Of a DNA stretch of 64,000 nucleotides, positions 1-64,000 are shown piece after piece; position 1 is the first letter of the stretch, and each line of letters opens with the position of its first letter. The notes beneath the pieces were generated by a model. It saw only the letters and a program-made list of their open reading frames with translations, was not told where the DNA came from and made no database searches. Source of the DNA: Bacillota bacterium (lineage in GTDB: Bacteria; Bacillota; Proteinivoracia; UBA4975; VEMY01); contig VEMY01000008.1 of assembly GCA_009711825.1 (NCBI GenBank), forward strand, positions 15,345 through 79,344, in the 5' to 3' direction. Made by a program: the position numbers and the translations under genes.

Positions 1-159
1 CGCCTTCCACCAGGCCTGTTTCACGTTTCGCTTGAGTTCTGCCCCCAGCGGACCATAATCCCAGCAACTACTAAAGCCGCCATAAATCTCACTGCTTTGA
101 AACACAAAGCCCCTCCGCTTTGCTAATGATACAATTTCGTCCATTTTCTTTTCTGACAT
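1..159 (-). CDS. glyQS: glycyl-tRNA synthetase (dimeric GlyQS type), N-terminal part; gene continues past the window edge
   Basis: Minus-strand translation [45 protein letters not shown] matches the conserved GlyRS N-terminus. RBS AAAGGAGG lies 7 nt upstream of the ATG at 157-159. Confidence 0.8.
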
Positions 160-179
160 CTAATTGCCTCCTTTCATAT

Positions 180-420
180 AAAAAACCGTCCCTGAATCAG
201 GGACGGGTCCTTTGCCCGCGGTGCCACCCTGGTTGGTCGCTATGGACCCACCTCACCTGACCCGTTATCGGGGGTCAACCGGCCGCTGTTAACGGCAGCT
301 CCAGAGCGCCTTCTCCTGTAACTTCGGGCTTGCACCGTCCCCGAATCGCTGAGTGGCCAGGATACTCTTCTCCTTCTACGCCTTGGCAATATTTTACCCC
401 TTGGCGCGGTAATTAGTCAA
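180..420 (-). ncRNA. T-box riboswitch leader upstream of glyQS (tRNA-Gly sensing antitermination leader)
   Basis: Minus-strand AACCAGGGTGGCACCGCG (rc of 217-234) matches the T-box consensus AGGGTGGnACCGCG. It overlaps the 5' arm of a terminator hairpin CCGTCCCTGATTCAGGGACGG (186-206) followed by a T-run. The leader sits directly 5' of glyQS. Confidence 0.75.
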
Positions 421-423
421 GGA

Positions 424-452
424 ACAAAAAAGAGCGGATCAACCGCTCTGAT
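424..452 (-). terminator. rho-independent terminator downstream of the yerC-like gene
   Basis: Hairpin AGAGCGGTTGATCCGCTCT followed by TTTTTTGTTCC on the minus strand. Confidence 0.7.
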
Positions 453-455
453 TTG

Positions 456-764
456 TCAACTCTCGCCGTTTTGCAGCCGCATCAGGATCTCGCCGTAGCC
501 ACCTTCACCATATTCAAGACAACGTTTGACTCGACTGATGGTTGCGGTGCTGGCGCCGGTAGATTCCTCAATCTTGTGATAGGTAAACCCTTCTTTGAGC
601 ATACGCGCCACTTCCAGACGCTGGGCCAGAGATTTGACCTCATTGACTGTACATAAATCCTCAAAGAAACGATAACATTCATCCATATCCTGCAGAACCA
701 AAACCGCGTTGAACAGTTGCTTGATGTGACGCTCCTCTAATTTTTCCAGTTGCACACTTGACAC
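456..764 (-). CDS. yerC: YerC/YecD family TrpR-like protein
   Basis: A 102 aa ORF; sequence ...TVNEVKSLAQRLEVARMLKEGFTYHKIEESTGASTATISRVKRCL... is typical of the YerC/YecD family. Confidence 0.7.
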   Translation of the reverse strand: MSSVQLEKLEERHIKQLFNAVLVLQDMDECYRFFEDLCTVNEVKSLAQRLEVARMLKEGFTYHKIEESTGASTATISRVKRCLEYGEGGYGEILMRLQNGES

Positions 765-903
765 CCCCGTAGGATGTGAATTATTTCTTTAAGATTATAT
801 TCGTTTTAAAGCGTTAAACTCCTGCTGCATGCAAAGATTTTTCCGGACTTTTTTCTCCACTTGCATTTATATATCAATATAAGGCAAATGTCAAACTCGT
901 CAC

Positions 904-1716
904 CTAAATGTAAAGATTGTCCTGCAAGTTTTGCAACTTTTCGAAGCTGGCGGTAAGATTGTCCGAATCACCTTTGACTTCCAGCGCGGCACAAATGTCC
1001 GACGACGAAAACTCAGCCACGAGCGGCGCAAAGGCAATCTCGCCGCTGCCCACAGGCAAATGCGTCCCCTGATCAAACGGCAAATCAGATCGTGCGTCGC
1101 TGAGGTGCAGGCCGGTTATCCGCAGACCGGCACTAAACGAGATTATCTCATCGACACCATAACCGTCATAGACATTATGGGATACATCAATCAGCACCCC
1201 CAGCTCCGGGAATCTCTGAACAAACCTCCGAAAGTCCGCAAGTCCGTCGAAGATAAAAATATCCCCGCTGACGTGGGTCTCCAGGGAGAACGTCACACCC
1301 CGGGCAGCAAATCGGGGCAACCAGCGCTCCACCAAACCTGCCAGTTGTTCCTTTGAATGCTTGCGACCCACCTCGGTCAGACGTGGCGGATGGAAGGAAA
1401 CATCCTCAAACCCTGATTTAACAGCCCGGTCCAGTCCCAGCGCCAACCGCTTATCCAGGCGACGACAATCTCGCGCATCTACCAGCGGCCGAACACCGCC
1501 AATATGATAGGTTAGGCGAAAATCAGTAAAAGCTGCCGGTATAGCGTCCAAATCTAAACCCAGCTTCTGCTCATAAAGCCAGGGTGTTATTTGGATGCCC
1601 GGGCAACCAAACTCTTGCGCAAGGCGGGCGAGAAACTGCCACTTTTCCTGGGCATCCCCCAGGCTGATTAGGTTTTCGAGATTGTCATCGCCAAAATCAT
1701 CCATGGCAAGATACAT
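904..1716 (-). CDS. sugar phosphate isomerase/epimerase (xylose isomerase-like TIM barrel) family protein
   Basis: 270 aa; TIM-barrel AP-endonuclease/xylose-isomerase-like sequence features; RBS-like GGGGGGAAGGA upstream. Confidence 0.5.
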   Translation of the reverse strand: MYLAMDDFGDDNLENLISLGDAQEKWQFLARLAQEFGCPGIQITPWLYEQKLGLDLDAIPAAFTDFRLTYHIGGVRPLVDARDCRRLDKRLALGLDRAVKSGFEDVSFHPPRLTEVGRKHSKEQLAGLVERWLPRFAARGVTFSLETHVSGDIFIFDGLADFRRFVQRFPELGVLIDVSHNVYDGYGVDEIISFSAGLRITGLHLSDARSDLPFDQGTHLPVGSGEIAFAPLVAEFSSSDICAALEVKGDSDNLTASFEKLQNLQDNLYI

Positions 1717-1749
1717 TAATCCTTCCCCCCGAAAAAAAGTCCGGACGCT

Positions 1750-2106
1750 TTAAAACCAGCGCCGGACCCGAATAGTTGTCCCCTTGCCGGGCACGCTCTT
1801 AACCTCCGCCTCATCCACCAACATACCGACAATGGTAAGCCCGGAACCATATCCCGACACTCCGGCCAGGTCACCATAATATTCTTCCAATTCCTCCCTG
1901 CGCGGTTGCTGCAGCAGCCCCTCCACCTGTCGGACAGTTTCACGGTCCATACCAACACCATCGTCATCAACCTTGATTTCGATATTGTCCGCCCGGGCCC
2001 TGACCTGAACATCAATTTTTCCCGCTCCAGCGTTAAAAGAGTTGCTGACTAATTCGTCAAGAATTCCCCGTGCCCATCTGCGTTCACTTGCCTTGATCTT
2101 AGTCAT
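1750..2106 (-). CDS. anti-sigma regulatory factor-like HATPase (Ser/Thr kinase RsbW/SpoIIAB-like)
   Basis: 118 aa with HATPase_c-like motifs (ILDELVSNSFNAG..., DDGVGMD, GYGSGLTIV). Confidence 0.5.
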   Translation of the reverse strand: MTKIKASERRWARGILDELVSNSFNAGAGKIDVQVRARADNIEIKVDDDGVGMDRETVRQVEGLLQQPRREELEEYYGDLAGVSGYGSGLTIVGMLVDEAEVKSVPGKGTTIRVRRWF

Positions 2107-3352
2107 CCCTTCTCAACCCCCTGTATATTGCTACAATTGCAGTGGCGATCAAGCCGCCCGAGAAACCATTATTATAGAGGTTAAGCCCGCCATGAACCGC
2201 CCCAACGTTATGCACAACAATCATGTGTAAAAACCCTGCTGCGACCGCTGTCAGATTGCCAAATTGCAGGGTCAACGGCGCCATGGTCGTGGCAAACAAA
2301 CCGGCCAGCTGGGCACCCGGACTATCAACCGGGAAGTGAAACACCCAGGAAGCCAACCACACCCCGAACATCAGGGGCACAATATTCCGCGGATGCTTGC
2401 CAAAGGCGCCAAAGCCAATCATCGTCAGGACACCGCCGGCGGTGGGACCGTTCACATCACCGCCAATCAACAACAAGTAACCAAGACCGACAAGACCGAC
2501 CAACCCCATATTAATCAAAGCCGGACCAAACCCCGCCAGACTGATAAAATCCGTGACCAAAGTGCCGGGGTGGGCAAGGATTTCCCGATACCCGCTGAAT
2601 CGGCCCCGGTTAAAAATCAAGCCCAGGATAATCAAGCTTAGGCAAAGTCCCAGCACCAAAAAGGAATAGGTGGTCGTGCCCTCGGTGTCCCACAATAGCT
2701 TGGCCGGCACTTCGCTGCCCAGTCCCCGCAGGAATGAGACAACAAACAGGCCGACAAACCCGGCGGTAAAGCCCAAGTTATATAGGTTGAAACCCTGATG
2801 GTTTCGCAGCAGATGGGCCGCCAACGGTGAAAGGATAAACCCAGCCACTATTCCAATAATAATTCCCGCGGGCAACCCAAGGCCAGAGCCAAAAGCGGTC
2901 TGGGACACCACCGGCCCCAAGGCAGTGCCAAACAGAGCCGGCAGGATGTGCCTCCGTAACCCGCCCCCCTCTACTTTTGCATATAACCAAACCCCGAAGA
3001 AGATGGGGAAGATGTTAAATATATTCTTGCCAAATAGACCAAAGCCCACCATAGTCATAATCGCTGCCATAGTTGGCCCCGTAATATCGACATGGAGCAC
3101 AGTAAGGAGCAGCAGGCCAATCAGGCCGACAAGAGCCGCATTAACCAGAGCCGGGCCGGGCCCGGCCAGCGCCACATAATCACTGAGCAAACGACTGGGA
3201 TGGGTAATTATCTGGTTAAGCCCGGAAATCGTTGTCCCCCGACCCCAGACAAGACCGACAACCAGCATCGCCACCAGCAACCCTAACAAAACCAGGCGCC
3301 TTAAGTCATCTTGGATTAACGGGCCAAAACGTTCTTTCCACAATTTTCGCAT
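2099..3352 (-). CDS. DUF1576 family polytopic membrane protein (internally duplicated)
   Basis: 417 aa, highly hydrophobic, two homologous halves (GPALVNAALVGL / GPALINMGLVGL; FGKNIFNIFPIFFGVWL / FGKHPRNIVPLMFGVWL). Confidence 0.55.
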   Translation of the reverse strand: MRKLWKERFGPLIQDDLRRLVLLGLLVAMLVVGLVWGRGTTISGLNQIITHPSRLLSDYVALAGPGPALVNAALVGLIGLLLLTVLHVDITGPTMAAIMTMVGFGLFGKNIFNIFPIFFGVWLYAKVEGGGLRRHILPALFGTALGPVVSQTAFGSGLGLPAGIIIGIVAGFILSPLAAHLLRNHQGFNLYNLGFTAGFVGLFVVSFLRGLGSEVPAKLLWDTEGTTTYSFLVLGLCLSLIILGLIFNRGRFSGYREILAHPGTLVTDFISLAGFGPALINMGLVGLVGLGYLLLIGGDVNGPTAGGVLTMIGFGAFGKHPRNIVPLMFGVWLASWVFHFPVDSPGAQLAGLFATTMAPLTLQFGNLTAVAAGFLHMIVVHNVGAVHGGLNLYNNGFSGGLIATAIVAIYRGLRRDD

Positions 3353-3405
3353 TCAAAGGACCCCTTATTTCTGTCTGGTCCAATTTTTCCCCCTGGCCAT
3401 GGGAA

Positions 3406-3735
3406 TTATGAATCCTGTTCTTTTTCTTGCTTCAATGCCGAAAAGCCTGCGGTCAGAAACAGCATTGCCGATGGGAAGAAATAAAGCGGGGCAGTAATCA
3501 GACCGCCAGCAGCTGTGGCAATGAGCAATTTTCCGCTGCGTCCGGGTTTGCTTTCCCGGCTCAGCGTCGCCCAGAGGGCAATGGCGCTGAACGCACTGAG
3601 CATAATTACCTGATAATAGTTAGTACTTACACCATCAACTGTCCCGGGTTCTCCATAGCCCGCCAAAGTAATTAGGGCAACCACAAAACCCAATCCGGCG
3701 CCAACAAAACCCTGCCAATTTTGTTTAAAGTTCAT
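3406..3735 (-). CDS. small integral membrane protein (hypothetical)
   Basis: Start set to the internal ATG (MNFKQNW) at 3733-3735, overlapping the MFS gene stop by 10 nt; three predicted TM helices. Confidence 0.4.
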   Translation of the reverse strand: MNFKQNWQGFVGAGLGFVVALITLAGYGEPGTVDGVSTNYYQVIMLSAFSAIALWATLSRESKPGRSGKLLIATAAGGLITAPLYFFPSAMLFLTAGFSALKQEKEQDS

Positions 3736-5008
3736 GCCTGCTCTCCTTTCGCGTTTCATACATAAAGAGACTCGCCACAAGCGCTATAAGCGCCAATATA
3801 ATATAGATACTGAATGCCGACTGAAAATCCTGCTGGGTGTAGATAGGGACACCATCGCGAATTGTACCATCCCACAAATTGTCCAGACGCCAGCCAATCA
3901 GTACGTTGGCTAGGGCAGTGGCCAGAAACCCGGCAATATTGACAATGCCTGTGGCGGTTCCGGAAAGCTCAGGATGGTTGACCTGCTTGGTGTTGGCGAA
4001 GCAAAGCATAAACGAGATTCCCAGCATGCCAACTATAAAGTATAAGGGACCGACCAATACCAACGGCGGCATGCCCCCGGCGAAAACCACCAAGTACAGC
4101 CAAAACCCGCTTACCGCTGCCGCCGCACCGACAATCGGCAGCTTTGTGCTGCCCAGCTTGTCCGCCGCCCACCCCACCAAGGGAGAGCCGGCAAGAATCC
4201 CGAGATTGAGCAAGAGCACATAGCGTGAAGCTTGCGCAGTGTCGATGCCGTAGACCTGGGTCAGATATGGCACCCCCCAAAGTCCTGAAAAGGACATCAC
4301 CCCGCTCATCAAACCAGCGATAACGAAAAAATTAATCCAGGTACCGGGAGTGGAGACGACAATCTTGACACTTTTTAACAAGCCAAATCTGGGTCGGGCT
4401 GAGCCGTTACCCTGCCCGACAAAACCTGCACAGGCCGGGCTATCCACCACAAACAACCAAATCGCGGCAACCAGTAGCAGGGTAATGGCGCCAATGAGGA
4501 TGAAAGAGTGACGCCAGCCAATCGCCAGTACCAACAAGACCAAAGGTGTAGTCGCCAATATGCCGCCCAGGTTGCCAACAAACGAGGACATACCGGTCAT
4601 AGTTGCATAGCGATTTGGAGTAAACCACACCGCTTGGATTTTCAGAAGCGATAGGAAGATAACTGAAACACCCAACCCCACCAAGAGTCGGGCGGCATAG
4701 GCCATACCCACTCCCGGAGCGAGACCAAAGATGATTGAACCCACCCCGGCCAAAAGCATCCCCCAGAACGTGGTCATCCGGGGACCGACAAAATCGCTGA
4801 ACAATCCTGATGGCAATTGCATCAGGCCATAGGCGAAAAAATACATCGAGGCGAGATTGCTGAGCTGGGTACCAGTAAGTCCCAGGTCCCGGGTCAAGTC
4901 GTCGGCGACAACTGCCGTGGAATAACGATGAAAGAATACAATCAAGAAGGCAAACGCCAGAATGCCCCAGTTCATCCAACGGCACATTTCGAAACTTCTG
5001 TTCTTCAT
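3725..5008 (-). CDS. MFS transporter
   Basis: 427 aa, 12-TM MFS architecture with the typical loop motif (GLFSDFVGPRMTT). Confidence 0.75.
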   Translation of the reverse strand: MKNRSFEMCRWMNWGILAFAFLIVFFHRYSTAVVADDLTRDLGLTGTQLSNLASMYFFAYGLMQLPSGLFSDFVGPRMTTFWGMLLAGVGSIIFGLAPGVGMAYAARLLVGLGVSVIFLSLLKIQAVWFTPNRYATMTGMSSFVGNLGGILATTPLVLLVLAIGWRHSFILIGAITLLLVAAIWLFVVDSPACAGFVGQGNGSARPRFGLLKSVKIVVSTPGTWINFFVIAGLMSGVMSFSGLWGVPYLTQVYGIDTAQASRYVLLLNLGILAGSPLVGWAADKLGSTKLPIVGAAAAVSGFWLYLVVFAGGMPPLVLVGPLYFIVGMLGISFMLCFANTKQVNHPELSGTATGIVNIAGFLATALANVLIGWRLDNLWDGTIRDGVPIYTQQDFQSAFSIYIILALIALVASLFMYETRKESRHEL

Positions 5009-5036
5009 CCTCTACCACCTTCCAAAGGAAAGACCC

Positions 5037-6764
5037 CTAGCTGGGGTCTATAATTTCAGCAAACTCTTTCCGCAGCAGCTCTTCTATCTGTTTGCCATCG
5101 GTATAATTTTGGACTTCTTTCCAGATTTCCTGACACCGTTTGCTGTCTAAGGAGCGGATCAGGTTTTTAACCACCGGAATGCTGCTGGCGCTCATACTAA
5201 ACTCATCCATTCCCATGGCCACCAACAAAGGCGCGGCAAGGGGTTCGCCAGCCATCTCCCCGCACATACCGACAAAAATCCCGTGCTTATGGCCGGCCTG
5301 AATAACATTGTCAATTAGGCGCAGGACCGCCGGATTGAATGGGTCATACAGATACGATACTTGTTCGTTCATCCGGTCAGCGGCACAGGTGTACTGAATA
5401 AGATCGTTGGTGCCGATACTAAAGAAATCCACCTCTTTGGCAAACTGATCGGCCACCACGGCAGCAGCCGGGATTTCAATCATAATCCCCAGCTTATAAT
5501 CCTTGGAGAATTCTACACCTTCGCTGGTCAAATCAGCCTCAACCGCTTGCAAAATGGCTTTCGCCCGGCGGACTTCATCCAAAGTCGCGACCATCGGCAG
5601 CATGATCCAAGCATTCCCATAGACTGCTGCCCGGACAATTGCCCTGAGCTGAGTTTTAAAGAGCTCCGGGTTATTAAGGCAGAGGCGAATCGCCCTGTTG
5701 CCCAGGAAGGGGTTGAGCTCCTCCTCCATTTGCAAATAAGGCAATTGCTTGTCGCCACCAATATCCAGGGTGCGAATAATTACCGGCATATCGCCGAAGG
5801 ACTCCAAGACTGTGCGGTATGCGTCATACTGTTCCGCTTCCGAGGGCATGTCTTTGCGGTCCATATATAGAAACTCTGTGCGGTAGAGGCCGACGCCCTG
5901 GGCACCGTTGGCCAGTGCACCCTCGACATCGTTGGGAGTTCCGATGTTGGCAGCCAGTTCAAAAACTTTGCCGTCGGCGGTTTCGGCTGGCAGATCCTTC
6001 AACTTTGCCAATTCCGCCTTGCGGGCCAGTTCTTTCTCCCGCTGCTGGGAGTATTTATCTAAAGTGGCCTGGTCGGGGTTAACTATAACCTCGCCCTTAT
6101 TACCATCAACAATTACCATGTCTCCATCTTTCACCTGGTCGGTGAACTTCCCGGCGCCGACAACGGCCGGAATTTCTAGCGACCGAGCCATGATTGCGCT
6201 GTGGGAGGTGCGGCCGCCAATTTCAGTGACAAACGCCAAGACGTAACGCTTATCCATTTGTGCTGTATCTGATGGCGCTAAATCCCGGGCGAAGACCACC
6301 ACCGGTTTGGAAAGTTGACCGAGAGCGCCTGTTTCTACACCCAAAAGGTTATTTACCCAGCGCCGGCCAATGTCGCGGACATCGGCTGCACGTTCGCGCA
6401 TGTATTCGTCGTCCATGGCTGCAAACATCTCTACATACTTTTCTGCGGTATCCGCCACTGCAGCTTCGGCGTTGCTGCCATTGGCGATTGCTTCGTTTAT
6501 TCCTTCTGTAAGCATCGGGTCTTCCAGCAGCATCAAATGGGCGTCAAAAATAGCCGCTTCTTCAGCGCCGGCTTTGGCAGCCAACCCATCCCTGATTTGC
6601 TCCAGCTGTTCCCGGGTCTGGGTCCTGGCAGCAAGCAGACGCTTTGCTTCCGCTTCCTGTTGTTCCGGAGCCACCTGGTGACGGGGGATTTCCACGTCTC
6701 CTTCTGTCAGGCAGTAAGCTTTGCCAATCACTATTCCGTTGGATGCAGCGATACCTTGTAACAT
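5037..6764 (-). CDS. ptsI: phosphoenolpyruvate-protein phosphotransferase (PTS enzyme I)
   Basis: 575 aa; MLQGIAASNGIVIGKAY... N-terminus, GGRTSHSAIMARSLEIPAVVG and PEP-utilizing domain motifs. Confidence 0.92.
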   Translation of the reverse strand: MLQGIAASNGIVIGKAYCLTEGDVEIPRHQVAPEQQEAEAKRLLAARTQTREQLEQIRDGLAAKAGAEEAAIFDAHLMLLEDPMLTEGINEAIANGSNAEAAVADTAEKYVEMFAAMDDEYMRERAADVRDIGRRWVNNLLGVETGALGQLSKPVVVFARDLAPSDTAQMDKRYVLAFVTEIGGRTSHSAIMARSLEIPAVVGAGKFTDQVKDGDMVIVDGNKGEVIVNPDQATLDKYSQQREKELARKAELAKLKDLPAETADGKVFELAANIGTPNDVEGALANGAQGVGLYRTEFLYMDRKDMPSEAEQYDAYRTVLESFGDMPVIIRTLDIGGDKQLPYLQMEEELNPFLGNRAIRLCLNNPELFKTQLRAIVRAAVYGNAWIMLPMVATLDEVRRAKAILQAVEADLTSEGVEFSKDYKLGIMIEIPAAAVVADQFAKEVDFFSIGTNDLIQYTCAADRMNEQVSYLYDPFNPAVLRLIDNVIQAGHKHGIFVGMCGEMAGEPLAAPLLVAMGMDEFSMSASSIPVVKNLIRSLDSKRCQEIWKEVQNYTDGKQIEELLRKEFAEIIDPS

Positions 6765-6825
6765 AATTAATTCTCCTCTCGATTAAATAACTTCGTACAT
6801 TATAGCATAATCATTTGCTTGTTCA

Positions 6826-6862
6826 TAACATAAAAACGCCGGGACATCAATAGTCCCGACGT
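6826..6862 (-). terminator. terminator hairpin downstream of the 6876-8048 gene
   Basis: AACGTCGGGACTATTGATGTCCCGGCGTTTTTATGTT on the minus strand. Confidence 0.6.
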
Positions 6863-6875
6863 TAAACATCGTTAT

Positions 6876-8048
6876 TTACTTCTTTACAACCCAGACAATT
6901 GCTGCCGCCAAACCAACCGCCAAAGTGCCCCAGAGCCAATAATTGCTCTTTTCTTGCTCTTCGCCGTCTGTATCATCCATGGCAGCCAAATCCACAGCTG
7001 CTTCTGCTGTCCGCTCACCGGTTGGCAAAATCGCGGCATCTTCTTCCGCATAATAGTTGCCGATATACTCTACATCATCGTTGTCACGCAGGAATTCTGC
7101 CTGCTCAAGGGTCAGCTGGGCAACAATCATGTTACCCTCAACCTCGAACTCGATGTCTTCGGCACTCAGGTAATCAATAATCCGTTCCAAAGAAGCCTGA
7201 TAACCTTCTGCATACAATTCATTCAGGGCAACGTAGAATTCTTCGAGGCGTGGGTCCTGATCGGTTGCCGGCCTGATCACATCGCTGGCGACCGGTTCAT
7301 CTCCATCGACGGCATCCGAACCGTTACCGTCAACGATGGTCTTTTCAGCAAGATCGGGCTCAACGGCCGGCCCAATCGCCGGTTCTCTGGCCCCAGTGGC
7401 GTCGTCCGCAGGCTCCGGAGTATCTGCAGGCTCAGTTTTGTCGGCGGGCAAGGGCAATAATTGTGGTTGCCGGCCTTCTTCAGTAGGTTGCCCGGGCTCA
7501 CGTCCATCATCATAACCCTGGAATCCCGACTGACCTCCCCCGTCATAAGTCGGAAGATCCCTGGCTCCGCCCGGTTGCAACTGGGTGGGTGCCTCCATGT
7601 CATATTCTTCATACAGTGCCCTGATGCGCGCTTCCAAATCGGCGCTCAACTGGAAACGGGGCATGATGAGCACAGAAATCATTTCTCCCTGCACATCGGT
7701 CTCCACAGGTAGGATTTCGGCCTCCATCGAAGCGATTTCACTTTCTTCGGCTTGTAATGCCTGCAGTTCCTCGTTGGTTAGCAATTCACCACTCTCTGTA
7801 TCCATGGCCACCATGCCACGCAGGAAATCTTCGTTTTCGGTGACAAAGTAGGCAACCAGCAGCTGGCGGTCAAGCTCTACAAGTTTCAGTTCACGGATAC
7901 CGTGAAGTTCAAACTCCTCCACTTCCAACCCATAGGTTTCTGCGAAAAACTCCTCCAGCAGGGCAGAGCTGTCATCTGCTAAGACAGGTGCAGCAAACAC
8001 TGTCAGGGCCAAAACTAAAGTTAACACAACAGCAAATGTTTTTTTCAT
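6876..8048 (-). CDS. secreted, highly acidic protein with signal peptide and C-terminal membrane anchor (hypothetical)
   Basis: 390 aa; signal peptide MKKTFAVVLTLVLALTVFAAPVLA, Asp/Glu-rich body, C-terminal TM YWLWGTLAVGLAAAIVWVVKK. Confidence 0.55.
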   Translation of the reverse strand: MKKTFAVVLTLVLALTVFAAPVLADDSSALLEEFFAETYGLEVEEFELHGIRELKLVELDRQLLVAYFVTENEDFLRGMVAMDTESGELLTNEELQALQAEESEIASMEAEILPVETDVQGEMISVLIMPRFQLSADLEARIRALYEEYDMEAPTQLQPGGARDLPTYDGGGQSGFQGYDDGREPGQPTEEGRQPQLLPLPADKTEPADTPEPADDATGAREPAIGPAVEPDLAEKTIVDGNGSDAVDGDEPVASDVIRPATDQDPRLEEFYVALNELYAEGYQASLERIIDYLSAEDIEFEVEGNMIVAQLTLEQAEFLRDNDDVEYIGNYYAEEDAAILPTGERTAEAAVDLAAMDDTDGEEQEKSNYWLWGTLAVGLAAAIVWVVKK

Positions 8049-8106
8049 AATCCGTACCCCCTTTCGCCTGTAAGACGCAATAACCAGGCAAATGGTTCAA
8101 ATAAAT

Positions 8107-8433
8107 TTACTCAAATCTGCGGGTGTTAATCGCCTCTTTTTCTAAGAGATAGCTCTCTATATCATCAATACCGGCCATGCCGGCAATCGAAAGCAGAAAA
8201 ATAAGGCAGTCCACCACCTCATAGGCCAGCTGGCGGCGATTATCTTCCCCAATTTTACCGTCCCGGGTAATCCGCCACACCTCGTGGGCCAACTCCCCCA
8301 CCTCTTCGCTAAACAAAACAAATTCCTGCTCCAGACTGGTGCCATCAAAACCCCGGCATTTTTTCATCTCAGTTATGTACCCGATGAGCGCATTTAGCTC
8401 CATGTTTTGCGGCTGCACTTCAGTCACCCCCAT
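8107..8433 (-). CDS. MazG-like nucleotide pyrophosphohydrolase
   Basis: 108 aa; EEVGELAHE...DCLIFLLSIAGMAGID fits the MazG/NTP-PPase all-alpha fold. Confidence 0.6.
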   Translation of the reverse strand: MGVTEVQPQNMELNALIGYITEMKKCRGFDGTSLEQEFVLFSEEVGELAHEVWRITRDGKIGEDNRRQLAYEVVDCLIFLLSIAGMAGIDDIESYLLEKEAINTRRFE

Positions 8434-8603
8434 ATGGAATTAATAATATCAAATTCAGCGCCAGTAATACAGCCCGGCTCAGCCACCGGGGATGTATCTA
8501 GATCAGCACAGGCCGAGGGGGTCCCCATATGCAACTGCTTGGCTTAAAAAGGAAATAAGCCCTAGGTGTCGAAACCTTATTTATCGATATTTTGGAGGAT
8601 CTT

Positions 8604-9296
8604 ATGCGTAAATTACTAATTTCCTTACTGCTTGCCGGCATGATCCTTATGTCTGGCTGTTTCGATGCCGAATTTCACTTGACTGTAAACCGGGACGGCA
8701 GCGGCGATTTCAGCTACCAGCTGGGCTTTGACCGGGACTTCCTGGCGATGATGGAGTCCGAGGGCGAGGATCCCCTGGCAGAAATGGCGATCGAGGCCGA
8801 GGCCGACGGTTTCACTGTAACCAGATACGAGGACGATGATTATGTCGGTATCAGGGCCACCCAGCACCTGCCCCAAATTACTGCTGAAGACCTCGATGTC
8901 TTTGACGAGGCCTCCACACAGGGCGATGGCCTAGTAGTGGAAGAGAGTTTATTCAGAAGTCATTACCGTTTCCAGGCCGACATGAATATGGAAGGCATGG
9001 GAGAAGATGAAGAATTCGGCCAGATGATGCTCAACCAAATGAACTTCCGGTTCACGATTACACTACCGGTTAAACCTGACAGCCATAACGCCGATTCGGT
9101 GTCTGAGGACGGAAAAACCCTGACATGGAACCTGCGTCCGGGCCAGGCCAATCCGATTAATCTGGAAGCGTCAGTTCCGAACATTGTCTTTATTGCCATC
9201 CTGGGTGCAGGCGCAGCATTGTTACTGATTGGGCTGATAGTTCTAATTGTAGTATTGCGTCGGCGCCGGGAAGCAGACTATTACAGGCCGGTCTAG
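8604..9296 (+). CDS. lipoprotein with C-terminal TM anchor (hypothetical)
   Basis: Start set to ATG 8604 (RBS GGAGGA 8594-8599); lipobox LLAGMILMSGC; C-terminal TM plus RRRRE stop-transfer. Confidence 0.5.
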   Translation: MRKLLISLLLAGMILMSGCFDAEFHLTVNRDGSGDFSYQLGFDRDFLAMMESEGEDPLAEMAIEAEADGFTVTRYEDDDYVGIRATQHLPQITAEDLDVFDEASTQGDGLVVEESLFRSHYRFQADMNMEGMGEDEEFGQMMLNQMNFRFTITLPVKPDSHNADSVSEDGKTLTWNLRPGQANPINLEASVPNIVFIAILGAGAALLLIGLIVLIVVLRRRREADYYRPV

Positions 9297-9399
9297 CCTG
9301 AAGCCCCAAGAAAACAGCAATCAATCGCAAAAGCCGCACCCAGACGGATGCGGCTTTTCATTACGTCCCCGAGTGGCATTGCCGAATATGTCTCAGCAA

Positions 9400-9433
9400 A
9401 CCTCCGTCCCCGGGTGGGCACCCGAGTGGGCAG
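9400..9433 (+). repeat. degenerate copy of the ACCTCCGTCCCC-core REP-like palindromic element
   Basis: ACCTCCGTCCCCGGGTGGGCACCCGAGTGGGCAG shares the 12-nt core and TGGGCA arm with 11 other copies in the window. Confidence 0.6.
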
Positions 9434-9515
9434 CGGTGGAATATTTTGTCCCGGGTATGTTATAATTGCTGGTATAAATTATGGAAACGACCTTTCAGAT
9501 GAGGAGGATAAAAAT

Positions 9516-11024
9516 ATGAGCGCAAAGTTATGGCCTAAGCAGGAGGCAGAAAAAATCGTTCAGCGCTTTCCTGATGCAAAAAAATATCTGCTTCAGACCG
9601 GGTTTGGTCCCTCGGGCCACCCCCACATGGGCACTGTCGGCGAGGTGGTGCGCACCCACTTTGTTGCCATGGCCCTACAGGATATGGGCAAGAAAACAGT
9701 AATCCAGGTCTTCTCCGATGACATGGACGGGCTGCGCAAGATTCCTGTGAACATTGATGCCCCCTGGTTGGAGGAGCATCTGGGCAAGCCGGTATCAGCG
9801 ATTCCCGACCCCTATGGCTGCTGCAAGAGCTTCTCAGACCACATGAACAAAGAATTGGTGGAAATGCTCGATGCCACCGGCATTCCCTATAAATTTGTCT
9901 CGGCAGCGGCAGAGTATAAAAAGGGAACATACAATGACGTGCTGCAGCTCTGCATGCGCCGGATTGACAAAGTCCTGGGCATCATTCTGCCCACCCTGCG
10001 GGAGGAGAACCGGCAGGGCTGGTTTCCAATTATGCCTGTGTGTGAACAGTGCGGCAAGGTCAATACCACCAAGGTCCTGAACCACGATGCGGAAACGGCC
10101 ACGGTTGAATACAGCTGCTCTGAGGAATTGAAAGGCGCCGTTGGTTGTGGGCATCATGGTAGCCAGTTTGTCGGTGATGGCCGCAGCAAATTTGGCTGGA
10201 AGGCCGATTGGGGCGCCCGCTGGGCGGTGTTTGGCATCAACTACGAGATGTACGGCAAGGACCTGATCGAGTCGGCCAAGCTTTCCAAGCAAATCGCCCG
10301 GGTGCTGGGCGGCCGCCCGCCGGTGGACATGTTTTATGAGATGTTTTTGGACGAAACCGGCAAAAAGATTTCCAAGTCGGTGGGCCAAGGCCTGAGCGTC
10401 GAGAACTGGACTCGCTGGGGCACCCATGAGGCCTTAAATTACCTGATGTTCAAAAATCCCCGGCAACAGAAAAAGCTCTCCCAGGACACCGTCGTCCAGT
10501 ACATGGACGAAGTTCTGAAAATGGATACCGACAGTCCCGAATATCCCTATATCTACTTTGCCGGCTCAAAACCAAAGCTGCCGATTGTCTACTCGGATTT
10601 AATCAACATCGTTTCTGCGGTGGGAGTCACGGAAATCCGGGTGCTCAAGGAATTTATCCTCGATATCTACGGTGACGAATTGAATGCCCAGTGGGACCGG
10701 GTAGAAGGTTTGCTGGAGCTGGCAATCAATTTCTACTCCGACTTCATCCTGCCGGAGCGCCATTTCCCCACCCTGAGTGCGGATCAAAATGCCCTGGTGG
10801 ATAAGTTCCTCGCCCTGATAGCAGAGCAAACCGAAGCGGAGGCAATCCAGACCGGTACTTATACGATAGCCAAAGAGGCCGGGGTGCCCCCGCGGGAATT
10901 CTTCAAATTGCTCTATCAAATTATCCTTGGCAAACCCAGCGGCCCCAGGATCGGCAGCTTCGTCAGCCAGCTGGGCGCCGACCGGGTAAGCGAAATTATC
11001 GCCAGAAACAGAAAAAACGCGTAA
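9516..11024 (+). CDS. lysK: lysine--tRNA ligase, class I (archaeal-type LysRS)
   Basis: Start at ATG 9516 with RBS GAGGAGG; N-terminal GFGPSGHPHMGTVGE (class I HIGH-type motif) and KISKS-like KISKSVGQG motif; about 503 aa. Confidence 0.8.
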   Translation: MSAKLWPKQEAEKIVQRFPDAKKYLLQTGFGPSGHPHMGTVGEVVRTHFVAMALQDMGKKTVIQVFSDDMDGLRKIPVNIDAPWLEEHLGKPVSAIPDPYGCCKSFSDHMNKELVEMLDATGIPYKFVSAAAEYKKGTYNDVLQLCMRRIDKVLGIILPTLREENRQGWFPIMPVCEQCGKVNTTKVLNHDAETATVEYSCSEELKGAVGCGHHGSQFVGDGRSKFGWKADWGARWAVFGINYEMYGKDLIESAKLSKQIARVLGGRPPVDMFYEMFLDETGKKISKSVGQGLSVENWTRWGTHEALNYLMFKNPRQQKKLSQDTVVQYMDEVLKMDTDSPEYPYIYFAGSKPKLPIVYSDLINIVSAVGVTEIRVLKEFILDIYGDELNAQWDRVEGLLELAINFYSDFILPERHFPTLSADQNALVDKFLALIAEQTEAEAIQTGTYTIAKEAGVPPREFFKLLYQIILGKPSGPRIGSFVSQLGADRVSEIIARNRKNA

Positions 11025-11073
11025 AAAAACACCCTCCCTGCGGATTTTTGCAGGGAGGGTGTTGCAATTTGCG

Positions 11074-11604
11074 CTATTCAATCGCGATATAAACTTTGCC
11101 ATCTCGTTCTTCTATCGTAACCACATACTGTTTATCACCGGCATGGGCCTCGAAAACGGCTAGACCTTCGGCAGAGCGAATCTCCGTGAACCGCTCGAAC
11201 TGACTCTCAACCTCAGCCACAGTCTCGGAAAAAGATGCTCCTGAGACATAACCGTTGCTTGCAGTGCGCAAATCATCGGCGGCAAGGGTAAGATCAGGTA
11301 TTCCCGCGGTCGCGTCATCGGTTGTGACCCCTTCAGCGGAATCAGTATCCGCCGGTTTTTGGTTATTGAGCATCCCTACAAGGTTATCACTGAGATCACC
11401 TTGAAGCAGGGGCAGGATGGTCAGGGCAAGGAGGGCGGCAACGGCAACTGGCGCCAGCCAGCGCTTCCATGGTTGCTTACTCTTGACCGGCCGGACTGGG
11501 GCCGCGTTCTCCAGGGCCAGAGACAATTTTTCTCGCAGGTCAGCAGGCGGCTGAATGTCTTTGTACTTGCGGGCATCTTCTTTAAGCCTGTTTTCGATAC
11601 TCAT
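11074..11604 (-). CDS. anti-sigma factor (single-pass membrane) cognate to the upstream ECF sigma
   Basis: 176 aa, overlaps the sigma factor gene end; N-terminal cytoplasmic region, one TM (WLAPVAVAALLALTILPLL), extracytoplasmic domain. Confidence 0.55.
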   Translation of the reverse strand: MSIENRLKEDARKYKDIQPPADLREKLSLALENAAPVRPVKSKQPWKRWLAPVAVAALLALTILPLLQGDLSDNLVGMLNNQKPADTDSAEGVTTDDATAGIPDLTLAADDLRTASNGYVSGASFSETVAEVESQFERFTEIRSAEGLAVFEAHAGDKQYVVTIEERDGKVYIAIE

Positions 11605-12109
11605 CTCCCAACCTCCCTTTCAGTTTTTTCAGGCCCTGGTGTAAACGTGATTTCACAGTCCCCACCGGACAGTCCAGAATCTCGCTAATTTCCTCAAAAC
11701 TGCGGTCATTATAGTAAAAAAGCAGTACCACATCCCGTTGATGTTCCGGCAGGGCATGAACGGCATTGAGTAAATCCATGCGTTCCGCGCTATCGGGATC
11801 GTAAACCGAGGACTCGGGTGGCTCTTCGCCAGCGTCCCGTTGACCCTGGCGTAAGCGGCTAAGACAGCAGCGCACCAGAATCTGTTTGGCCCAGGAATAA
11901 AAAGCGGAATCTTTTTTCAAAGTATGAATTTTGGTCAGCAAAATGACAATCATGTCCTGCATTACATCCGCTGCATCCTGTTCATTGCGCATATATAGAT
12001 AACTGAGTCCAAAGAACTCCCGTTCCCGAGCCATGATTAAATCCAGCAAAGCTTCCTTGTCGCCCTGCTTGGCCTTGGCGACGGCGCGGAGGATGTCCAC
12101 AGGCTTCAC
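11582..12109 (-). CDS. RNA polymerase ECF-type sigma-70 factor
   Basis: 175 aa; region 2 (YLYMRNEQDAADVMQD) and region 4 (LPEHQRDVVLLFYYNDRSFEEISEILDCPVGTVKSRL) motifs. Confidence 0.85.
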   Translation of the reverse strand: MKPVDILRAVAKAKQGDKEALLDLIMAREREFFGLSYLYMRNEQDAADVMQDMIVILLTKIHTLKKDSAFYSWAKQILVRCCLSRLRQGQRDAGEEPPESSVYDPDSAERMDLLNAVHALPEHQRDVVLLFYYNDRSFEEISEILDCPVGTVKSRLHQGLKKLKGRLGDEYRKQA

Positions 12110-12215
12110 TCCCCGGTTTCATTAGTAAGACACATAAACCTTGTCTTTAGTTCATTTCATTTAACATTTTATATCAGATTCACTGAGAAAACAAAAACAA
12201 ATTATGCAATATAAA

Positions 12216-12245
12216 AACCGGGGTGGCTTTCCACCCCGGTTAAGA
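12216..12245 (-). terminator. rho-independent terminator after opuAC copy 1
   Basis: AACCGGGGTGGAAAGCCACCCCGGTTTTTAT on the minus strand. Confidence 0.7.
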
Positions 12246-12247
12246 CC

Positions 12248-13108
12248 TTATTCCAGCCAGCCGTCCACTACGTCCCGGTTTGCTTCCATCCAGGCCTGGG
12301 CCGCTTCGTTATTGTCATCGTATTCTTCCATCATACCAATCAGGTCGCCCAACTGCTCGGCGCTCAGGTAGTAATTGTCCAGGAAGCTCTGCACAGCTGG
12401 GTTGTCGCTGGCAAAATCCATGCGGGTAATGGTGTTAATGGTTTCAGCACCGCCATACACGCCTTTGGGATCCTCCAGGAATTTCAGGTCGAAATCAGCG
12501 AATTTCCAGTGGGGAGTCCACCCGGTGACGACAATCCACTCTTCGTTCTGAATCGCAGTTCTCAGTTCGGCAGTCATCGCGGCATCACCGCTGGCCACCA
12601 GTTCAAAGTCCAGGCCATATTCATCAAGGGCAGTATCGGTTGCGCTCATGATGCCGGCGCCTGGATCGATGCCAACGATACGACCTTCAAATTGATCAAC
12701 GTGATCGTTCAACTCTTCGATAGAGTCAATATCCACATAAGTCGGTACTACCAAACCAATCCTGGCGTCATGGTAGTTGGGACCCAAGTCGACAACTTCG
12801 TCTTCCAACTCGCCGAAATACTCGGCATGGGTTCCAGGCAGCCAGGCGCAGACAATAAAGTCAACATCGCCGGTGGCTACACTTTGCCACATCGGAGCAG
12901 CATCCAGATCATTCAGATTTGCTTCGATACCCAGTTCAGTCTCAATGATATTCGCTGCCAGGTAGCTACTGGCAGTAGCGCAGGCCCAGTTTACATAGCC
13001 AATTTCTACTGATTCCTCGCTGCCGGTATCGCAGCCGATTGCAGCGACACTGAGCATCAAGACCAAACCTAAAACACCTAAACCTTTCAAAAACCTCACA
13101 AATAACAA
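12248..13108 (-). CDS. opuAC: glycine betaine/proline betaine ABC transporter substrate-binding lipoprotein (OpuAC), copy 1
   Basis: 286 aa; lipobox AAIGC; IGYVNWACATASS..., WLPGTHAEYF, WKFADFDLKFLEDP are typical of OpuAC/ProX. Confidence 0.85.
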   Translation of the reverse strand: MLFVRFLKGLGVLGLVLMLSVAAIGCDTGSEESVEIGYVNWACATASSYLAANIIETELGIEANLNDLDAAPMWQSVATGDVDFIVCAWLPGTHAEYFGELEDEVVDLGPNYHDARIGLVVPTYVDIDSIEELNDHVDQFEGRIVGIDPGAGIMSATDTALDEYGLDFELVASGDAAMTAELRTAIQNEEWIVVTGWTPHWKFADFDLKFLEDPKGVYGGAETINTITRMDFASDNPAVQSFLDNYYLSAEQLGDLIGMMEEYDDNNEAAQAWMEANRDVVDGWLE

Positions 13109-13143
13109 ACCTCCAGTTAATGTATTTATATCAGGCCCGGACT

Positions 13144-14025
13144 CTAGTTTTTACCAGAGCCCTGGGTCAGCCTGTCAAGAATAATTGCAATCACGACAAC
13201 AGCAATTCCACCTTCAAATCCCTTGCCCACATCCAGGCTGGAGATGCCGTCCCGGACAACCGAGCCAAGACCGCCGGCACCAATCATCGAGGCGATAACT
13301 ACCATAGAAAGGGCCAGCATAATACACTGGTTGACACCGGCCATAATTGTCGGCATTGCCTGGGGCAGTTGAATTTTAAAGAGCAGTTGATGCCAGTTGG
13401 AGCCATAAGCTTCACCGGCTTCTATCAGCTCCACGGGCACCTGACGGATACCGAGGCTGGTGAGCCGGATTGCCGGTGGCATAGCAAAGATAATCGTCGC
13501 AAACACTGCCGGCACCGAGCCGATCCGGAAAAAGAACACAGCCGGGATCAAATAGACAAAAGCCGGCATCGTCTGCATAAAGTCGAGAATCGGCCGTACG
13601 ATGCTGTTGACCGTTTTGAATTTGGCGGCCAAAATACCCGTGGGGACACCAATTACCAATGCAATCACTGTCGCAGTGATAATCTGAGCCAGGGTAATCA
13701 CGGCATAATCCCAGAGCTGGATGTTGGCAATGAACAAAACACCCAACAAACTGAAAATAGCCACACCGCGCCCGGCGATGCGCCAGGCAATCAGGGCAAT
13801 GATGATTGCAACACCCCAGTAGGGCACAAAGCCAATAATTGCCTCTAATAAATCCACCATCCAGCTGATGCCGGTGCGAATCGCGGCAAACTGGTTGCCG
13901 AAGGTATCCATCAGAAAATCGACAAATACATTCACCCACTCGCCTACCGGCAAGCGGAGGGTCGTAACCCATTCGTACGCATCGCTAAAAAAGCTGGCAG
14001 CAAAAATGTTAGCTGTCATTCTCAT
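13144..14025 (-). CDS. opuAB: glycine betaine ABC transporter permease (OpuAB), copy 1
   Basis: 293 aa; ABC permease with EAA-like loop (EAGEAYGSNWHQLLFKIQLPQAMP). Confidence 0.85.
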   Translation of the reverse strand: MRMTANIFAASFFSDAYEWVTTLRLPVGEWVNVFVDFLMDTFGNQFAAIRTGISWMVDLLEAIIGFVPYWGVAIIIALIAWRIAGRGVAIFSLLGVLFIANIQLWDYAVITLAQIITATVIALVIGVPTGILAAKFKTVNSIVRPILDFMQTMPAFVYLIPAVFFFRIGSVPAVFATIIFAMPPAIRLTSLGIRQVPVELIEAGEAYGSNWHQLLFKIQLPQAMPTIMAGVNQCIMLALSMVVIASMIGAGGLGSVVRDGISSLDVGKGFEGGIAVVVIAIILDRLTQGSGKN

Positions 14026-15214
14026 CCTCCCCCCTGTCAGGAATCAGGGCCTCTAGCACAGAACCCCGGACAATGATTCCCAACAAACGCTTCTGCTCGT
14101 CAACTACAGCCAGAGGGATGGACGTATTGACCGTTAATTCGATGAGCTCAGAGATGCTGGTCTCTGGAGTGACGGTATTGAGCTCATTTTTAATTATATC
14201 GGTCAGGTCTTTTTTGCCGGCCTCAATTGCCGCGTAGACATCATCAATCTGAACAACTCCGATAAGTTTGCGCCGCTCACCGGTAACAAACAAGAAGTCG
14301 ACACCATATTTCTTCATTTCCTTGAGGGCAAGTCTCGGTCCCTGGTTCTCGTTGACAGTGGTCCAAGGCTTAGTCAGAATGTCCCCGGCAGTTAGGACTT
14401 CAGAACGGTTGACTCCCTGGACAAACCGTCTTACATAGTCATCTGCCGGGTTGGTGAGAATCTCCTCGGCGGTTCCTATCTGCACAGTCTTACCGTCTTT
14501 CATCAGCATAATCCGGTCGCCTAGCTTCAGAGCCTCGTCCAAATCATGGGTGATAAAAACAATCGTCTTCTGCATCTGGCTCTGCAGATCCAAAAGCTCA
14601 TCCTGCATGTCGTTTCGAATCAGGGGGTCCAAGGCGCTAAAAGCCTCATCCATTAAGAGAATTTCCGGATCATTGGCCAGCGCCCGGGCAAGTCCCACCC
14701 GCTGCTTCATGCCACCGCTCAATTGGTCGGGATAGCTAGACTCATAGCCCTCGAGACCAACAAGACTGAGGGCGTCCTGGGCCTTTTGCTGCCGCTCTTC
14801 CTTGTCAATGCCCTGGATTTCCAAACCGTATTCAGTATTCGCCAGCACAGTCCGATTGGGTAGCAAGGCGAAATTCTGAAACACCATGCTCATGCTGGTG
14901 CGTCGGGTTTGCCGCAACTGCTTTTTATCCATCTTTAAAATATCTTCTTCGTCGTTCAGCAGTACCTCGCCCCGAGTCGGTTCAATCAGGCGATTCAAAC
15001 AACGAATCAATGTAGATTTGCCGCTGCCGGACAAGCCCATGATCACGAAGACTTCCCCTTGCTTAACGCTGAAATTGGCGTTGTCAATACCGACAGTCAA
15101 TCCCGTCTTATGTAGAATTTCATCCTTTGTCAGCCCTTTAGCCAACAAGTCAAGGCCCCGTTTGGGGTTGGGGCCAAAGATTTTGTACAAGTTTTTAACA
15201 GTTAGTTTATTCAC
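14009..15214 (-). CDS. opuAA: glycine betaine ABC transporter ATP-binding protein with tandem CBS domains (OpuAA), copy 1
   Basis: Start set to GTG 15212-15214 (RBS GGAAGGAGG), aligning with the copy-2 start MVKLAVKNLYKIFG; Walker A GLSGSGKST, signature LSGGMKQRVGLARAL, C-terminal CBS pair. Confidence 0.85.
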   Translation of the reverse strand: MNKLTVKNLYKIFGPNPKRGLDLLAKGLTKDEILHKTGLTVGIDNANFSVKQGEVFVIMGLSGSGKSTLIRCLNRLIEPTRGEVLLNDEEDILKMDKKQLRQTRRTSMSMVFQNFALLPNRTVLANTEYGLEIQGIDKEERQQKAQDALSLVGLEGYESSYPDQLSGGMKQRVGLARALANDPEILLMDEAFSALDPLIRNDMQDELLDLQSQMQKTIVFITHDLDEALKLGDRIMLMKDGKTVQIGTAEEILTNPADDYVRRFVQGVNRSEVLTAGDILTKPWTTVNENQGPRLALKEMKKYGVDFLFVTGERRKLIGVVQIDDVYAAIEAGKKDLTDIIKNELNTVTPETSISELIELTVNTSIPLAVVDEQKRLLGIIVRGSVLEALIPDRGEDENDS

Positions 15215-15419
15215 AACCGGCCTCCTTCCCAGAAACACAATCTTAAGTTTAACAGTCCAGACAAGCACCGTCAAAATGGACCTGCCGTAGCATATTCCAA
15301 TCCAGTTAACTGAGCGATGCTCATAACCATATAGGTAGCGTAGACTCAGGATTCGTAGCGTATTATGCTATATTTCTACCCTTATGTTGGCACTGTCAGA
15401 ATTAGACTAAAAATCGTAC

Positions 15420-15452
15420 ATAAAAAAGCGGCACAGCTTGTGCCGCTTTAGC
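15420..15452 (-). terminator. terminator after opuAC copy 2
   Basis: GCTAAAGCGGCACAAGCTGTGCCGCTTTTTTATG on the minus strand. Confidence 0.7.
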
Positions 15453-15453
15453 G

Positions 15454-16368
15454 CTACTCAGGTAGCCATCCATTAACCACTTCACGATTTTCGTCAATCC
15501 ATTGCTGGACTGCCTCATCGATATCATCGATATCCTCAATCATTCCCATCAAACTTCCCAGTTGTTCGGGAGTCATGAAAAAGTTCTCCAGGAACCTCTG
15601 GACGCGAGGATTGTCCTCAGCAAACCCTTCCCGGGTGATAGTAAAAATTGATTCTTCGCCACCATATACATTCTCTGGATCCTCCAGGAACTTGAGCTCA
15701 AACTCAGCAAACTTCCAATGCGGGGACCAGCCAGTGACAACAATCCATTCCTCATTATCGATTGCGGTTTGTAGTTCCGCCGCCATTGCTGCATCACTAC
15801 TATCAACCAAGGTCAAATCCAGTTCATAAACCTCGATCGCCTCTTCGGTGGCGCCCATAATCCCGGCGCCGGCATCGATTCCGACAATCCTCCCCTCAAA
15901 TTGCTCCGCATTTTCATTGAGCTCAGTGATGGAGTCAATTTCCACATAGGTGGGAACCACCAAACCAATCTGTGCACCCTGGTAATTCTCTCGGACCCGG
16001 ACCACATCATCTTCCAGCTCCGCGTAATATTCCGAGTGTGTAACCGGAAGCCAGGCGCTGAGAATGAAATCCAAATCCCCGGTGGCCAAGCTCTGCCACA
16101 TCAGGGCAGCGCCCAGGTCTGTCAATTCAACCGTAACATCTTCCATATCTTCTTCCAGGATTGTTTGCACAAGATGTCCGGTGGCAGTGGCGCAGGCCCA
16201 GTTGACGTAACCGATGGTAACGTCTTCCGGCTCCACTTGTTCACCGCCGTTATCCGGGGGTGGCTCGATACCATTATCCTCGGGCGGAGTATCGGCCCTT
16301 GGCCACATAAATATCGCCAGTGCCACCAATCCCACTACAATTAAACCAATAAGCCACGACTTGTTCAT
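15454..16368 (-). CDS. opuAC: glycine betaine ABC transporter substrate-binding protein (OpuAC), copy 2
   Basis: 304 aa; about 65% identical to copy 1 over the binding domain (IGYVNWACATATG..., WKFAEFELKFLEDP). Confidence 0.85.
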   Translation of the reverse strand: MNKSWLIGLIVVGLVALAIFMWPRADTPPEDNGIEPPPDNGGEQVEPEDVTIGYVNWACATATGHLVQTILEEDMEDVTVELTDLGAALMWQSLATGDLDFILSAWLPVTHSEYYAELEDDVVRVRENYQGAQIGLVVPTYVEIDSITELNENAEQFEGRIVGIDAGAGIMGATEEAIEVYELDLTLVDSSDAAMAAELQTAIDNEEWIVVTGWSPHWKFAEFELKFLEDPENVYGGEESIFTITREGFAEDNPRVQRFLENFFMTPEQLGSLMGMIEDIDDIDEAVQQWIDENREVVNGWLPE

Positions 16369-16389
16369 TGCTCAATATCCTCCTTGAAA

Positions 16390-17283
16390 TTAGTTGCGGT
16401 ACCCCTTACTACTTCCCTTGCCCTGGGTCAAACGGTCCAGGATAATCGCAATAATCACCACCGCCAACCCTCCCTCAAAGCCCATGCCGACATTGAGACG
16501 ATCGATACCTGTCAGCACCACCGACCCTAAGCCGCCGGCGCCAATCATTGAAGCGATGACAACCATCGACAATGAAAGCATAATACATTGATTGATTCCT
16601 GCCATGATTGTCGGCAACGCCTGGGGCAGCTGCACTTTAAACAATAGCTGGTACCAGTTGGAGCCGAAGGCCTCACCGGCCTCAATCAGTTCCTGGGGAA
16701 CCTGACGGATACCGAGACTGGTGAGCCGAATCGCCGGCGGCATCGCAAAAATAATCGTCGCGAATACGGCCGGCACCGCCCCAATTCGAAAGAAGAACAC
16801 CGCCGGTATCAGGTAGACAAAGGCCGGCATCGTTTGCATCAAATCCAGTAGCGGTCGCAGCACAGTATTTACTGGCCCAAATTTGGCGCCCAGAATCCCC
16901 AGGGGAACTCCAATTAACAAGGCAATCAGGGTGGCGGTAATAATCAGCGCCAAGGTGCTGACTGTCGCCGGCCAGAGACCGATATTTGCAATCAACAGCA
17001 CTCCCAAAAACGCAAATATAGCTTCTCCCCTGCCTGCCAGCCGCCAGGCCAGCACAGCGATTACAAGCGCCAGTGCCCAGAAGGGAAATAACCCCAAAAC
17101 GTCAGCCAGCAATTCCACCAGCCAGGAGATGCCAGAACGGATGGCATCGAACTGGGCGTTGAAGGTATCCGTTAACCAGTCGATGAACGCAGCAAACCAA
17201 TCGCCGATGGGAACCTGGTATTCCTGGAATCGCTCCAAAAAAGTTGTCTGCAAGAATATGTTACTCATCTTCATCTGGCTCAC
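16390..17283 (-). CDS. opuAB: glycine betaine ABC transporter permease (OpuAB), copy 2
   Basis: 297 aa, paralog of 13144-14025. Confidence 0.85.
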   Translation of the reverse strand: MSQMKMSNIFLQTTFLERFQEYQVPIGDWFAAFIDWLTDTFNAQFDAIRSGISWLVELLADVLGLFPFWALALVIAVLAWRLAGRGEAIFAFLGVLLIANIGLWPATVSTLALIITATLIALLIGVPLGILGAKFGPVNTVLRPLLDLMQTMPAFVYLIPAVFFFRIGAVPAVFATIIFAMPPAIRLTSLGIRQVPQELIEAGEAFGSNWYQLLFKVQLPQALPTIMAGINQCIMLSLSMVVIASMIGAGGLGSVVLTGIDRLNVGMGFEGGLAVVIIAIILDRLTQGKGSSKGYRN

Positions 17284-18466
17284 CCCTTTCCGGGATCAGG
17301 GCTTCCAGCACACTGCCCTTGACGATGACCCCTTGCAGACGCTTGTTCTCATCGACAACTGCCACCGGCACAGAGGACCCGACTGTCAGTTCAATCAGTT
17401 CTGAGATGCTTGTATTGGGCGCCACCGTGTTCACAACATCCTGCTTGATAATCTGCCTCAGGTTCTTGTCGCCCCTTTCAATTGCCTTAGAAACATCATC
17501 AATCAGAACCACCCCAGCCAGCGCCCGGTGCTCTCCCAGCACAAACAGGGATTCTGTTCCATACTTTTTCATTTCTTTGAGGGCAAGCCGCGGCCCCTGC
17601 TGAAATGATACTGTAGACCAGGGTTTGACCATGATGTCCCGGGCGCTGAGGACCTCGCTGCGATTCACGCCCTGGACAAAGCGACGCACGTATTCATCAG
17701 CAGGGTTGGTAAGGATATCCTCGGCGGTGCCGATCTGCACCGCTCGGCCATCCTTCATCAGCATGATACGATCTCCCAATTTCAAGGCTTCGTCCAGATC
17801 ATGGGTAATGAAGATAATAGTTTTGTTCATTTCATCCTGAAGCTCCAATAATTCATCCTGCATGTCGCCGCGAATCAATGGATCAAGGGCGCTGAAGGCT
17901 TCATCCATCAGAAGAATTTCCGGATCATTGGCCAATGCCCGGGCCAAGCCCACACGCTGTTTCATACCGCCGCTGAGCTGTTCGGGAAAGCTCTCTTCAT
18001 AGCCCGCAAGGCTAACCAGTTCCAGAGATTTCATCGCTTTTTCCTGGCGAGTGCTTTTATCCACACCCTGAATTTCCAAACCATACTCCACATTTGCCAG
18101 CACCGTCCGGTTGGGCAGGAGCGCAAAGTTCTGAAACACCATGCTCATTTTGGTGCGGCGCATCTCCAGTAATTCCTTTTTGCTCATCTTAAGAATATCA
18201 ATATCATCCAGGATGATTTCGCCGGCAGTTGGCATAATCAGACGGTTGAGGCAACGCACCATTGTGGACTTGCCACTGCCGGAAAGTCCCATGATTACAA
18301 AAACTTCACCCTGCTCAACCTCAAAACTGGCATCATTAATACCCACTGTCAGCCCAGTTTTCTTAAGAATCTCTTCCTTTCCCAATCCCTTTTTTAACAG
18401 ATCGAGTCCGCGCTGGGGATTGGGTCCAAAAATCTTATATAGGTTTTTTACTGCCAATTTGACCAT
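17261..18466 (-). CDS. opuAA: glycine betaine ABC transporter ATPase with CBS domains (OpuAA), copy 2
   Basis: 401 aa; MVKLAVKNLYKIFG, Walker A/B, signature motif, CBS pair; RBS GGAGGAC upstream. Confidence 0.88.
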   Translation of the reverse strand: MVKLAVKNLYKIFGPNPQRGLDLLKKGLGKEEILKKTGLTVGINDASFEVEQGEVFVIMGLSGSGKSTMVRCLNRLIMPTAGEIILDDIDILKMSKKELLEMRRTKMSMVFQNFALLPNRTVLANVEYGLEIQGVDKSTRQEKAMKSLELVSLAGYEESFPEQLSGGMKQRVGLARALANDPEILLMDEAFSALDPLIRGDMQDELLELQDEMNKTIIFITHDLDEALKLGDRIMLMKDGRAVQIGTAEDILTNPADEYVRRFVQGVNRSEVLSARDIMVKPWSTVSFQQGPRLALKEMKKYGTESLFVLGEHRALAGVVLIDDVSKAIERGDKNLRQIIKQDVVNTVAPNTSISELIELTVGSSVPVAVVDENKRLQGVIVKGSVLEALIPERGEPDEDE

Positions 18467-18570
18467 GGCCAGTCCTCCATCAACTGCTCTTATGGTTCAA
18501 TAGGTATTTTACCCAAGGAAGGAAACAGCTAAACAACTAATTAAGCAAAGGGCGCCCTGCGATTATAATC

Positions 18571-19230
18571 CTAATCATTTAACTCTTTGCGTTCCCCTGT
18601 AACCATGTAAATCAGCCACTCGCCCAAATTTGTGGCGTGGTCCCCAATCCGCTCCAAATAACTGCTGACAAATAACAATTGGGTGGCCTGTCTGATATTA
18701 CGTGGCTCCTCCATCATATAAGTCAGGAGTTCCCGGATAATCTGGTTGTGCAACTGATCAACTTCGTCGTCATCTTTGCATACCTCATATGCCATTTCAA
18801 CATCCGCGTTAATAAAACAGTCCAAAGCATTAGCTACCATCGTGCAGACCATTCCAGACATTCGAGGGATATCCACCAAGGGTTTAATTAGAGGCTCATC
18901 ACCAATGCGGAGAGTTATTTTCGCAATATCGCTCGCATGGTCGGCAATCCGCTCCAAGTCGGTAATTATTTTGAGGACGGTTGCTATTTTTCGTAAATCT
19001 ACCGCCAGCGGTTGCTGACGGGCTATAAGCGTCAAACAACGTTCCTCTATTGCCAGCTCCATGTCATCAATCTTCTGATCTTCATCGATAACTGTCTGGG
19101 CCAGTTCCAGATTCTGCTCTCTTAAGGATCTTACGGACTTCGAGATACTTTGCTCGACGAGGCCGCCCATTAACATTAGTTCTTCAACCAATTGCTTGAG
19201 ATCATCCCTAAAACTTGACCGCGCATTCAT
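18571..19230 (-). CDS. phoU: phosphate signaling complex protein PhoU
   Basis: Start set to ATG 19228-19230 (MNARSSFRDDL..., RBS AGGAGGG); two PhoU repeats (DxxIDxxE, ERIGDHATN). Confidence 0.85.
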   Translation of the reverse strand: MNARSSFRDDLKQLVEELMLMGGLVEQSISKSVRSLREQNLELAQTVIDEDQKIDDMELAIEERCLTLIARQQPLAVDLRKIATVLKIITDLERIADHASDIAKITLRIGDEPLIKPLVDIPRMSGMVCTMVANALDCFINADVEMAYEVCKDDDEVDQLHNQIIRELLTYMMEEPRNIRQATQLLFVSSYLERIGDHATNLGEWLIYMVTGERKELND

Positions 19231-19246
19231 TATGATTCCCTCCTGA

Positions 19247-20005
19247 TTAACCGAAACGACCGGTGATGTAGTCTTCGGTTTTTTTGTGTTGGGGGTTTGT
19301 GAATAAAGTTGATGTGTCCCCATACTCCACAACCTGCCCATTGAGAAAAAAGGCAGTCTTCCCCGAAACACGAGCGGCTTGCTGCATGTTATGGGTGACG
19401 ATTATTATTGTATATTGATGTTTCAACTCGCCAATCAGATCCTCCACCTTAGCCGTTGCAACCGGATCCAGCGCCGAGCACGGTTCATCCATAAGAATCA
19501 CATCGGGTTTTACAGCCAGCGCCCGGGCGATACATAGCCGTTGTTGCTGCCCGCCAGACAACGAAAAAGCCGATGAATGCAACCTATCTTTCACTTCATC
19601 CCACAAAGCGGTCGCCTGTAATGAACGTTCGACAATCTGGCTCAATTCTTTTTTGTCCCTCAAGCCTTGGATTTTCGGACCAAAAGCAATATTTTCATGT
19701 ATAGATTTGGGAAAAGGATTGGGCTTTTGGAAGACCATGCCAACCTGTTGTCGTAAGCTGACAACGTTGGCCTCCGAGGCATAAATATCCTGGCCCCGAT
19801 AGAGAAATTCACCGCTGACCCTGGCGTTAGGCACTGTGTCTATCATCCTGTTAAGCGCTTTCAGAAATGTTGACTTTCCACAACCTGAAGGGCCAATGAT
19901 TGCAGTCACATCTCGTTCTGCAAACTCCAGGTCAATTCCCCTAAGCACCTCAAGATTGCCATACTTAATCTTGGCGTTTCGCACTGAAAAAACAGTTTCC
20001 TCCAT
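19247..20005 (-). CDS. pstB: phosphate ABC transporter ATP-binding protein PstB
   Basis: Start at ATG 20003-20005; [11 protein letters not shown] Walker [16 protein letters not shown]. Confidence 0.9.
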
Positions 20006-20021
20006 TGTTTTATCCCCCTTG

Positions 20022-20888
20022 TCACCATTGTTTTGACTTGCGGTAATACATGCGTATGCCAATTGCAACTGCATTCAAGACCAATACCAGGCTCAATAGA
20101 ACCAACGCTGTTCCATAGGCCAGTGGTCGAACATCAGCAATCCGGTTATGCTGGGTGGAAAGAATATACAGATGGTAAGGTAAGGCCATAAACTGATCAC
20201 TGAGATTTTGCGGGAGCCGGGGCAAAAAGTACGCTGCGCCGGTGAGAATTATTGGCGCTGTTTCACCAGCGGCTCTTCCCAGGCCAAGAATTGCCCCGGT
20301 GGCAATACCAGGCAATGCGGCCGGAAGCACCTGATAACGAATTGCCTGCCAGCGTGTTGCACCAACGGCAAGGGCTGCATCGCGAAAACTTTGAGGAACC
20401 GCCTTCAAAGCCTCTTCTGCTGTAGTTACAAGTACAGGATAAGTCATTAAAGCTAAAGTCATGGCCGCGGCTAATAAGGAATGGCCCATCCCCAGAGTCG
20501 CCACAAACAGCCCCAAACCAAACAATCCAAATACGATCGAGGGAATTCCGGCAATATTGCGGATGCTGAGTCGGATTATCCTGTTCAGCTTCCCCTGTCT
20601 GGAACATTCATTGAGGTAAATTGCCGACCCTACCCCCAGGGGGACAGAAATCACTAAAGTAAGCAGCGAGACATAGATTGTGCCTATAATCGCCGGTTTA
20701 ATGCCGCCAGCAGTCATCCCTGCCCGGGGAACCTGGGACAAAAACTCCAGACTTATTGATCCGATGCCCCTGAAGATAATTGTCCCGACCAGATAAACCA
20801 AAACTAGTACTGCACCAAGAGAGGCTAGCCTTAAAAACATAAACCCGGCTGTTTCACTAAAAGAGTGTTTGTTAAGTTTAGTCCTCAT
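20022..20888 (-). CDS. pstA: phosphate ABC transporter permease PstA
   Basis: 288 aa permease with EAA motif region ([26 protein letters not shown]). Confidence 0.88.
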
Positions 20889-20889
20889 T

Positions 20890-21855
20890 CTATTCCCTCC
20901 CGATCACGCTTCTGTTAAGAAACAAATCAGCTAGCAAATTGACACTGAAAGTAATCAGGAATAACAAAGCGCCAAGCACAAACAATGAATGATAATGCAA
21001 GCTGCCCCAAGCCACTTCCAGCCCCTCGATGGCGATTGTTGCCGTCAACGTTCGGACTGATGTGAGATAGTCCGGCAACTGGATGCCCCAGATTGACTTC
21101 AAAGGAACAGCTAGCGCATTTCCAGTTGCCATCAAAACTGTCATTGTCTCACCAATTGCCCGTCCGAAACCAAGCATAACAGCTGCAATGATTCCTGACC
21201 GGGCTGCCGGAAGGGTAACCCTGATCATGGTTTGCCAGGGGCTTGCCCCCAAGGCCAGTGCCGCCTGACGATAATCGTTGGCCACGGCCTTTAGGGCATC
21301 CTCGGAGATACTTACAATCGTAGGTAACGCCATTATTCCTAACATTATCGCTCCAGTGAGGCCAGTCAGGCCGTTGGAGAGACCGAAGGTTCGGGCAACC
21401 AGCGGCGCCACAACCACCAGAGCTAGAAAGCCAATGACCACCGAGGGCACACTGGCGATAATCTCCAAAACCGGCTTAACAATTTCCCTGACCTTTGGTG
21501 ACGCCACTTCTGCCAAATAAAGCGCAGTAGCAATACCCCAGGGAACAGCCAGCACCAGAGCCGCCAACGAGACAAATAGCGAACCGAGAATCATTGGCAA
21601 CGCACCATAGCCCGGGTTAGGTGAGTAAGGCATCCAACGACTGCCAGTAAGAAACTCAACAATACCAAGTTCCCGCAAAGCTGGATAACCTTGACGGAGT
21701 AAATATCCAAAAATCAGGGCAACTACAATAACTGCCAGCAAACCATTCAATGTCAATAGAGCGGAAATTGCGTTTTCCCGCCACTTTTGACGTTTTCTTC
21801 TTTGAACATGTCCGGCGCCCTCTGGCAAAATACTCTGTTCATTCACCCGCCTCAT
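20890..21855 (-). CDS. pstC: phosphate ABC transporter permease PstC
   Basis: 321 aa permease, paralogous to PstA, with conserved YRQAALALGASPWQTMIRVTLPAARSGI. Confidence 0.88.
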   Translation of the reverse strand: MRRVNEQSILPEGAGHVQRRKRQKWRENAISALLTLNGLLAVIVVALIFGYLLRQGYPALRELGIVEFLTGSRWMPYSPNPGYGALPMILGSLFVSLAALVLAVPWGIATALYLAEVASPKVREIVKPVLEIIASVPSVVIGFLALVVVAPLVARTFGLSNGLTGLTGAIMLGIMALPTIVSISEDALKAVANDYRQAALALGASPWQTMIRVTLPAARSGIIAAVMLGFGRAIGETMTVLMATGNALAVPLKSIWGIQLPDYLTSVRTLTATIAIEGLEVAWGSLHYHSLFVLGALLFLITFSVNLLADLFLNRSVIGRE

Positions 21856-21995
21856 CTCCTTTAACGTAGGTACATCTTCACTATAGCCAAGGCCTGTTAG
21901 CTGTGCTTAAACAGAATGTAAAGATAATGTAAAGCTGGAAAAGGCAAGGAGACCGCAGGCATTCCAGCCAGCGGTCTCCTTTGTAAGCTCACATG

Positions 21996-22892
21996 TTATT
22001 TAAGATCAAGCGCCTGAAACAGGTTTGCGTTTGCCTGCTCATACTCAGGTGAATTTCTATAGAAGCCTACTGTTTCTAGGACATCTATTCCTTCTGCAGA
22101 CAAAACCCATTGCAAATAGTCGAGCACTGCCCCTTCCGGCTTTCCATTGACATAGAAGTACAGTGGCCTGGCAATTGGATACTTTCCACTATCCACATTT
22201 GCCCGAATTGTTGGGTCAATAAAAGGACCGGTTTTATCAAGACCTACATTAACAGCGTGCACACCGTGGTTTACGTACGCCACACCAACATAACCAATAG
22301 CGTCTCGGTCGGCAGCAACGCCCTCATAGATAGAGGAAGTTCCAGGCATAAACATGGTGTTCGTGGCCCAGTCGGCCTGGTTCAAGACAGTTTCCCAGAA
22401 GAACACGTGGGTGCCGGAATTACTCTGTCGAGAATAAAGGGATATTGCCCCGCCTTCTTCCCATCCCAGTTGAGCCCACTGGGTTATCTCGCCGGTAAAA
22501 ATCTGCTTCAATTCGTCCATTGTCAACTCTGCAACTGGATTAGCGTCGTTGACAATCACTGAAATGGCATCTTGTCCGACGACGAACTCGTACACATCAA
22601 GGTTTTTTTGGGCCGCCGCGTCCAGTTCCTCTTGGGTTATCTTCCGGGAAGATTGGGCAATGTCCAAATTATCATTTAGCAGTCCTGCAATGCCTGTACC
22701 TGAACCACCACCGGTTACCGCCAATGACACTTCGGAATTAGCATCCATGTACGTGTCAGCCCATTGCTGACCAAGGTTGACCATGGTATCAGAGCCCTTG
22801 ATTTCTAAATAGCCATCCCCATTGTTGTTACCACAACCGGATAAAACTACCACAACCACAGCAACCATCAAAATTACGATTTTCTTACCCAT
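21996..22892 (-). CDS. pstS: phosphate ABC transporter substrate-binding lipoprotein PstS
   Basis: 298 aa; lipobox LSGC; GSDTMVNLGQQWADTYM..., SGTGIAGLLND motifs of the PstS/PBP superfamily. Confidence 0.88.
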   Translation of the reverse strand: MGKKIVILMVAVVVVVLSGCGNNNGDGYLEIKGSDTMVNLGQQWADTYMDANSEVSLAVTGGGSGTGIAGLLNDNLDIAQSSRKITQEELDAAAQKNLDVYEFVVGQDAISVIVNDANPVAELTMDELKQIFTGEITQWAQLGWEEGGAISLYSRQSNSGTHVFFWETVLNQADWATNTMFMPGTSSIYEGVAADRDAIGYVGVAYVNHGVHAVNVGLDKTGPFIDPTIRANVDSGKYPIARPLYFYVNGKPEGAVLDYLQWVLSAEGIDVLETVGFYRNSPEYEQANANLFQALDLK

Positions 22893-22894
22893 GC

Positions 22895-22960
22895 ATATCC
22901 TCCTTTTGTTAGTGATTAACTACAGGATAGCTCTTGTCTGTTAGCAGAGATTAATCGCTA
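22895..22960 (-). promoter_or_regulatory. candidate Pho-box region upstream of pstS
   Basis: Minus-strand TTAATCtctgcTAACAG...GTTAATCACTAACA contains TTAACA-like direct repeats immediately upstream of the pstS RBS. Confidence 0.4.
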
Positions 22961-22994
22961 TTTTAAGAAAAAGTAAAAACCAGCAAACGCTGGT
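22961..22994 (-). terminator. terminator after phoR
   Basis: AAACCAGCGTTTGCTGGTTTTTACTTTTT on the minus strand. Confidence 0.6.
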
Positions 22995-24764
22995 TTAAGA
23001 ATGTTTTTTTGCTAAGGGCAAAGTTGCCCAAAAGCTGGTGCCTGTTATTTGATTGCTTATCACGCCGACCTGACCGCCAACACCGTCGACAATATGCTTG
23101 ACAATCGCCAAACCGAGGCCGGTTCCACCACTTTGACGTTGCCGGGACTTTTCCACCCGGAAAAAACGTTCAAAGAGCCGGTGCTGCTCTTCAGGAGGAA
23201 TTCCCGGACCCGAGTCAATCACGGCCACCCGGACAAAATTATTGTCCAATACATCTGCTTCGATTTTAATAACCGTGTTTTCTGGCGTATACTTAATTGC
23301 GTTCTCCAGATAATTCATAATTATTTGCTCAAGATAGTCCGCATCCAAAGCAACAAAAATTCCCGACCTCACCGCCACTTGCAGTGTCTGATTTCTCGCA
23401 TCTGCCTGGCTGCTAAGAAGATTGACAACTGAATCGGCGACAGATTTAATCTCCACCTCTCCAGACTTGCGTCTATGCCCAGACTCAAGACGGGAAAGAT
23501 TCAGTAAATCGTTAATTAAGCGGCTCAAACGAACTGACTCATCTCGGATAATCTCCAGAAACCGGGTGTTTCTGGCCAAATCATCATCCGATTCCAGTAA
23601 AGTTTCGGCAAATCCCTGGATAGCAGTCAGAGGAGTTCTCAATTCATGTGATACATTGGCAACTAAATCCCGACGTTGCTGTTCCAGGCGCCGTAGATCT
23701 GTAATATCCTGCAAAACAATTACAACTTCCTCGTTTTTCCCCTGGGAATCCCTAATCACACCAGCGCCGTGCAGTCTGATGAAAAGCTTGCCTCCCTGGG
23801 GGCGTTCCAAGATAAGTTCAGTTTGCTGTGGACGCTCGCCACCCAATACCTGATTGACAAACTGATTAATCTGACTTTCCCTGGTCAACTGGAAAAATGG
23901 TTTATTAACCCCGCCGAGTCCGGTGTCGAGCATGTTTTGGGCAATAACATTGACTGCCAACACAACCCCTTGCTGATTAAGAACAATAATCCCCACCGGC
24001 AAATTCGTTATAATCTCCTCTAACCGAGTTCTTTCCCGGTTGGCAGCTGTAATCATCTTCTGGATATTTATGCTCATTTCATTAAACACCAAATCCAGTT
24101 CCGCCACTTCATCACCGGAGATAACTGTTTTTTGGTCAGAGAAAACACCCTTGCCAATTTCCCGCGCCTTCTGGCGTAACCGGGCGAGGGAGCTGGTAAT
24201 TCTTCCGGCAAGCAAACTGCCCACTAACCAGAACAAAAGGCCGCCGACGACTATGGCGCCAAGCAATCCATTCCGAATTGCACTTAGGGTGTTCTTGATA
24301 GTTGTCAGAGGGGTGGCTAGGCGAAAAACACCGACAATTTCATTCCCGGCGTTATAGATTGGAGCTGCAGCGTACAACACCTCACTTGCAAGTGTACTGC
24401 TGTAACGGGTTGATGTAGCCGCCTCTCCCGCCAGCGCACGCTGCATCTCTGGCCGAGAGAGATGGTTCTCCAACTCATCAACCGGCTTATAGGTTTCAGC
24501 AACAGGATTTCCCTCTGAGTCAATCACTGTGACACGTAGTTCCAGAGTCTCCGACACCTCAGAGGAAAAGTCCGTTAAACCTTCCCATATGAGTGAGCTA
24601 CTTATTCTGGCCATCAACTGCGCTTCATTAAGCAGCGTCTGTTCCAGATTTGTCTGGTAGACGCGAAAGAAATACCCGGACAACAATGCGCCCAGCAGCC
24701 CGAACAGAAACACAAAAAGCAATATATAGCTTACCGTAATTTTTCGACGGATACTGGAAGCCAC
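22995..24764 (-). CDS. phoR: phosphate regulon sensor histidine kinase PhoR-like
   Basis: 589 aa; TM-extracellular-TM-HAMP-PAS, H-box HELRTPLTAI, HATPase G-boxes (DSGPGIPPEE, GGTGLGLAIVK). Confidence 0.85.
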   Translation of the reverse strand: MASSIRRKITVSYILLFVFLFGLLGALLSGYFFRVYQTNLEQTLLNEAQLMARISSSLIWEGLTDFSSEVSETLELRVTVIDSEGNPVAETYKPVDELENHLSRPEMQRALAGEAATSTRYSSTLASEVLYAAAPIYNAGNEIVGVFRLATPLTTIKNTLSAIRNGLLGAIVVGGLLFWLVGSLLAGRITSSLARLRQKAREIGKGVFSDQKTVISGDEVAELDLVFNEMSINIQKMITAANRERTRLEEIITNLPVGIIVLNQQGVVLAVNVIAQNMLDTGLGGVNKPFFQLTRESQINQFVNQVLGGERPQQTELILERPQGGKLFIRLHGAGVIRDSQGKNEEVVIVLQDITDLRRLEQQRRDLVANVSHELRTPLTAIQGFAETLLESDDDLARNTRFLEIIRDESVRLSRLINDLLNLSRLESGHRRKSGEVEIKSVADSVVNLLSSQADARNQTLQVAVRSGIFVALDADYLEQIIMNYLENAIKYTPENTVIKIEADVLDNNFVRVAVIDSGPGIPPEEQHRLFERFFRVEKSRQRQSGGTGLGLAIVKHIVDGVGGQVGVISNQITGTSFWATLPLAKKHS

Positions 24765-25459
24765 TACTGGTCACCTCGAAGCCTGTATCCAATCCCCCGC
24801 AAAGTTTGAATCGGCACAGCTCCCTCGCCGGCAACAGCGGCAAAAATATGGCGGAGTTGGCTAATGTGAACATCTACTGTCCGGCTGTCACCAAAAAAAT
24901 CATAGCCCCAAACCGCCGTTAGCAATTCATCCCGGGAGCACACCTTGCCGGGATTTTCAGCCAAATAAAGCAGCAGACCAAACTGCTTGGGGGTCAGTTC
25001 TAGAGAATGTCCCATGAAATTCACAGTATATTGCTCTTTATTTATGCGCAAATCCCCTCGTACTACGAGAGCAGCGTCTGTGGTAACATACTGATCACGG
25101 CGGAAGGTGGCTTTGATGCGAGAAACCAGTTCGCGGGGACTGAAAGGCTTGGTAATGTAGTCATCGGCGCCAACTTCCAGGCCGACAATTCGATCAATTT
25201 CTTCACTGCGTGCGGTAAGCATAATTATGTAAACAGTGTAATTATAGCGTTGACGAATGAACTTGCAAACTTCTAAACCATCTACTTCCGGTAGCATCAG
25301 GTCTAGAATAACCAAATCGAACTTGGATTCAGCCAATTTTTCCATGGCCTCACGACCGTCAACAGCTACTGTGACGTCATAACCAGCTTTGACGATATTG
25401 AACTCCAACAACTCAATAATTGGCTGATCATCTTCTACAATCAATATCTTTTTGGTCAA
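24764..25459 (-). CDS. phoP: OmpR-family response regulator PhoP/PhoB-like
   Basis: 231 aa; receiver (ILIVEDD, DLVILDLMLP) plus winged-helix OmpR C-domain; start overlaps phoR. Confidence 0.88.
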   Translation of the reverse strand: MTKKILIVEDDQPIIELLEFNIVKAGYDVTVAVDGREAMEKLAESKFDLVILDLMLPEVDGLEVCKFIRQRYNYTVYIIMLTARSEEIDRIVGLEVGADDYITKPFSPRELVSRIKATFRRDQYVTTDAALVVRGDLRINKEQYTVNFMGHSLELTPKQFGLLLYLAENPGKVCSRDELLTAVWGYDFFGDSRTVDVHISQLRHIFAAVAGEGAVPIQTLRGIGYRLRGDQ

Positions 25460-25477
25460 TGCAAGTCCTCCTTTATC

Positions 25478-25560
25478 GAACTTAAGCTCAGCATAACAAA
25501 AAAATGTAAAACCTCTGTAAAGCTACGGTAAAACGTTGTTTACAGTGAAACCCTGACAAA
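25478..25560 (-). promoter_or_regulatory. Pho-box-like direct repeats upstream of phoP
   Basis: Minus-strand TAAACAacgtTTTACCgtagcTTTACAgaggtTTTACA: four TTWACA-like hexamers at about 11-bp periodicity. Confidence 0.5.
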
Positions 25561-25615
25561 GACGACTTAGCCTAGTTAATCTTACCATAAAGCATATTTT
25601 TTTACCTATATGCAA

Positions 25616-25646
25616 ATAAAAACCCGGCCAAAAGGCCGGGCATACT
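25616..25646 (-). terminator. terminator after the PAP2 gene
   Basis: GTATGCCCGGCCTTTTGGCCGGGTTTTTATTTG on the minus strand. Confidence 0.65.
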
Positions 25647-26462
25647 CTACGATTGCAAACTGACGGGCTCTCTCTGTTTTTCGGTTCCCCACAAACCCCG
25701 GAGAAAATTGATTACCGCTGGCAGCCACTGTTTGCGGGTGGCATATTGGGCAAACTTAACGGCAGCAATGCCAACTGCTGCGCCGGCAATAGCGTCGATT
25801 GTCCAGTGGATTCGCAAATAAAAAGTTGCAAAAATGACCAAAGGGCAGAAGATGCTGTACAGCACCCGTATCAGTTTATTGGGCTGTTTCCAGGCCAAAA
25901 GCAGATAGGTCACTGAAATCGATGTATGCATGCTGGGGAAAACATGGTTTAGGGGTGAAATAGTGCGGAATAAAGGCGGAAATTCTCCTTTGACCATCCA
26001 GACCTGATGACCCTGGGTCAGTGTATAGAAGGGAAAATGCACCAGATAGTGAAACGCAAATGTGCCAAAGGCAAGCAGTGAGAGGGCCCGGAAATCCCGT
26101 TTGGCGACCGCCCGAATCAAAAGGCCGAAAAAGGGAACATAGAAGCCGTAATTATAGATGGCCCGGAAGGTGTCCACCAAAACCTCGCTGGGGTAATTGA
26201 AGTAGATTGAAAGATCATTGTAGGGAATCGAGTTTAACCAGCCATTAATGAAAAACACATGGGTTTGAAAAGTATATTCAAACCACTGCTGGAATCGGTC
26301 AATTCCGCCAATTACCAAACAGAGCATCATCAGCCCCACGGCGATCTTCAGGGCCATACGGTCGTTATTGCTCCGCAAAGAAAGGGTTCTCAGTTCCCCC
26401 AACTCCCGGTGTAATGCCAGGGCAAAGATAGCAATGACAATGATAAGATCCATATTCTCCAT
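25647..26462 (-). CDS. PAP2 superfamily membrane phosphatase-like protein
   Basis: 271 aa polytopic membrane protein with PAP2-like motifs (FPSMHTS; RIHWTIDAIAG). Confidence 0.5.
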   Translation of the reverse strand: MENMDLIIVIAIFALALHRELGELRTLSLRSNNDRMALKIAVGLMMLCLVIGGIDRFQQWFEYTFQTHVFFINGWLNSIPYNDLSIYFNYPSEVLVDTFRAIYNYGFYVPFFGLLIRAVAKRDFRALSLLAFGTFAFHYLVHFPFYTLTQGHQVWMVKGEFPPLFRTISPLNHVFPSMHTSISVTYLLLAWKQPNKLIRVLYSIFCPLVIFATFYLRIHWTIDAIAGAAVGIAAVKFAQYATRKQWLPAVINFLRGLWGTEKQREPVSLQS

Positions 26463-26608
26463 CTCCCGGTTACTTTAATGTGGGTCCATATTGAAGTATA
26501 GCAATGTATTGACTCGGCTAGTCCAGTTGTAAGTCAACTGTAAGGGTTGTTTAATTATTAAACATTATTTCACCGTTCGAATCCTGATTACAGTTTAATG
26601 AAAAACTA

Positions 26609-26998
26609 TTAGTTGCCGTTTCTGGACGATTGCAAGGCCAGCATGAGGTAATCGGCGCTGGCACGGTTGGTGGCAACTGGTATATTCTTAAGGGTCGCCA
26701 CCCGAAGCAGGGCCTTAACATCGGGGTCATGTGGCTGAGCGGTCAGCGGATCCCAAAAGAACACCAGCATGTCGATAGCCCCATCCACAATTCGGGCGCC
26801 AATCTGTAAATCACCGCCTAGGGGGCCGCTCTTCAGGGCAGTTACCGCCAATCCAGTCTCTTTGCTCACTTTGTTGCCGGTGGTTCCGGTGGCAAAAAGA
26901 GAGTGCGCGCTAAGCAAATCATAATGCTCCCGGCACCATTCCACCATCTCCTCCTTGCATTTATCATGGGCAATCAGAGCAATCTGCTTTTTCTCCAT
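26609..26998 (-). CDS. mgsA: methylglyoxal synthase
   Basis: 129 aa; [16 protein letters not shown]..., GTTG, VFFWDPL are hallmark MgsA motifs. Confidence 0.9.
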
Positions 26999-27111
26999 GC
27001 CGCCACCTCGCTTATCGCTATTTTACACGGCCAAAACGACCATCGCAACCCGCAAATTCACGCTAAACAACTGAAAGTCAATAAAAAGAGGCCTTACGGC
27101 CTCATTAGCGC

Positions 27112-27981
27112 TTAGATTTTCTGGTCAACTGCCGCATGATTGAGGAAAAACACTGCCACGCCACCGATGCCAATATGACAGCCGAGAACGCTGCCCACCT
27201 TGTTCACGATAAAATCCTTGTAGCCCAAAGTCTCTTCAATCAGCTGCTGCAGTCGTGAAGCCGCCTCGGGATCGTCGGCATGGCTGATGGCGATGGTTTG
27301 TTCAACCTTGGCACAACGTTCCTGCATCAAGGTAAGTAAACGGCGGATGGCCTTATTCTTGCCCCGCACCTTTTCTAAGGGTAGCATTAAGCCTTCCTTA
27401 ACATGTAAAATTGGTTTGATACTCAGCAGACTGCCGATGAAAGCGCTGGTCCGGCTCACCCGGCCACCCCGGAACAGGTATTCCAAATCGTCCACTGTGA
27501 ATAGATGTTCGGTATGACGCCCCCAGTGCTTTACGGCAGCGGTAATCGTTGTCATATCACTGCCAGCCCGGGCCATCTCAGCCGCTTTTTGCACCACCAG
27601 CCCCTGCCCCAGGGAACCGCAGCCACTGTCAATCACCTCAATCTGAAAATCAGGAAAGCGCTCCTTCACTGCCCTTGCGGTTAGCATTCCCGTCTGACAA
27701 GTGCCGGACATCTTAGAAGAAAAGCCAATGTATATGCATTTCCTGCCCGCCTTTGCATAGCGGGTAAACACTTCCTCAAAAATCGCCTGGGTTGTCTGCC
27801 CGGTTCGGGGCAATTTCCCTGCCCGCATCGCTGCATAAACATCGTCAGGACTGATATCCTGGCCATCCACGTATTCTTTGCCGTCGAGAAGCACAAGTAA
27901 TGGAATCACTTCGATATCGTAAGTCTGCAAAACTTCTGCCGGTAAATCGCAACCGCTGTCGGTGAGAATCTTCACTGTCAT
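27112..27981 (-). CDS. DegV family fatty-acid-binding protein
   Basis: 289 aa; MTVKILTDSGCDLP..., DegV fold motifs. Confidence 0.85.
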   Translation of the reverse strand: MTVKILTDSGCDLPAEVLQTYDIEVIPLLVLLDGKEYVDGQDISPDDVYAAMRAGKLPRTGQTTQAIFEEVFTRYAKAGRKCIYIGFSSKMSGTCQTGMLTARAVKERFPDFQIEVIDSGCGSLGQGLVVQKAAEMARAGSDMTTITAAVKHWGRHTEHLFTVDDLEYLFRGGRVSRTSAFIGSLLSIKPILHVKEGLMLPLEKVRGKNKAIRRLLTLMQERCAKVEQTIAISHADDPEAASRLQQLIEETLGYKDFIVNKVGSVLGCHIGIGGVAVFFLNHAAVDQKI

Positions 27982-28063
27982 CTAATTCGTTCGCCCCCTT
28001 GTGTTCCTTTTCATTATAACATATTACTACACTAACCTAAAAAAATCCTTCCCGAGAATCAAA

Positions 28064-28094
28064 AAAGTCCGGAAACCCGGACTTCTTCGGTAAA
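28064..28094 (-). terminator. terminator after the RND transporter gene
   Basis: CCGAAGAAGTCCGGGTTTCCGGACTTTTTTGATTC on the minus strand. Confidence 0.65.
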
Positions 28095-31000
28095 CTAGTC
28101 TTCATCCACTAAAACCGGTTTCTGCCATGTCCCTTTACTCAACCGGCTGAGCAGAGAATAAAGAAGCGGAATGACCAAAAGCAAAAGCAATGTTCCCACC
28201 AGCTGGCCGCCAATAATTGTAATCGCCATTGGCGCCTGCAGCTGGCTGCCGGAACCCAGCCCCAATGCCAGGGGAAACAGGCCCAGCACAGTGGTTATGG
28301 TGGTCATCATGATTGGACGCAGCCGGGAAGTGGCGCCTTCGGTCACAGCTTCGAGCAAGGGGCTGCCGGCCAACCGCTTCTGGTTTATCAGATCCACCAT
28401 AATAATCCCGTCATTGACCAAGATGCCGGTCAGAACCACGGCGCCAATCAGGGCAGGGATGCTGAGGGTGTTGCCGGTAATCAATAGCGCCAGAATTGAT
28501 CCGGCCAGAGCCAGGGGAATGCTGCAGATAATGATAAATGGATTGAGGAAAGACTCAAATTGAGCTGCCATCACCAGGTATACAAGAATCGCGGAAACAA
28601 TTAAAATCGTCTCCAGCTCGGAAAAGGCATCATCCATCATATCAAAAGCACCGGCGGACTTAATGCTGTATCCAGGCGGCAGCACGAGGGAATCCAGGGC
28701 CTCCAGGGCCGCATCAGTGGCAGCGCCCAGGTCAATACCGGAGTAGTGAGCAGAAATCTGACCCACCATCTGCCGGTCCTCCCGGGGTAAAGTAGCGGGA
28801 CCCCATGCCTCGGAGAACTGGGCAACCTCGCCCAATTCAAGCCACCCGCCGGCGGCGCTATGAATGGGAAGGGTGTGAAAGTCCTCAACGGAACTAAGCT
28901 CATCCCGGTTATAGCTCAACATCAATTGATAGAGACCGTCTCCATCTTCAACCCGGGCCACGGGGATCCCTTCCATGGCCATGCGCAGCGTGTTGGCAAC
29001 CTGGTAGATGCTGATACCCTTTTGCAGGGCCAGGGGATGATTAACTTCGACATGCATCTCCGGACGCACTTCATCCCGGTTAGACTGGATATCTGACAGG
29101 AAGTCCAGTTCCGCCAGCACTGCCATCGCCTCATCGGTCAGGTGGTCGATTATTTCCGCGTCTTCGCCCTGGATTACCAGCTCCAGCCGGGATTCCAACC
29201 CGGCTGTTTCCAGCAACGAGTCACGATTGAAGGTCACCGCTGCTTCCGGGTTCAGCGCCTCCACCTCGAGGCGTAATTCATCAATCAGACTTTCGATATC
29301 CTCCACATGATCTTCAGCAACCACTACCCGCATCCGCGCCTCGTTGGAAACACCGCTTTGCACGGCAAGCCCCAAAAACTGGGGGGCGCCGGCTCGGGCA
29401 TCGTAAAAATCAACCTCCGGCCGCTGGCCAATCAAATTTTCTACCGACTCCAGGTATTCATTGGTGATGCGTAGACTAGTTCCTGGTGGCAAACGCATGT
29501 CGATGGTGAAGGACGGTTCCGGAGGAGCGGGAAACAAATCCATACCCATAAAAGTAAACCCAACACCGCCGACAATTAGAAACACCAAGACCGCTGCTAA
29601 TGTCGCCCAGGGCCGCCTTAGCACCAGCGCAAGGGCCTGACTATATATCCGGGGCGGCGCCAAGCGGGGCATTTGCCTGCTCTTGCCCAAAAATCTCGAG
29701 GCCATCAGGGGAATTAACGTAAACGAAACCAATAGTGAGGCGGCTAGGGCAAAGCTGACGGTCAAGGCAAATTCCTGGAATAACTCACCGGCCAAACCGC
29801 TGACAAACACCACCGGGAAAAACACACTCACAGTGGTCAGGGTGGAGGCAAGGATTGCCCCTGCCACCTCCCGGGTTCCGGTGAGGGCGGCCTGGGCAGC
29901 AGATTTGCCCATCTGTAAATGGCGATAGATATTCTCGCTGACGACAATCGCGTTGTCCACCAAAAGTCCTGCCGCCAGGGCCATGGCGCCCATGGTCATG
30001 ATATTAACTGTCAGCTTGGCAAAATAAAGCAGTGTGAAAGTAAACAGCAGCGAAATCGGGATGGCGGCGCCGATGAAGAGCGTGGTTCGAAAATCCTTGA
30101 GGAAGAGTATGAGGACAAGAACGGCCAACACAGCTCCTCCCAAGAGCGATTGAACCAGGTCCCGGAGCGCGTCCTCAATATCCGCGGCCTGGTCGTATAC
30201 ATAATAGAAACTGAAAGTAGTGCCGCCCACCGAGAACTCCTCGGATATCCGATCCAGTTCTGCCCGCACCTGACGGGCGACAGCGACCGTGTTGGCAGAC
30301 CCCTCTTTTTGCACGCTGAGCCCGATGCTGGGAGTGCCGTTAAGCCGGGATATTGTCTGGGTGGCATGGACATCCTTTTTGATTTCGGCGATGCTGCTGA
30401 GCCGGATTGGCGTCAAGGGGAAATCGTCGTCGAGGCCGGGAATCTGGCCGCTTTGGGAGGAGACTATCATTGCCATCGCCATCTCCACCAGGGCAGCTTC
30501 CAACTCCCGGGAGGCCTGATCAAGTTCCCGTGTCAGCTCCTGCTGCATCCGGGTATACCAGCGGTCGAAATCCGGTACTTCCGCCACCGGCAAAGCCAAT
30601 AGCTGCTCCCAGTCGATGTCTTCCGGCACAGGCACCCAGTATTCCGGGTCATCATCATCGGCGTTCTCATCATCGTTTTCAGCTTCCTCGTCTTCTTCGT
30701 TGGGAAGCTGATCGTCAATCAGGTCATCGATATCTTCCGGAGTGAGGCCGTAGTCCTCAAGAAAATCAGGGTTGAGAATTATGTTCACAATCTCGTTCAA
30801 TTCATCCCGGTCCAACTCTTCAATTACATCCCGGAGATAAATTGTCTGTGTTGGAATCTCCAAATCTCGCTCGGCGGGCAAGGCCTCTGCCAGAGCCCGG
30901 TTCAAGTCCACGTTGAACTCTCCCTGCAACTGTTGCTCCAGGGCGGAATAATCGACATCGAAGCCGACAATCATGTCTGCCAGGGCATGTTGCTCGTGGG

Positions 31001-31691
31001 AATGGCCCAAAAACCGCAGCCGCAATTGCCGGTCTTCCAGCTCAACAATCCCCGCAGGCAAGTCATGGAGGCTGCCGCCAAGTATGCCAGTTACCTGGTC
31101 AAAGGAAATCCCGTATTCCTTCATGGCAGCTGGGGACAGCCGCACAAAATAATCCTCCTCCACCTGCCCCTGGAAATCCACGGTCGCCACTCCTGGTATG
31201 CTTTCCAGGCGCGGTCGCACCTGCTGGCTCAACCATTGGGTAAGCTCGGCATTGCTGACATTACCGGTGGCAGAAAGCTCCATCACAGGCAGTAGAGTCG
31301 GGTCAAATTCAAGGACAAATGGCTGTTCCACCCCATCGGGCAAAGTCAACAAGCCCAGGTTCATCTCCACCTCTTCCCGGGCCGCCTTCATATCGGCGCC
31401 CCATTGAAATTGGAGAATCGCCAGAGACACACTCTCCTGGGATATTGAGCTGAGCTTGGTCAGCCCCCCAACCACCGACAGACGATCCTCCACCGGTTCG
31501 GTGACCATATTTAACGTCTCCTGGGGTGAACTGCCGGGAAAGACCGTGATCACCGCCAACACTGGCGGCTGAATATCCGGTAGTAGATCCAAGGGTGTAA
31601 AAAGGAGTGAAACGACGCCAATAACCACACACAGACAAATCAGGGTCAGGGTAGCCACGGGACGTTTGATTGCCAGATAAGGTAGTTTCAT
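28095..31691 (-). CDS. RND superfamily efflux transporter (AcrB/HAE-like) with a large acidic insertion in a periplasmic loop
   Basis: Start set to ATG 31689-31691 (MKLPYLAIKRPVATL, RBS GGGGAGGAAAAT). About 1198 aa, 12 TM in two 6-TM bundles. An approximately 130 aa Asp/Glu-rich insert (NEEDEEAENDDENADDDDPEYW...) is not present in canonical AcrB. Confidence 0.8.
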   Translation of the reverse strand: MKLPYLAIKRPVATLTLICLCVVIGVVSLLFTPLDLLPDIQPPVLAVITVFPGSSPQETLNMVTEPVEDRLSVVGGLTKLSSISQESVSLAILQFQWGADMKAAREEVEMNLGLLTLPDGVEQPFVLEFDPTLLPVMELSATGNVSNAELTQWLSQQVRPRLESIPGVATVDFQGQVEEDYFVRLSPAAMKEYGISFDQVTGILGGSLHDLPAGIVELEDRQLRLRFLGHSHEQHALADMIVGFDVDYSALEQQLQGEFNVDLNRALAEALPAERDLEIPTQTIYLRDVIEELDRDELNEIVNIILNPDFLEDYGLTPEDIDDLIDDQLPNEEDEEAENDDENADDDDPEYWVPVPEDIDWEQLLALPVAEVPDFDRWYTRMQQELTRELDQASRELEAALVEMAMAMIVSSQSGQIPGLDDDFPLTPIRLSSIAEIKKDVHATQTISRLNGTPSIGLSVQKEGSANTVAVARQVRAELDRISEEFSVGGTTFSFYYVYDQAADIEDALRDLVQSLLGGAVLAVLVLILFLKDFRTTLFIGAAIPISLLFTFTLLYFAKLTVNIMTMGAMALAAGLLVDNAIVVSENIYRHLQMGKSAAQAALTGTREVAGAILASTLTTVSVFFPVVFVSGLAGELFQEFALTVSFALAASLLVSFTLIPLMASRFLGKSRQMPRLAPPRIYSQALALVLRRPWATLAAVLVFLIVGGVGFTFMGMDLFPAPPEPSFTIDMRLPPGTSLRITNEYLESVENLIGQRPEVDFYDARAGAPQFLGLAVQSGVSNEARMRVVVAEDHVEDIESLIDELRLEVEALNPEAAVTFNRDSLLETAGLESRLELVIQGEDAEIIDHLTDEAMAVLAELDFLSDIQSNRDEVRPEMHVEVNHPLALQKGISIYQVANTLRMAMEGIPVARVEDGDGLYQLMLSYNRDELSSVEDFHTLPIHSAAGGWLELGEVAQFSEAWGPATLPREDRQMVGQISAHYSGIDLGAATDAALEALDSLVLPPGYSIKSAGAFDMMDDAFSELETILIVSAILVYLVMAAQFESFLNPFIIICSIPLALAGSILALLITGNTLSIPALIGAVVLTGILVNDGIIMVDLINQKRLAGSPLLEAVTEGATSRLRPIMMTTITTVLGLFPLALGLGSGSQLQAPMAITIIGGQLVGTLLLLLVIPLLYSLLSRLSKGTWQKPVLVDED

Positions 31692-31850
31692 TATATTTTC
31701 CTCCCCGCCCGAGTAGATGCTTCCATTATAACAAATGACCGGACAATGTGTGAATACAGGGCCGGTCACAATCGTTTATTAGCCTGCCCACGGATACATG
31801 TCGCACGCAGACGGCAGAATATATAATATACCAGGAAAGGCGGTGCATAC

Positions 31851-32627
31851 ATGCGACAAACCTCAGTTATACTTTTGCTCCTACTATTGACCGGGTGCGC
31901 CCTCTGGCCGTTCTCCGACAACGCAGACGATAATCTGCTTCCGGAGCAGGGCTTTACCCGGATGGAGGCCGAGGAGTTGCCGGAACCGGTCCGGGAGCAG
32001 CTGGAAAATATCCGCACAATGTTCGTTGGTATGGACGTATTCTATGAAGACCGCCGTTATATCCTTGTCAGTTACGGCGAACAGCCCAGTGGTGGCTATA
32101 ACGCGGAGATAACTGATGTCACAGTGGGGGACAGCGCTGTAACAATTACGGTGCATTTCACCGAACCGGAGCCTGGATCCCAGGTGACAGACCAGATAAC
32201 CTGGCCTCGGGACAGCGGCTGGATCAGCGAGCGCATGCTGCCGGTGCAGTTTGCGGCAACCGGCATTGATACCCATGTGCCCCATCTGATTGGCATAGAC
32301 AACTTACCGCCAATTGTCGCCGAGTCTCGGTGGGTCAAACTCTTTGAACCGGCGCCGGTAACCACTATCGGCAATGAATTCACTGTTTCCGGCGTAGCCA
32401 ATGTCTTTGAAGGCAGCTTGCTCTGGCGCCTGCTGACAGTTGACGGGAACGTCCTGGTAGAAGGAATGGACATCGCAGGCATGGGCGATTGGTATCCCTT
32501 TGAGTTTACTGTAGAAGTGCCGGAAACTGAGGTAACGGAACTGGCACTGGAAGTGTTCACTGAGAGCGCCAAGGACGGCAGTGTGGAGAACCTGGTTACA
32601 GTTCCCCTGACCTCAGCCCAAGATTAA
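31851..32627 (+). CDS. lipoprotein with PrcB_C-like and Gmad2 Ig-like domains
   Basis: 258 aa; lipobox LLLTGC; YILVSYGEQPSGGYNAEITDV (PrcB C-terminal-like) and a C-terminal Ig-like module. Confidence 0.5.
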   Translation: MRQTSVILLLLLLTGCALWPFSDNADDNLLPEQGFTRMEAEELPEPVREQLENIRTMFVGMDVFYEDRRYILVSYGEQPSGGYNAEITDVTVGDSAVTITVHFTEPEPGSQVTDQITWPRDSGWISERMLPVQFAATGIDTHVPHLIGIDNLPPIVAESRWVKLFEPAPVTTIGNEFTVSGVANVFEGSLLWRLLTVDGNVLVEGMDIAGMGDWYPFEFTVEVPETEVTELALEVFTESAKDGSVENLVTVPLTSAQD

Positions 32628-32639
32628 GGAGACCGCGCT

Positions 32640-32897
32640 TCAATCAGCGCGGTCTTTTCCTTTACGTTTTAATTTATCCAGCTTGGCCTGAATCTTTTGC
32701 TTCTGGGCCAAAGTCTCGTCAGGCTTTGAGAGTGCCCGCACTATTTGGCCGTCCACAATCTCCGCTTCAATTATATCTCCCTCTCCAGTGCCTTTTGGCA
32801 AATCAGCTACAGGCACCACGTGCTGAACTTGCTCAGCTTCCCGCAGCAGCAGCCGGGCCAGGCCCTGGGTTATGGAGTCTACAGTATATAGTTTCAT
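32640..32897 (-). CDS. DUF3006 family protein
   Basis: 85 aa; MKLYTVDSITQGLARLLLRE...; canonical partner of ComEC-like MBL hydrolases. Confidence 0.6.
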   Translation of the reverse strand: MKLYTVDSITQGLARLLLREAEQVQHVVPVADLPKGTGEGDIIEAEIVDGQIVRALSKPDETLAQKQKIQAKLDKLKRKGKDRAD

Positions 32898-32906
32898 GGC
32901 AACCTC

Positions 32907-34118
32907 CTACTGATTGGGCGCTGTAAAGATTTCCTGTTCACTGGCGCTGTATTCGGTGCTGATGCTAAGACCCTCTCCATCACTGTGCATCACCACTGTG
33001 CCGTGCAAGTCGGTGCGAAACACTTCCACATCTGCCCCCCGCAACATCTCAAGAGTTTCGCGATGGGGATGGCCGTACTGGTTGCCGGTCCCACATGAGA
33101 TAACAACATATCTGGGGCGCACAACCTGAAAGAAATCCGGGCCAGTGGACGTGCTGCTGCCGTGGTGGCCAGCTTTAAGCACGGCGCTGCGCACCGGATA
33201 ACCGGCGCCGAGGATTTCCCGCTCCGAGCCCAGCTCGGCATCTCCGGTGAACATAAAGCTGTCACTGCCAAAGGATAGTCGCACAACAATCGAGGCCTCA
33301 TTCAAATTCGACCGGGACGGCTCAGCGGGGTGCAACACTGTGAGAGACGCGCCTCCACCAAGTCCAACCGGCGCCATTCCCGCCCTTGCCTCAACAAAAT
33401 TTATGTCATTCGCTATGATTGCATCCAGATAGTTCTCATAAGTCTGACTGGTATGGGGCACGCCGGGATCCCATACTTCATCGACAGTCAACTCATCAAA
33501 GACGGTGAGCAAACCACCGATATGATCCTCATGGGGATGGGTGCCAATCACGATATCCAGACGCGACACACCCTGGCGGCGCAGATAATTGACCACATCG
33601 GCCCCCGCTCCCCGGGTGCCACCGTCAATAAGGACATTCGCCTCAGGGGCTTTAATCAGAATCGCATCGCCCTGGCCCACATCGATAAAATGGACGCTCA
33701 GCTCACCGGAAGCCGGTTCCCCTTCGAAAAACTCCCATACAGCGTCGGGTATCCAGGCCTTCCAATCAATGCCGGCCTGCTCTACCATTTCAACACTTAG
33801 CACAGAGCAGGCAAGGGTCACCACCAGCAAAAACACAGCCAGTGACTGCAGTTTACGCCGGGCCAAACCAGCCACCACCCACAGAGCGGCGCCAGCCAAT
33901 AATATAACGTTAACAACTAACAGCGGCATCAACAGACCTGCTTCAAAGGCCCCTTCCGCCCGGGAGGAGGCCAGAAGACCATAGACAAAACCACCGTACA
34001 AAAGCCCCTGTAAGAAAACAATAAAACTCTTCTGGCCCGCTGAACGCCCTTTTAAGGCCGGTAGAAGTAAAAGAACACCAGCGAGGCAGAGGATCCAGAG
34101 CACGCGCGTTGGTTCCAT
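32907..34118 (-). CDS. ComEC/Rec2-related metallo-beta-lactamase fold hydrolase with N-terminal TM segment
   Basis: 403 aa; HFIDVGQGDAILIK, GTHPHEDHIGGL, HHGS MBL motifs; four N-terminal TM helices. Confidence 0.75.
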   Translation of the reverse strand: MEPTRVLWILCLAGVLLLLPALKGRSAGQKSFIVFLQGLLYGGFVYGLLASSRAEGAFEAGLLMPLLVVNVILLAGAALWVVAGLARRKLQSLAVFLLVVTLACSVLSVEMVEQAGIDWKAWIPDAVWEFFEGEPASGELSVHFIDVGQGDAILIKAPEANVLIDGGTRGAGADVVNYLRRQGVSRLDIVIGTHPHEDHIGGLLTVFDELTVDEVWDPGVPHTSQTYENYLDAIIANDINFVEARAGMAPVGLGGGASLTVLHPAEPSRSNLNEASIVVRLSFGSDSFMFTGDAELGSEREILGAGYPVRSAVLKAGHHGSSTSTGPDFFQVVRPRYVVISCGTGNQYGHPHRETLEMLRGADVEVFRTDLHGTVVMHSDGEGLSISTEYSASEQEIFTAPNQ

Positions 34119-34182
34119 AAAAATCCCCTCCTGATGTTATATTACCACAGTCAGAAGCCAAAATAGACCAATTTTATCAAAC

Positions 34183-35472
34183 TTATCTGCTCACTGGCCG
34201 ACTGCGTCGATTCAAGCGACGCACCAAAGGCAGGTAAAACAGGTACCACAAGAGCGCTGCGCCGCCGATGCAAATCCAGGCCAAATTTCGTTCCCACCAG
34301 GGCAGGCCGCCGACCGCAGCAGTAGTCACCAACGGCGAGTCCACCAAAACTTCTCCGTCTAGAGTGTAGACCACCCGCCCCACCATTTGGCCATGGCGCA
34401 GCGGCGCCCGCAGAGCGGGGCCAGCCTCGGTATCCACCAGCAGGTCGGGATTGAGTATTAGCTCTGTTTCTATCAGTTCGAGATTGCTCCGTTCCAACAA
34501 CATTTGCCGGCCTCTGGCCCCCGCCACCTGTACGCTGGGCGCCTGATCACGCCCTTGATTGGCGACCGGGATTTCGCTAACCACAGCACCTGACTCACAA
34601 ACCTGATGCCAGCAGAAATTTTCCAAGCCGTAGGTTAACAGCGCCTGGGAATCATGCCAGCGCCCCTCCCGGCTGCCTTTTAAAACCACAGCTAACACCG
34701 ACATTCCACCATCGGCAGCCGAGGAGACCAGGCAAAACTCCGCCTCGCCGGTGTAGCCCGTCTTAAACCCGGTGGCCTGGGGATAATGCCATTCCGACTC
34801 ATCCTGCACCAGCTGGTTGGTATTGCGCCAACGGGCTGTAACCTGGCGTCCGCCGCTCTGATAAGAAGCGACATACTCCTGGGCCCGGGCCATAATTCGA
34901 AGCAGTTGGTGCTGCAGCGCATCGCGACTAATTACAGCCAAGTCGTAAGCGGTGGTATAATGCTGGGGATGATGGTACCCGTCAGGCACAACAAAATTAC
35001 TGTTTCCCGCCCCGGCCTCCCAAGCGCGCTCATTCATCATCCCGGCAAACACATCAATTGCCTGTTGAATAGTGAGTGTGGCATCATGGGCCGTACGGGC
35101 TATATGAACAGCCACGGTATAAGCAGCGTCATTGCCCGAGCGCAGCATCATTCCCCATAACAGATCCCGGAGGGTAAGCTGGTCGCCGATTTGCAGGTGG
35201 ACTTTGCTGCCGTCAGCCGGCACCCGGTTAATCTCCGCCCCAACCGTCACCACCGCGTCCAAATCGCCATGCTCCACCGCCACAAGCGCAGTGAGAATTT
35301 TCGTTGTGCTGGCCGGATATAGGACCTTGTCGAGATTATGGCCCGCCAGCACCTGACCGCTCTGTTCTTCAATAAGAATATAAGCTTCCGCCTCAATCTC
35401 CGGGAGATCAGTGGCAGAAGCAGGAACGGCAAATATTAGTAACATTAACAACATACTCGCCAGTTTTCTCAT
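34183..35472 (-). CDS. dacA: D-alanyl-D-alanine carboxypeptidase (serine-type, PBP5/6 family)
   Basis: 429 aa; signal peptide; active-site STTK (ASTTKILT), SGN (LRSGNDAA), KTG (FKTGYT) motifs; C-terminal membrane anchor. Confidence 0.85.
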   Translation of the reverse strand: MRKLASMLLMLLIFAVPASATDLPEIEAEAYILIEEQSGQVLAGHNLDKVLYPASTTKILTALVAVEHGDLDAVVTVGAEINRVPADGSKVHLQIGDQLTLRDLLWGMMLRSGNDAAYTVAVHIARTAHDATLTIQQAIDVFAGMMNERAWEAGAGNSNFVVPDGYHHPQHYTTAYDLAVISRDALQHQLLRIMARAQEYVASYQSGGRQVTARWRNTNQLVQDESEWHYPQATGFKTGYTGEAEFCLVSSAADGGMSVLAVVLKGSREGRWHDSQALLTYGLENFCWHQVCESGAVVSEIPVANQGRDQAPSVQVAGARGRQMLLERSNLELIETELILNPDLLVDTEAGPALRAPLRHGQMVGRVVYTLDGEVLVDSPLVTTAAVGGLPWWERNLAWICIGGAALLWYLFYLPLVRRLNRRSRPVSR

Positions 35473-35526
35473 AGCACGGCTCCTGTTCCTCTTTCTCCTG
35501 CCATTTTACACCAATATCACCCTCCC

Positions 35527-35559
35527 TTCAATCACCACCAGGTGCCCACCCGGGGACGG
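35527..35559 (-). repeat. REP-like palindromic element (core GGGGACGGAGGT on plus strand), tandem copy 1
   Basis: GTGCCCACCCGGGGACGGAGGTTCACTGGGCAC; 7-bp arms GTGCCCA/TGGGCAC flank the conserved 12-mer. Confidence 0.85.
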
Positions 35560-35591
35560 AGGTTCACTGGGCACTGCCCACCCGGGGACGG
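35560..35591 (-). repeat. REP-like palindromic element, tandem copy 2
   Basis: TGCCCACCCGGGGACGGAGGTTCACTGGGCAC, a direct tandem duplicate of the previous copy. Confidence 0.85.
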
Positions 35592-35604
35592 AGGTTCACT
35601 GGGC

Positions 35605-35647
35605 ACTTTCACTAATCTTGAACAAAGAAAAACCGGGCGAGCAAGAT
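35605..35647 (-). terminator. terminator after lgt
   Basis: GGACCGGGTTGAGTATCTTGCTCGCCCGGTTTTTCTTTGTT on the minus strand. Confidence 0.6.
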
Positions 35648-35649
35648 AC

Positions 35650-36402
35650 TCAACCCGGTCCTTGATATTCGTTTTCTCCCGCAGGGGACAATCGCAGCAA
35701 CACAACAGCCAAAGCTATCATAGCCAGGGCCATAACCTGCGACGGAGAGAAAACCCCTATCCCCGCACCCCGCACATCACCGCGGAAAAATTCCATCAGA
35801 AAACGGAACAGCCCGTAAGCGAACAGATACCTGGCCGCATTGGCACCGGGACGCCTGAGCAACCAGCCAACCAACAAAAATAGAAAGCCTGCTTCGAACA
35901 ATTGAGTGGGCAAGACTGGCCCCCCGTGGTGCAGAAACGGAGGCGAACCCGCCGGAAACAAAACCCCACCCCAAGCGACTGGACTTCCATAACAGCAGCC
36001 GGCCAGAAAGCAGCCGATGCGGCCAAACCCATGTGCAATCACCAGACAGGGGGCAATTAGTTCGATATCTTCTAGTAAATACTGGCGGGACAGAAGAAGC
36101 AAGTATAAGAAACAGAAGCTAAGCCCGCCAGCCAACAAACCGCCATAGAAAGTCAGGCCACCGAAGGACAGGGGTCTTGCGTGCACTAAGCTGTCAAACA
36201 CCGCGGCGCCAGCAAACCCGAAGATGATTGCCGCGCCCATGACGAAGGTCAGGCGATCATGATGGCCGGGAGGTCGAAAACTCTTTGCCGTCAACCTTGT
36301 CCAAAGCAAAAAGGCGCAGACCATCCCTAACCCGATAAGCAGGTTATACATCGGCACGACTAAAAAGAAATGGCCGAGATTCAGGTTAAGTTCTGGCAGC
36401 AT
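35650..36402 (-). CDS. lgt: prolipoprotein diacylglyceryl transferase
   Basis: 250 aa; hallmark GRIGCFLAGCCYG motif and Lgt TM topology. Confidence 0.88.
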   Translation of the reverse strand: MLPELNLNLGHFFLVVPMYNLLIGLGMVCAFLLWTRLTAKSFRPPGHHDRLTFVMGAAIIFGFAGAAVFDSLVHARPLSFGGLTFYGGLLAGGLSFCFLYLLLLSRQYLLEDIELIAPCLVIAHGFGRIGCFLAGCCYGSPVAWGGVLFPAGSPPFLHHGGPVLPTQLFEAGFLFLLVGWLLRRPGANAARYLFAYGLFRFLMEFFRGDVRGAGIGVFSPSQVMALAMIALAVVLLRLSPAGENEYQGPG

Positions 36403-36414
36403 CCTCAGACCTCC

Positions 36415-36783
36415 TTAAGCAGCAACCTCTTCTTTCTTCTGCACCAGGGCAAAGATACCGCCAATCAGGAAGAGTATCGCGACCACCAGCGCAATTAAGT
36501 TTCCGATAATCATCGTAATTCCGCACATCAACGCCGCTACAATCATCATGACACCAGAAAGCATCGGCTTTCCTTTGGCCATTAGGCCAAACACAAACCC
36601 CAGCAAAGCGCCAATCAGGCCCATCCAGAGATAGAAGTCTCCGACGCCAGTGCCGGCTTCATCTGCCACTGCCGACAAGCCCTCTGCGCAAGCACCGGCA
36701 CAGACAGCGCCGGGCAGCCCCAAAACACCACCGATGATTCCCATAATCATCGGCACATTGGAAGTACCACGTTTTTTAGCCAT
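36415..36783 (-). CDS. DUF4064-like small membrane protein
   Basis: Start set to ATG 36781-36783 (MAKKRGTSNVPMIMGIIGG, RBS AGAGGAGG); 3-4 TM helices. Confidence 0.5.
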   Translation of the reverse strand: MAKKRGTSNVPMIMGIIGGVLGLPGAVCAGACAEGLSAVADEAGTGVGDFYLWMGLIGALLGFVFGLMAKGKPMLSGVMMIVAALMCGITMIIGNLIALVVAILFLIGGIFALVQKKEEVAA

Positions 36784-36861
36784 AAACAAACCTCCTCTAA
36801 AATTTCCCCTGCGCAGACAGTATAGCAAGCGGCAGTGACAAACCCTGTCACCGGCATCAAA

Positions 36862-36894
36862 GTGCCCACCTGGGGACGGAGGTTTACTGGGCAC
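36862..36894 (-). repeat. REP-like palindromic element
   Basis: GTGCCCACCTGGGGACGGAGGTTTACTGGGCAC. Confidence 0.85.
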
Positions 36895-36954
36895 TTACTG
36901 TTCATACAAGGTCCGAGTCAATCGCCGCGAACTCCACCACCATCCAGACATAAT

Positions 36955-38274
36955 ATGTACCAGGTGTTGGAGGTGTGTACTGTGGCCAACTTTATGATTG
37001 ACCCAAACCTTGACGGTAATCTGGTTGTTTACGCGCAACAAACGCAACTACCTGAAATAGTCTACTTTCAATTTGGCCAATTTCATAAACCTCTCAGAGT
37101 CATCAGCAGCCCGCTTCTAAATCAGGGCGAGATAATTATTCCGAGACGTATCACTCCAGATATTAGCCTGCCGAATCTAGAATACGAAACTAGGTTAGCA
37201 GGGAAAAACTTGTTCCTGGGTCCGGTGATCGGGATAATGGTTGCCGCAAAGCATTATCGGCAGCCAGAATTAATTGCCTCGAGGCTTATCTATTACAGTC
37301 AAGACAAGGGCCTTATCTATCTGTTCGGTGAAGAACAGATAGATAAAACACGACAACTGATTGTCGGCAAGTTTTACAACCCTAGGACCTCGGAATTTGA
37401 AGAGGGACTCTTGCCATATCCAAATATAATCTACCTGCGAACCAACCCACAACCCAAAATCTATAGGCATTTAGTAGAGCATCTGGGCTCTGCAAACATC
37501 TATAACTATCCATTTCGAAGCAATAAATGGACTTTCTGGTCTTATGCCAGCACTGATTCCCTTGTATCTAAACATCTGCCAGAGACCAGAAAATTTACCG
37601 TGCCAACAGTCCGTAAAATGCTTGCCAAATATGATTCAGTTTACCTAAAACCAATACTACTGTCCCGGGGCAGGGGTATCTACCGTTTAAGCAAGGTTCG
37701 GTCAGGATTCAAGCTAGAGAACAGCCATGGCACCGTTTGGCGTGTCAAAAGCCGGGTTGAACTTAATCGCTTACTGCGTGGCAAAATCAAACGGAAGTAT
37801 ATCGCACAAGCGGAAGCACCCTTTGCATTCAACGGGCAGAAAGTGGACTTTCGCATCTACCTGCATAAAAATCGCGATCAAATCTGGCAACGTAAATATA
37901 TCGACACAAGAATCGCCAGGCAAAAAAGTATCATTACCAACCGGCGCAACCGACAGTACGCGCTGCCCGGGGATTTAGGCCTTCGGCAGATATATGGCCT
38001 GGATGAGCAGACGATTGGCGACAAATTTACCGAGATAACTGACTTAAGCATTCGGGCAGTGAAAACGCTGGAGGCGGCCGGACACAGCTTAGGTGATATT
38101 GCGGTAGACTTTATCCTCGATAAAGACCTGCACCCCTGGCTCTTGGAGGCGCAACCGGACTACCTTGCCGATAAATTCACCCCGGATAGGGTGTATATGC
38201 GCCGAATTGTCCAACCCGGCGCTCTCGACTATGCCCGGGGGTTATGGGAGCAAATGACACGCTCTGGCGTCTAG
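36955..38274 (+). CDS. YheC/YheD family ATP-grasp protein (endospore-coat-associated family)
   Basis: Start tentatively ATG 36955; the ORF-track start at 36835 lies inside the repeat. GPVIGIMVAAKHYRQPE..., LKPILLSRGRGIYRL, VDFRIYLHKNRD are characteristic of YheC/YheD TTL-like ATP-grasp proteins. Confidence 0.65.
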   Translation: MYQVLEVCTVANFMIDPNLDGNLVVYAQQTQLPEIVYFQFGQFHKPLRVISSPLLNQGEIIIPRRITPDISLPNLEYETRLAGKNLFLGPVIGIMVAAKHYRQPELIASRLIYYSQDKGLIYLFGEEQIDKTRQLIVGKFYNPRTSEFEEGLLPYPNIIYLRTNPQPKIYRHLVEHLGSANIYNYPFRSNKWTFWSYASTDSLVSKHLPETRKFTVPTVRKMLAKYDSVYLKPILLSRGRGIYRLSKVRSGFKLENSHGTVWRVKSRVELNRLLRGKIKRKYIAQAEAPFAFNGQKVDFRIYLHKNRDQIWQRKYIDTRIARQKSIITNRRNRQYALPGDLGLRQIYGLDEQTIGDKFTEITDLSIRAVKTLEAAGHSLGDIAVDFILDKDLHPWLLEAQPDYLADKFTPDRVYMRRIVQPGALDYARGLWEQMTRSGV

Positions 38275-38333
38275 GGGACAACTTCAAAGGAGAAGAAAAA
38301 CCGGCGCCCGCTTAGGTGGCGCCGGTTTCGCGT

Positions 38334-38366
38334 TGTGTCGAGTTTGCCCATTTAACCTCCGTCCCC
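38334..38366 (+). repeat. REP-like palindromic element, followed by a degenerate half copy (38369-38382)
   Basis: TTGCCCATTTAACCTCCGTCCCCAGATGGGCAG then AACCTTCGTCCCCG. Confidence 0.8.
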
Positions 38367-38393
38367 AGATGGGCAGGGGAACCTTCGTCCCCG

Positions 38394-39788
38394 TTAGTGC
38401 AGTTTGCCGGGGTTGAGGATGTTTTTGGGGTCAAAGGCCTGCTTGATACCGCGCATCAGCTGCATACTGGTCTCTCCGACGGATTGGCGCAGGAACATGG
38501 TCTTGGCATGGCCGATACCGTGCTCGCCTGAGACCTGCCCTTCCAACTCAATTGCCTTGTCGTAGAGCTTTTGCATGATTACCTGGATCTTTGGCTGCCA
38601 TTCCCGGTCGGGAATATCGTCTTTGAGGGCGTAGACATGGAGGTTGCCGTCGCCAGCGTGGCCAAAGCTACGGATGCGCACGCCGTATTCCGCCTCAAGT
38701 TGGTGGGCGAATTTAACAAACTCGGCGACCCTGTCCTTGGGCACAACCACATCGCACTCGTCCAGGCTGGCGGTGGAGCTTTTGATTGCCTCGAGAAAGG
38801 CGCCCCGGGCCTCCCAGATTGCTTCTTGCCGTTCGGCGGTGTTGGCGATGAACACATCAATCGCCCCGTGCTCCAGGAGCAACTTGGCCACATCATCGTA
38901 GATTTTCTCAATCTCTTCAGTGCTGTCGCCGTCAAAACTGAGCAGCAGATACGCATCGCTGGTCTTGTCGGGGAAGATTTTGCCCAGGTATTCCTCGGCT
39001 GCTTCAATGACCTCCCGCTGCATGAATTCTACAGCCGTGGGAATTACCTTGGAACGGAGAATCAGGGGCACGGTGTCAATGGCCTGCTCAAGACTTTCAA
39101 AGGGCGCCAACAGGCTGACGGTTTTTGCCGGCAGGGGCAGCAGACGCAGGGTGATCTCGGTGACCACCGCCAGCGTGCCTTCGCTCCCGACCAGCAAATC
39201 CTTGAGACTGTAGCCGGAACTGTTTTTGATCACTTTGCCGCCGGTCTCAATTACCTCGCCGTTGGGCAAGACAGCCTTGAGGCCCCGGACATAGTCGCGG
39301 GTGACGCCATATTTCACCGCCCGCATGCCGCCGGCGTTGGTCATCACATTGCCGCCGATGGTGGCGCTCTTCTCGCCTGGGTCCGGCGGATAGAGCAAGC
39401 CCTGCTCGCTTACGGCCTTGGCCAGTTCCATCAACAACACCCCCGGCTCCACCACCGCCATCAGATTGTCCTGGTCGATTTCGAGAATCCGGTTCATCGC
39501 AGTAAACGAGAGGAGGATGCCGCCGATAATCGCCACGGCGCCCCCACAGAGACCGGTTCCCGAACCCCGGGGGGTGACGGGAATGTTTTGCTCATGCGCA
39601 TAGCGCATGATTCGCGCCACTTCTTCGGTGGTCTGGACTTCCACCACCGCCTCGGGCATGAATTTTCCATACTCGGTCATTTCATCATGGCTGTAATCTT
39701 CATTAATCTCCGCTCCGCTGTAAACCCTGCCTGGAGCAACTTGCTCCAAAAACGCCAAGTCCTGCTGGTCCAGTTTTTTATAGGTCAT
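38394..39788 (-). CDS. FAD-binding lactate dehydrogenase / glycolate oxidase GlcD-like subunit (LctD-like)
   Basis: Start ATG 39786-39788 (RBS GGGAGGTGG); FAD-binding PCMH domain (RGSGTGLCGGA), C-terminal FAD-oxidase domain; about 464 aa. Confidence 0.8.
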   Translation of the reverse strand: MTYKKLDQQDLAFLEQVAPGRVYSGAEINEDYSHDEMTEYGKFMPEAVVEVQTTEEVARIMRYAHEQNIPVTPRGSGTGLCGGAVAIIGGILLSFTAMNRILEIDQDNLMAVVEPGVLLMELAKAVSEQGLLYPPDPGEKSATIGGNVMTNAGGMRAVKYGVTRDYVRGLKAVLPNGEVIETGGKVIKNSSGYSLKDLLVGSEGTLAVVTEITLRLLPLPAKTVSLLAPFESLEQAIDTVPLILRSKVIPTAVEFMQREVIEAAEEYLGKIFPDKTSDAYLLLSFDGDSTEEIEKIYDDVAKLLLEHGAIDVFIANTAERQEAIWEARGAFLEAIKSSTASLDECDVVVPKDRVAEFVKFAHQLEAEYGVRIRSFGHAGDGNLHVYALKDDIPDREWQPKIQVIMQKLYDKAIELEGQVSGEHGIGHAKTMFLRQSVGETSMQLMRGIKQAFDPKNILNPGKLH

Positions 39789-41007
39789 CGGTCTCCACCT
39801 CCCTTGACTCAAGTACATCAGCCAGTGTGTCGCCACCGCGTAATTTCATCAGCAACTCTGGCAGAATCTCATAGATATCGCCAACTACGCCATAATGGGC
39901 CACATCGAAAATCGGCGCCTGGGAATCTTTGTTGATGGCAATCACCGTCTCGGCACCGCCCATGCCGGCGGTAAACTGCACCGCGCCGGAGATGCCCAGG
40001 GTGATCAGCAGTTTGGGCCGCACGGTGCGACCGGAGAGTCCGATTTGCTGGGTGTGGTCACCCCAGCCTGCCTCGATAAGTGGCCGCGTCACCGCCACCT
40101 GGCCGCCCAAAAGTTCCGCTAGCTCCTGGACCATGGCCATGTCCTTCTGCTCCTTGATACCCCGCCCGGCTGCCACCAGCACCTCTGCCTCGGCGATGCC
40201 CGGGGTCTGCTGCTTTTTGCGCACCTGTAATACCTCAATAGCTGAACGTAGTTTTTCCGGCGGCAGCTGACATTCGACGATTATTCCGGTGGGATTGGGT
40301 AGCTTCTGCGCCGCATCCATCACCTTGTAGCGCACCGTGGCCAGCTGGGGCCGATGATTGGGAGTGACAATCTGCGCCATAATATTACCACCAAAAGCGG
40401 GACGGATCTGCACCAAGTCACTGTTTTCCTTGACATCTAGCACTGTGCAGTCGGCCGTGAGGCCGGTGCGGAAGCGGGTTGCCACCCGGGGGGCCAGCGA
40501 ACGCCCCACAGAAGTAGCGCCCACCAGGACAATTGTCGGCTTGTTGTTGTTGATGCAATCCTCAAAGGCGTTGGCAAAAGTATCGACCCGGAAATGCTCC
40601 AGCTCAGGATAATCATAAGTGAAGACCTTATCGACTCCGTAGTCCAACAGCTCCCGCCCGGCGGCAGCAAGATTATGCCCCACCAACAGTGCATAGACAG
40701 GTTGGCTGATTTTAGCTGCCAGTTCCCGGGCTTTGCCCACCAACTCGTAGGTTACGGGATGAACTTTGCCCTCCACATGCTCTACGAAGACCAGTACTCC
40801 CTGCCACTCGGCCTTATCCACCTGGGGTCGCGCCTCTGAAGCCAGGCTAATCGCCTGTTGCGGACAGCTCTTGATACACAGATTGCACATTTTGCAGGCG
40901 GCGGTAAAATCCAGCTTGCCTTCCTCAATAATGATTGCGTCAAAGGGACAGACCTGAATACATTCCTGACACAGGTCGCATTTATTGTGATTACATACCA
41001 GGGCCAT
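39778..41007 (-). CDS. etfA: electron transfer flavoprotein alpha subunit with N-terminal 2x[4Fe-4S] ferredoxin domain (LctC/FixB-like)
   Basis: 409 aa; N-terminal CDLCQECIQVCP and CKMCNLCIKSCP cluster motifs, then ETF alpha FAD-binding domain. Confidence 0.85.
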   Translation of the reverse strand: MALVCNHNKCDLCQECIQVCPFDAIIIEEGKLDFTAACKMCNLCIKSCPQQAISLASEARPQVDKAEWQGVLVFVEHVEGKVHPVTYELVGKARELAAKISQPVYALLVGHNLAAAGRELLDYGVDKVFTYDYPELEHFRVDTFANAFEDCINNNKPTIVLVGATSVGRSLAPRVATRFRTGLTADCTVLDVKENSDLVQIRPAFGGNIMAQIVTPNHRPQLATVRYKVMDAAQKLPNPTGIIVECQLPPEKLRSAIEVLQVRKKQQTPGIAEAEVLVAAGRGIKEQKDMAMVQELAELLGGQVAVTRPLIEAGWGDHTQQIGLSGRTVRPKLLITLGISGAVQFTAGMGGAETVIAINKDSQAPIFDVAHYGVVGDIYEILPELLMKLRGGDTLADVLESREVETDDL

Positions 41008-41807
41008 TAACGCTCACCCCCCTGAACAAATTTAAGCTCCCGGAGTTTGGCGAAGATTCGGCCGGCCAATTCTTTGCCCTCTCCATCCCAGATCTCTTTC
41101 TCCAAATTGCCCTCAGGGTTAAAGATCCGCTCCACCTGGGTCGGCGAGCCGCTGAGTCCATAGCGGTTCTCGTCCTGATCTTTGAAATCCGCGAAACAGA
41201 GCATGGGGATTTCCCGGTCGGCGGTGGCCAGTTTGCGCCGAAAGGAGGGAAGACGGGGCTGGTAAATCCCCTTTTCCACGGTCAACAGGCAGGGAAAAGG
41301 CATGCGCACAGTCTCCTCGCTGTCGGCCATATCCATGGTCACAGTTATGCTCTGTTTATTTACCGCTTCAATTGCAGTGACCCAGGCCACATGGGGAAGA
41401 CCAAGATACTCGGCAATCGCCGGCCCGACCTGGGCAGTATCGCCGTCGGTGGTCTGTTTGCCGCAGATAATCAGGTCCGGTGCGCCCAGGGCACGGATGC
41501 CCTGGGAAAGGGTGTAGGCCGTGGCCAGGACATCGGCGCCGGCAAACTTGCGATCGGAAAACACATACCCCCTGTCCGCACCCATCATATATGCTTCCTG
41601 AATCACGGCCCGGGCCTGGGGCGGCCCCATTGTCACCACTGTCACTTCGCCGCCCAACTCTTCCCGCAGCCGCATAGCTGTCTCCAAAGCATAGAGATCG
41701 TAGGGATTCAGTTTGCTGTCAACACCATCCCGAATCAAAACACCGTTTTCGTCCACCTCCACAGAAGTGGTTTCCGGTACTTGTTTTACACAGACAATAA
41801 TGTGCAT
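41007..41807 (-). CDS. etfB: electron transfer flavoprotein beta subunit (LctB/FixA-like)
   Basis: Start ATG 41805-41807 (MHIIVCVKQVPETTSVE...), typical EtfB N-terminus; about 266 aa. Confidence 0.85.
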   Translation of the reverse strand: MHIIVCVKQVPETTSVEVDENGVLIRDGVDSKLNPYDLYALETAMRLREELGGEVTVVTMGPPQARAVIQEAYMMGADRGYVFSDRKFAGADVLATAYTLSQGIRALGAPDLIICGKQTTDGDTAQVGPAIAEYLGLPHVAWVTAIEAVNKQSITVTMDMADSEETVRMPFPCLLTVEKGIYQPRLPSFRRKLATADREIPMLCFADFKDQDENRYGLSGSPTQVERIFNPEGNLEKEIWDGEGKELAGRIFAKLRELKFVQGGER

Positions 41808-41832
41808 CGCTTCCGTTTGCCCCCTTTTGGTA

Positions 41833-41846
41833 ATATGGTCTGACCA
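41833..41846. promoter_or_regulatory. GntR/FadR-type operator TGGTCTGACCAGTT upstream of etfB
   Basis: Palindrome TGGTCTGACCA (TGGT-N3-ACCA class), 26 nt upstream of the etfB start; identical copy at 42654. Confidence 0.6.
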
Positions 41847-41892
41847 GTTAAAGTCTTTGAACCTCTGTTGCAATGCGCTATTTCCCGGGGAA

Positions 41893-42618
41893 TCATGACT
41901 CCGGGGTGGTTTCTGACCGCTCCAGACGCGCTAAGCAATCATTTACATACTCCAAATGCGACTGCATGCGTCTAGATGCTTCTTCAGCATTCCCGGCGGC
42001 AATCGCCTCATAGATGCCCCGGTGCTGACTTATCAGGGTTTGCTGATTGGCCGGCTCCATCAGAATCCGGGACCGGGTATATTTGATGCTCTCATCGATG
42101 AGGTCGGAGATGGAATTGATGATGCTATAGAGCAGGCGGTTGCCGGTGGCCCGGGCAATTGTATAATGTAGTTCCTTGTCTAGGCGCACATTTTGCTCCT
42201 CTTCCAGCTGAAAGCGCTCCAAATTCTCTACAGCTGCGCCGATTGCTTCAATTTGCTCCTGATTGGCGTTTTTTGCTGCCAGAAAGGCGCTGTTTGTCTC
42301 TAAAATCATCCGGAATTCCAGAATCTCCTGGGGCGGAGTTTGCTCCAACAAAAAGATGATGGACAGGGGCTCCAGCAGGTTGCGGTCTACCTGCTCGCGG
42401 ATAAAATTCCCCTCGCCATGGCGACTTTCCACCAAACCGATGATCTGTAACGCACTAAGGGCCTCACGGATGGAGGTTCTACTCACCTGTAGCTGCTCCA
42501 CAAGCTCCCGCTCAGACGGTAGTTTATCGCCCCGCTTCAGCTCCCCGCTTTTAATCATCGCCTTGATTTGTGCGATTACTTGCTGATAGACTTTCACATC
42601 TTTAATCGGCGTAAAAAT
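41893..42618 (-). CDS. GntR family (FadR/FCD subfamily) transcriptional regulator, likely lactate-responsive (LctA/LldR-like); start codon uncertain
   Basis: wHTH (LPSERELVEQLQVSRTSIREAL) plus FCD domain; RBS GGAGGTGA at 42630-42637. No ATG in range; start is probably a non-ATG codon near 42615-42620. Confidence 0.7.
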   Translation of the reverse strand: MFTPIKDVKVYQQVIAQIKAMIKSGELKRGDKLPSERELVEQLQVSRTSIREALSALQIIGLVESRHGEGNFIREQVDRNLLEPLSIIFLLEQTPPQEILEFRMILETNSAFLAAKNANQEQIEAIGAAVENLERFQLEEEQNVRLDKELHYTIARATGNRLLYSIINSISDLIDESIKYTRSRILMEPANQQTLISQHRGIYEAIAAGNAEEASRRMQSHLEYVNDCLARLERSETTPES

Positions 42619-42653
42619 CGTAATCACCTCCAACCTTATGTATATCTGGACAG

Positions 42654-42667
42654 GTGGTCTGACCAGT
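42654..42667. promoter_or_regulatory. GntR/FadR-type operator TGGTCTGACCAGTT in the regulator's own 5' region (autoregulation candidate)
   Basis: Second exact copy of TGGTCTGACCAGTT. Confidence 0.55.
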
Positions 42668-42769
42668 TGTCTCCAGTCTAACCCGACCATCCAAACCTGT
42701 CAACAGCAGCGGGGACGTTTCCGTCTGGCAGGCAAACAAACTCTCCTGACCCGCAACCAGGTTTGATTT

Positions 42770-42836
42770 TGCCCATGCAACCTCCGTCCCCGAATGGGCA
42801 CAACCTCCGTCCCCGAATGGGCAGAATGGGCACACC
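42770..42836 (+). repeat. REP-like palindromic element, one full copy plus 1.5 tandem partial copies
   Basis: TGCCCATGCAACCTCCGTCCCCGAATGGGCA CAACCTCCGTCCCCGAATGGGCA GAATGGGCACACC. Confidence 0.85.
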
Positions 42837-42878
42837 TGCCAACCGCCAGCGGGGACTTCCCACTGGCTGAAGATAAAC

Positions 42879-42920
42879 TAACTCCCCTCTAAGAGCAGAA
42901 CTTTTACCCTGAGGGGAGTT
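42879..42920 (-). terminator. long hairpin (10-bp stem) downstream of the permease/small-ORF unit, possible terminator
   Basis: AACTCCCCTC...GAGGGGAGTT inverted repeat; moderately T-rich tail on the minus strand. Confidence 0.4.
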
Positions 42921-42924
42921 ATAA

Positions 42925-43056
42925 TTACTGGCAGCAGCCGAACTTTATTTCTCCGGCCCGGTCTTTTAGCATAGCGCTCAAATGCTCTCCCGAGCAGCTC
43001 TGGCACGCATTTTGGCCTGCGAAGACATTCCAAAGCCGCCGCAATACATCTACTAG
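42925..43056 (-). CDS. small Cys-containing ORF (43 aa), hypothetical; has a degenerate paralog at about 45060-45200
   Basis: ATG with strong RBS GGAGGTGGCAAC-ATG; MIKVLVDVLRRLWNVFAGQNACQSCSGEHLSAMLKDRAGEIKFGCCQ. Not in the ORF track because it is under 60 aa. Confidence 0.4.
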   Translation of the reverse strand, partial: LVDVLRRLWNVFAGQNACQSCSGEHLSAMLKDRAGEIKFGCCQ

Positions 43057-43081
43057 AACCTTGATCATGTTGCCACCTCCA

Positions 43082-44056
43082 CTATAATAAATTCGTTATA
43101 AGTTGATACAGGGTCCCCAAGACAACTCCTCCAGCCAGGACAATACCGACATAAAACCCGATCGCCCGCCTTTTAATAACTGTAGCCATACCGACCATTA
43201 CGCTGACACTGGTCCCCTGACCGGCAATCAGGAAGGCCAGCACAGCCCCCTCGCCAGCACCGGCATCAAGGAATGTTTCCAGAAGCGGCAGGCCGGCAGC
43301 GCCACTTACATATAGCGGCAGACCAATCAATGCTGCCAGGGGCACTGCGTAGAACTTCTCGGGACTAAATAACATCAGAATTGCTTCCGTAGGTATAAAG
43401 AGCTCCACCAGGCGCCCAATCGCGATAAACAGCATGAAGAAAATCAGCACCCGCTTGATACCCAATTCATAAATTTGTCGGACTACTTCATCCAAGCGCC
43501 AACGCCGGTACCAAACCGGGGGCGATGGAGCAACACTACAGCAAGCGGTTTCCCGGGCCGCGCTGCATCCGCACGCGGGGGTGGCAAGGCGGTACTGGTC
43601 TTTAAAAATTCCTGTCCGCTTTTCCAAATAAGACGCCAACAAGCCGCCACCAATGCCAAGAACTATTGCCGACACCAGACCAGCGGCAGCCAGGCGGGGC
43701 CCCAGAAACCCGGCCTGAAAAATGATCTGGGTCGGACTGGTCAGAGGCGAAGTGAGCAGAAACGCCATCACTGTTCCCCAGGGCAGGGCAGACACGAACA
43801 TTGCCAAGAGCACCGCCATCGTCCCGCAGGCGCAAAAGGGCGTAAACGCGCCTATACCTACCGCCCCGGCGATTGATGCCCCGGAACGCTTTTGCATCCT
43901 GCGAACCAGCTTGTCGCCAAAATAAACACGGATAACAACCGCCGTCACAATTCCCAGGGTAAGAATCCACCAGTCCAAGCGCAGATAGCGGATAACAGCT
44001 AGGATAATTTCATTGAGAATCTCAAGCAAACCCATAATACCTCCTATTTGTATCAT
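43082..44056 (-). CDS. predicted permease (PF03773/DUF318-type, COG0701)
   Basis: 324 aa, polytopic, with conserved cysteine pair region (TPFCACGTMAV) typical of this family. Confidence 0.6.
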   Translation of the reverse strand: MIQIGGIMGLLEILNEIILAVIRYLRLDWWILTLGIVTAVVIRVYFGDKLVRRMQKRSGASIAGAVGIGAFTPFCACGTMAVLLAMFVSALPWGTVMAFLLTSPLTSPTQIIFQAGFLGPRLAAAGLVSAIVLGIGGGLLASYLEKRTGIFKDQYRLATPACGCSAARETACCSVAPSPPVWYRRWRLDEVVRQIYELGIKRVLIFFMLFIAIGRLVELFIPTEAILMLFSPEKFYAVPLAALIGLPLYVSGAAGLPLLETFLDAGAGEGAVLAFLIAGQGTSVSVMVGMATVIKRRAIGFYVGIVLAGGVVLGTLYQLITNLL

Positions 44057-44077
44057 ACAAGTATTTATTTAAAAATT

Positions 44078-44545
44078 TTAGCAGCAAAACGGTTTAACTT
44101 TCTCAAATGCCATGAGTAATGTATTTACCGATTTCAGCACCGACTCCACTTCCCCCTGGGGAATTGCCTGGATAATTAAGCTGTAGTATTCTCTAACGGC
44201 CTGGGACAGCTCCCCTACAGCCTCTTTGCCTGTCTCCGTCAATCGCACATGAATCACTCGCCGGTCTTCCGGGGAGCGTTCCCGCACCAGGTAGCCATCC
44301 CGAACCAACGTGGAAACAATTCGGGTCATGGTGCTGGTATCCAGGTTCATCTTTTCGCTCAACTGATTCATAGTCAAGGCGGCGTGTTGCTGGACGTTGA
44401 ACAAAGTATAACATTGGGACATAGTAAACCCATGGCGGGAAAGTTTGCCGCGCTCAAAAATCTGCAATGTTCGCACCATGTTTTGAATCAATTCGCCCAG
44501 TTCGTCTACACAACAATTATGGTTAGTATCAACCACGGTAATCAC
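44078..44545 (-). CDS. MarR family transcriptional regulator
   Basis: 155 aa; wHTH LTMNQLSEKMNLDTSTMTRIVSTLVRDGYLVRE. Confidence 0.8.
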   Translation of the reverse strand: MITVVDTNHNCCVDELGELIQNMVRTLQIFERGKLSRHGFTMSQCYTLFNVQQHAALTMNQLSEKMNLDTSTMTRIVSTLVRDGYLVRERSPEDRRVIHVRLTETGKEAVGELSQAVREYYSLIIQAIPQGEVESVLKSVNTLLMAFEKVKPFCC

Positions 44546-44642
44546 CTCGCAAACTAATTGTATTATACAAATAGTTTGTTGTCAACCTTTTCTTTTTAAA
44601 AATAACCGGTGCCAGCGACACCGGGTAAGTTGACGTGTCGAT

Positions 44643-44675
44643 TTTGCCCATCTAACCTCCGTCCCCGAATGGGCA
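44643..44675 (+). repeat. REP-like palindromic element, 54 nt upstream of the DUF2249 start
   Basis: TTTGCCCATCTAACCTCCGTCCCCGAATGGGCA. Confidence 0.85.
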
Positions 44676-44728
44676 AGGAGTGTGGTGGCATACTGAAGAT
44701 AACAAACAACAAGGAGGTCGATTAATTA

Positions 44729-44956
44729 ATGGGCACCATACAAGTTGATGTCCGCTCCCTTGCCCCGGCGCAAAGGCACAGCACAATCATGGAACGCTTT
44801 CACTCCCTCAAGCCTGGCCAGGCAATGGAGCTAATCAATGACCACGAACCTAAACCCTTGTATTATCAGTTTCAAGCCGAATATCCCGACACCTTCGACT
44901 GGGAGTACCTTGAGGAAGGGCCCGAGGATTGGCGGGTAAAAATCACAAAGAAGTAA
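44729..44956 (+). CDS. DUF2249 family small protein
   Basis: 75 aa; DVRSLAPAQRHSTIMERFHSLKPGQAMELINDHEPKPLYYQFQAEYPDTFDWEYLEEGPEDWRVKI fits DUF2249; RBS AAGGAGG. Confidence 0.65.
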   Translation: MGTIQVDVRSLAPAQRHSTIMERFHSLKPGQAMELINDHEPKPLYYQFQAEYPDTFDWEYLEEGPEDWRVKITKK

Positions 44957-44957
44957 C

Positions 44958-45078
44958 TGCCCATATGGGGACGGAGGTTTGTTGGGCACTTTCCGACAGA
45001 GAAAAGGCCGGGAAAGCACCCACACAACCCGGCCTCTATTTTCTGCATTCTCCCCCCAGGCGGACTTGATTCCTGCGG
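44958..45078 (-). repeat. composite ~120-bp element: REP-like palindrome plus bidirectional terminator hairpin plus conserved tail; copy 1
   Basis: CTGCCCATATGGGGACGGAGGTTTGTTGGGCAC, then AAAAGGCCGGGAAAGCACCCACACAACCCGGCCTCTATTTT, then ...AGGCGGACTTGATTCCTGC; about 90% identical to 45726-45845. Confidence 0.8.
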
Positions 45079-45241
45079 GCGCTTAAGCGCTCTCCAGTGC
45101 AGCTGTGGCCTGCATTTTTGCTGACAAAGGCAATCACAAGCGACGCAATCCGCCTACTTAAATTATGTGGAGAGTTAGTAGCGCCACAGCAACAGTTTCT
45201 CCAGCTGCGCTGCAGCCACAGTCAGGGGTGGCAAGACTAAT

Positions 45242-45324
45242 ATGCCCATGAAACCTCCGTCCCCGTTTGGCCATTAACACCGCCAGTTCGAATTTGCCCA
45301 TCTAACCTCCGTCCCTGAATGGGC
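45242..45324 (+). repeat. two REP-like palindromic elements (45242-45273 degenerate; 45292-45324)
   Basis: TGCCCATGAAACCTCCGTCCCCGTTTGGCCAT ... TTTGCCCATCTAACCTCCGTCCCTGAATGGGCG. Confidence 0.8.
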
Positions 45325-45330
45325 GCTCCG

Positions 45331-45732
45331 TTAGGTTTCCAGATTGTGCACCTGGGTTGCGCGGCTGACCATTTTGGGATCATGGCTGACTACAATCACT
45401 GTCTTACCACTTTGGTGAATTGAGCTTAGCAGGTCCAGGATGATATCGCCGGTCTTTTGATCCAGGTTGCCTGTCGGTTCATCGGCAAGTATTAACTCAG
45501 GAGAGTTTGCCAGAGCCCGGGCAATTGCCACCCGTTGCTGTTCTCCGCCAGACAATTGCCAGGGGTAATGCTTTCGTCTATGGGACATGCCCATTTGCTC
45601 CAGCAGTTCGTCAACCCTTTGTTGGGCGGCATGCTTATCAATGCCGGCCAACAACAGCGGGACGAGAATGTTGTCCTCAGCATTGAACGAATTAATCAGG
45701 TTAAAAAAACTAAATACAAAGCCGATGCCCAC
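45331..45732 (-). pseudogene. 5'-truncated ABC transporter ATP-binding gene (FtsE/LolD-like) retaining Q-loop, signature, Walker B and H-loop but no Walker A
   Basis: 133 aa ORF: ...[15 protein letters not shown]...[12 protein letters not shown]...VVSHD; the reading frame begins exactly where the composite repeat at 45726 abuts. Confidence 0.65.
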
Positions 45733-45845
45733 ATGGGGACGGAGGTTTGTTGGGCACTTTCCGACAGAGAAAAGGCCGGGAAATCATCCACACAACCCGG
45801 CCCCTATTTAGTGCATTCGCCCCCTGGCGGACTTGATTCCTGCCG
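45726..45845 (-). repeat. composite ~120-bp element (REP-like palindrome plus terminator hairpin plus tail); copy 2
   Basis: ATGCCCACATGGGGACGGAGGTTTGTTGGGCAC...AAAAGGCCGGGAAATCATCCACACAACCCGGCCCCTATTT...GGCGGACTTGATTCCTGCC. Confidence 0.8.
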
Positions 45846-45862
45846 GAAAACGTCCCCGGTGG

Positions 45863-46846
45863 CTAGCCGGCGCAGGTGCTGCAGTTGACGCTTTGCTGCT
45901 TGGCGCCGCAGCGGTCGCCCCAAACGGCGACAATTTTGCCATCCATCTTCACCTGGATGATTTCGCAACAATTGCTACAGCCGTCACACTCATAACTCAC
46001 CGGCTCGAAATGCAAATCCGCGGCGCCAAATCCCCGAAAGTTGGTGGCTTCGCCGGTCCGCTCTACATGTTCCCGGGCGAGGATGGCGCTACCGATGGCG
46101 CCCATAATATTAAAGTTTTCCGGGATGATTACCTGATGGCCCACCTCCTGCTCGAAGGCGGCCTTGATGCCGCTGTTGGCGGCCACACCACCCTGGAACA
46201 CAAAGGGCGGTTGCAGGGTTTTGCCCCGGCCAAGGTTGTTAATATAATTACGGACAAGCGCCTCGCACAGCCCCTTGATGATCTCCGCCTTGGAAAAGCC
46301 AAACTGCTGCTTGGCAATCATGTCGGATTCGGCGAACACGGTACAGCGCCCGGCAATCCGCACATCCCGCCGGGCGCTGGCGGCCATCTCGCCAAACTGT
46401 TCAATCGGAATCGCCAAGCGCTCGGCCTGATGGTCCAGAAAGGAGCCGGTGCCAGCAGCGCAGACAGTGTTCATGGCGAAATCTACGACCATGCCGTCTT
46501 CTATAACAATAATTTTCGAGTCCTGGCCGCCGATCTCAAAGATTGTGCGCACATCGGGCACAACATTGGTGGTGGCCACCGCATGGGCGGTGATTTCATT
46601 CTTGATTACATCGGCGCCGACCATGACGCCAATCAGCTGGCGACCGCTGCCGGTGGTACCCACGCCCCGGATCTCAACATCTCCGGGCAGGGCCACAGCG
46701 GCTTTTTTCAGGCCACGCTTTACCGCCTCCAGGGGTTGACCGCTGGTGCGGACATATTCGCTGTAGAGCACCGAAAATTCCTCGTCTATACAGACAATGT
46801 TGGTGCTGACCGAGCCGACATCGATTCCAAGATAGACATTACGCAT
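45863..46846 (-). CDS. BadF/BadG/BcrA/BcrD-type ATPase (CoA-substrate-specific enzyme activase, HgdC-like) with C-terminal Cys-rich tail
   Basis: 327 aa; LGIDVGSVSTN... acetate/sugar-kinase fold ATPase; C-terminal CDGCSNCC...CG...CSTC. Confidence 0.65.
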   Translation of the reverse strand: MRNVYLGIDVGSVSTNIVCIDEEFSVLYSEYVRTSGQPLEAVKRGLKKAAVALPGDVEIRGVGTTGSGRQLIGVMVGADVIKNEITAHAVATTNVVPDVRTIFEIGGQDSKIIVIEDGMVVDFAMNTVCAAGTGSFLDHQAERLAIPIEQFGEMAASARRDVRIAGRCTVFAESDMIAKQQFGFSKAEIIKGLCEALVRNYINNLGRGKTLQPPFVFQGGVAANSGIKAAFEQEVGHQVIIPENFNIMGAIGSAILAREHVERTGEATNFRGFGAADLHFEPVSYECDGCSNCCEIIQVKMDGKIVAVWGDRCGAKQQSVNCSTCAG

Positions 46847-47942
46847 GTTGCTTCACCCCGTCGTCAAACTTTTTACGGGCGATAAGGTCGATAAAGGCCT
46901 CCACCCGGGTCTGGATATTGGCAACCCCGGTCTGCTCATCCAAGGACAGAGTCATCACCGGAATCCCGTGTTTTTCTGAAATCGCCGGTATGATACTCTG
47001 ACTGACCAATTCCGGCAGGCATCCAAAGGGCATCAAATGTATCACGCCGTCAAAACCCCGCTCGGCATAGTCGACAATATGACCCACTGTCTGGATGGCA
47101 TGGCCGCCGATTATCATCGGGATATACGGTCGGCCTTTTTTGATTGCCTTTTTTTCATGAGTCCAGTAATTCAGCGGGCCGGGCAGGAAGTTGTACTCTA
47201 CCCAGCCGGTCAGATACTGAGAGCGCTCCACTTCGCAGCCCAAATTGCCTAGAGTCTCTTCCAAATGCATATTGATTGAAGGTTCCATTACTACATAGAT
47301 CTCGCCCACCAGGCCGATGCGCAGGCGGCGACTGGTGTCTGCCCGCAAGGGGATGCTGTCCAGGAGCTCGTTCCCCTCAATGTAGGCCTGTTTCATCTCG
47401 GCAACTGACTGGGCTTTGTCAAACATAGCAGTTATTTTCCGCCAGGCCTGGGTGCAGTCGCCCCGGTTTTGCTCATAGGCCCGCAGCGTATGAAGACGCT
47501 TGTCCAGGTTGTCCAGCATCCGCATCATCCGGTAAACGCTGGTCAGGACGCTGCCCACTCGCAACACCGAACTGCCGGCCCTGAGCCGCTTTAGAGTTGT
47601 GAGGAAATCCTGAATATCATCGAATATCGAGTCGAAGACGATAAATTCAAGATTATGGCCCAATTGTTCCAGTATCCGACGGTGCACCTGATTATAGTAA
47701 CCAGCGCGGCAGGGGCCGTGGCCACCGGAAGTGATCACCACTTCGGCGCCCATTTCCGCGGCCTCAATATAGGTGCCGGTAATCATCTTCAGCGGCACAC
47801 AGGCAAATTCCGGGCTGTATTTTGCCCCCAAACTTATGGTCTTTTTGGTGGGCGGGGGCGGCATAATTACCTCATGGCCCAAAAGCTCCGCTATTTTTTT
47901 ATAGATTATTGTCGATCCCATATAGGGAAAGGTTACCTTCAT
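46839..47942 (-). CDS. 2-hydroxyacyl-CoA dehydratase-like (HGD-D/DUF2229 family) protein
   Basis: 367 aa; family typically paired with BadF-type activases; conserved Cys (PFGCLPE). Confidence 0.55.
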   Translation of the reverse strand: MKVTFPYMGSTIIYKKIAELLGHEVIMPPPPTKKTISLGAKYSPEFACVPLKMITGTYIEAAEMGAEVVITSGGHGPCRAGYYNQVHRRILEQLGHNLEFIVFDSIFDDIQDFLTTLKRLRAGSSVLRVGSVLTSVYRMMRMLDNLDKRLHTLRAYEQNRGDCTQAWRKITAMFDKAQSVAEMKQAYIEGNELLDSIPLRADTSRRLRIGLVGEIYVVMEPSINMHLEETLGNLGCEVERSQYLTGWVEYNFLPGPLNYWTHEKKAIKKGRPYIPMIIGGHAIQTVGHIVDYAERGFDGVIHLMPFGCLPELVSQSIIPAISEKHGIPVMTLSLDEQTGVANIQTRVEAFIDLIARKKFDDGVKQHA

Positions 47943-48934
47943 GCCCGCTCACCCCTGCGCTTCTTTCTACTCAGCATGTCCACAAAGGCCTCAACCCGGG
48001 TCAACAGGTGGTTCTCGCCGCTATGCTCATCAATCCGCACAGTCATAAACGGCTTGTCCACCTTGCCATAATCAACTTCGAAGATCTTGCCCAACATCGA
48101 ATCAGGACCGCAACCAAAGGCGGTCACATGCACCAACGCATCCACTTCAGGATTATCCAGACACCAAAGCCCCAGGGCCAGCAGTTTATCGCTGAAGGTC
48201 CAGAACAATTTCTTCGGCACCCGGGCAAGTGCTGATTGCAACACGTCATCGGGCAGCATTTCAAAAGTAATTACCCGCACGCCCATTTGCCGCAGTTTAG
48301 CAAGGATATCCATGCTCACATACGGATCGTAGAGGTTATACACATAACCGGCCACGCCGACAGTCAAAGGTGTATCTGCAGTAGCAGCCACCTCAGCACC
48401 ACCCTTGCCGGCAAGCGCCTGGTTGAGATCGGCGCCCTGCAAACTGAGGGCGCGGAACTCCCGCCAGGCTGCCACGGCATTGCGATGGGCCCGGCGATGC
48501 TTCAGATAACCCACGCCCAGGCGCGAGGCCACCGTGCGCAGACATTTCTCGTTATCCAGCGAATCATCCCGGCTGGTGAACAGCGGGCTCAGCATCCGTT
48601 CTTCCGACCCTGGCAAAGAGAACCGCAGCATGTCCGGAAGCCCCATAAACTTAGGACAGAAGAACTGCCCCTTTTGCACCGACACAAAGCGGGGCGCAAA
48701 GATATAATCAACCGGCTGTTCCAGTAACCAGTGGAAATGGCCAAGATATATTTTAATTGGCACGCATAGCTCCGGCGCCGCCAATTTTACTCCCCGGTCC
48801 ACAAGCTCTTTGTTGGTCGCCGGAGATACGACAACATCTGCACCCAGTTCTTGTAAATACGCAGACCACAGCGGGTAATAGTAGCTGTGCATCAATGCGC
48901 GCGGTATTGCTATTTGCACCCACATCCCCCCCAA
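47939..48934 (-). CDS. 2-hydroxyacyl-CoA dehydratase-like (HGD-D family) protein, second subunit
   Basis: 331 aa; paralogous architecture (VTAFGCGPDSM). Confidence 0.55.
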   Translation of the reverse strand: MGGMWVQIAIPRALMHSYYYPLWSAYLQELGADVVVSPATNKELVDRGVKLAAPELCVPIKIYLGHFHWLLEQPVDYIFAPRFVSVQKGQFFCPKFMGLPDMLRFSLPGSEERMLSPLFTSRDDSLDNEKCLRTVASRLGVGYLKHRRAHRNAVAAWREFRALSLQGADLNQALAGKGGAEVAATADTPLTVGVAGYVYNLYDPYVSMDILAKLRQMGVRVITFEMLPDDVLQSALARVPKKLFWTFSDKLLALGLWCLDNPEVDALVHVTAFGCGPDSMLGKIFEVDYGKVDKPFMTVRIDEHSGENHLLTRVEAFVDMLSRKKRRGERA

Positions 48935-49075
48935 TTTTGTATCATTGTATCATATACTGTGCACAGTTTCATGCACAATAACGCGGCCATACATTTGTCT
49001 CAAGTTAATTCCAAGCTAATCAAAATCTATAATTGTATCGTCTTTGTGGAATTAAAAAGCCACCCATAGGCGGCT

Positions 49076-50056
49076 CTATTTGTCATCTTCGGATTTAAGT
49101 CTTAATATCTCCTCGGCAGTCCGTTCTTCGGTGACCAGGACATTGAGTAGCCCGGTTTTGAGCACTGCATAAATAGCCCGCGCCTTGCCTATCCCTCCGG
49201 CAACCGCCATTCGCACTCTGGCGCGGCTAATCTGCTCCGGTGTAGCGGCAATCAGGCCATTTTGGTTGGAAGTAGTAGGTATTAAACCATTTTGCAGCAC
49301 AAACCAAAGACAGAAATCGGCAACCGGTTTTTCTTTGACCTCTTGGACAAATGCTTGCAGGCCGCGATAGAAATCCGGGTCCTCAAGCCGGCGCAGGGTA
49401 GGGATTGCCCCAATTCCAAGCACCGCCCAATCCATTTTATCCCAGAGTTGTACCACTTCCTGGGAATGGGGTTCCGCCAGAACCGATTCTCGAATTTGCT
49501 TACCGGAAACAAGAGCCGGCGCATAAAGATATTTGGACTTGCCCCCCAGTGCTGTGGCCGTCCGGGTAAGGATTTCAGTAATTGGGTAACCGGCATCTCC
49601 CTCTCCCAATCCGCCTGACAGTGGAATTACCGTCGGTTGTAATGTCTGGTCAGCGGGGAGTTTGTTGGCCATTTCGTAAATACTGTGCCCCCGTCCCATG
49701 CCGAGGATTGCCTGTTCCGGTAGGTTTTCGCCAATGTACTCAGCCGCAGCCCTGGCAATTTGCGGAACGATAACCTCCTGCTGGTCAACTGCCATCGGGG
49801 TTACAATCGCGTCTTGCAGGGCAAAAGCTTGTTTAAGTTTTTGTTGAATGACTGTATTTTGGGCAATTGGGTTGCGAACGGTTATTTCCACAATTCCATT
49901 CTCCCGGGCCTGGCTTAAGAGCCGAGAGACCTTTGGTCGGGAAATCTCCAACATCTCTGCGATTTCTTCTTGAGTTTTGCCCTTTTGGTAGCAAAGTTGA
50001 GCCACTGCCACCATCAAACTGATGTCATCGCGGGATGGTTTTTTGCTCCTCGCCAT
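49076..50056 (-). CDS. SorC/DeoR-family sugar-binding transcriptional regulator
   Basis: 326 aa; N-terminal HTH (KTQEEIAEMLEISRPKVSRLL) plus SorC sugar-phosphate binding domain. Confidence 0.8.
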   Translation of the reverse strand: MARSKKPSRDDISLMVAVAQLCYQKGKTQEEIAEMLEISRPKVSRLLSQARENGIVEITVRNPIAQNTVIQQKLKQAFALQDAIVTPMAVDQQEVIVPQIARAAAEYIGENLPEQAILGMGRGHSIYEMANKLPADQTLQPTVIPLSGGLGEGDAGYPITEILTRTATALGGKSKYLYAPALVSGKQIRESVLAEPHSQEVVQLWDKMDWAVLGIGAIPTLRRLEDPDFYRGLQAFVQEVKEKPVADFCLWFVLQNGLIPTTSNQNGLIAATPEQISRARVRMAVAGGIGKARAIYAVLKTGLLNVLVTEERTAEEILRLKSEDDK

Positions 50057-50175
50057 AATTCACTCCACCTCGCTGCCAAGATTTACTAATATTCCATAAG
50101 TATGGTCTTATTATAAATGTAGGTATTTTATTTTGCAACCAAAGAAGGGACTCGTTGACGAGTCCCCTCCCCCTA

Positions 50176-50964
50176 TTACAGTTCTTTTTTGGCTTCCTCG
50201 ACAGTTGCGTCTTCGTGGAGAATGCGCGCAATTGCCCTGGTGATTTTTTCTGGCTCCGGCTGCCGCCAGACATTGCGGCCCATGGCTACGCCCCGGCCGC
50301 CTGCCTGCACAGACTCATATACCTGCTGCAGCAATGCGATTGGGTCTTTTGCTTTGCCGCCGCCCAGCACAACGATGGGAGCAAAAGTGCCAGCAACAAC
50401 ACTCTTGAAGCTCTCGATATCACCTGTGAAATCAGTTTTGATAAAGTCTGCGCCCAGCTCAACACCCATCCGGCAAGCGAGGGCAATGCTCTCGGGAGTG
50501 CGGGAATCTTCGCCACCTTCAAAGCCCCGGGGAAGCATTTCAGCCATCAAAGGCATGCCCCATTTGTAGCAATCACTAGCCAATTCTGAGAGGTAAGGGA
50601 GCGTTTCAGCCTCAAACTTGGAACCCGGGAAGCCCATGCAGACCACGCCGTCAGCGCCCAGACGCAGGGCATCTTCTACGGAGTAGATCCGGCGAATCGG
50701 GTTGCTGTTCTGAGCCATTTGGGAATAGCCGCCATCAACACGCAGCACGAGGCCGGCGGAACCGATGGAATCGGCGAACTTGCTAGCGATACCGAAGGTT
50801 GTCATGATTACGTCGGCGCCACCGGCGACAACCCGCTCAATCTTCTCAGCCGGGTTTGCGAGTTCTGGCAAAACGTTCATCCCAGAACCATGGTCCATGG
50901 CGACAATTAAAGTGCGACCTGTCTTGCGGAAAATGTTGTTTAGTCTTTTGGTTTTCATCTTCAA
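50176..50964 (-). CDS. class I aldolase of the DhnA/FbaB (archaeal-type FBP aldolase / LsrF / DeoC-LacD) family
   Basis: 262 aa; TIM-barrel class I aldolase motifs (IVAMDHG..., GADFIKT, Schiff-base Lys region). Confidence 0.65.
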   Translation of the reverse strand: MKMKTKRLNNIFRKTGRTLIVAMDHGSGMNVLPELANPAEKIERVVAGGADVIMTTFGIASKFADSIGSAGLVLRVDGGYSQMAQNSNPIRRIYSVEDALRLGADGVVCMGFPGSKFEAETLPYLSELASDCYKWGMPLMAEMLPRGFEGGEDSRTPESIALACRMGVELGADFIKTDFTGDIESFKSVVAGTFAPIVVLGGGKAKDPIALLQQVYESVQAGGRGVAMGRNVWRQPEPEKITRAIARILHEDATVEEAKKEL

Positions 50965-50974
50965 TTCCTCCTGA

Positions 50975-52015
50975 TTACATAGTTAAAACGATACGATAAG
51001 TGGCGTTGTTGCTTGCTTTGTCCAGAGCGGCCTTGGCATCGGCCAGAGGCTGTGTTTCCTCAATCAGTTCGGCTGTGCTGATGATGCCTTTGGAAATCAG
51101 GGCTGCTGCATCCCACATATCCCGCAGGTTTTTGCCCTTTACTCCGGTTAGGGCAATGCCGGTGTCGTGAATCAAGTTCGGGTTAATGTCCAGGGGCTCT
51201 CCCGGATGGGCAGAGGCGAAATAGAGCACACTGCCATAATTGGCTACCATCTTAATTGCATCATCATTGGCATGTTTGTTACCGATGGTAATGATCACAG
51301 CTTCGGCCTTTTTGCCTTCGTTCAATTCCTGAACTCTGACCTCAACATCTTCCTCCGCCGGATTAATAACAGCGTCAGCGCCTAGCTTTAAGGCCTTTTC
51401 TCTGCGACCGGCATCAAGTTCACTCACAATTACTCGGGCACCACTGCTTTTCGCAGCCAGGACATTTAGCAAGCCCATGGTGCCGGCGCCGATGACAACA
51501 ACGGTATCACCGAGACGCACATTCACTTTCTTGATTCCCTGAAGCACACAGGCCAATGGCTCGGTGAGCGCCGCCTGCTCGAACGGAATATCTTTGGATA
51601 TCTTCAATGCCCGCTTGGAAGCGATAACCATATACTCAGCCATCCCGAACAAGCCGACAACACCATCAATTTTGGGCAATGGCGCCTTCTTGACGCAGTG
51701 CTCTTCCAAACCTTTGCTGCAGTTGTCGCATTCGCCGCAGAAGTAAGGAACACCCAGGGCCACATGATCGCCCACCTGAAGATCAGTCTGACAGTCAGGG
51801 CCGATCTTCTCAACCACACCAGAAACTTCATGGCCCCAACACCCCGGATAGGGGAATTTTTTAACACCTGTATATACCCGTTGTTCCATTGTGCACAGTG
51901 CGACTGCACGTTGGCGGATTAAAACCTCGCCCGGGCCCGGCTCGGGCACTGGTAATTCGCGAATTTCAAACTCGTAAGGAGCGGTCATTACTCCTGCTTT
52001 CATTGTCTTTGTCAT
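50975..52015 (-). CDS. zinc-dependent medium-chain alcohol/polyol dehydrogenase (sorbitol/threonine dehydrogenase-like)
   Basis: Start ATG 52013-52015 (RBS AGGAGG); GHEVSGVV Zn-ligand region, GAGTMGLL Rossmann motif, structural-Zn Cys cluster (CGECDNC). Confidence 0.8.
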   Translation of the reverse strand: MTKTMKAGVMTAPYEFEIRELPVPEPGPGEVLIRQRAVALCTMEQRVYTGVKKFPYPGCWGHEVSGVVEKIGPDCQTDLQVGDHVALGVPYFCGECDNCSKGLEEHCVKKAPLPKIDGVVGLFGMAEYMVIASKRALKISKDIPFEQAALTEPLACVLQGIKKVNVRLGDTVVVIGAGTMGLLNVLAAKSSGARVIVSELDAGRREKALKLGADAVINPAEEDVEVRVQELNEGKKAEAVIITIGNKHANDDAIKMVANYGSVLYFASAHPGEPLDINPNLIHDTGIALTGVKGKNLRDMWDAAALISKGIISTAELIEETQPLADAKAALDKASNNATYRIVLTM

Positions 52016-52166
52016 TTCACTTGTCCTCCTTTCTCGGGGGTACCCGAGAATGCTAGATAATTTTTTCACATACTGCTGTGGTCGGGGTATGACAATTGGT
52101 GTAATTTGCGGGCAAAGGCCACACCTTTGCCCGCTTTGATTAGATTGAGAGAACTAATTAGATGTC

Positions 52167-52928
52167 TTAGGGAACGAGTACCAGGTTGAAGTAGGTCAGG
52201 AGAATCGCGAAGAACATCAGGCCAAAGATTAGGTAGACAGGCTTGACACCCTTGCGCAATAATGCGTAAGCCAGGAAGAACATACCCAGGGCCGGGATCC
52301 CAGGCATCAGCTGGTCGAGGATTTCCTGAAGGTTGATAACCTGCTCACCAGTGGTGTAGGTAATGTTCAGGGTGATGTCCACGAGGCTGGCAACCATGGT
52401 GCCGACCAAAACGAGACCGACAATCTTTGCACCTTCAGCTACGGTGTCAATGATACCGCGCATCCGGGAGAGAGCTTCTACACCCAGGTTATAGCCGAGG
52501 CCAACCAGGTAGTATGCGCTACCTGCAAAGAGGGCAATCAAGGTGAACACGGAGAAGAACCAACCAAAGGAGTTACCGTCGAGAACCATGTTGGTACCAA
52601 TGGCAAGAATAATCGGGACCAAGCTGGCGTGGAACAGTGAGTCGCCGATACCAGCAACGGGACCCATGGTCGCAACCTTCAGACCCTGGATAGCTTCGCC
52701 GTCAATGGTGTCTTTGTTCTCAATCCGCTGTGTTTCCATTGCTGCAACCATGCCGGGCACAACAGCGCCGGCGTAAACGTTGGTGTTCCAGAAGGTTATA
52801 TTTCTGGTCATGGACTCAGCGCGTTCTTCGTCAGTCTTATACTTCCGGAGCACAGGCGCCAACTGATAGGCAAAGCCCCAACCGCCAAGAACTTCAAAGG
52901 AAGCATTGTAGTACCAGCAGAAGTTACG
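52167..52928 (-). CDS. PTS mannose/fructose/sorbose-family IID component, portion downstream of an in-frame TAG; N-terminal about 38 aa are encoded in-frame upstream, fused to IIC
   Basis: Homology to ManZ starts before the TAG at 52929-52931 (KEPLSFADRVSMA*RNFCWYYNASFEVLGGWGFAYQ aligns with KKLTQSDIRGVFLRSNLFQGSWNFERMQALGFCF). Confidence 0.6.
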   Translation of the reverse strand, partial: RNFCWYYNASFEVLGGWGFAYQLAPVLRKYKTDEERAESMTRNITFWNTNVYAGAVVPGMVAAMETQRIENKDTIDGEAIQGLKVATMGPVAGIGDSLFHASLVPIILAIGTNMVLDGNSFGWFFSVFTLIALFAGSAYYLVGLGYNLGVEALSRMRGIIDTVAEGAKIVGLVLVGTMVASLVDITLNITYTTGEQVINLQEILDQLMPGIPALGMFFLAYALLRKGVKPVYLIFGLMFFAILLTYFNLVLVP

Positions 52929-53825
52929 CTAGGCCATGGAGACACGATCAGCGAAGCTCAGAGGCTCTTTGACGATCTCGCCGTCAGCTGCAGCAGCAGC
53001 TTCTGAATCTTCTACAGAATCCTGACCATTGCGGGTCTTCATGTAGAACACAACCAGACCGGTAACAACCAGAGCCAAAGCCAGCGGGGTCATGTTGGTG
53101 GTCATGCCAATGGCAAAACCGGCAACAAACAGGAGAATCAGAGAACCAGGGTTCATGCTGTAGATCAAGAGCGCGAAACCGGCAACAGGGAGCATTCCCT
53201 GCATAACGCCAAAACCATTTTGCAACCACTCAGGAATTAATCCGAGCAGGCGACCAACCAGGGGGATACCATAGTAAACACCCAGGAAGGCGGGGACAGC
53301 ATTGATAAGTGTAATCGCGATAGGCTGTAACAGGGCATGCCAGAGCTCCAGCTTCTTGATATCGCCTTTCTTGGCAGCTTGGATTGCAATCCGCTCATAG
53401 AAGAAAGACATGATTGTCAGGTTGCCCAAGAAGAGCATCAGCGAGAATACCGAAATCGGGATTGCCATGCCCAACACAGCGCCGTGATCGGCACCGAGAA
53501 CGCTGGCGAAGATGACAGCCATAATAGTGGCGACCATCGGCCGCGGCGGAACCGCAGCGCCAACGATAAACACACCAAAGAATAAGAGCTGGATCAGAGC
53601 GCCGACTTGAACACCGGTGGCAAAGTCACCAATAAACAAACCGGTCAGACCACCAATCGCCAGGGGATGGTCAGAAATGAAACGCCATACTTGCAAGATA
53701 CCGATAATAATACCATGGGCTGGTGTTTCTTTCTGCCTAATAGCGGCGATCAGCTGGAGGGGCCATGCTGTTACGAGAAACCAGCCACCTGCCAAAAATG
53801 CAGCAATTAAAGCTGTTCCTAACAT
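52929..53825 (-). CDS. PTS mannose-family IIC component, translationally continuous (same frame, no stop) with the IID N-terminus
   Basis: 298 aa ORF; the IIC body ends near ...LVVTGLVVFY and the frame continues MKTRNGQDSVEDSEAAAAADGEIVKEPLSFADRVSMA, which is the IID N-terminus. Confidence 0.7.
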   Translation of the reverse strand: MLGTALIAAFLAGGWFLVTAWPLQLIAAIRQKETPAHGIIIGILQVWRFISDHPLAIGGLTGLFIGDFATGVQVGALIQLLFFGVFIVGAAVPPRPMVATIMAVIFASVLGADHGAVLGMAIPISVFSLMLFLGNLTIMSFFYERIAIQAAKKGDIKKLELWHALLQPIAITLINAVPAFLGVYYGIPLVGRLLGLIPEWLQNGFGVMQGMLPVAGFALLIYSMNPGSLILLFVAGFAIGMTTNMTPLALALVVTGLVVFYMKTRNGQDSVEDSEAAAAADGEIVKEPLSFADRVSMA

Positions 53826-53852
53826 CTGATTAAACCTCCTATTAATAATTTA

Positions 53853-54338
53853 TTAGAGATAACGGGTAATATCTGTGGGCCGATCCTGGGGTACTACCCT
53901 GATCTCACATTTGACACCTAGTTCCTGCAGACGCTTGAAATCTGCGCGATCCTCATCGGTCAGCATCACCGACTTAGTTACTTTGGTAGCCTGGTCGGTT
54001 TTACCCATGGCGCCCATATTGCCAATCACGAAATGCTCAAACTTTACGCCACCTTCTTTGAGGGCCAAAACTTCGTCGGGACCGGTGGTGATTACAAATA
54101 CCCGGGTGCTGTCCCCAGCCAAGGGACCCGTGAGCTTTTCGATTGCGTCTGCCACTGTGACGACCTCAGTCTTAATGTTCTTGGGCGCTGTGAGTTCAAC
54201 GACACTTTTACGCACCTTGTCGTTCACGACCCGGTCGCTGGCAATCATGATCCGGTTGGCATTGGCATGGGAAATCCATTTGGTAGTTATCTGACCATGA
54301 ATCAAACGGTCATCAATTCTGATAAGGGCGATAGCCAA
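53853..54338 (-). CDS. PTS mannose/sorbose-family IIB component
   Basis: Start TTG 54336-54338 (RBS AGGAGGAA): MAIALIRIDDRLIHGQI..., active-site His region. Confidence 0.8.
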   Translation of the reverse strand: MAIALIRIDDRLIHGQITTKWISHANANRIMIASDRVVNDKVRKSVVELTAPKNIKTEVVTVADAIEKLTGPLAGDSTRVFVITTGPDEVLALKEGGVKFEHFVIGNMGAMGKTDQATKVTKSVMLTDEDRADFKRLQELGVKCEIRVVPQDRPTDITRYL

Positions 54339-54403
54339 AGTGCATTCCTCCTGAATTAGTATTAAATACATGCCGAACCATCACTATTGAAGCTTGAGGA
54401 GCA

Positions 54404-54793
54404 TTAGATTTTCAGTTGCTGTATCCCCTCCTTACCCAAATCTACAAGCTTTTCGGCTATCTGGATCGGCGCTTCACCGCTACCCCGCATACCGACAGCT
54501 TCCAACAGCATTCCCAGATTCACACCCACCAGGCATACCGCGTTTGTTTCAGCGGTTACAGCCAGTGCAATGTTGCAAGGGGTGCCTCCAAACAGGTCTA
54601 CGGCGATTAACGCCCCCTGCCCGGTATCGACTTCTGCAACTGCTGCTAACATTTTTTCTTTAAGAACCTCTGGGGCCATGTCCGGTTCCAGATTGATTGC
54701 CTTAAACTGCTCCTGGGGTCCGACAATCAACTCCATTGCCTCCGCAAAACCCTGGGCAAGGCCACCATGGGCTGCTACTACGAGTCCTATCAC
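54404..54793 (-). CDS. PTS mannose-family IIA component
   Basis: 129 aa; MIGLVVAAHGGLAQG... (phosphorylatable His) and EIIA-Man fold. Confidence 0.8.
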   Translation of the reverse strand: MIGLVVAAHGGLAQGFAEAMELIVGPQEQFKAINLEPDMAPEVLKEKMLAAVAEVDTGQGALIAVDLFGGTPCNIALAVTAETNAVCLVGVNLGMLLEAVGMRGSGEAPIQIAEKLVDLGKEGIQQLKI

Positions 54794-54798
54794 TTAGG

Positions 54799-54812
54799 TC
54801 ACCTCCTCTGAA
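54799..54812. promoter_or_regulatory. palindromic operator TGAACAACTGTTCA (GAAC-N4-GTTC core) abutting the RBS of PTS IIA, with extra TGTTCA/TGAACA half sites at 54821 and 54926
   Basis: One of three near-identical sites in the window (54799, 60619, 62347). Confidence 0.55.
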
Positions 54813-54820
54813 CAACTGTT

Positions 54821-54932
54821 CAATACTATTGTTCACTGTGCTGCAATACTTCGCCATTGACCGCATATATTCCTGCTATGAATACAAGTTTTTTTGAAAT
54901 TTTGTACTGAAATTTTGTGCAGCACAGTGAAC
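54821..54932. repeat. 16-bp perfect inverted repeat TGTTCACTGTGCTGCA ... TGCAGCACAGTGAACA separated by 80 bp in the grdA-PTS intergenic region
   Basis: Arms at 54821-54836 and 54917-54932. Confidence 0.7.
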
Positions 54933-54941
54933 AGGGAGGAT

Positions 54942-55397
54942 TTAGCTATCGCCCCGGTAGGTGGCGACTTCCTTCTTGATTTCATCTACATCCAAAACCA
55001 TCTCCATCATGCTGATTTGCTCTTCCCAGATGGCTGGATCAATCTGCTCTTGCAGCTCAAAAATATGAAACACTGGGAGTTCCAACTGAACTCCCGCCAA
55101 TGGACCGGCGAAGGTGGGGTCGCCGCTGGTCACTGTCTCGGCAGCCAGGCCGCTGGCTTCCGCCTCGGCCCCTCCCAATACAACAACCAATTGCTCACGG
55201 CCATACTTTTCGGCCAGAGCCTTGACCCGCGCCTGATTTTCCAGATCCATGGCGCCTGCTGCAGTTCAGACAAAACATTCAGTTGCAGAGAAAACTATTT
55301 CCGCGCCGGCAGCTTCCAGACATTCATTGATTGCCGGCCCGGGCAATCCATCCCGGTCGCCCAGGACAATTGCCTTCTTGCCTTTTAAGTCAATCAT
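54942..55397 (-). CDS. grdA: glycine/sarcosine/betaine reductase complex selenoprotein A (GrdA) with in-frame UGA selenocysteine codon at 55266-55268
   Basis: Start ATG 55395-55397 (RBS AAAGGAG): [61 protein letters not shown]... matches the invariant GrdA CFVUTAAGAMD motif. The ORF track shows only the post-UGA part (54942-55250). Confidence 0.85.
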
Positions 55398-55433
55398 CTT
55401 AGTACTCCTTTCTCAGTTTCGAATTTGTGCTAA

Positions 55434-56744
55434 TTAATATGCTTCCGCGAAGAAGCGGCTGTGCCCCGACTGATTGCCGGAACAGTATAGCAATGTGGTG
55501 GTGGGAAATTCAATTGGGTCAAGAGCGTCAGGGAACCGCCCGCCGGCTTCTTTATCAAGACGAAGCTTAGGGCCCCCAACAACATTATCCATCCGGGGCA
55601 GCTGCACCGGCTTCTCAATGCTGGAGCCGCTGACAATTGCGTCGGCCTCAGGGACATCGTCAACCAGGAGTATTCCCTCGGTTCCATCAGCGCCGCCGAA
55701 TTCAAAGGTTACGGTGGAAGCCTTGATCCCAGCCTTCTCCGCCAGCTGGATTGTCAGCATGCCGTCGGTGGCAGCGTTGCCACCACCTTCCCAGGCCATG
55801 ACAAGTCCGTCGGCCTTGAGCATCCGGGCCAGCTTCACACAGACCCCGGCGCAACGCACCTTATGCCAATGGGTGGGGTTGTGGCTGCGGGAGAAAATGA
55901 CGCCCTTGAAGTTCAAATCCTTGCCGTGACGGCGGTAGAGGTCCAACAGAATCGGGTGATTCACATGTAGATAGGTGGGAACCTTAAAGGCTGGCCACAC
56001 ATAGTTTCCGCTGACAACGCAGCCGTCCAGCATCTCATTTGGATGAAGAACCGTCGGCACCAGCTCCTCCACATCCTTGCCATAGAGGAATGTGTTGGCG
56101 TAGACACCTTGGTTCTGCACCTGCCAGACCAAAACCACGTTGGGAAGATCTGGATTTGTCTCTTCGATGGAGAACAATTCCTCGTCATCTGCTTCACCCT
56201 GAGCTGCCTTAGCAGCCAGGTATTCGGCTACTTTTAAGCTGGAGAGCCGGATATCCCGGTCATACTCTTCAGCAGATTTGCCGGGTTTCAGCTCATAGGT
56301 CATTACCAGATTCACAGTCTCCGAAAAGGGAGTGATCCCCTTGTACGGTCCTGTCATATCCATGATTGCTTCCCGGGGATACAAGAGGCCGCTGCTGGCA
56401 CTGGCGCTGTCCCAGGGCAAGGGCGCCGACTGCATGACGGTAAAACCGTCTAAAACAGCGGTAGTGCCTTCGCCTATCATCTCCGGCGAGCCGAAGAATC
56501 CGGAATATGGCACGCCGCGGCCGTCAAGCCTGGCCATAGGCTGCAATGTATCCAAAAGGTGAATTATCCGCGTGGACTCGCCCGGGTGGACCAAATGGAA
56601 CTCAATTCTTTCGATATTTTCGGTCTGTTCGGCGGCCAGTCGCTCAATCTCTTCTTTATTTATGGTCAGCTTGCCCGATTCCAGGGCTGTTTGAGCGCCC
56701 CAGGCGGCAGACTGAACCCGATAGTATTTTCTGGTCAGTTCCAT
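55434..56744 (-). CDS. grdE: glycine/sarcosine/betaine reductase component B proprotein subunit (GrdE/GrdG/GrdI family)
   Basis: 436 aa; Gly_reductase family architecture, positioned 3' of the selenoprotein B gene. Confidence 0.7.
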   Translation of the reverse strand: MELTRKYYRVQSAAWGAQTALESGKLTINKEEIERLAAEQTENIERIEFHLVHPGESTRIIHLLDTLQPMARLDGRGVPYSGFFGSPEMIGEGTTAVLDGFTVMQSAPLPWDSASASSGLLYPREAIMDMTGPYKGITPFSETVNLVMTYELKPGKSAEEYDRDIRLSSLKVAEYLAAKAAQGEADDEELFSIEETNPDLPNVVLVWQVQNQGVYANTFLYGKDVEELVPTVLHPNEMLDGCVVSGNYVWPAFKVPTYLHVNHPILLDLYRRHGKDLNFKGVIFSRSHNPTHWHKVRCAGVCVKLARMLKADGLVMAWEGGGNAATDGMLTIQLAEKAGIKASTVTFEFGGADGTEGILLVDDVPEADAIVSGSSIEKPVQLPRMDNVVGGPKLRLDKEAGGRFPDALDPIEFPTTTLLYCSGNQSGHSRFFAEAY

Positions 56745-58081
56745 TATCTTTCCTCCTTTTCCAACCGGACATGAAACAGTGTCGGCTCTTCTACCGGTGT
56801 TTGCAATGCCTCCACAGCCTTCAGGAGCATTTGCTTCTGGAACTCTTTCTCCCGGTCAGCCGGTAGTTCCGGCGCTCCTGCCGGCGATGTGAACTGGTTG
56901 CCGGCAATGACCCGGTTGGCCCCTACCGACAGGGCAATGGATGTAAAGGCGGTGATCAGGACAGCAGAGATGCCCACACGTTCGAGTTCCTTGGTAATCG
57001 TTGCACCGCAACGAGTACAAGTACCTCACGTGGAAGTAAGAATCGCTGCCGGCACACCCGCTTCCAGAAGCTCAGCGGCGATTTGCGCGCCTAATCCTTC
57101 ACTGGTCTTAATGTTGGTGCCAACACCAGCGGTCGAGTAGAACTTGGGATAAACGCGGCCAATCTTCCCTTCCTGCTCCAAAGCGCGCAGGGGGCTATAA
57201 GGCACTACCCGGGACGGGTCTTCATTAACCAAAGTAGTGTCGAAACCACCGTGGATAGACTCATACTCGCCGGCAGCTAACTCTTCCAGTCCTTCCAGGC
57301 TGTAGCTGCCGTAGCTGGTGGAGAAGGCCTGCTTTAACCCATCCGGGTTGCCGGTGGGCACCAAAGCGCCGGTTGTAATCAGGGCAAATGTTTTGGTTTC
57401 AGGCTGCTCAAGAACCGGTGCTGGTGGCACCTGCTCAAAGCCGCGCAGCGGCACTTCGGTCTCATATTCTTCGCCCCGCAATTTCTTAAGCAACAGTTCC
57501 ACAGTCCGTTGGGCTGCAGTCTTTTCATGCCATTCGTTGTAGCGATAGCCCCGGGGGAAGTAACCTTCCAGACGGGCGGGCCCAACTTCCTCTCCCTTTG
57601 CCAGCTTGAGGGCAAATGCGGCCAGCGGTGGCAGGGCCTTACGCATACCGGCTGCTGTTTCCGGTGTGCGGATGATATAGTTATCAGATACAAACATTGG
57701 CACCGCCGGGTTCTCCCAATACATGGCGGTTACTGCGGGAATCCCAAACTCCCGACGCACAAAATCTACGAACTTGCCGCAGGCAACACCGTAGCGCCCA
57801 GCGTTGAAGGCGGGCCCGGCAATCACTACGTCAGGCTTGACCTCCTGAATAATTTCCCGCAGGCGAGGCAATAATCCCTCGAATTTGTCATCATCATTAA
57901 AATAGTTGTCACCGCAGGCAATGGTTTTTACCACTTCCATCTCATCCTGCCAAAACTTATCCATACCGAGAGCCGGCCCCAGCTTTTGGTCGTATTCCTG
58001 TAACCCAATATCTGCTTTGTCTTCGCCGCCAATTCCGGCGTAAAACTGATTGATGTAGTACAAGGCTCTTTTCTTAGACAT
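56744..58081 (-). CDS. grdB: glycine/sarcosine/betaine reductase component B selenoprotein (GrdB/GrdF/GrdH family) with in-frame UGA at 57026-57028
   Basis: The 351 aa ORF ending AAILTST is followed, in the same frame, by TGA and a 94 aa continuation (GTCTRCGATITKELERVGISAVLITAF...) that is the ORF-track 56744-56977 entry. U-x-x-C-x-x-C context; total about 445 aa, typical for GrdB. Confidence 0.8.
56999..57013 (-). ncRNA. SECIS-like hairpin 12 nt downstream of the grdB-like UGA
   Basis: Minus-strand CGTTGC-GGT-GCAACG (6-bp stem, GGU loop) at the spacing expected for a bacterial SECIS. Confidence 0.5.
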
Positions 58082-58099
58082 TGACTGACCTCCTTTAAT

Positions 58100-58387
58100 C
58101 TAGCCGCCGGCCATCGGCGGCAGAAATTTCACGTAATCTCCGTCCTGCAGGGAGGTGGCCAGCTGCTTGGAACCAAGAATATTATTGGCGCCCACCCAGA
58201 TCAGGGCCTGCAGCTGGTCGTTTGTCGCAGCCTCCCGGGCCACTTCCCGGTCAAACCGTTCCCCCAGCTGTTCTCCCAACTGCGCCAGCAGCTCGGCAAC
58301 AGTGCTGCCCTCAGGCAAGGTCACCGTAAGTTCCGGTGCCGGCGCATATTCCTGAAAGAAGGAGAAAAAGCGAACCTTTATTTCCAA
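58100..58387 (-). CDS. MoaD/ThiS family ubiquitin-like sulfur-carrier protein
   Basis: 95 aa ending in ...PPMAGG (C-terminal Gly-Gly). Confidence 0.7.
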   Translation of the reverse strand: MEIKVRFFSFFQEYAPAPELTVTLPEGSTVAELLAQLGEQLGERFDREVAREAATNDQLQALIWVGANNILGSKQLATSLQDGDYVKFLPPMAGG

Positions 58388-60201
58388 GGGAGTTCTACTC
58401 CCAGGCGCTCACAGGTTTCAGCAGTGGGCACGCCATCTGTATCCCAACCCCGGACCTGGTAATATTCCTGCAGCATGTTGATAAATGCTTGCCGGTCAAG
58501 GGCCTTTTCCTCGCCTTCAACTTCAATTGGCTCAAAGCAGCGTTCTGGCAGCATATCCTGGTCACCGGTGAGGCCCGAAGCCAGGTTGTACATACGCTCC
58601 AGATTCCAAATCCGCTCACCAATCAGGCGGAACTCTTCGAGATCCTTGTTCATACCGGTGGCCGCGTTCAGCAGTTCCACAAATAGGGTATGGGGCAGCT
58701 CGAAATCCGCGAACCGACAGCTAACCAATGTGAACAGAGCATTGACGATATCCTGTATTTCCCGAACAACCTTGGCCTTACCCTCGGTAGATTCCATGGG
58801 TATTTCACCCATCAACTCCATACCGATTGGCCCACGCTTATGGCAGGCGCCCCGGTTGGAGGTGGCAAAGGTGAGGGCAATCCCGGCCATGCGCTGGGGC
58901 ATCCAGGCGGCAAACTCCATCCCCTTAGAGTTCATGGCAAAGTCAGCACTCCCCTGGCCAATCCGCTGAGCCATCAGCCGGGTGCCGTCAGCCAGCATAT
59001 CGCCGACGCCTTCCCGTCTAGCCATCAGTTCCAGGGCTTTGAGGATTGCTTCACCGTTGCCAAACTCTAAGTCAAAGCCCACTTCCTCGGGCTTAAGTAG
59101 ACCGCGCTCAAAGCATTCCATGGCAAAGGCAATCGTGCAACCAGCAGAAAGGGTATCCATACCGTATTCCTCACACAATTCATGGGCCCGGGCCAGAACC
59201 ATCGGATTATCGTTGAAACAATCGGAGCCCAGGGAATACATGGTTTCATACTCGGGTCCCCGGGTAAACAGACCATCCTTTTCGCCTTCGAAGGCGTGGA
59301 GCTGTCCACAATGAACCGGGCAACCAAAGCAGGCAATCCGACGGGAGCGGGCCAGCTTATGGTAGGCCGAGCTATCAATCTTATCGCCGGTGGCGAAGTG
59401 TGCATATTTGTGGTTCTTGGTCGCAAGAGCGTAGCGCTCGTTAATCAGACTCATGCCGCCGCCGGTGCCGTAACGGGAGAACACACCCAGAAGGTTGAAC
59501 TGGTTCTCGGTGGCCTGCTTAAACTTAGCGAAGGCCTCGTCTACTTTGGCGCCGAAGGTCTCGGGATCATTGACTTTGACACCGAGATTACCTTTAAATG
59601 CAACCCCTTTAAGATTCTTGCTGCCCATGACAGCACCAGAACCGCCGCGGCCAAAGACCCGGGTCGAAGCGATAATCGCGGCAAAGCGCACCTGGCTTTC
59701 ACCCGCGAGACCGATGGCTGCAGTGCCACATTCCTCCCCTTCCTGGTCGCGCATGTGGTCCTCCACGGCATTTACACCCTTGCCCTGGAGCTCGGGGCAT
59801 TCCACAAACTTTACACCCACCGGTGTTATCAGGACATAAGATAAATTCTCGCAGGCGCCTTCAAAGATCACCAAATCAAACCCTGTGCCCTTAATCTTCT
59901 GAGCAAAATTGCCGCCACAGTAACAATTGATGACGCCGCCGGTTAAGGGAGATTTGGTAACAAGGGCTGCCTGGGCAAACAGAGGAGCGCCAGTGCCGGA
60001 TAGCGGCCCGGTGGTGAAAATCAGCTTGTTCTCCGCTTCCAGGGGATCGACTTTGGGGTCCACCTCCTGGGTTAGATACCAGACCCCGGTGCCCATGCCA
60101 CCTACGTAATTCTCCAACACAGCCGTGGGAATCTCCTCTATCTGCCAGGACTTGTCCGTGAGGTTTACCCGCAAAAGTTTGCGATTATAGGCTTCGTACA
60201 T
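58378..60201 (-). CDS. aor: tungsten-containing aldehyde:ferredoxin oxidoreductase (AOR family)
   Basis: Start ATG 60199-60201 (MYEAYNRKLLRVNLTDK...); AOR N-terminal domain plus conserved Cys ligands for the [4Fe-4S] cluster; about 607 aa. Confidence 0.85.
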   Translation of the reverse strand: MYEAYNRKLLRVNLTDKSWQIEEIPTAVLENYVGGMGTGVWYLTQEVDPKVDPLEAENKLIFTTGPLSGTGAPLFAQAALVTKSPLTGGVINCYCGGNFAQKIKGTGFDLVIFEGACENLSYVLITPVGVKFVECPELQGKGVNAVEDHMRDQEGEECGTAAIGLAGESQVRFAAIIASTRVFGRGGSGAVMGSKNLKGVAFKGNLGVKVNDPETFGAKVDEAFAKFKQATENQFNLLGVFSRYGTGGGMSLINERYALATKNHKYAHFATGDKIDSSAYHKLARSRRIACFGCPVHCGQLHAFEGEKDGLFTRGPEYETMYSLGSDCFNDNPMVLARAHELCEEYGMDTLSAGCTIAFAMECFERGLLKPEEVGFDLEFGNGEAILKALELMARREGVGDMLADGTRLMAQRIGQGSADFAMNSKGMEFAAWMPQRMAGIALTFATSNRGACHKRGPIGMELMGEIPMESTEGKAKVVREIQDIVNALFTLVSCRFADFELPHTLFVELLNAATGMNKDLEEFRLIGERIWNLERMYNLASGLTGDQDMLPERCFEPIEVEGEEKALDRQAFINMLQEYYQVRGWDTDGVPTAETCERLGVELPWK

Positions 60202-60596
60202 TACTTGCTCCTCCTTTCCCGGGAAATTGCGCCGGTAGAGCACACCTTGGTGCAGTGATACTCTCCGTTGCAGGTGTCGCAGATGTGAATCTTTCCTTCA
60301 AAAGTCAGGACAGCATCAAATGGACAGGCCTCCACACAGAGCCCACATTCCGTGCACAAATCGTAGTCCACGGCGATAACTCCGTCCTCAGCCTGGGTCA
60401 AAGCGGTTACCGGACATACTTCCACGCAGGCCGGCTTTTTGCACTGACGGCAGTTCTTAAGCTCCGGTAAACGGGGCCATTTGCCATCGATACCTAGGCG
60501 CGCCTTTGCCGGATTATATTCTTTTTCCTTGACAAAGGAGCACTTCAAGCGACAAGCGTAACATTCGGTACACTCCTGAGCAGTAAAATACAGCAC
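60201..60596 (-). CDS. 4Fe-4S dicluster ferredoxin-domain protein (multiple CxxCxxCxxxCP motifs)
   Basis: Start assigned to GTG 60594-60596 (RBS AAGGAGG 8 nt upstream); CTECYAC, CRQCKKPACVEVCP, CTECGLCVEACP motifs; the stop overlaps the AOR start. Confidence 0.7.
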   Translation of the reverse strand: MLYFTAQECTECYACRLKCSFVKEKEYNPAKARLGIDGKWPRLPELKNCRQCKKPACVEVCPVTALTQAEDGVIAVDYDLCTECGLCVEACPFDAVLTFEGKIHICDTCNGEYHCTKVCSTGAISRERRSK

Positions 60597-60618
60597 ATCT
60601 CTCGCCTCCTTATTAGAC

Positions 60619-60632
60619 TGAACAATTGTCCA
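60619..60632. promoter_or_regulatory. palindromic operator TGAACAATTGTCCA with downstream TGTTCAG half site (60640-60646), immediately upstream of the ferredoxin-AOR operon RBS
   Basis: Same architecture as the sites at 54799 and 62347. Confidence 0.55.
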
Positions 60633-60820
60633 AAACTTTTGTTCAGTATTACCATTCGCTCTGTCCTTCGCGAATTCCTGCCCAAGAACCAAAAAAATTT
60701 TTTATATCTGTAGCAATAAAACTGGGAGGGCAGTGCCCTCCCAATTCAGATTAAGCAATAGCAGCGACCGAGGGCGTGTATATAAAGCACGCAGGTGGTC
60801 GACTAAATAACCACTACGAA

Positions 60821-62221
60821 TTAATCGTCCAGGGTGACTCCGTGCAACTCGGCAATAATACGTGCCACATCAGTGTTGTCCAGCAGGCCTCCAAAGGACT
60901 CCGCTCCAGGGCCATAGGCATATAACGGCACTGGATTAGCAGTGTGTCCTTCGGTGGGACAGATGTCGCGGATCGGGCCGTAAATTACGCCGGCATTGGC
61001 ACGCTTTGCGACAATATCTCCCAGGCGGCCACCAGAGAGGAAGGTGGGCAGCTCCGAGACTTCTTGCAGATATTCTATTTCATCATCGGTAAGGTCGCTG
61101 ATACCAGTGTAAGTGTCGATAACTTCACGCAGACTTTCGACGACAAAATTATTGTCTTCATCTTTGTCAATTTGAGCCATGATGAATGGCGGTGAAGCGT
61201 TTACACCTTCGATGAGCTCAAAGTCCAACGGACCGGTTACGGCAAAGCCATAAGTGTCATGGTCGGCTGTAATAATAACCAGGGTGTCATCACGCTCCCG
61301 AGCAAAGTCCAAAGCGGCTTTTGCGGCAGCGTCAAAGTCTTTCATTTCAGCGATGACACCAGGGACGTCAGCGGCATGGGCCGCATGGTCAATTCTTGAC
61401 CCTTCAACCATCAGGAAAAATCCGTTTTCATTCTGGCTCAGGAATTCAATCCCCTTGCTGGTCATCTCAGCCAGAGAAGGCTCATTGGTGTTGAGCAGCG
61501 CTTGGTCCAGCTGATAGTTCAGGTGCCCGGTGTTGAACAGTCCCAGGAGTTTTTCGCCGCTAGCCGCAGCCAGTTCATCACGGTCCGCTACATAGGTATA
61601 ACCTTGCTCAATTGCCTCCTCCACCAGGTTGCGACCATCGGTGCGACGCCCGCCTTCTTCACCTTCAGGCAAAAAGCGATCACGGCCACCGCCCAGCAAT
61701 ACATCAAGGCCGGTTTCAAAGACCTGAGTGGCTATCTCTTCGGAAGCGGCCCTGCTATCAACATGAGCAGCGAAACCGGCAGGAGTAGCGTCGTAAACTG
61801 TATTAGAAACTACAATACCAGAAGCCTTGCCAGCTTCCATAGCGGCCTGGGCCAGCGACTTTACTGGCGTTCCGTCTGGTTTTACACCCAGCATGCCGTT
61901 GTTTGTCTTATGACCGGTGGCAAGCGCAGTGGCCGCAGCAGCTGAATCGGTAACATGGAAGTCAGCGGAAGCGGTCAGCACCAAACTTGTTACAGGCACC
62001 TGCTCCATGTGCAGCAATTCACCCGGTTCAGCATTAAAAAGCCGGGCAAACTCAACATGGCCCACGCCCATGCCATCGCCAATAAGCAGAATCACGTTCT
62101 TGACTTCTCCTTCTCCGCCGCTTTCATCGCCGCCGCTGTCAACGTCGATCGGTTCCAGCTCGGCGCAGCCAACTGCGGCGACCATCATCAGCGCCAGAAG
62201 TAACACTAAAAACTTCTTCAT
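60821..62221 (-). CDS. phoA: alkaline phosphatase (PhoA family) lipoprotein
   Basis: 466 aa; lipobox VGC; DGMG, active-site Ser region (TDSAAAATALATG), metal-ligand motifs. Confidence 0.85.
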   Translation of the reverse strand: MKKFLVLLLALMMVAAVGCAELEPIDVDSGGDESGGEGEVKNVILLIGDGMGVGHVEFARLFNAEPGELLHMEQVPVTSLVLTASADFHVTDSAAAATALATGHKTNNGMLGVKPDGTPVKSLAQAAMEAGKASGIVVSNTVYDATPAGFAAHVDSRAASEEIATQVFETGLDVLLGGGRDRFLPEGEEGGRRTDGRNLVEEAIEQGYTYVADRDELAAASGEKLLGLFNTGHLNYQLDQALLNTNEPSLAEMTSKGIEFLSQNENGFFLMVEGSRIDHAAHAADVPGVIAEMKDFDAAAKAALDFARERDDTLVIITADHDTYGFAVTGPLDFELIEGVNASPPFIMAQIDKDEDNNFVVESLREVIDTYTGISDLTDDEIEYLQEVSELPTFLSGGRLGDIVAKRANAGVIYGPIRDICPTEGHTANPVPLYAYGPGAESFGGLLDNTDVARIIAELHGVTLDD

Positions 62222-62346
62222 TAGAAATCTCTCCCTCTTATATCATACTTGTGCCGATTAAAATGACCTGTTTCAGTGCAACAAAAACCACAAGTACTCC
62301 CAGGGTAAAATCGTAGACCTCAGCCGATATATCTCCCCCCTCATGT

Positions 62347-62360
62347 TGAACAATTGTTCA
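62347..62360. promoter_or_regulatory. perfect palindrome TGAACAATTGTTCA plus TGTTCAA half site (62367-62374), about 125 nt upstream of the alkaline phosphatase start
   Basis: Third copy of the TGAACAAnTGTTCA operator-like motif. Confidence 0.55.
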
Positions 62361-62542
62361 TGACCAATGTTCAATTCAAGTATTCTTCCCCTGGAAGCAA
62401 AATTCCTGCCTGTAGACGGAACTTTTTCCCGATTTTTGTTTAACGAAGTAAAATCGCTTTGAAGCAGATCCCGTTTTTCCAGCCCGACAGATCGTCGAAC
62501 CAGAATAAAAAGACGGCAGGCTCCATGCCTACCGTTTCCTAT

Positions 62543-62857
62543 TTAGCCCAGCTGCTCCTTGAGCGTTGTTTCCACATCTTCTATCGTAAAGTCCTTGCTC
62601 AGTTCCGCCACCTTTTCGCCATCCTTGTAAATCAAAATGGTGGGCAGCCCCAGCACCTTCTGGCCGATGGCCAGGCGGCGGTTCTCCAAAATGTTTACCT
62701 TGCCAAATTTAACCCCCTTATATTTCCCGGCCAATTCGGTAACATGAGGCATTAGCTCCATACAAGGTTCACATTTGGGACTCCAGAAATCCACCAATAC
62801 CAAACCCTGACTGTTCAGCACCTGCTCTTCAAAATTCTCTTTGTTCAGTTCCAACAT
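62543..62857 (-). CDS. trxA: thioredoxin with non-canonical CEPC active site (grd-associated thioredoxin type)
   Basis: 104 aa; LVDFWSPKCEPCMELMP in place of WCGPC. Confidence 0.8.
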   Translation of the reverse strand: MLELNKENFEEQVLNSQGLVLVDFWSPKCEPCMELMPHVTELAGKYKGVKFGKVNILENRRLAIGQKVLGLPTILIYKDGEKVAELSKDFTIEDVETTLKEQLG

Positions 62858-62860
62858 ATG

Positions 62861-64000
62861 CTACACTCCCTTATATTCTTTAATTAGTGCGGCCAAAGCT
62901 TGCTCGCTCAACTGGCCGCTGGTCCGGGCCACCGGCTGACCGCCAGCAAAGAGGACCACCGTTGGCAACTCAGATATCTCATAACGACGGGAAATCCGCT
63001 GGTTGCGGTACGTATCTATCTTTACCAACTGTAGTTCTTCACTGTGCTTGGCGACAAAATCCTCCACTGCAGGCACCTGCTCCAAACTGGCCTGGTGCAT
63101 CGGGCTCCAAAACAACACTGCCACCGGCTTGGCCTGATTCAACACCTCTGCCTGGAAATTGGCTTCCTCATGAATATATTTCTCGGCAGCAACTGCGGCA
63201 ACAGCGCCATCAGCAGCGGCAGTCACAACCTGGCGCAAAAACTTAGTGCGCACATCGCCTACAGCGTAAACACCGTCCACAGAAGTCTCCATCATTTCAT
63301 TGGCGACTATATACCTCTGTTCATTAAGCTCAACAATCCCATCAAGGAATCCGGTCCGGGGCAGAGTGCCGACAAACATAAATACGCCGTTGGCTTCCAA
63401 ATCCCAGGTCTCACCGTTCTTCAGATTCTTTACGGTCACGGACTCAACAATCCCGTCGCCATTGATTGATTCCAGCACTGAATTCCAGACAAATTCAATC
63501 TTGGGATTCTTGAACGCCCGCTCTTGAATAACCTTGGTGGCATCCAACACGCCCTCATCATGGATTACGATGATACTGACTTTGGCGGCGAACCGGGTCA
63601 GATACATTGCCTCCTCGATGGCAGCATCGCCATTGCCGACAACGACTACATCCAGATCCTCATAAAAGTCGGCATCACAAGTCGCACAGTAGGACACACC
63701 TTTGCCCTTAAGCTCGCTTTCGCCGGGTAGTCCCAGCTGACGTGGCTCAGCGCCGGTGGCGATGATTACGGCATTGGCGACATACTCGCCTTTTTTGGTC
63801 TTTACAAGCTTTTCAAAGCCGGAAAAATCCACGCTCATAACCTCATCCTTGACAAACTGACAGCCAAAGTGACTGGCATGCTTATGCATTTCCGCTGTCA
63901 ATTCCGGCCCGGTGGTGCCATCAAAGAAGCCAGGATAGTTCTCCATCTCCTCGGTGGTGGCCGCCTGACCGCCAGGGGCACCCTTTTCGATGATTAAAGT
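62861..64000 (-). CDS. trxB: thioredoxin reductase (partial; N-terminus beyond window) with C-terminal thioredoxin-fold extension lacking CxxC
   Basis: CATCDADFY redox centre, NADPH-binding GNGDAAIEEA; C-terminal about 110 aa Trx-like domain with WSPMHQ in place of WCGPC. Confidence 0.8.
   Translation of the reverse strand, partial: TLIIEKGAPGGQAATTEEMENYPGFFDGTTGPELTAEMHKHASHFGCQFVKDEVMSVDFSGFEKLVKTKKGEYVANAVIIATGAEPRQLGLPGESELKGKGVSYCATCDADFYEDLDVVVVGNGDAAIEEAMYLTRFAAKVSIIVIHDEGVLDATKVIQERAFKNPKIEFVWNSVLESINGDGIVESVTVKNLKNGETWDLEANGVFMFVGTLPRTGFLDGIVELNEQRYIVANEMMETSVDGVYAVGDVRTKFLRQVVTAAADGAVAAVAAEKYIHEEANFQAEVLNQAKPVAVLFWSPMHQASLEQVPAVEDFVAKHSEELQLVKIDTYRNQRISRRYEISELPTVVLFAGGQPVARTSGQLSEQALAALIKEYKGV

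Follow-up and report, generated by a model that had tools for sequence, protein, structure and literature searches.

A selenoprotein reductase cluster that may be an AOR/PTS variant of the riboflavin-induced fin neighbourhood

The minus strand of the 64,000-nucleotide stretch of Bacillota DNA analysed here (the window) carries a self-contained catabolic island, in which a complete Grd-type reductase machine stands with an upstream chain-trimming module (Table 1). The reductase machine consists of GrdB' and GrdE', selenoprotein A, TrxA/TrxB and a protein C located just past the window edge. The trimming module comprises a mannose-family PTS, a Zn-dependent alcohol dehydrogenase (Zn-ADH), a class I aldolase, and a tungsten-type aldehyde:ferredoxin oxidoreductase (AOR) with its ferredoxin and MoaD-like partner. 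On balance, we lean towards reading the cluster as a variant of the riboflavin-induced fin neighbourhood that uses an AOR and a PTS and that ferments the flavin side chain. The proposed link to flavins comes from transcriptomic and product analyses of a single, distantly related organism.

Table 1. Features of the cluster in window coordinates
Feature	Coordinates	Strand	Evidence and remarks
trxB	62861..64000, 5' end off window	-	TIGR01292 305 bits; fused C-terminal Thioredoxin domain, residues 259-357
trxA	62543..62857	-	Clostridial-type thioredoxin; NF047697 140.9 bits, cut-off 140
phoA	60821..62221	-	Alkaline phosphatase, lipoprotein-type signal peptide; PF00245 330 bits
Ferredoxin-like protein	60201..60596	-	131 aa; Fer4 family matches; several 4Fe-4S cluster motifs
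Tungsten-type AOR	58378..60201	-	PF02730 219 bits, PF01314 392 bits
MoaD/ThiS-family small protein	58100..58387	-	PF02597 44 bits; TIGR01687 48.7, cut-off 49.5
GrdB' (FinH-like) selenoprotein B	56744..58081	-	445 aa; TIGR01918 480 bits, PF07355 436 bits
SECIS element	56988..57025	-	Rfam RF01990 SECIS_4, directly 3' of GrdB' UGA
GrdE' (FinI-like) partner subunit	55434..56744	-	436 aa; PF09338 409 bits
grdA, selenoprotein A	54942..55397	-	151 aa; NF040748 249.7 bits, cut-off 130
Mannose-family PTS EIIA	54404..54793	-	PF03610 79 bits
Mannose-family PTS EIIB	53853..54338	-	TIGR00854 134 bits, under 164 cut-off
PTS EIIC-EIID	52167..53825	-	TIGR00822 113/340, TIGR00828 172/293
Zn-dependent medium-chain alcohol dehydrogenase (Zn-ADH)	50975..52015	-	PF08240/PF00107
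DhnA/ADH-synthase-type class I aldolase (FinC-like)	50176..50958	-	NF005556 235 bits, cut-off 241
SorC/DeoR-type sugar-binding transcriptional regulator	49076..50056	-	PF04198 165 bits

Gene and domain calls confirmed the unusual minus-strand order given in the original prediction: trxB, trxA, phoA, ferredoxin, AOR, MoaD/ThiS-like, GrdB-like, GrdE-like, grdA and then the PTS. The B gene was correctly said to precede that of its proprotein partner, unlike in canonical Grd operons, where the proprotein gene comes first; the GrdB'-then-GrdE' order was found in all 66 loci carrying both genes. AOR and MoaD were likewise rightly placed within the cluster, the "polyferredoxin" reported with them being the 131-aa protein of Table 1. 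The PTS had been taken to lie outside the cluster; together with the Zn-ADH, the aldolase and the SorC-type regulator (the last present in most related loci), it forms a conserved second half downstream of grdA. The trxA product is the electron donor to GrdA, and a terminator-like hairpin lies 3' of the gene (62513-62535). No phoA was found at the equivalent position in the relatives L073, L002 and L074, and the gene is probably an insertion rather than a conserved cluster member.

The statement that GrdC/GrdD are missing held literally within the window but not beyond its edge. A contig that is 100.000% identical to window positions 50821-64000 (L001) extends 408 nt further and encodes the C-terminal 86 residues of GrdD immediately ahead of trxB, whose full product is called there at 408 aa; 146 nt separate the window edge from the C-terminal end of grdD. 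GrdC-GrdD follow GrdE'-TrxB-TrxA-GrdA in 14 loci, with SelA-SelB also present in nine, and an 84%-identical relative has the order fused GrdCD-TrxB-TrxA-AOR-ThiS-B'-E'-GrdA-PTS-ADH-aldolase-SorC. With GrdD just past the edge and GrdC-GrdD in the same cluster in relatives, the idea that the AOR replaces the acetyl-phosphate route was not upheld.

Clostridium scindens turns riboflavin into lumichrome, and its flavin-induced neighbourhood (fin) includes the riboflavin-induced genes finB (RibF), finC (class I aldolase), finD (ADH), finG (ALDH) and finHI (Grd-family) (Quiles-Perez et al., J Bacteriol 2026, PMC13492142). F. fissicatena, which is without finGHI, stops at hydroxyethylflavin, and the authors propose initial release of a triose followed by removal of the two-carbon unit by finHI (PMC13492142). 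Their paper deals with Lachnospiraceae only, makes no mention of selenocysteine, GrdA/C/D, AOR or PTS variants, and names Muricomes intestini as having a C. scindens-like neighbourhood (PMC13492142). The layout of the M. intestini locus (L040) is exactly the C. scindens-like RibF/ALDH version, and its GrdE', GrdB' and aldolase are 63%, 59% and 48% identical to those of the window. Common to fin and the window are a GrdB-like and GrdE-like pair (FinHI) with B preceding E, a class I aldolase of DhnA type (FinC), a Zn-ADH (FinD) and a regulator of SorC type. The window departs from fin in that the tungsten AOR, ferredoxin and MoaD replace an NAD-dependent ALDH (FinG), and a mannose-family PTS replaces the APC permease and RibF (FinB); the ADHs share only about 37% identity, and grdA, trxA and trxB are present in the window itself, with grdD alongside.

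To place the cluster among its relatives, we compared 67 non-redundant loci with about 10 kb on each side. An aldehyde oxidiser was found within about 10 kb of GrdB'/GrdE' in 59 of the 67: an NAD-dependent ALDH in 54, AOR in five, each time accompanied by ferredoxin and MoaD, and both types in none. Alkaliphilus peptidifermentans is a cultured carrier of the AOR type. This mutual exclusion speaks for oxidation of an aldehyde to the acid ahead of the reductase step. The AOR of the window aligns over the full length with 1AOR (359 bits) and 8C0Z (356 bits), and the ferredoxin-like protein is its electron acceptor or relay. The fin-type ALDH scored best against betaine-aldehyde dehydrogenase. The substrate of the latter is also an N-CH2-CHO compound, an observation that supports the flavin reading.

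The class I aldolase and Zn-ADH occur together in 35 of the 67 loci. RibF is present in 32 of these, and the remaining three are exactly the three with a mannose-family PTS, window included; among cultured carriers, Tepidimicrobium xylanilyticum is of the PTS type. The aldolase/ADH/RibF gene string spans Clostridia, Christensenellales, Tissierellales and a Treponema. The window aldolase is 42-56% identical to aldolases of RibF-type loci and scores 178 bits against MJ0400 (2qjg), whose K184 lines up with a Lys retained in the window protein. Between the window and Tepidimicrobium, the PTS subunits share only 24-37% identity, so the two lineages acquired the PTS separately. EIIC-EIID, a single fused gene in relatives, is highly divergent in the window by subfamily scores and is split by an in-frame TAG (52929-52931) at a conserved Trp codon, which is TGG in L002, L073 and L074. 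The window transporter may therefore be defective.

The same chemistry could serve a non-riboflavin substrate, X-CH2-(CHOH)3-CH2OH, which would be shortened to X-CH2-COOH and then cleaved reductively. Candidate compounds of this form are a deazaflavin (for instance the F420 core FO), ribityl-lumazine, ribityl-aminouracil or an unknown N-alkyl polyol. Several features are compatible with this. The Zn-ADH is only 35-39% identical to the ADHs of RibF-type loci, so its substrate could differ, and its best NCBIfam matches are polyol and threonine dehydrogenases, all under cut-off. Of all GrdB'E' branches, that of the window diverges most (its GrdE' shares 60-67% identity with the others, against 62-82% between the latter), and the PTS subunits score far under subfamily cut-offs (e.g. 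EIIC 113/340). No RibF, flavin transporter or FMN riboswitch was found in the window or 15 related loci, and the transporter type varies over the clade between APC permease, PTS and ABC. Against this, PTS and RibF are strictly complementary among the aldolase and ADH loci, and in the GrdE' tree the PTS loci are interleaved with RibF loci (L004 and L011 are sisters), a nesting better explained by modules being exchanged around a single substrate than by a switch to another one. Chemical reasoning likewise indicates that DHAP and N-CH2-CHO would arise only from a five-carbon N-linked polyol chain, and to our knowledge natural chains of this kind are essentially those of ribityl flavins and lumazines. 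We regard a non-riboflavin substrate as rather unlikely.

By the curated cut-offs, the reductase is neither GrdB, GrdF nor GrdH. Comparison with these three sets left GrdB' below every NCBIfam cut-off (GrdB 451/602, GrdF 475/800, GrdH 415/775), and a tree of 50%-identity representatives placed the GrdB'/GrdE' reductase in its own clade, with next relatives at most 46% identical. The partner subunit scored 252/780 against GrdG. The cluster probably does not encode a glycine or betaine reductase. Betaine had been put forward as substrate from two OpuA systems in the window; these lie ~37 kb away, with Pst/Pho, AcrB, Etf and other unrelated genes between, and betaine reductase (GrdHI) was not supported by the GrdH and GrdG scores. 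Cys242 of GrdE' is invariant in 16 homologues, and residue 242 is the Cys that serves as pyruvoyl precursor in C. difficile GrdE (PMC9908766). GrdE' is thus a probable proprotein with Cys242 as presumed pyruvoyl precursor. With a tertiary aromatic nitrogen there is no obvious need for this invariant Cys, which counts against the flavin reading.

If the enzyme were a Stickland-type reductase acting on glycine, sarcosine, betaine or another small N-substituted glycine of this kind, the sugar genes would be unrelated neighbours and the ALDH or AOR would supply the acid (e.g. betaine from choline via betaine aldehyde, or glycine from ethanolamine). This reading would agree with GrdB'E' being the sole protein-B genes beside GrdA/C/D in 14 loci (~10 kb each side), with the ALDH scoring best against betaine-aldehyde dehydrogenase, with some loci having only permease-ALDH-GrdB'E', with or without an Fe-ADH, and with the conservation of Cys242 as in pyruvoyl-forming GrdE. 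We consider it improbable in view of the sub-cut-off scores and distant OpuA systems described above, the recurrence of aldolase and ADH (35/67 loci) and RibF (32) in the same gene string across wide taxa, and the induction of the C. scindens homologues by riboflavin.

The GrdB-like gene and grdA had been predicted to be two single selenoproteins split by TGA, and TGA conservation, read-through and SECIS prediction agree with this. In GrdB' the frame runs AAILTST-TGA-GTCTRCG (TGA at 57026-57028; Sec motif U-GTC-TRC), and TIGR01918 matched residues 5-436 of the 445-aa read-through product in one stretch. A hairpin, CGUUGC-GGU-GCAACG, begins 12 nt past the UGA. Formal SECIS prediction was positive here (Rfam SECIS_4, 44.5 bits vs gathering score 38, E 4e-7), and SECIS_4 also matched in 11 of the 15 related loci searched. 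In grdA the frame runs ECFV-TGA-TAAGAMD (TGA at 55266-55268; Sec motif CFV-U-T; 151 aa on read-through), and this gene gave no Rfam SECIS match and no covariation. Since TGA stands at the same site in 69/69 GrdB-like and 19/19 grdA copies from related loci, both in-frame UGA codons are real, and these are neither chance codons nor pseudogenes. That the TGA codons are true stops in decayed remnants is hardly credible: gene callers do break both genes at TGA, and the TAG in the cluster PTS resembles a real nonsense mutation, but the coding sequence is conserved on both sides of the TGA in all these homologues, the Rfam SECIS match is directly downstream of the GrdB' TGA, and selA, selB and tRNA-Sec are in the same cluster in relatives.

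The system shares its protein families with the glycine, sarcosine and betaine reductases (GrdE/GrdB, GrdG/GrdF and GrdI/GrdH with GrdA, GrdCD and TrxAB), as well as the Sec motifs (U-xx-C-xx-C in B, C-xx-U in A), a SECIS, and accessory proteins A and C with the thioredoxin system, and presumably therefore the carboxymethyl-selenoether to acetyl-phosphate mechanism. It differs in falling below all three substrate-specific HMM cut-offs and in the constant linkage of GrdB'/GrdE' loci to an aldehyde oxidiser, usually with aldolase, ADH and either a kinase or a PTS too. FarE-type fluoroacetate reductase (Cloacibacillus; NF053623) is also of the Grd family and acts on X-CH2-COOH in which X is no simple amine, which shows that other leaving groups are accessible to the family; GrdE' itself scores only 127 bits vs the FarE cut-off of 675. 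In other loci the reductase occurs with an ABC sugar transporter and class II aldolase, or with only a permease and ALDH, hinting at a wider substrate range. In DHAP shunt and sulfo-EMP type pathways, a kinase yields a ketose-1-phosphate, which a DeoC/DhnA- or class II-type aldolase splits into DHAP and a substituted aldehyde that is oxidised by ALDH or reduced by ADH. The pathway we propose would similarly free DHAP from a substituted sugar phosphate and leave a short aldehyde that keeps the substituent. In contrast to those pathways, the ketose phosphate would form by polyol dehydrogenation rather than aldose isomerisation, and the acid product would pass to a selenoprotein reductase.

In the proposed fermentation, the PTS would import riboflavin or a close N-ribityl analogue and phosphorylate its terminal hydroxyl, standing in for the permease and RibF kinase of other loci; we know of no precedent for riboflavin uptake by a PTS. 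The Zn-ADH would oxidise the hydroxyl beside the phosphate of the polyol chain to give a ketose-1-phosphate analogue, which the class I aldolase would split into DHAP and N10-CH2-CHO (formylmethylflavin). The AOR, in the role of the NAD-dependent ALDH of other loci, would turn this aldehyde into N10-CH2-COOH (carboxymethylflavin, an N-substituted glycine) and reduce ferredoxin. The selenocysteine of GrdB'E' would then cleave the N-CH2 bond, freeing lumichrome, and the carboxymethyl group would pass to GrdA-Sec and be converted by GrdCD to acetyl phosphate, yielding ATP, with TrxA/TrxB re-reducing GrdA with NAD(P)H. The five-carbon side chain may thus be fermented to DHAP and acetyl phosphate.

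Two genes of the minus-strand cluster contain in-frame TGA codons, both where the original prediction had placed them, and their identity as selenoprotein genes was confirmed by profile matches to the read-through products, by retention of the TGA in 69 of 69 GrdB-like and 19 of 19 grdA genes of related loci and, at the GrdB-like gene, by a SECIS element. The GrdB-like frame reads AAILTST-TGA-GTCTRCG, and its 445-aa product matches TIGR01918 in a single stretch (residues 5-436; 480.2 bits, cut-off 65.45) as well as PF07355 (435.8 bits, cut-off 22), which places it by profile in the selenoprotein B superfamily. Its TST-U-GTC-TRC motif has the form U-xx-C-xx-C with an in-frame UGA. The 38 nt directly 3' of this TGA match Rfam SECIS_4 at 44.5 bits (gathering score 38) and contain the CGUUGC-GGU-GCAACG hairpin described earlier; SECIS_4 was matched again in 11 of the 15 other related loci searched. 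The grdA frame (ECFV-TGA-TAAGAMD) encodes a 151-aa product that scores 249.7 bits against NF040748 (cut-off 130) and carries the C-xx-U motif as ECFV-U, as expected of GrdA. SECIS prediction, proposed for both UGA codons, succeeded for the GrdB-like gene and not for grdA, where no Rfam SECIS match was found at E up to 10, the local fold was no better than shuffles, and a consensus fold of 14 sequences gave five invariant pairs with zero covariation. Selenocysteine decoding in grdA therefore rests on TGA conservation. In the GrdE-like partner, Cys242 is invariant among 16 homologues and shares its residue number, by numbering rather than by alignment, with the pyruvoyl site of C. difficile GrdE.

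These genes lie in one co-directional string in the order trxB, trxA, phoA, ferredoxin, AOR (aldehyde:ferredoxin oxidoreductase), MoaD/ThiS-like, GrdB-like (GrdB'), GrdE-like (GrdE'), grdA, PTS EIIA, EIIB and EIIC-EIID, Zn-ADH, aldolase and SorC-type regulator. The cluster had originally been taken to end at grdA, which overlooked its PTS/ADH/aldolase half. The AOR matches PF02730 (AFOR_N, 219 bits) and PF01314 (AFOR_C, 392 bits) and resembles solved tungsten AORs over its full length (359 bits to 1AOR, 356 bits to 8C0Z); it is assigned to the aldehyde:ferredoxin oxidoreductase family, and by similarity to the tungsten type. All four Pfam domains of the PTS (EIIA, EIIB, EIIC, EIID) are present, with scores below every TIGR subfamily cut-off (EIIB, 134 against 164; TIGR00822, 113 against 340; TIGR00828, 172 against 293). 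The EIIC-EIID gene is split by an in-frame TAG at a conserved Trp codon (TGG) in ...SLAWRNFxWYYNASF, and is one fused gene of 548-549 aa in the close relatives L002, L073 and L074. Possible causes of the TAG are a sequencing error, a stop that is suppressed, and a nonsense mutation leaving the transporter split or disabled. The phoA gene is missing at the equivalent site in the three closest relatives and could be an unrelated Pho-regulon insertion; alternatively, it could encode an extracellular FMN/FAD phosphatase feeding the transporter. Elsewhere in the window, the nearest matches of the class I lysyl-tRNA synthetase are from a Bacillota MAG (79%) and, among named relatives, Symbiobacteriaceae (54-57%), a similarity that places the organism in an uncultured Bacillota lineage.

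Features of the cluster, its flanks and two related loci (window positions unless a locus is named)
Feature	Position	Strand	Description
DUF1576 protein	2102-3352		Membrane protein
PTS enzyme I	5040-6764		~45 kb from the PTS of the cluster
ORF	6879-8048		390 aa, no Pfam match
Lysyl-tRNA synthetase	9348-11021		Class I, unusual in bacteria
Pst/PhoU/PhoRB cluster	18574-25459
Etf/oxidase set	38397-42690	-	GntR/FCD regulator, EtfB, EtfA with N-terminal ferredoxin domain, FAD-linked oxidase; arrangement similar to electron-bifurcating lactate (or glycolate) dehydrogenase clusters in anaerobes
ABC ATPase fragment	45331-45732	-	133 aa, probably a gene remnant
Activase set	45866-48934	-	BcrAD/BadFG-type activase ATPase and two DUF2229/HGD-D-like proteins; 2-hydroxyacyl-CoA-dehydratase-activase-like, no dehydratase identified for the set
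Gene string	49076-64000	-	trxB to SorC-type regulator
Aldolase		-	DhnA-type class I
TAG in EIIC-EIID	52929-52931	-	In-frame stop
TGA in grdA	55266-55268	-	In-frame, read as Sec
TGA in GrdB-like gene	57026-57028	-	In-frame, read as Sec
Ferredoxin		-	131 aa, 4Fe-4S
phoA	60821-62221	-	Alkaline phosphatase, lipoprotein-type signal peptide; between trxA and ferredoxin-AOR genes
Terminator-like hairpin	62513-62535		After trxA
trxB	62861-64000, runs off window edge; L001:322-1548	-	408-aa thioredoxin reductase with C-terminal thioredoxin domain fusion; separate trxA next
grdD, C-terminal part	L001:3-263 (~64146-64406)	-	86 residues, positions 293-380 of the 380-position GrdD model, E 1.7e-29
grdCD fusion	L073:1907-4441		GrdC and GrdD fused, 844 aa, ACP_syn_III + DUF5940 + FA_synthesis; 84%-identical relative

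Neither grdC nor grdD was found within the window, so the original statement to that effect is literally true; it is misleading in that the end of grdD lies just past the edge. Over 13,180 nt, contig L001 matches window 50821-64000 at 100.000% identity; it then continues for another 408 nt, into the C-terminus of GrdD (protein C alpha). The gene ends ~146 nt past the window edge, immediately before trxB, and the 86 residues match residues 760-844 of the GrdCD fusion of L073 at 62% identity. A complete Grd machine is thus predicted at this locus, cut off by the window boundary, with grdD seen as its last 86 residues. Since grdD adjoins trxB, the idea that the AOR replaces the acetyl-phosphate route loses its basis.

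A 2026 study (bioRxiv, then J Bacteriol) reported that Clostridium scindens turns riboflavin into lumichrome anaerobically and that riboflavin induces finA-K, one neighbourhood that includes a RibF (finB), a class I aldolase (finC), an ADH (finD), an ALDH (finG) and the Grd-family finHI (PMC13492142). Faecalicatena fissicatena, without finGHI, makes hydroxyethylflavin, and the authors suggested that a triose is released first, by finBCD, and the two-carbon remainder afterwards, by finHI (PMC13492142). The study was limited to Lachnospiraceae, contained no enzymology and made no mention of selenocysteine, GrdA/C/D, AOR or PTS; it named Muricomes intestini as a carrier of the C. scindens-like version (PMC13492142). 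The M. intestini locus L040 reads aldolase-ADH-SorC-permease-RibF-ALDH-GrdB'-GrdE'. The window GrdE' and GrdB' are 63% and 59% identical to this pair and fall with it in one monophyletic clade apart from other family representatives. By sequence, the window pair is of the FinHI type and orthologous to those of C. scindens-like loci. The FinC and FinD families are both present and adjacent in the window; the aldolase is 42-56% identical to the fin-type proteins and the ADH only 35-39%, which leaves orthology of the ADH uncertain. FinB (RibF) and FinG (NAD ALDH) are absent from the window, and the PTS and the AOR+Fdx+MoaD trio are in their places. The locus is a new AOR/PTS variant of this very recently described, biochemically uncharacterised pathway.

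Homologues of GrdE' number hundreds at 55-88% identity. A scan of one genome per species gave 63 loci, C. scindens itself being absent among them. For the synteny counts, a panel of neighbour proteins was searched by tblastn in 67 non-redundant loci. Both genes occur in 66 of these, with GrdB' ahead of GrdE' in every case; the unusual gene order remarked on originally is therefore real and a trait of the clade. An aldehyde oxidiser accompanies GrdB'/GrdE' in 59 of the 67 loci, either an NAD-type ALDH (54) or AOR+ferredoxin+MoaD (5), never together. The five AOR-type loci are the window, L002, L008, Alkaliphilus peptidifermentans L017 and L060, which bears out the inclusion of the AOR as a cluster member. 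Class I aldolase and Zn-ADH occur in 35 loci, 32 of them with RibF and, by inspection of the panel, nearly all of these 32 with an APC permease. The other three, namely the window, L002 and Tepidimicrobium xylanilyticum L004, are exactly the loci in which a mannose-family PTS takes the place of RibF. Between the window and L004, the subunits of this PTS share just 24-37% identity, so each of these two lineages recruited it independently. Downstream of GrdE' come TrxB-TrxA-GrdA in about a dozen loci, GrdC-GrdD in 14 and SelA-SelB in 9. In the GrdE' tree, loci of the PTS and AOR types are interspersed among those of the RibF and ALDH types, a pattern that fits module swapping around one reductase. 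The relatives L002, L073 and L074 (79-85% identity to the window) have AOR-B'-E'-PTS-ADH-aldolase-SorC in common, most with ThiS and GrdA as well. In L073 the fused GrdC-GrdD, TrxB and TrxA lie upstream, and the genes to either side of the set are unrelated; this locus defines a self-contained island. Differences in flanking genes, even among close relatives of the window, together with a spirochaete carrier, Treponema putidum ATCC 700334 (L052, with a full ALDH-GrdB'-GrdE'-aldolase-ADH-permease-RibF set), point to horizontal transfer of the island.

Several other arrangements were observed. Loci including L025, L061, L016, L024 and L031 are super-clusters with as many as 15 genes and a tRNA, ordered SorC-aldolase-ADH-permease-RibF-ALDH-GrdB'-GrdE'-TrxB-TrxA-GrdA-GrdC-GrdD-SelA-SelB, with tRNA-Sec in L025; in these, GrdB'E' are the sole protein-B genes seen beside proteins A and C. 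A very widespread variant (L070, also L021 and L022; 181 blocks of the contig index) has SorC, Zn-ADH, a class II ketose-bisphosphate aldolase, a xylose-isomerase-like TIM-barrel protein, an ABC sugar transporter (SBP_bac_1), GrdB', GrdE' and ALDH, without RibF or PTS, and its substrate may differ. A minimal set of APC permease, ALDH and GrdB'E' is found in L013 (Bariatricus massiliensis), L007, L029, L036, L037 and L069, in some with an Fe-ADH nearby and in all without aldolase or RibF within 10 kb. The starting compound of these variants could be an alcohol or aldehyde, for example hydroxyethylflavin that other bacteria release, or else a different amine.

The complementary distributions suggest that the PTS is equivalent to permease plus RibF (uptake and phosphorylation) and the AOR trio to ALDH (aldehyde to acid). 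In the pathway we propose, the terminal hydroxyl of the ribityl chain would be phosphorylated on uptake, and the Zn-ADH would oxidise the hydroxyl beside the phosphate to give a ketose-1-phosphate analogue. The class I aldolase would then release DHAP and N10-CH2-CHO (formylmethylflavin); the window aldolase keeps a Lys aligned to K184 of MJ0400, which we take to be the Schiff-base residue. AOR or ALDH would convert the aldehyde to N10-CH2-COOH (carboxymethylflavin), an N-substituted glycine. The best score of the fin-type ALDH is to betaine-aldehyde dehydrogenase, an enzyme that likewise acts on an N-CH2-CHO substrate. Attack by the GrdB' selenocysteine would release lumichrome and, by analogy with glycine-reductase chemistry, the carboxymethyl group would pass to GrdA, protein C would form acetyl phosphate, and TrxA/TrxB would re-reduce GrdA. 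Carboxymethylflavin is known to lose its side chain chemically to give lumichrome (PMC9070421). By our reckoning, the ADH would yield one NADH and TrxB consume one NAD(P)H, and aldehyde oxidation would leave spare reduced ferredoxin or NADH. We lean, by a modest degree, towards a flavin-type pathway at this locus. That the highly divergent mannose-family PTS itself imports and phosphorylates riboflavin or a related ribityl heterocycle (e.g. the F420 deazaflavin core), feeding a tungsten-AOR/selenoprotein fermentation of the ribityl chain to DHAP and acetyl phosphate with release of the ring system, is a tentative and rather doubtful proposal.

The same chemistry could act on another ribityl-type compound in the window lineage, which we consider unlikely. 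No other branch is as divergent as this lineage, whose ADH is distant from the fin-type ADHs; other variants pair an ABC transporter with a class II aldolase or have only permease and ALDH, and the invariant Cys242 is not obviously needed for a flavin nitrogen. No flavin-specific gene is present in the window, and an FMN riboswitch was found neither in the window at the gathering score, nor at E up to 1 over 49-64 kb, nor in 15 related loci. Fructosamine is kept only within this alternative. The three transporter types seen (APC permease, ABC with SBP_bac_1, and PTS-Man with a LevR-type activator) match those of fructosamine transporters, and one variant has an AP_endonuc_2 protein. As a substrate in its own right, an Amadori product was rejected: Pfam and NCBIfam scans gave no FrlB- or FrlD-like deglycase or kinase, and we reason that aldol cleavage of a 1-amino-2-ketose yields no N-CH2-COOH acid.

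An ordinary amino-acid reductase is distinctly improbable. The GrdB-like protein falls below the cut-offs for GrdB (TIGR01917, equivalog; 450.8 bits against 602.2), GrdF (NF040794; 474.7 against 800) and GrdH (NF040795; 414.7 against 775), and its partner below those for GrdG (NF040793; 252.1 against 780) and FarE (127 against 675). A search of 1.84 billion 50%-identity representatives placed one or two in the GrdB' clade, at 58% and 51% identity, all others being at or below 46%. A neighbour-joining tree, not rooted on characterised enzymes, groups those two representatives with the window and its relatives in a single clade, to the exclusion of all other sequences. None of ten sampled neighbouring representatives, whose sequences end at Sec, reached the GrdB, GrdF or GrdH cut-off, and searching by sequence found no solved structure for GrdB' or GrdE'. 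The earlier suggestion of betaine as substrate (GrdHI-like, linked to OpuA importers) was discarded, given the missed GrdH cut-off and the ~37 kb, with unrelated genes in between, that separate the importers from the cluster. An early idea, reductive deamination of glucosaminate or an amino sugar, was dropped on the RibF/aldolase/ALDH pattern and the fin study.

The flavin-type pathway has several implications. It was a 2026 study, without enzymology, that first linked anaerobic conversion of riboflavin to lumichrome with a gene neighbourhood. From the window locus and its 66 relatives, the C-N-cleaving step would fall to a separate clade of Grd-type reductases whose members invariably contain selenocysteine; the connection of this clade to protein A, protein C and thioredoxin implies ATP gain via acetyl phosphate. 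The pathway is modular, with ALDH or tungsten AOR, RibF plus permease or PTS, and class I or class II aldolase, and is spread over Clostridia, Christensenellales, Tissierellales and a Treponema. In annotation, such genes are routinely broken at the UGA and wrongly labelled glycine or betaine reductase; source names of homologues include 'glycine reductase', 'sarcosine reductase' and 'Betaine reductase component B alpha subunit'. The model predicts that carboxymethylflavin is the reductase substrate and that the pathway depends on selenium and, in AOR-type loci, also on tungsten; cultured carriers are Tepidimicrobium xylanilyticum with PTS and ALDH, Alkaliphilus peptidifermentans DSM 18978 with RibF and AOR, and Muricomes intestini with RibF and ALDH. 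The J Bacteriol paper describes an effect of lumichrome and related catabolites on MAIT-cell activation (PMC13492142). If the more doubtful proposal of a riboflavin-importing PTS is true, the cluster would include the first PTS for a vitamin or cofactor, and energy-conserving, selenium- and tungsten-dependent flavin catabolism would be widespread in anaerobic Bacillota, well beyond gut Lachnospiraceae.
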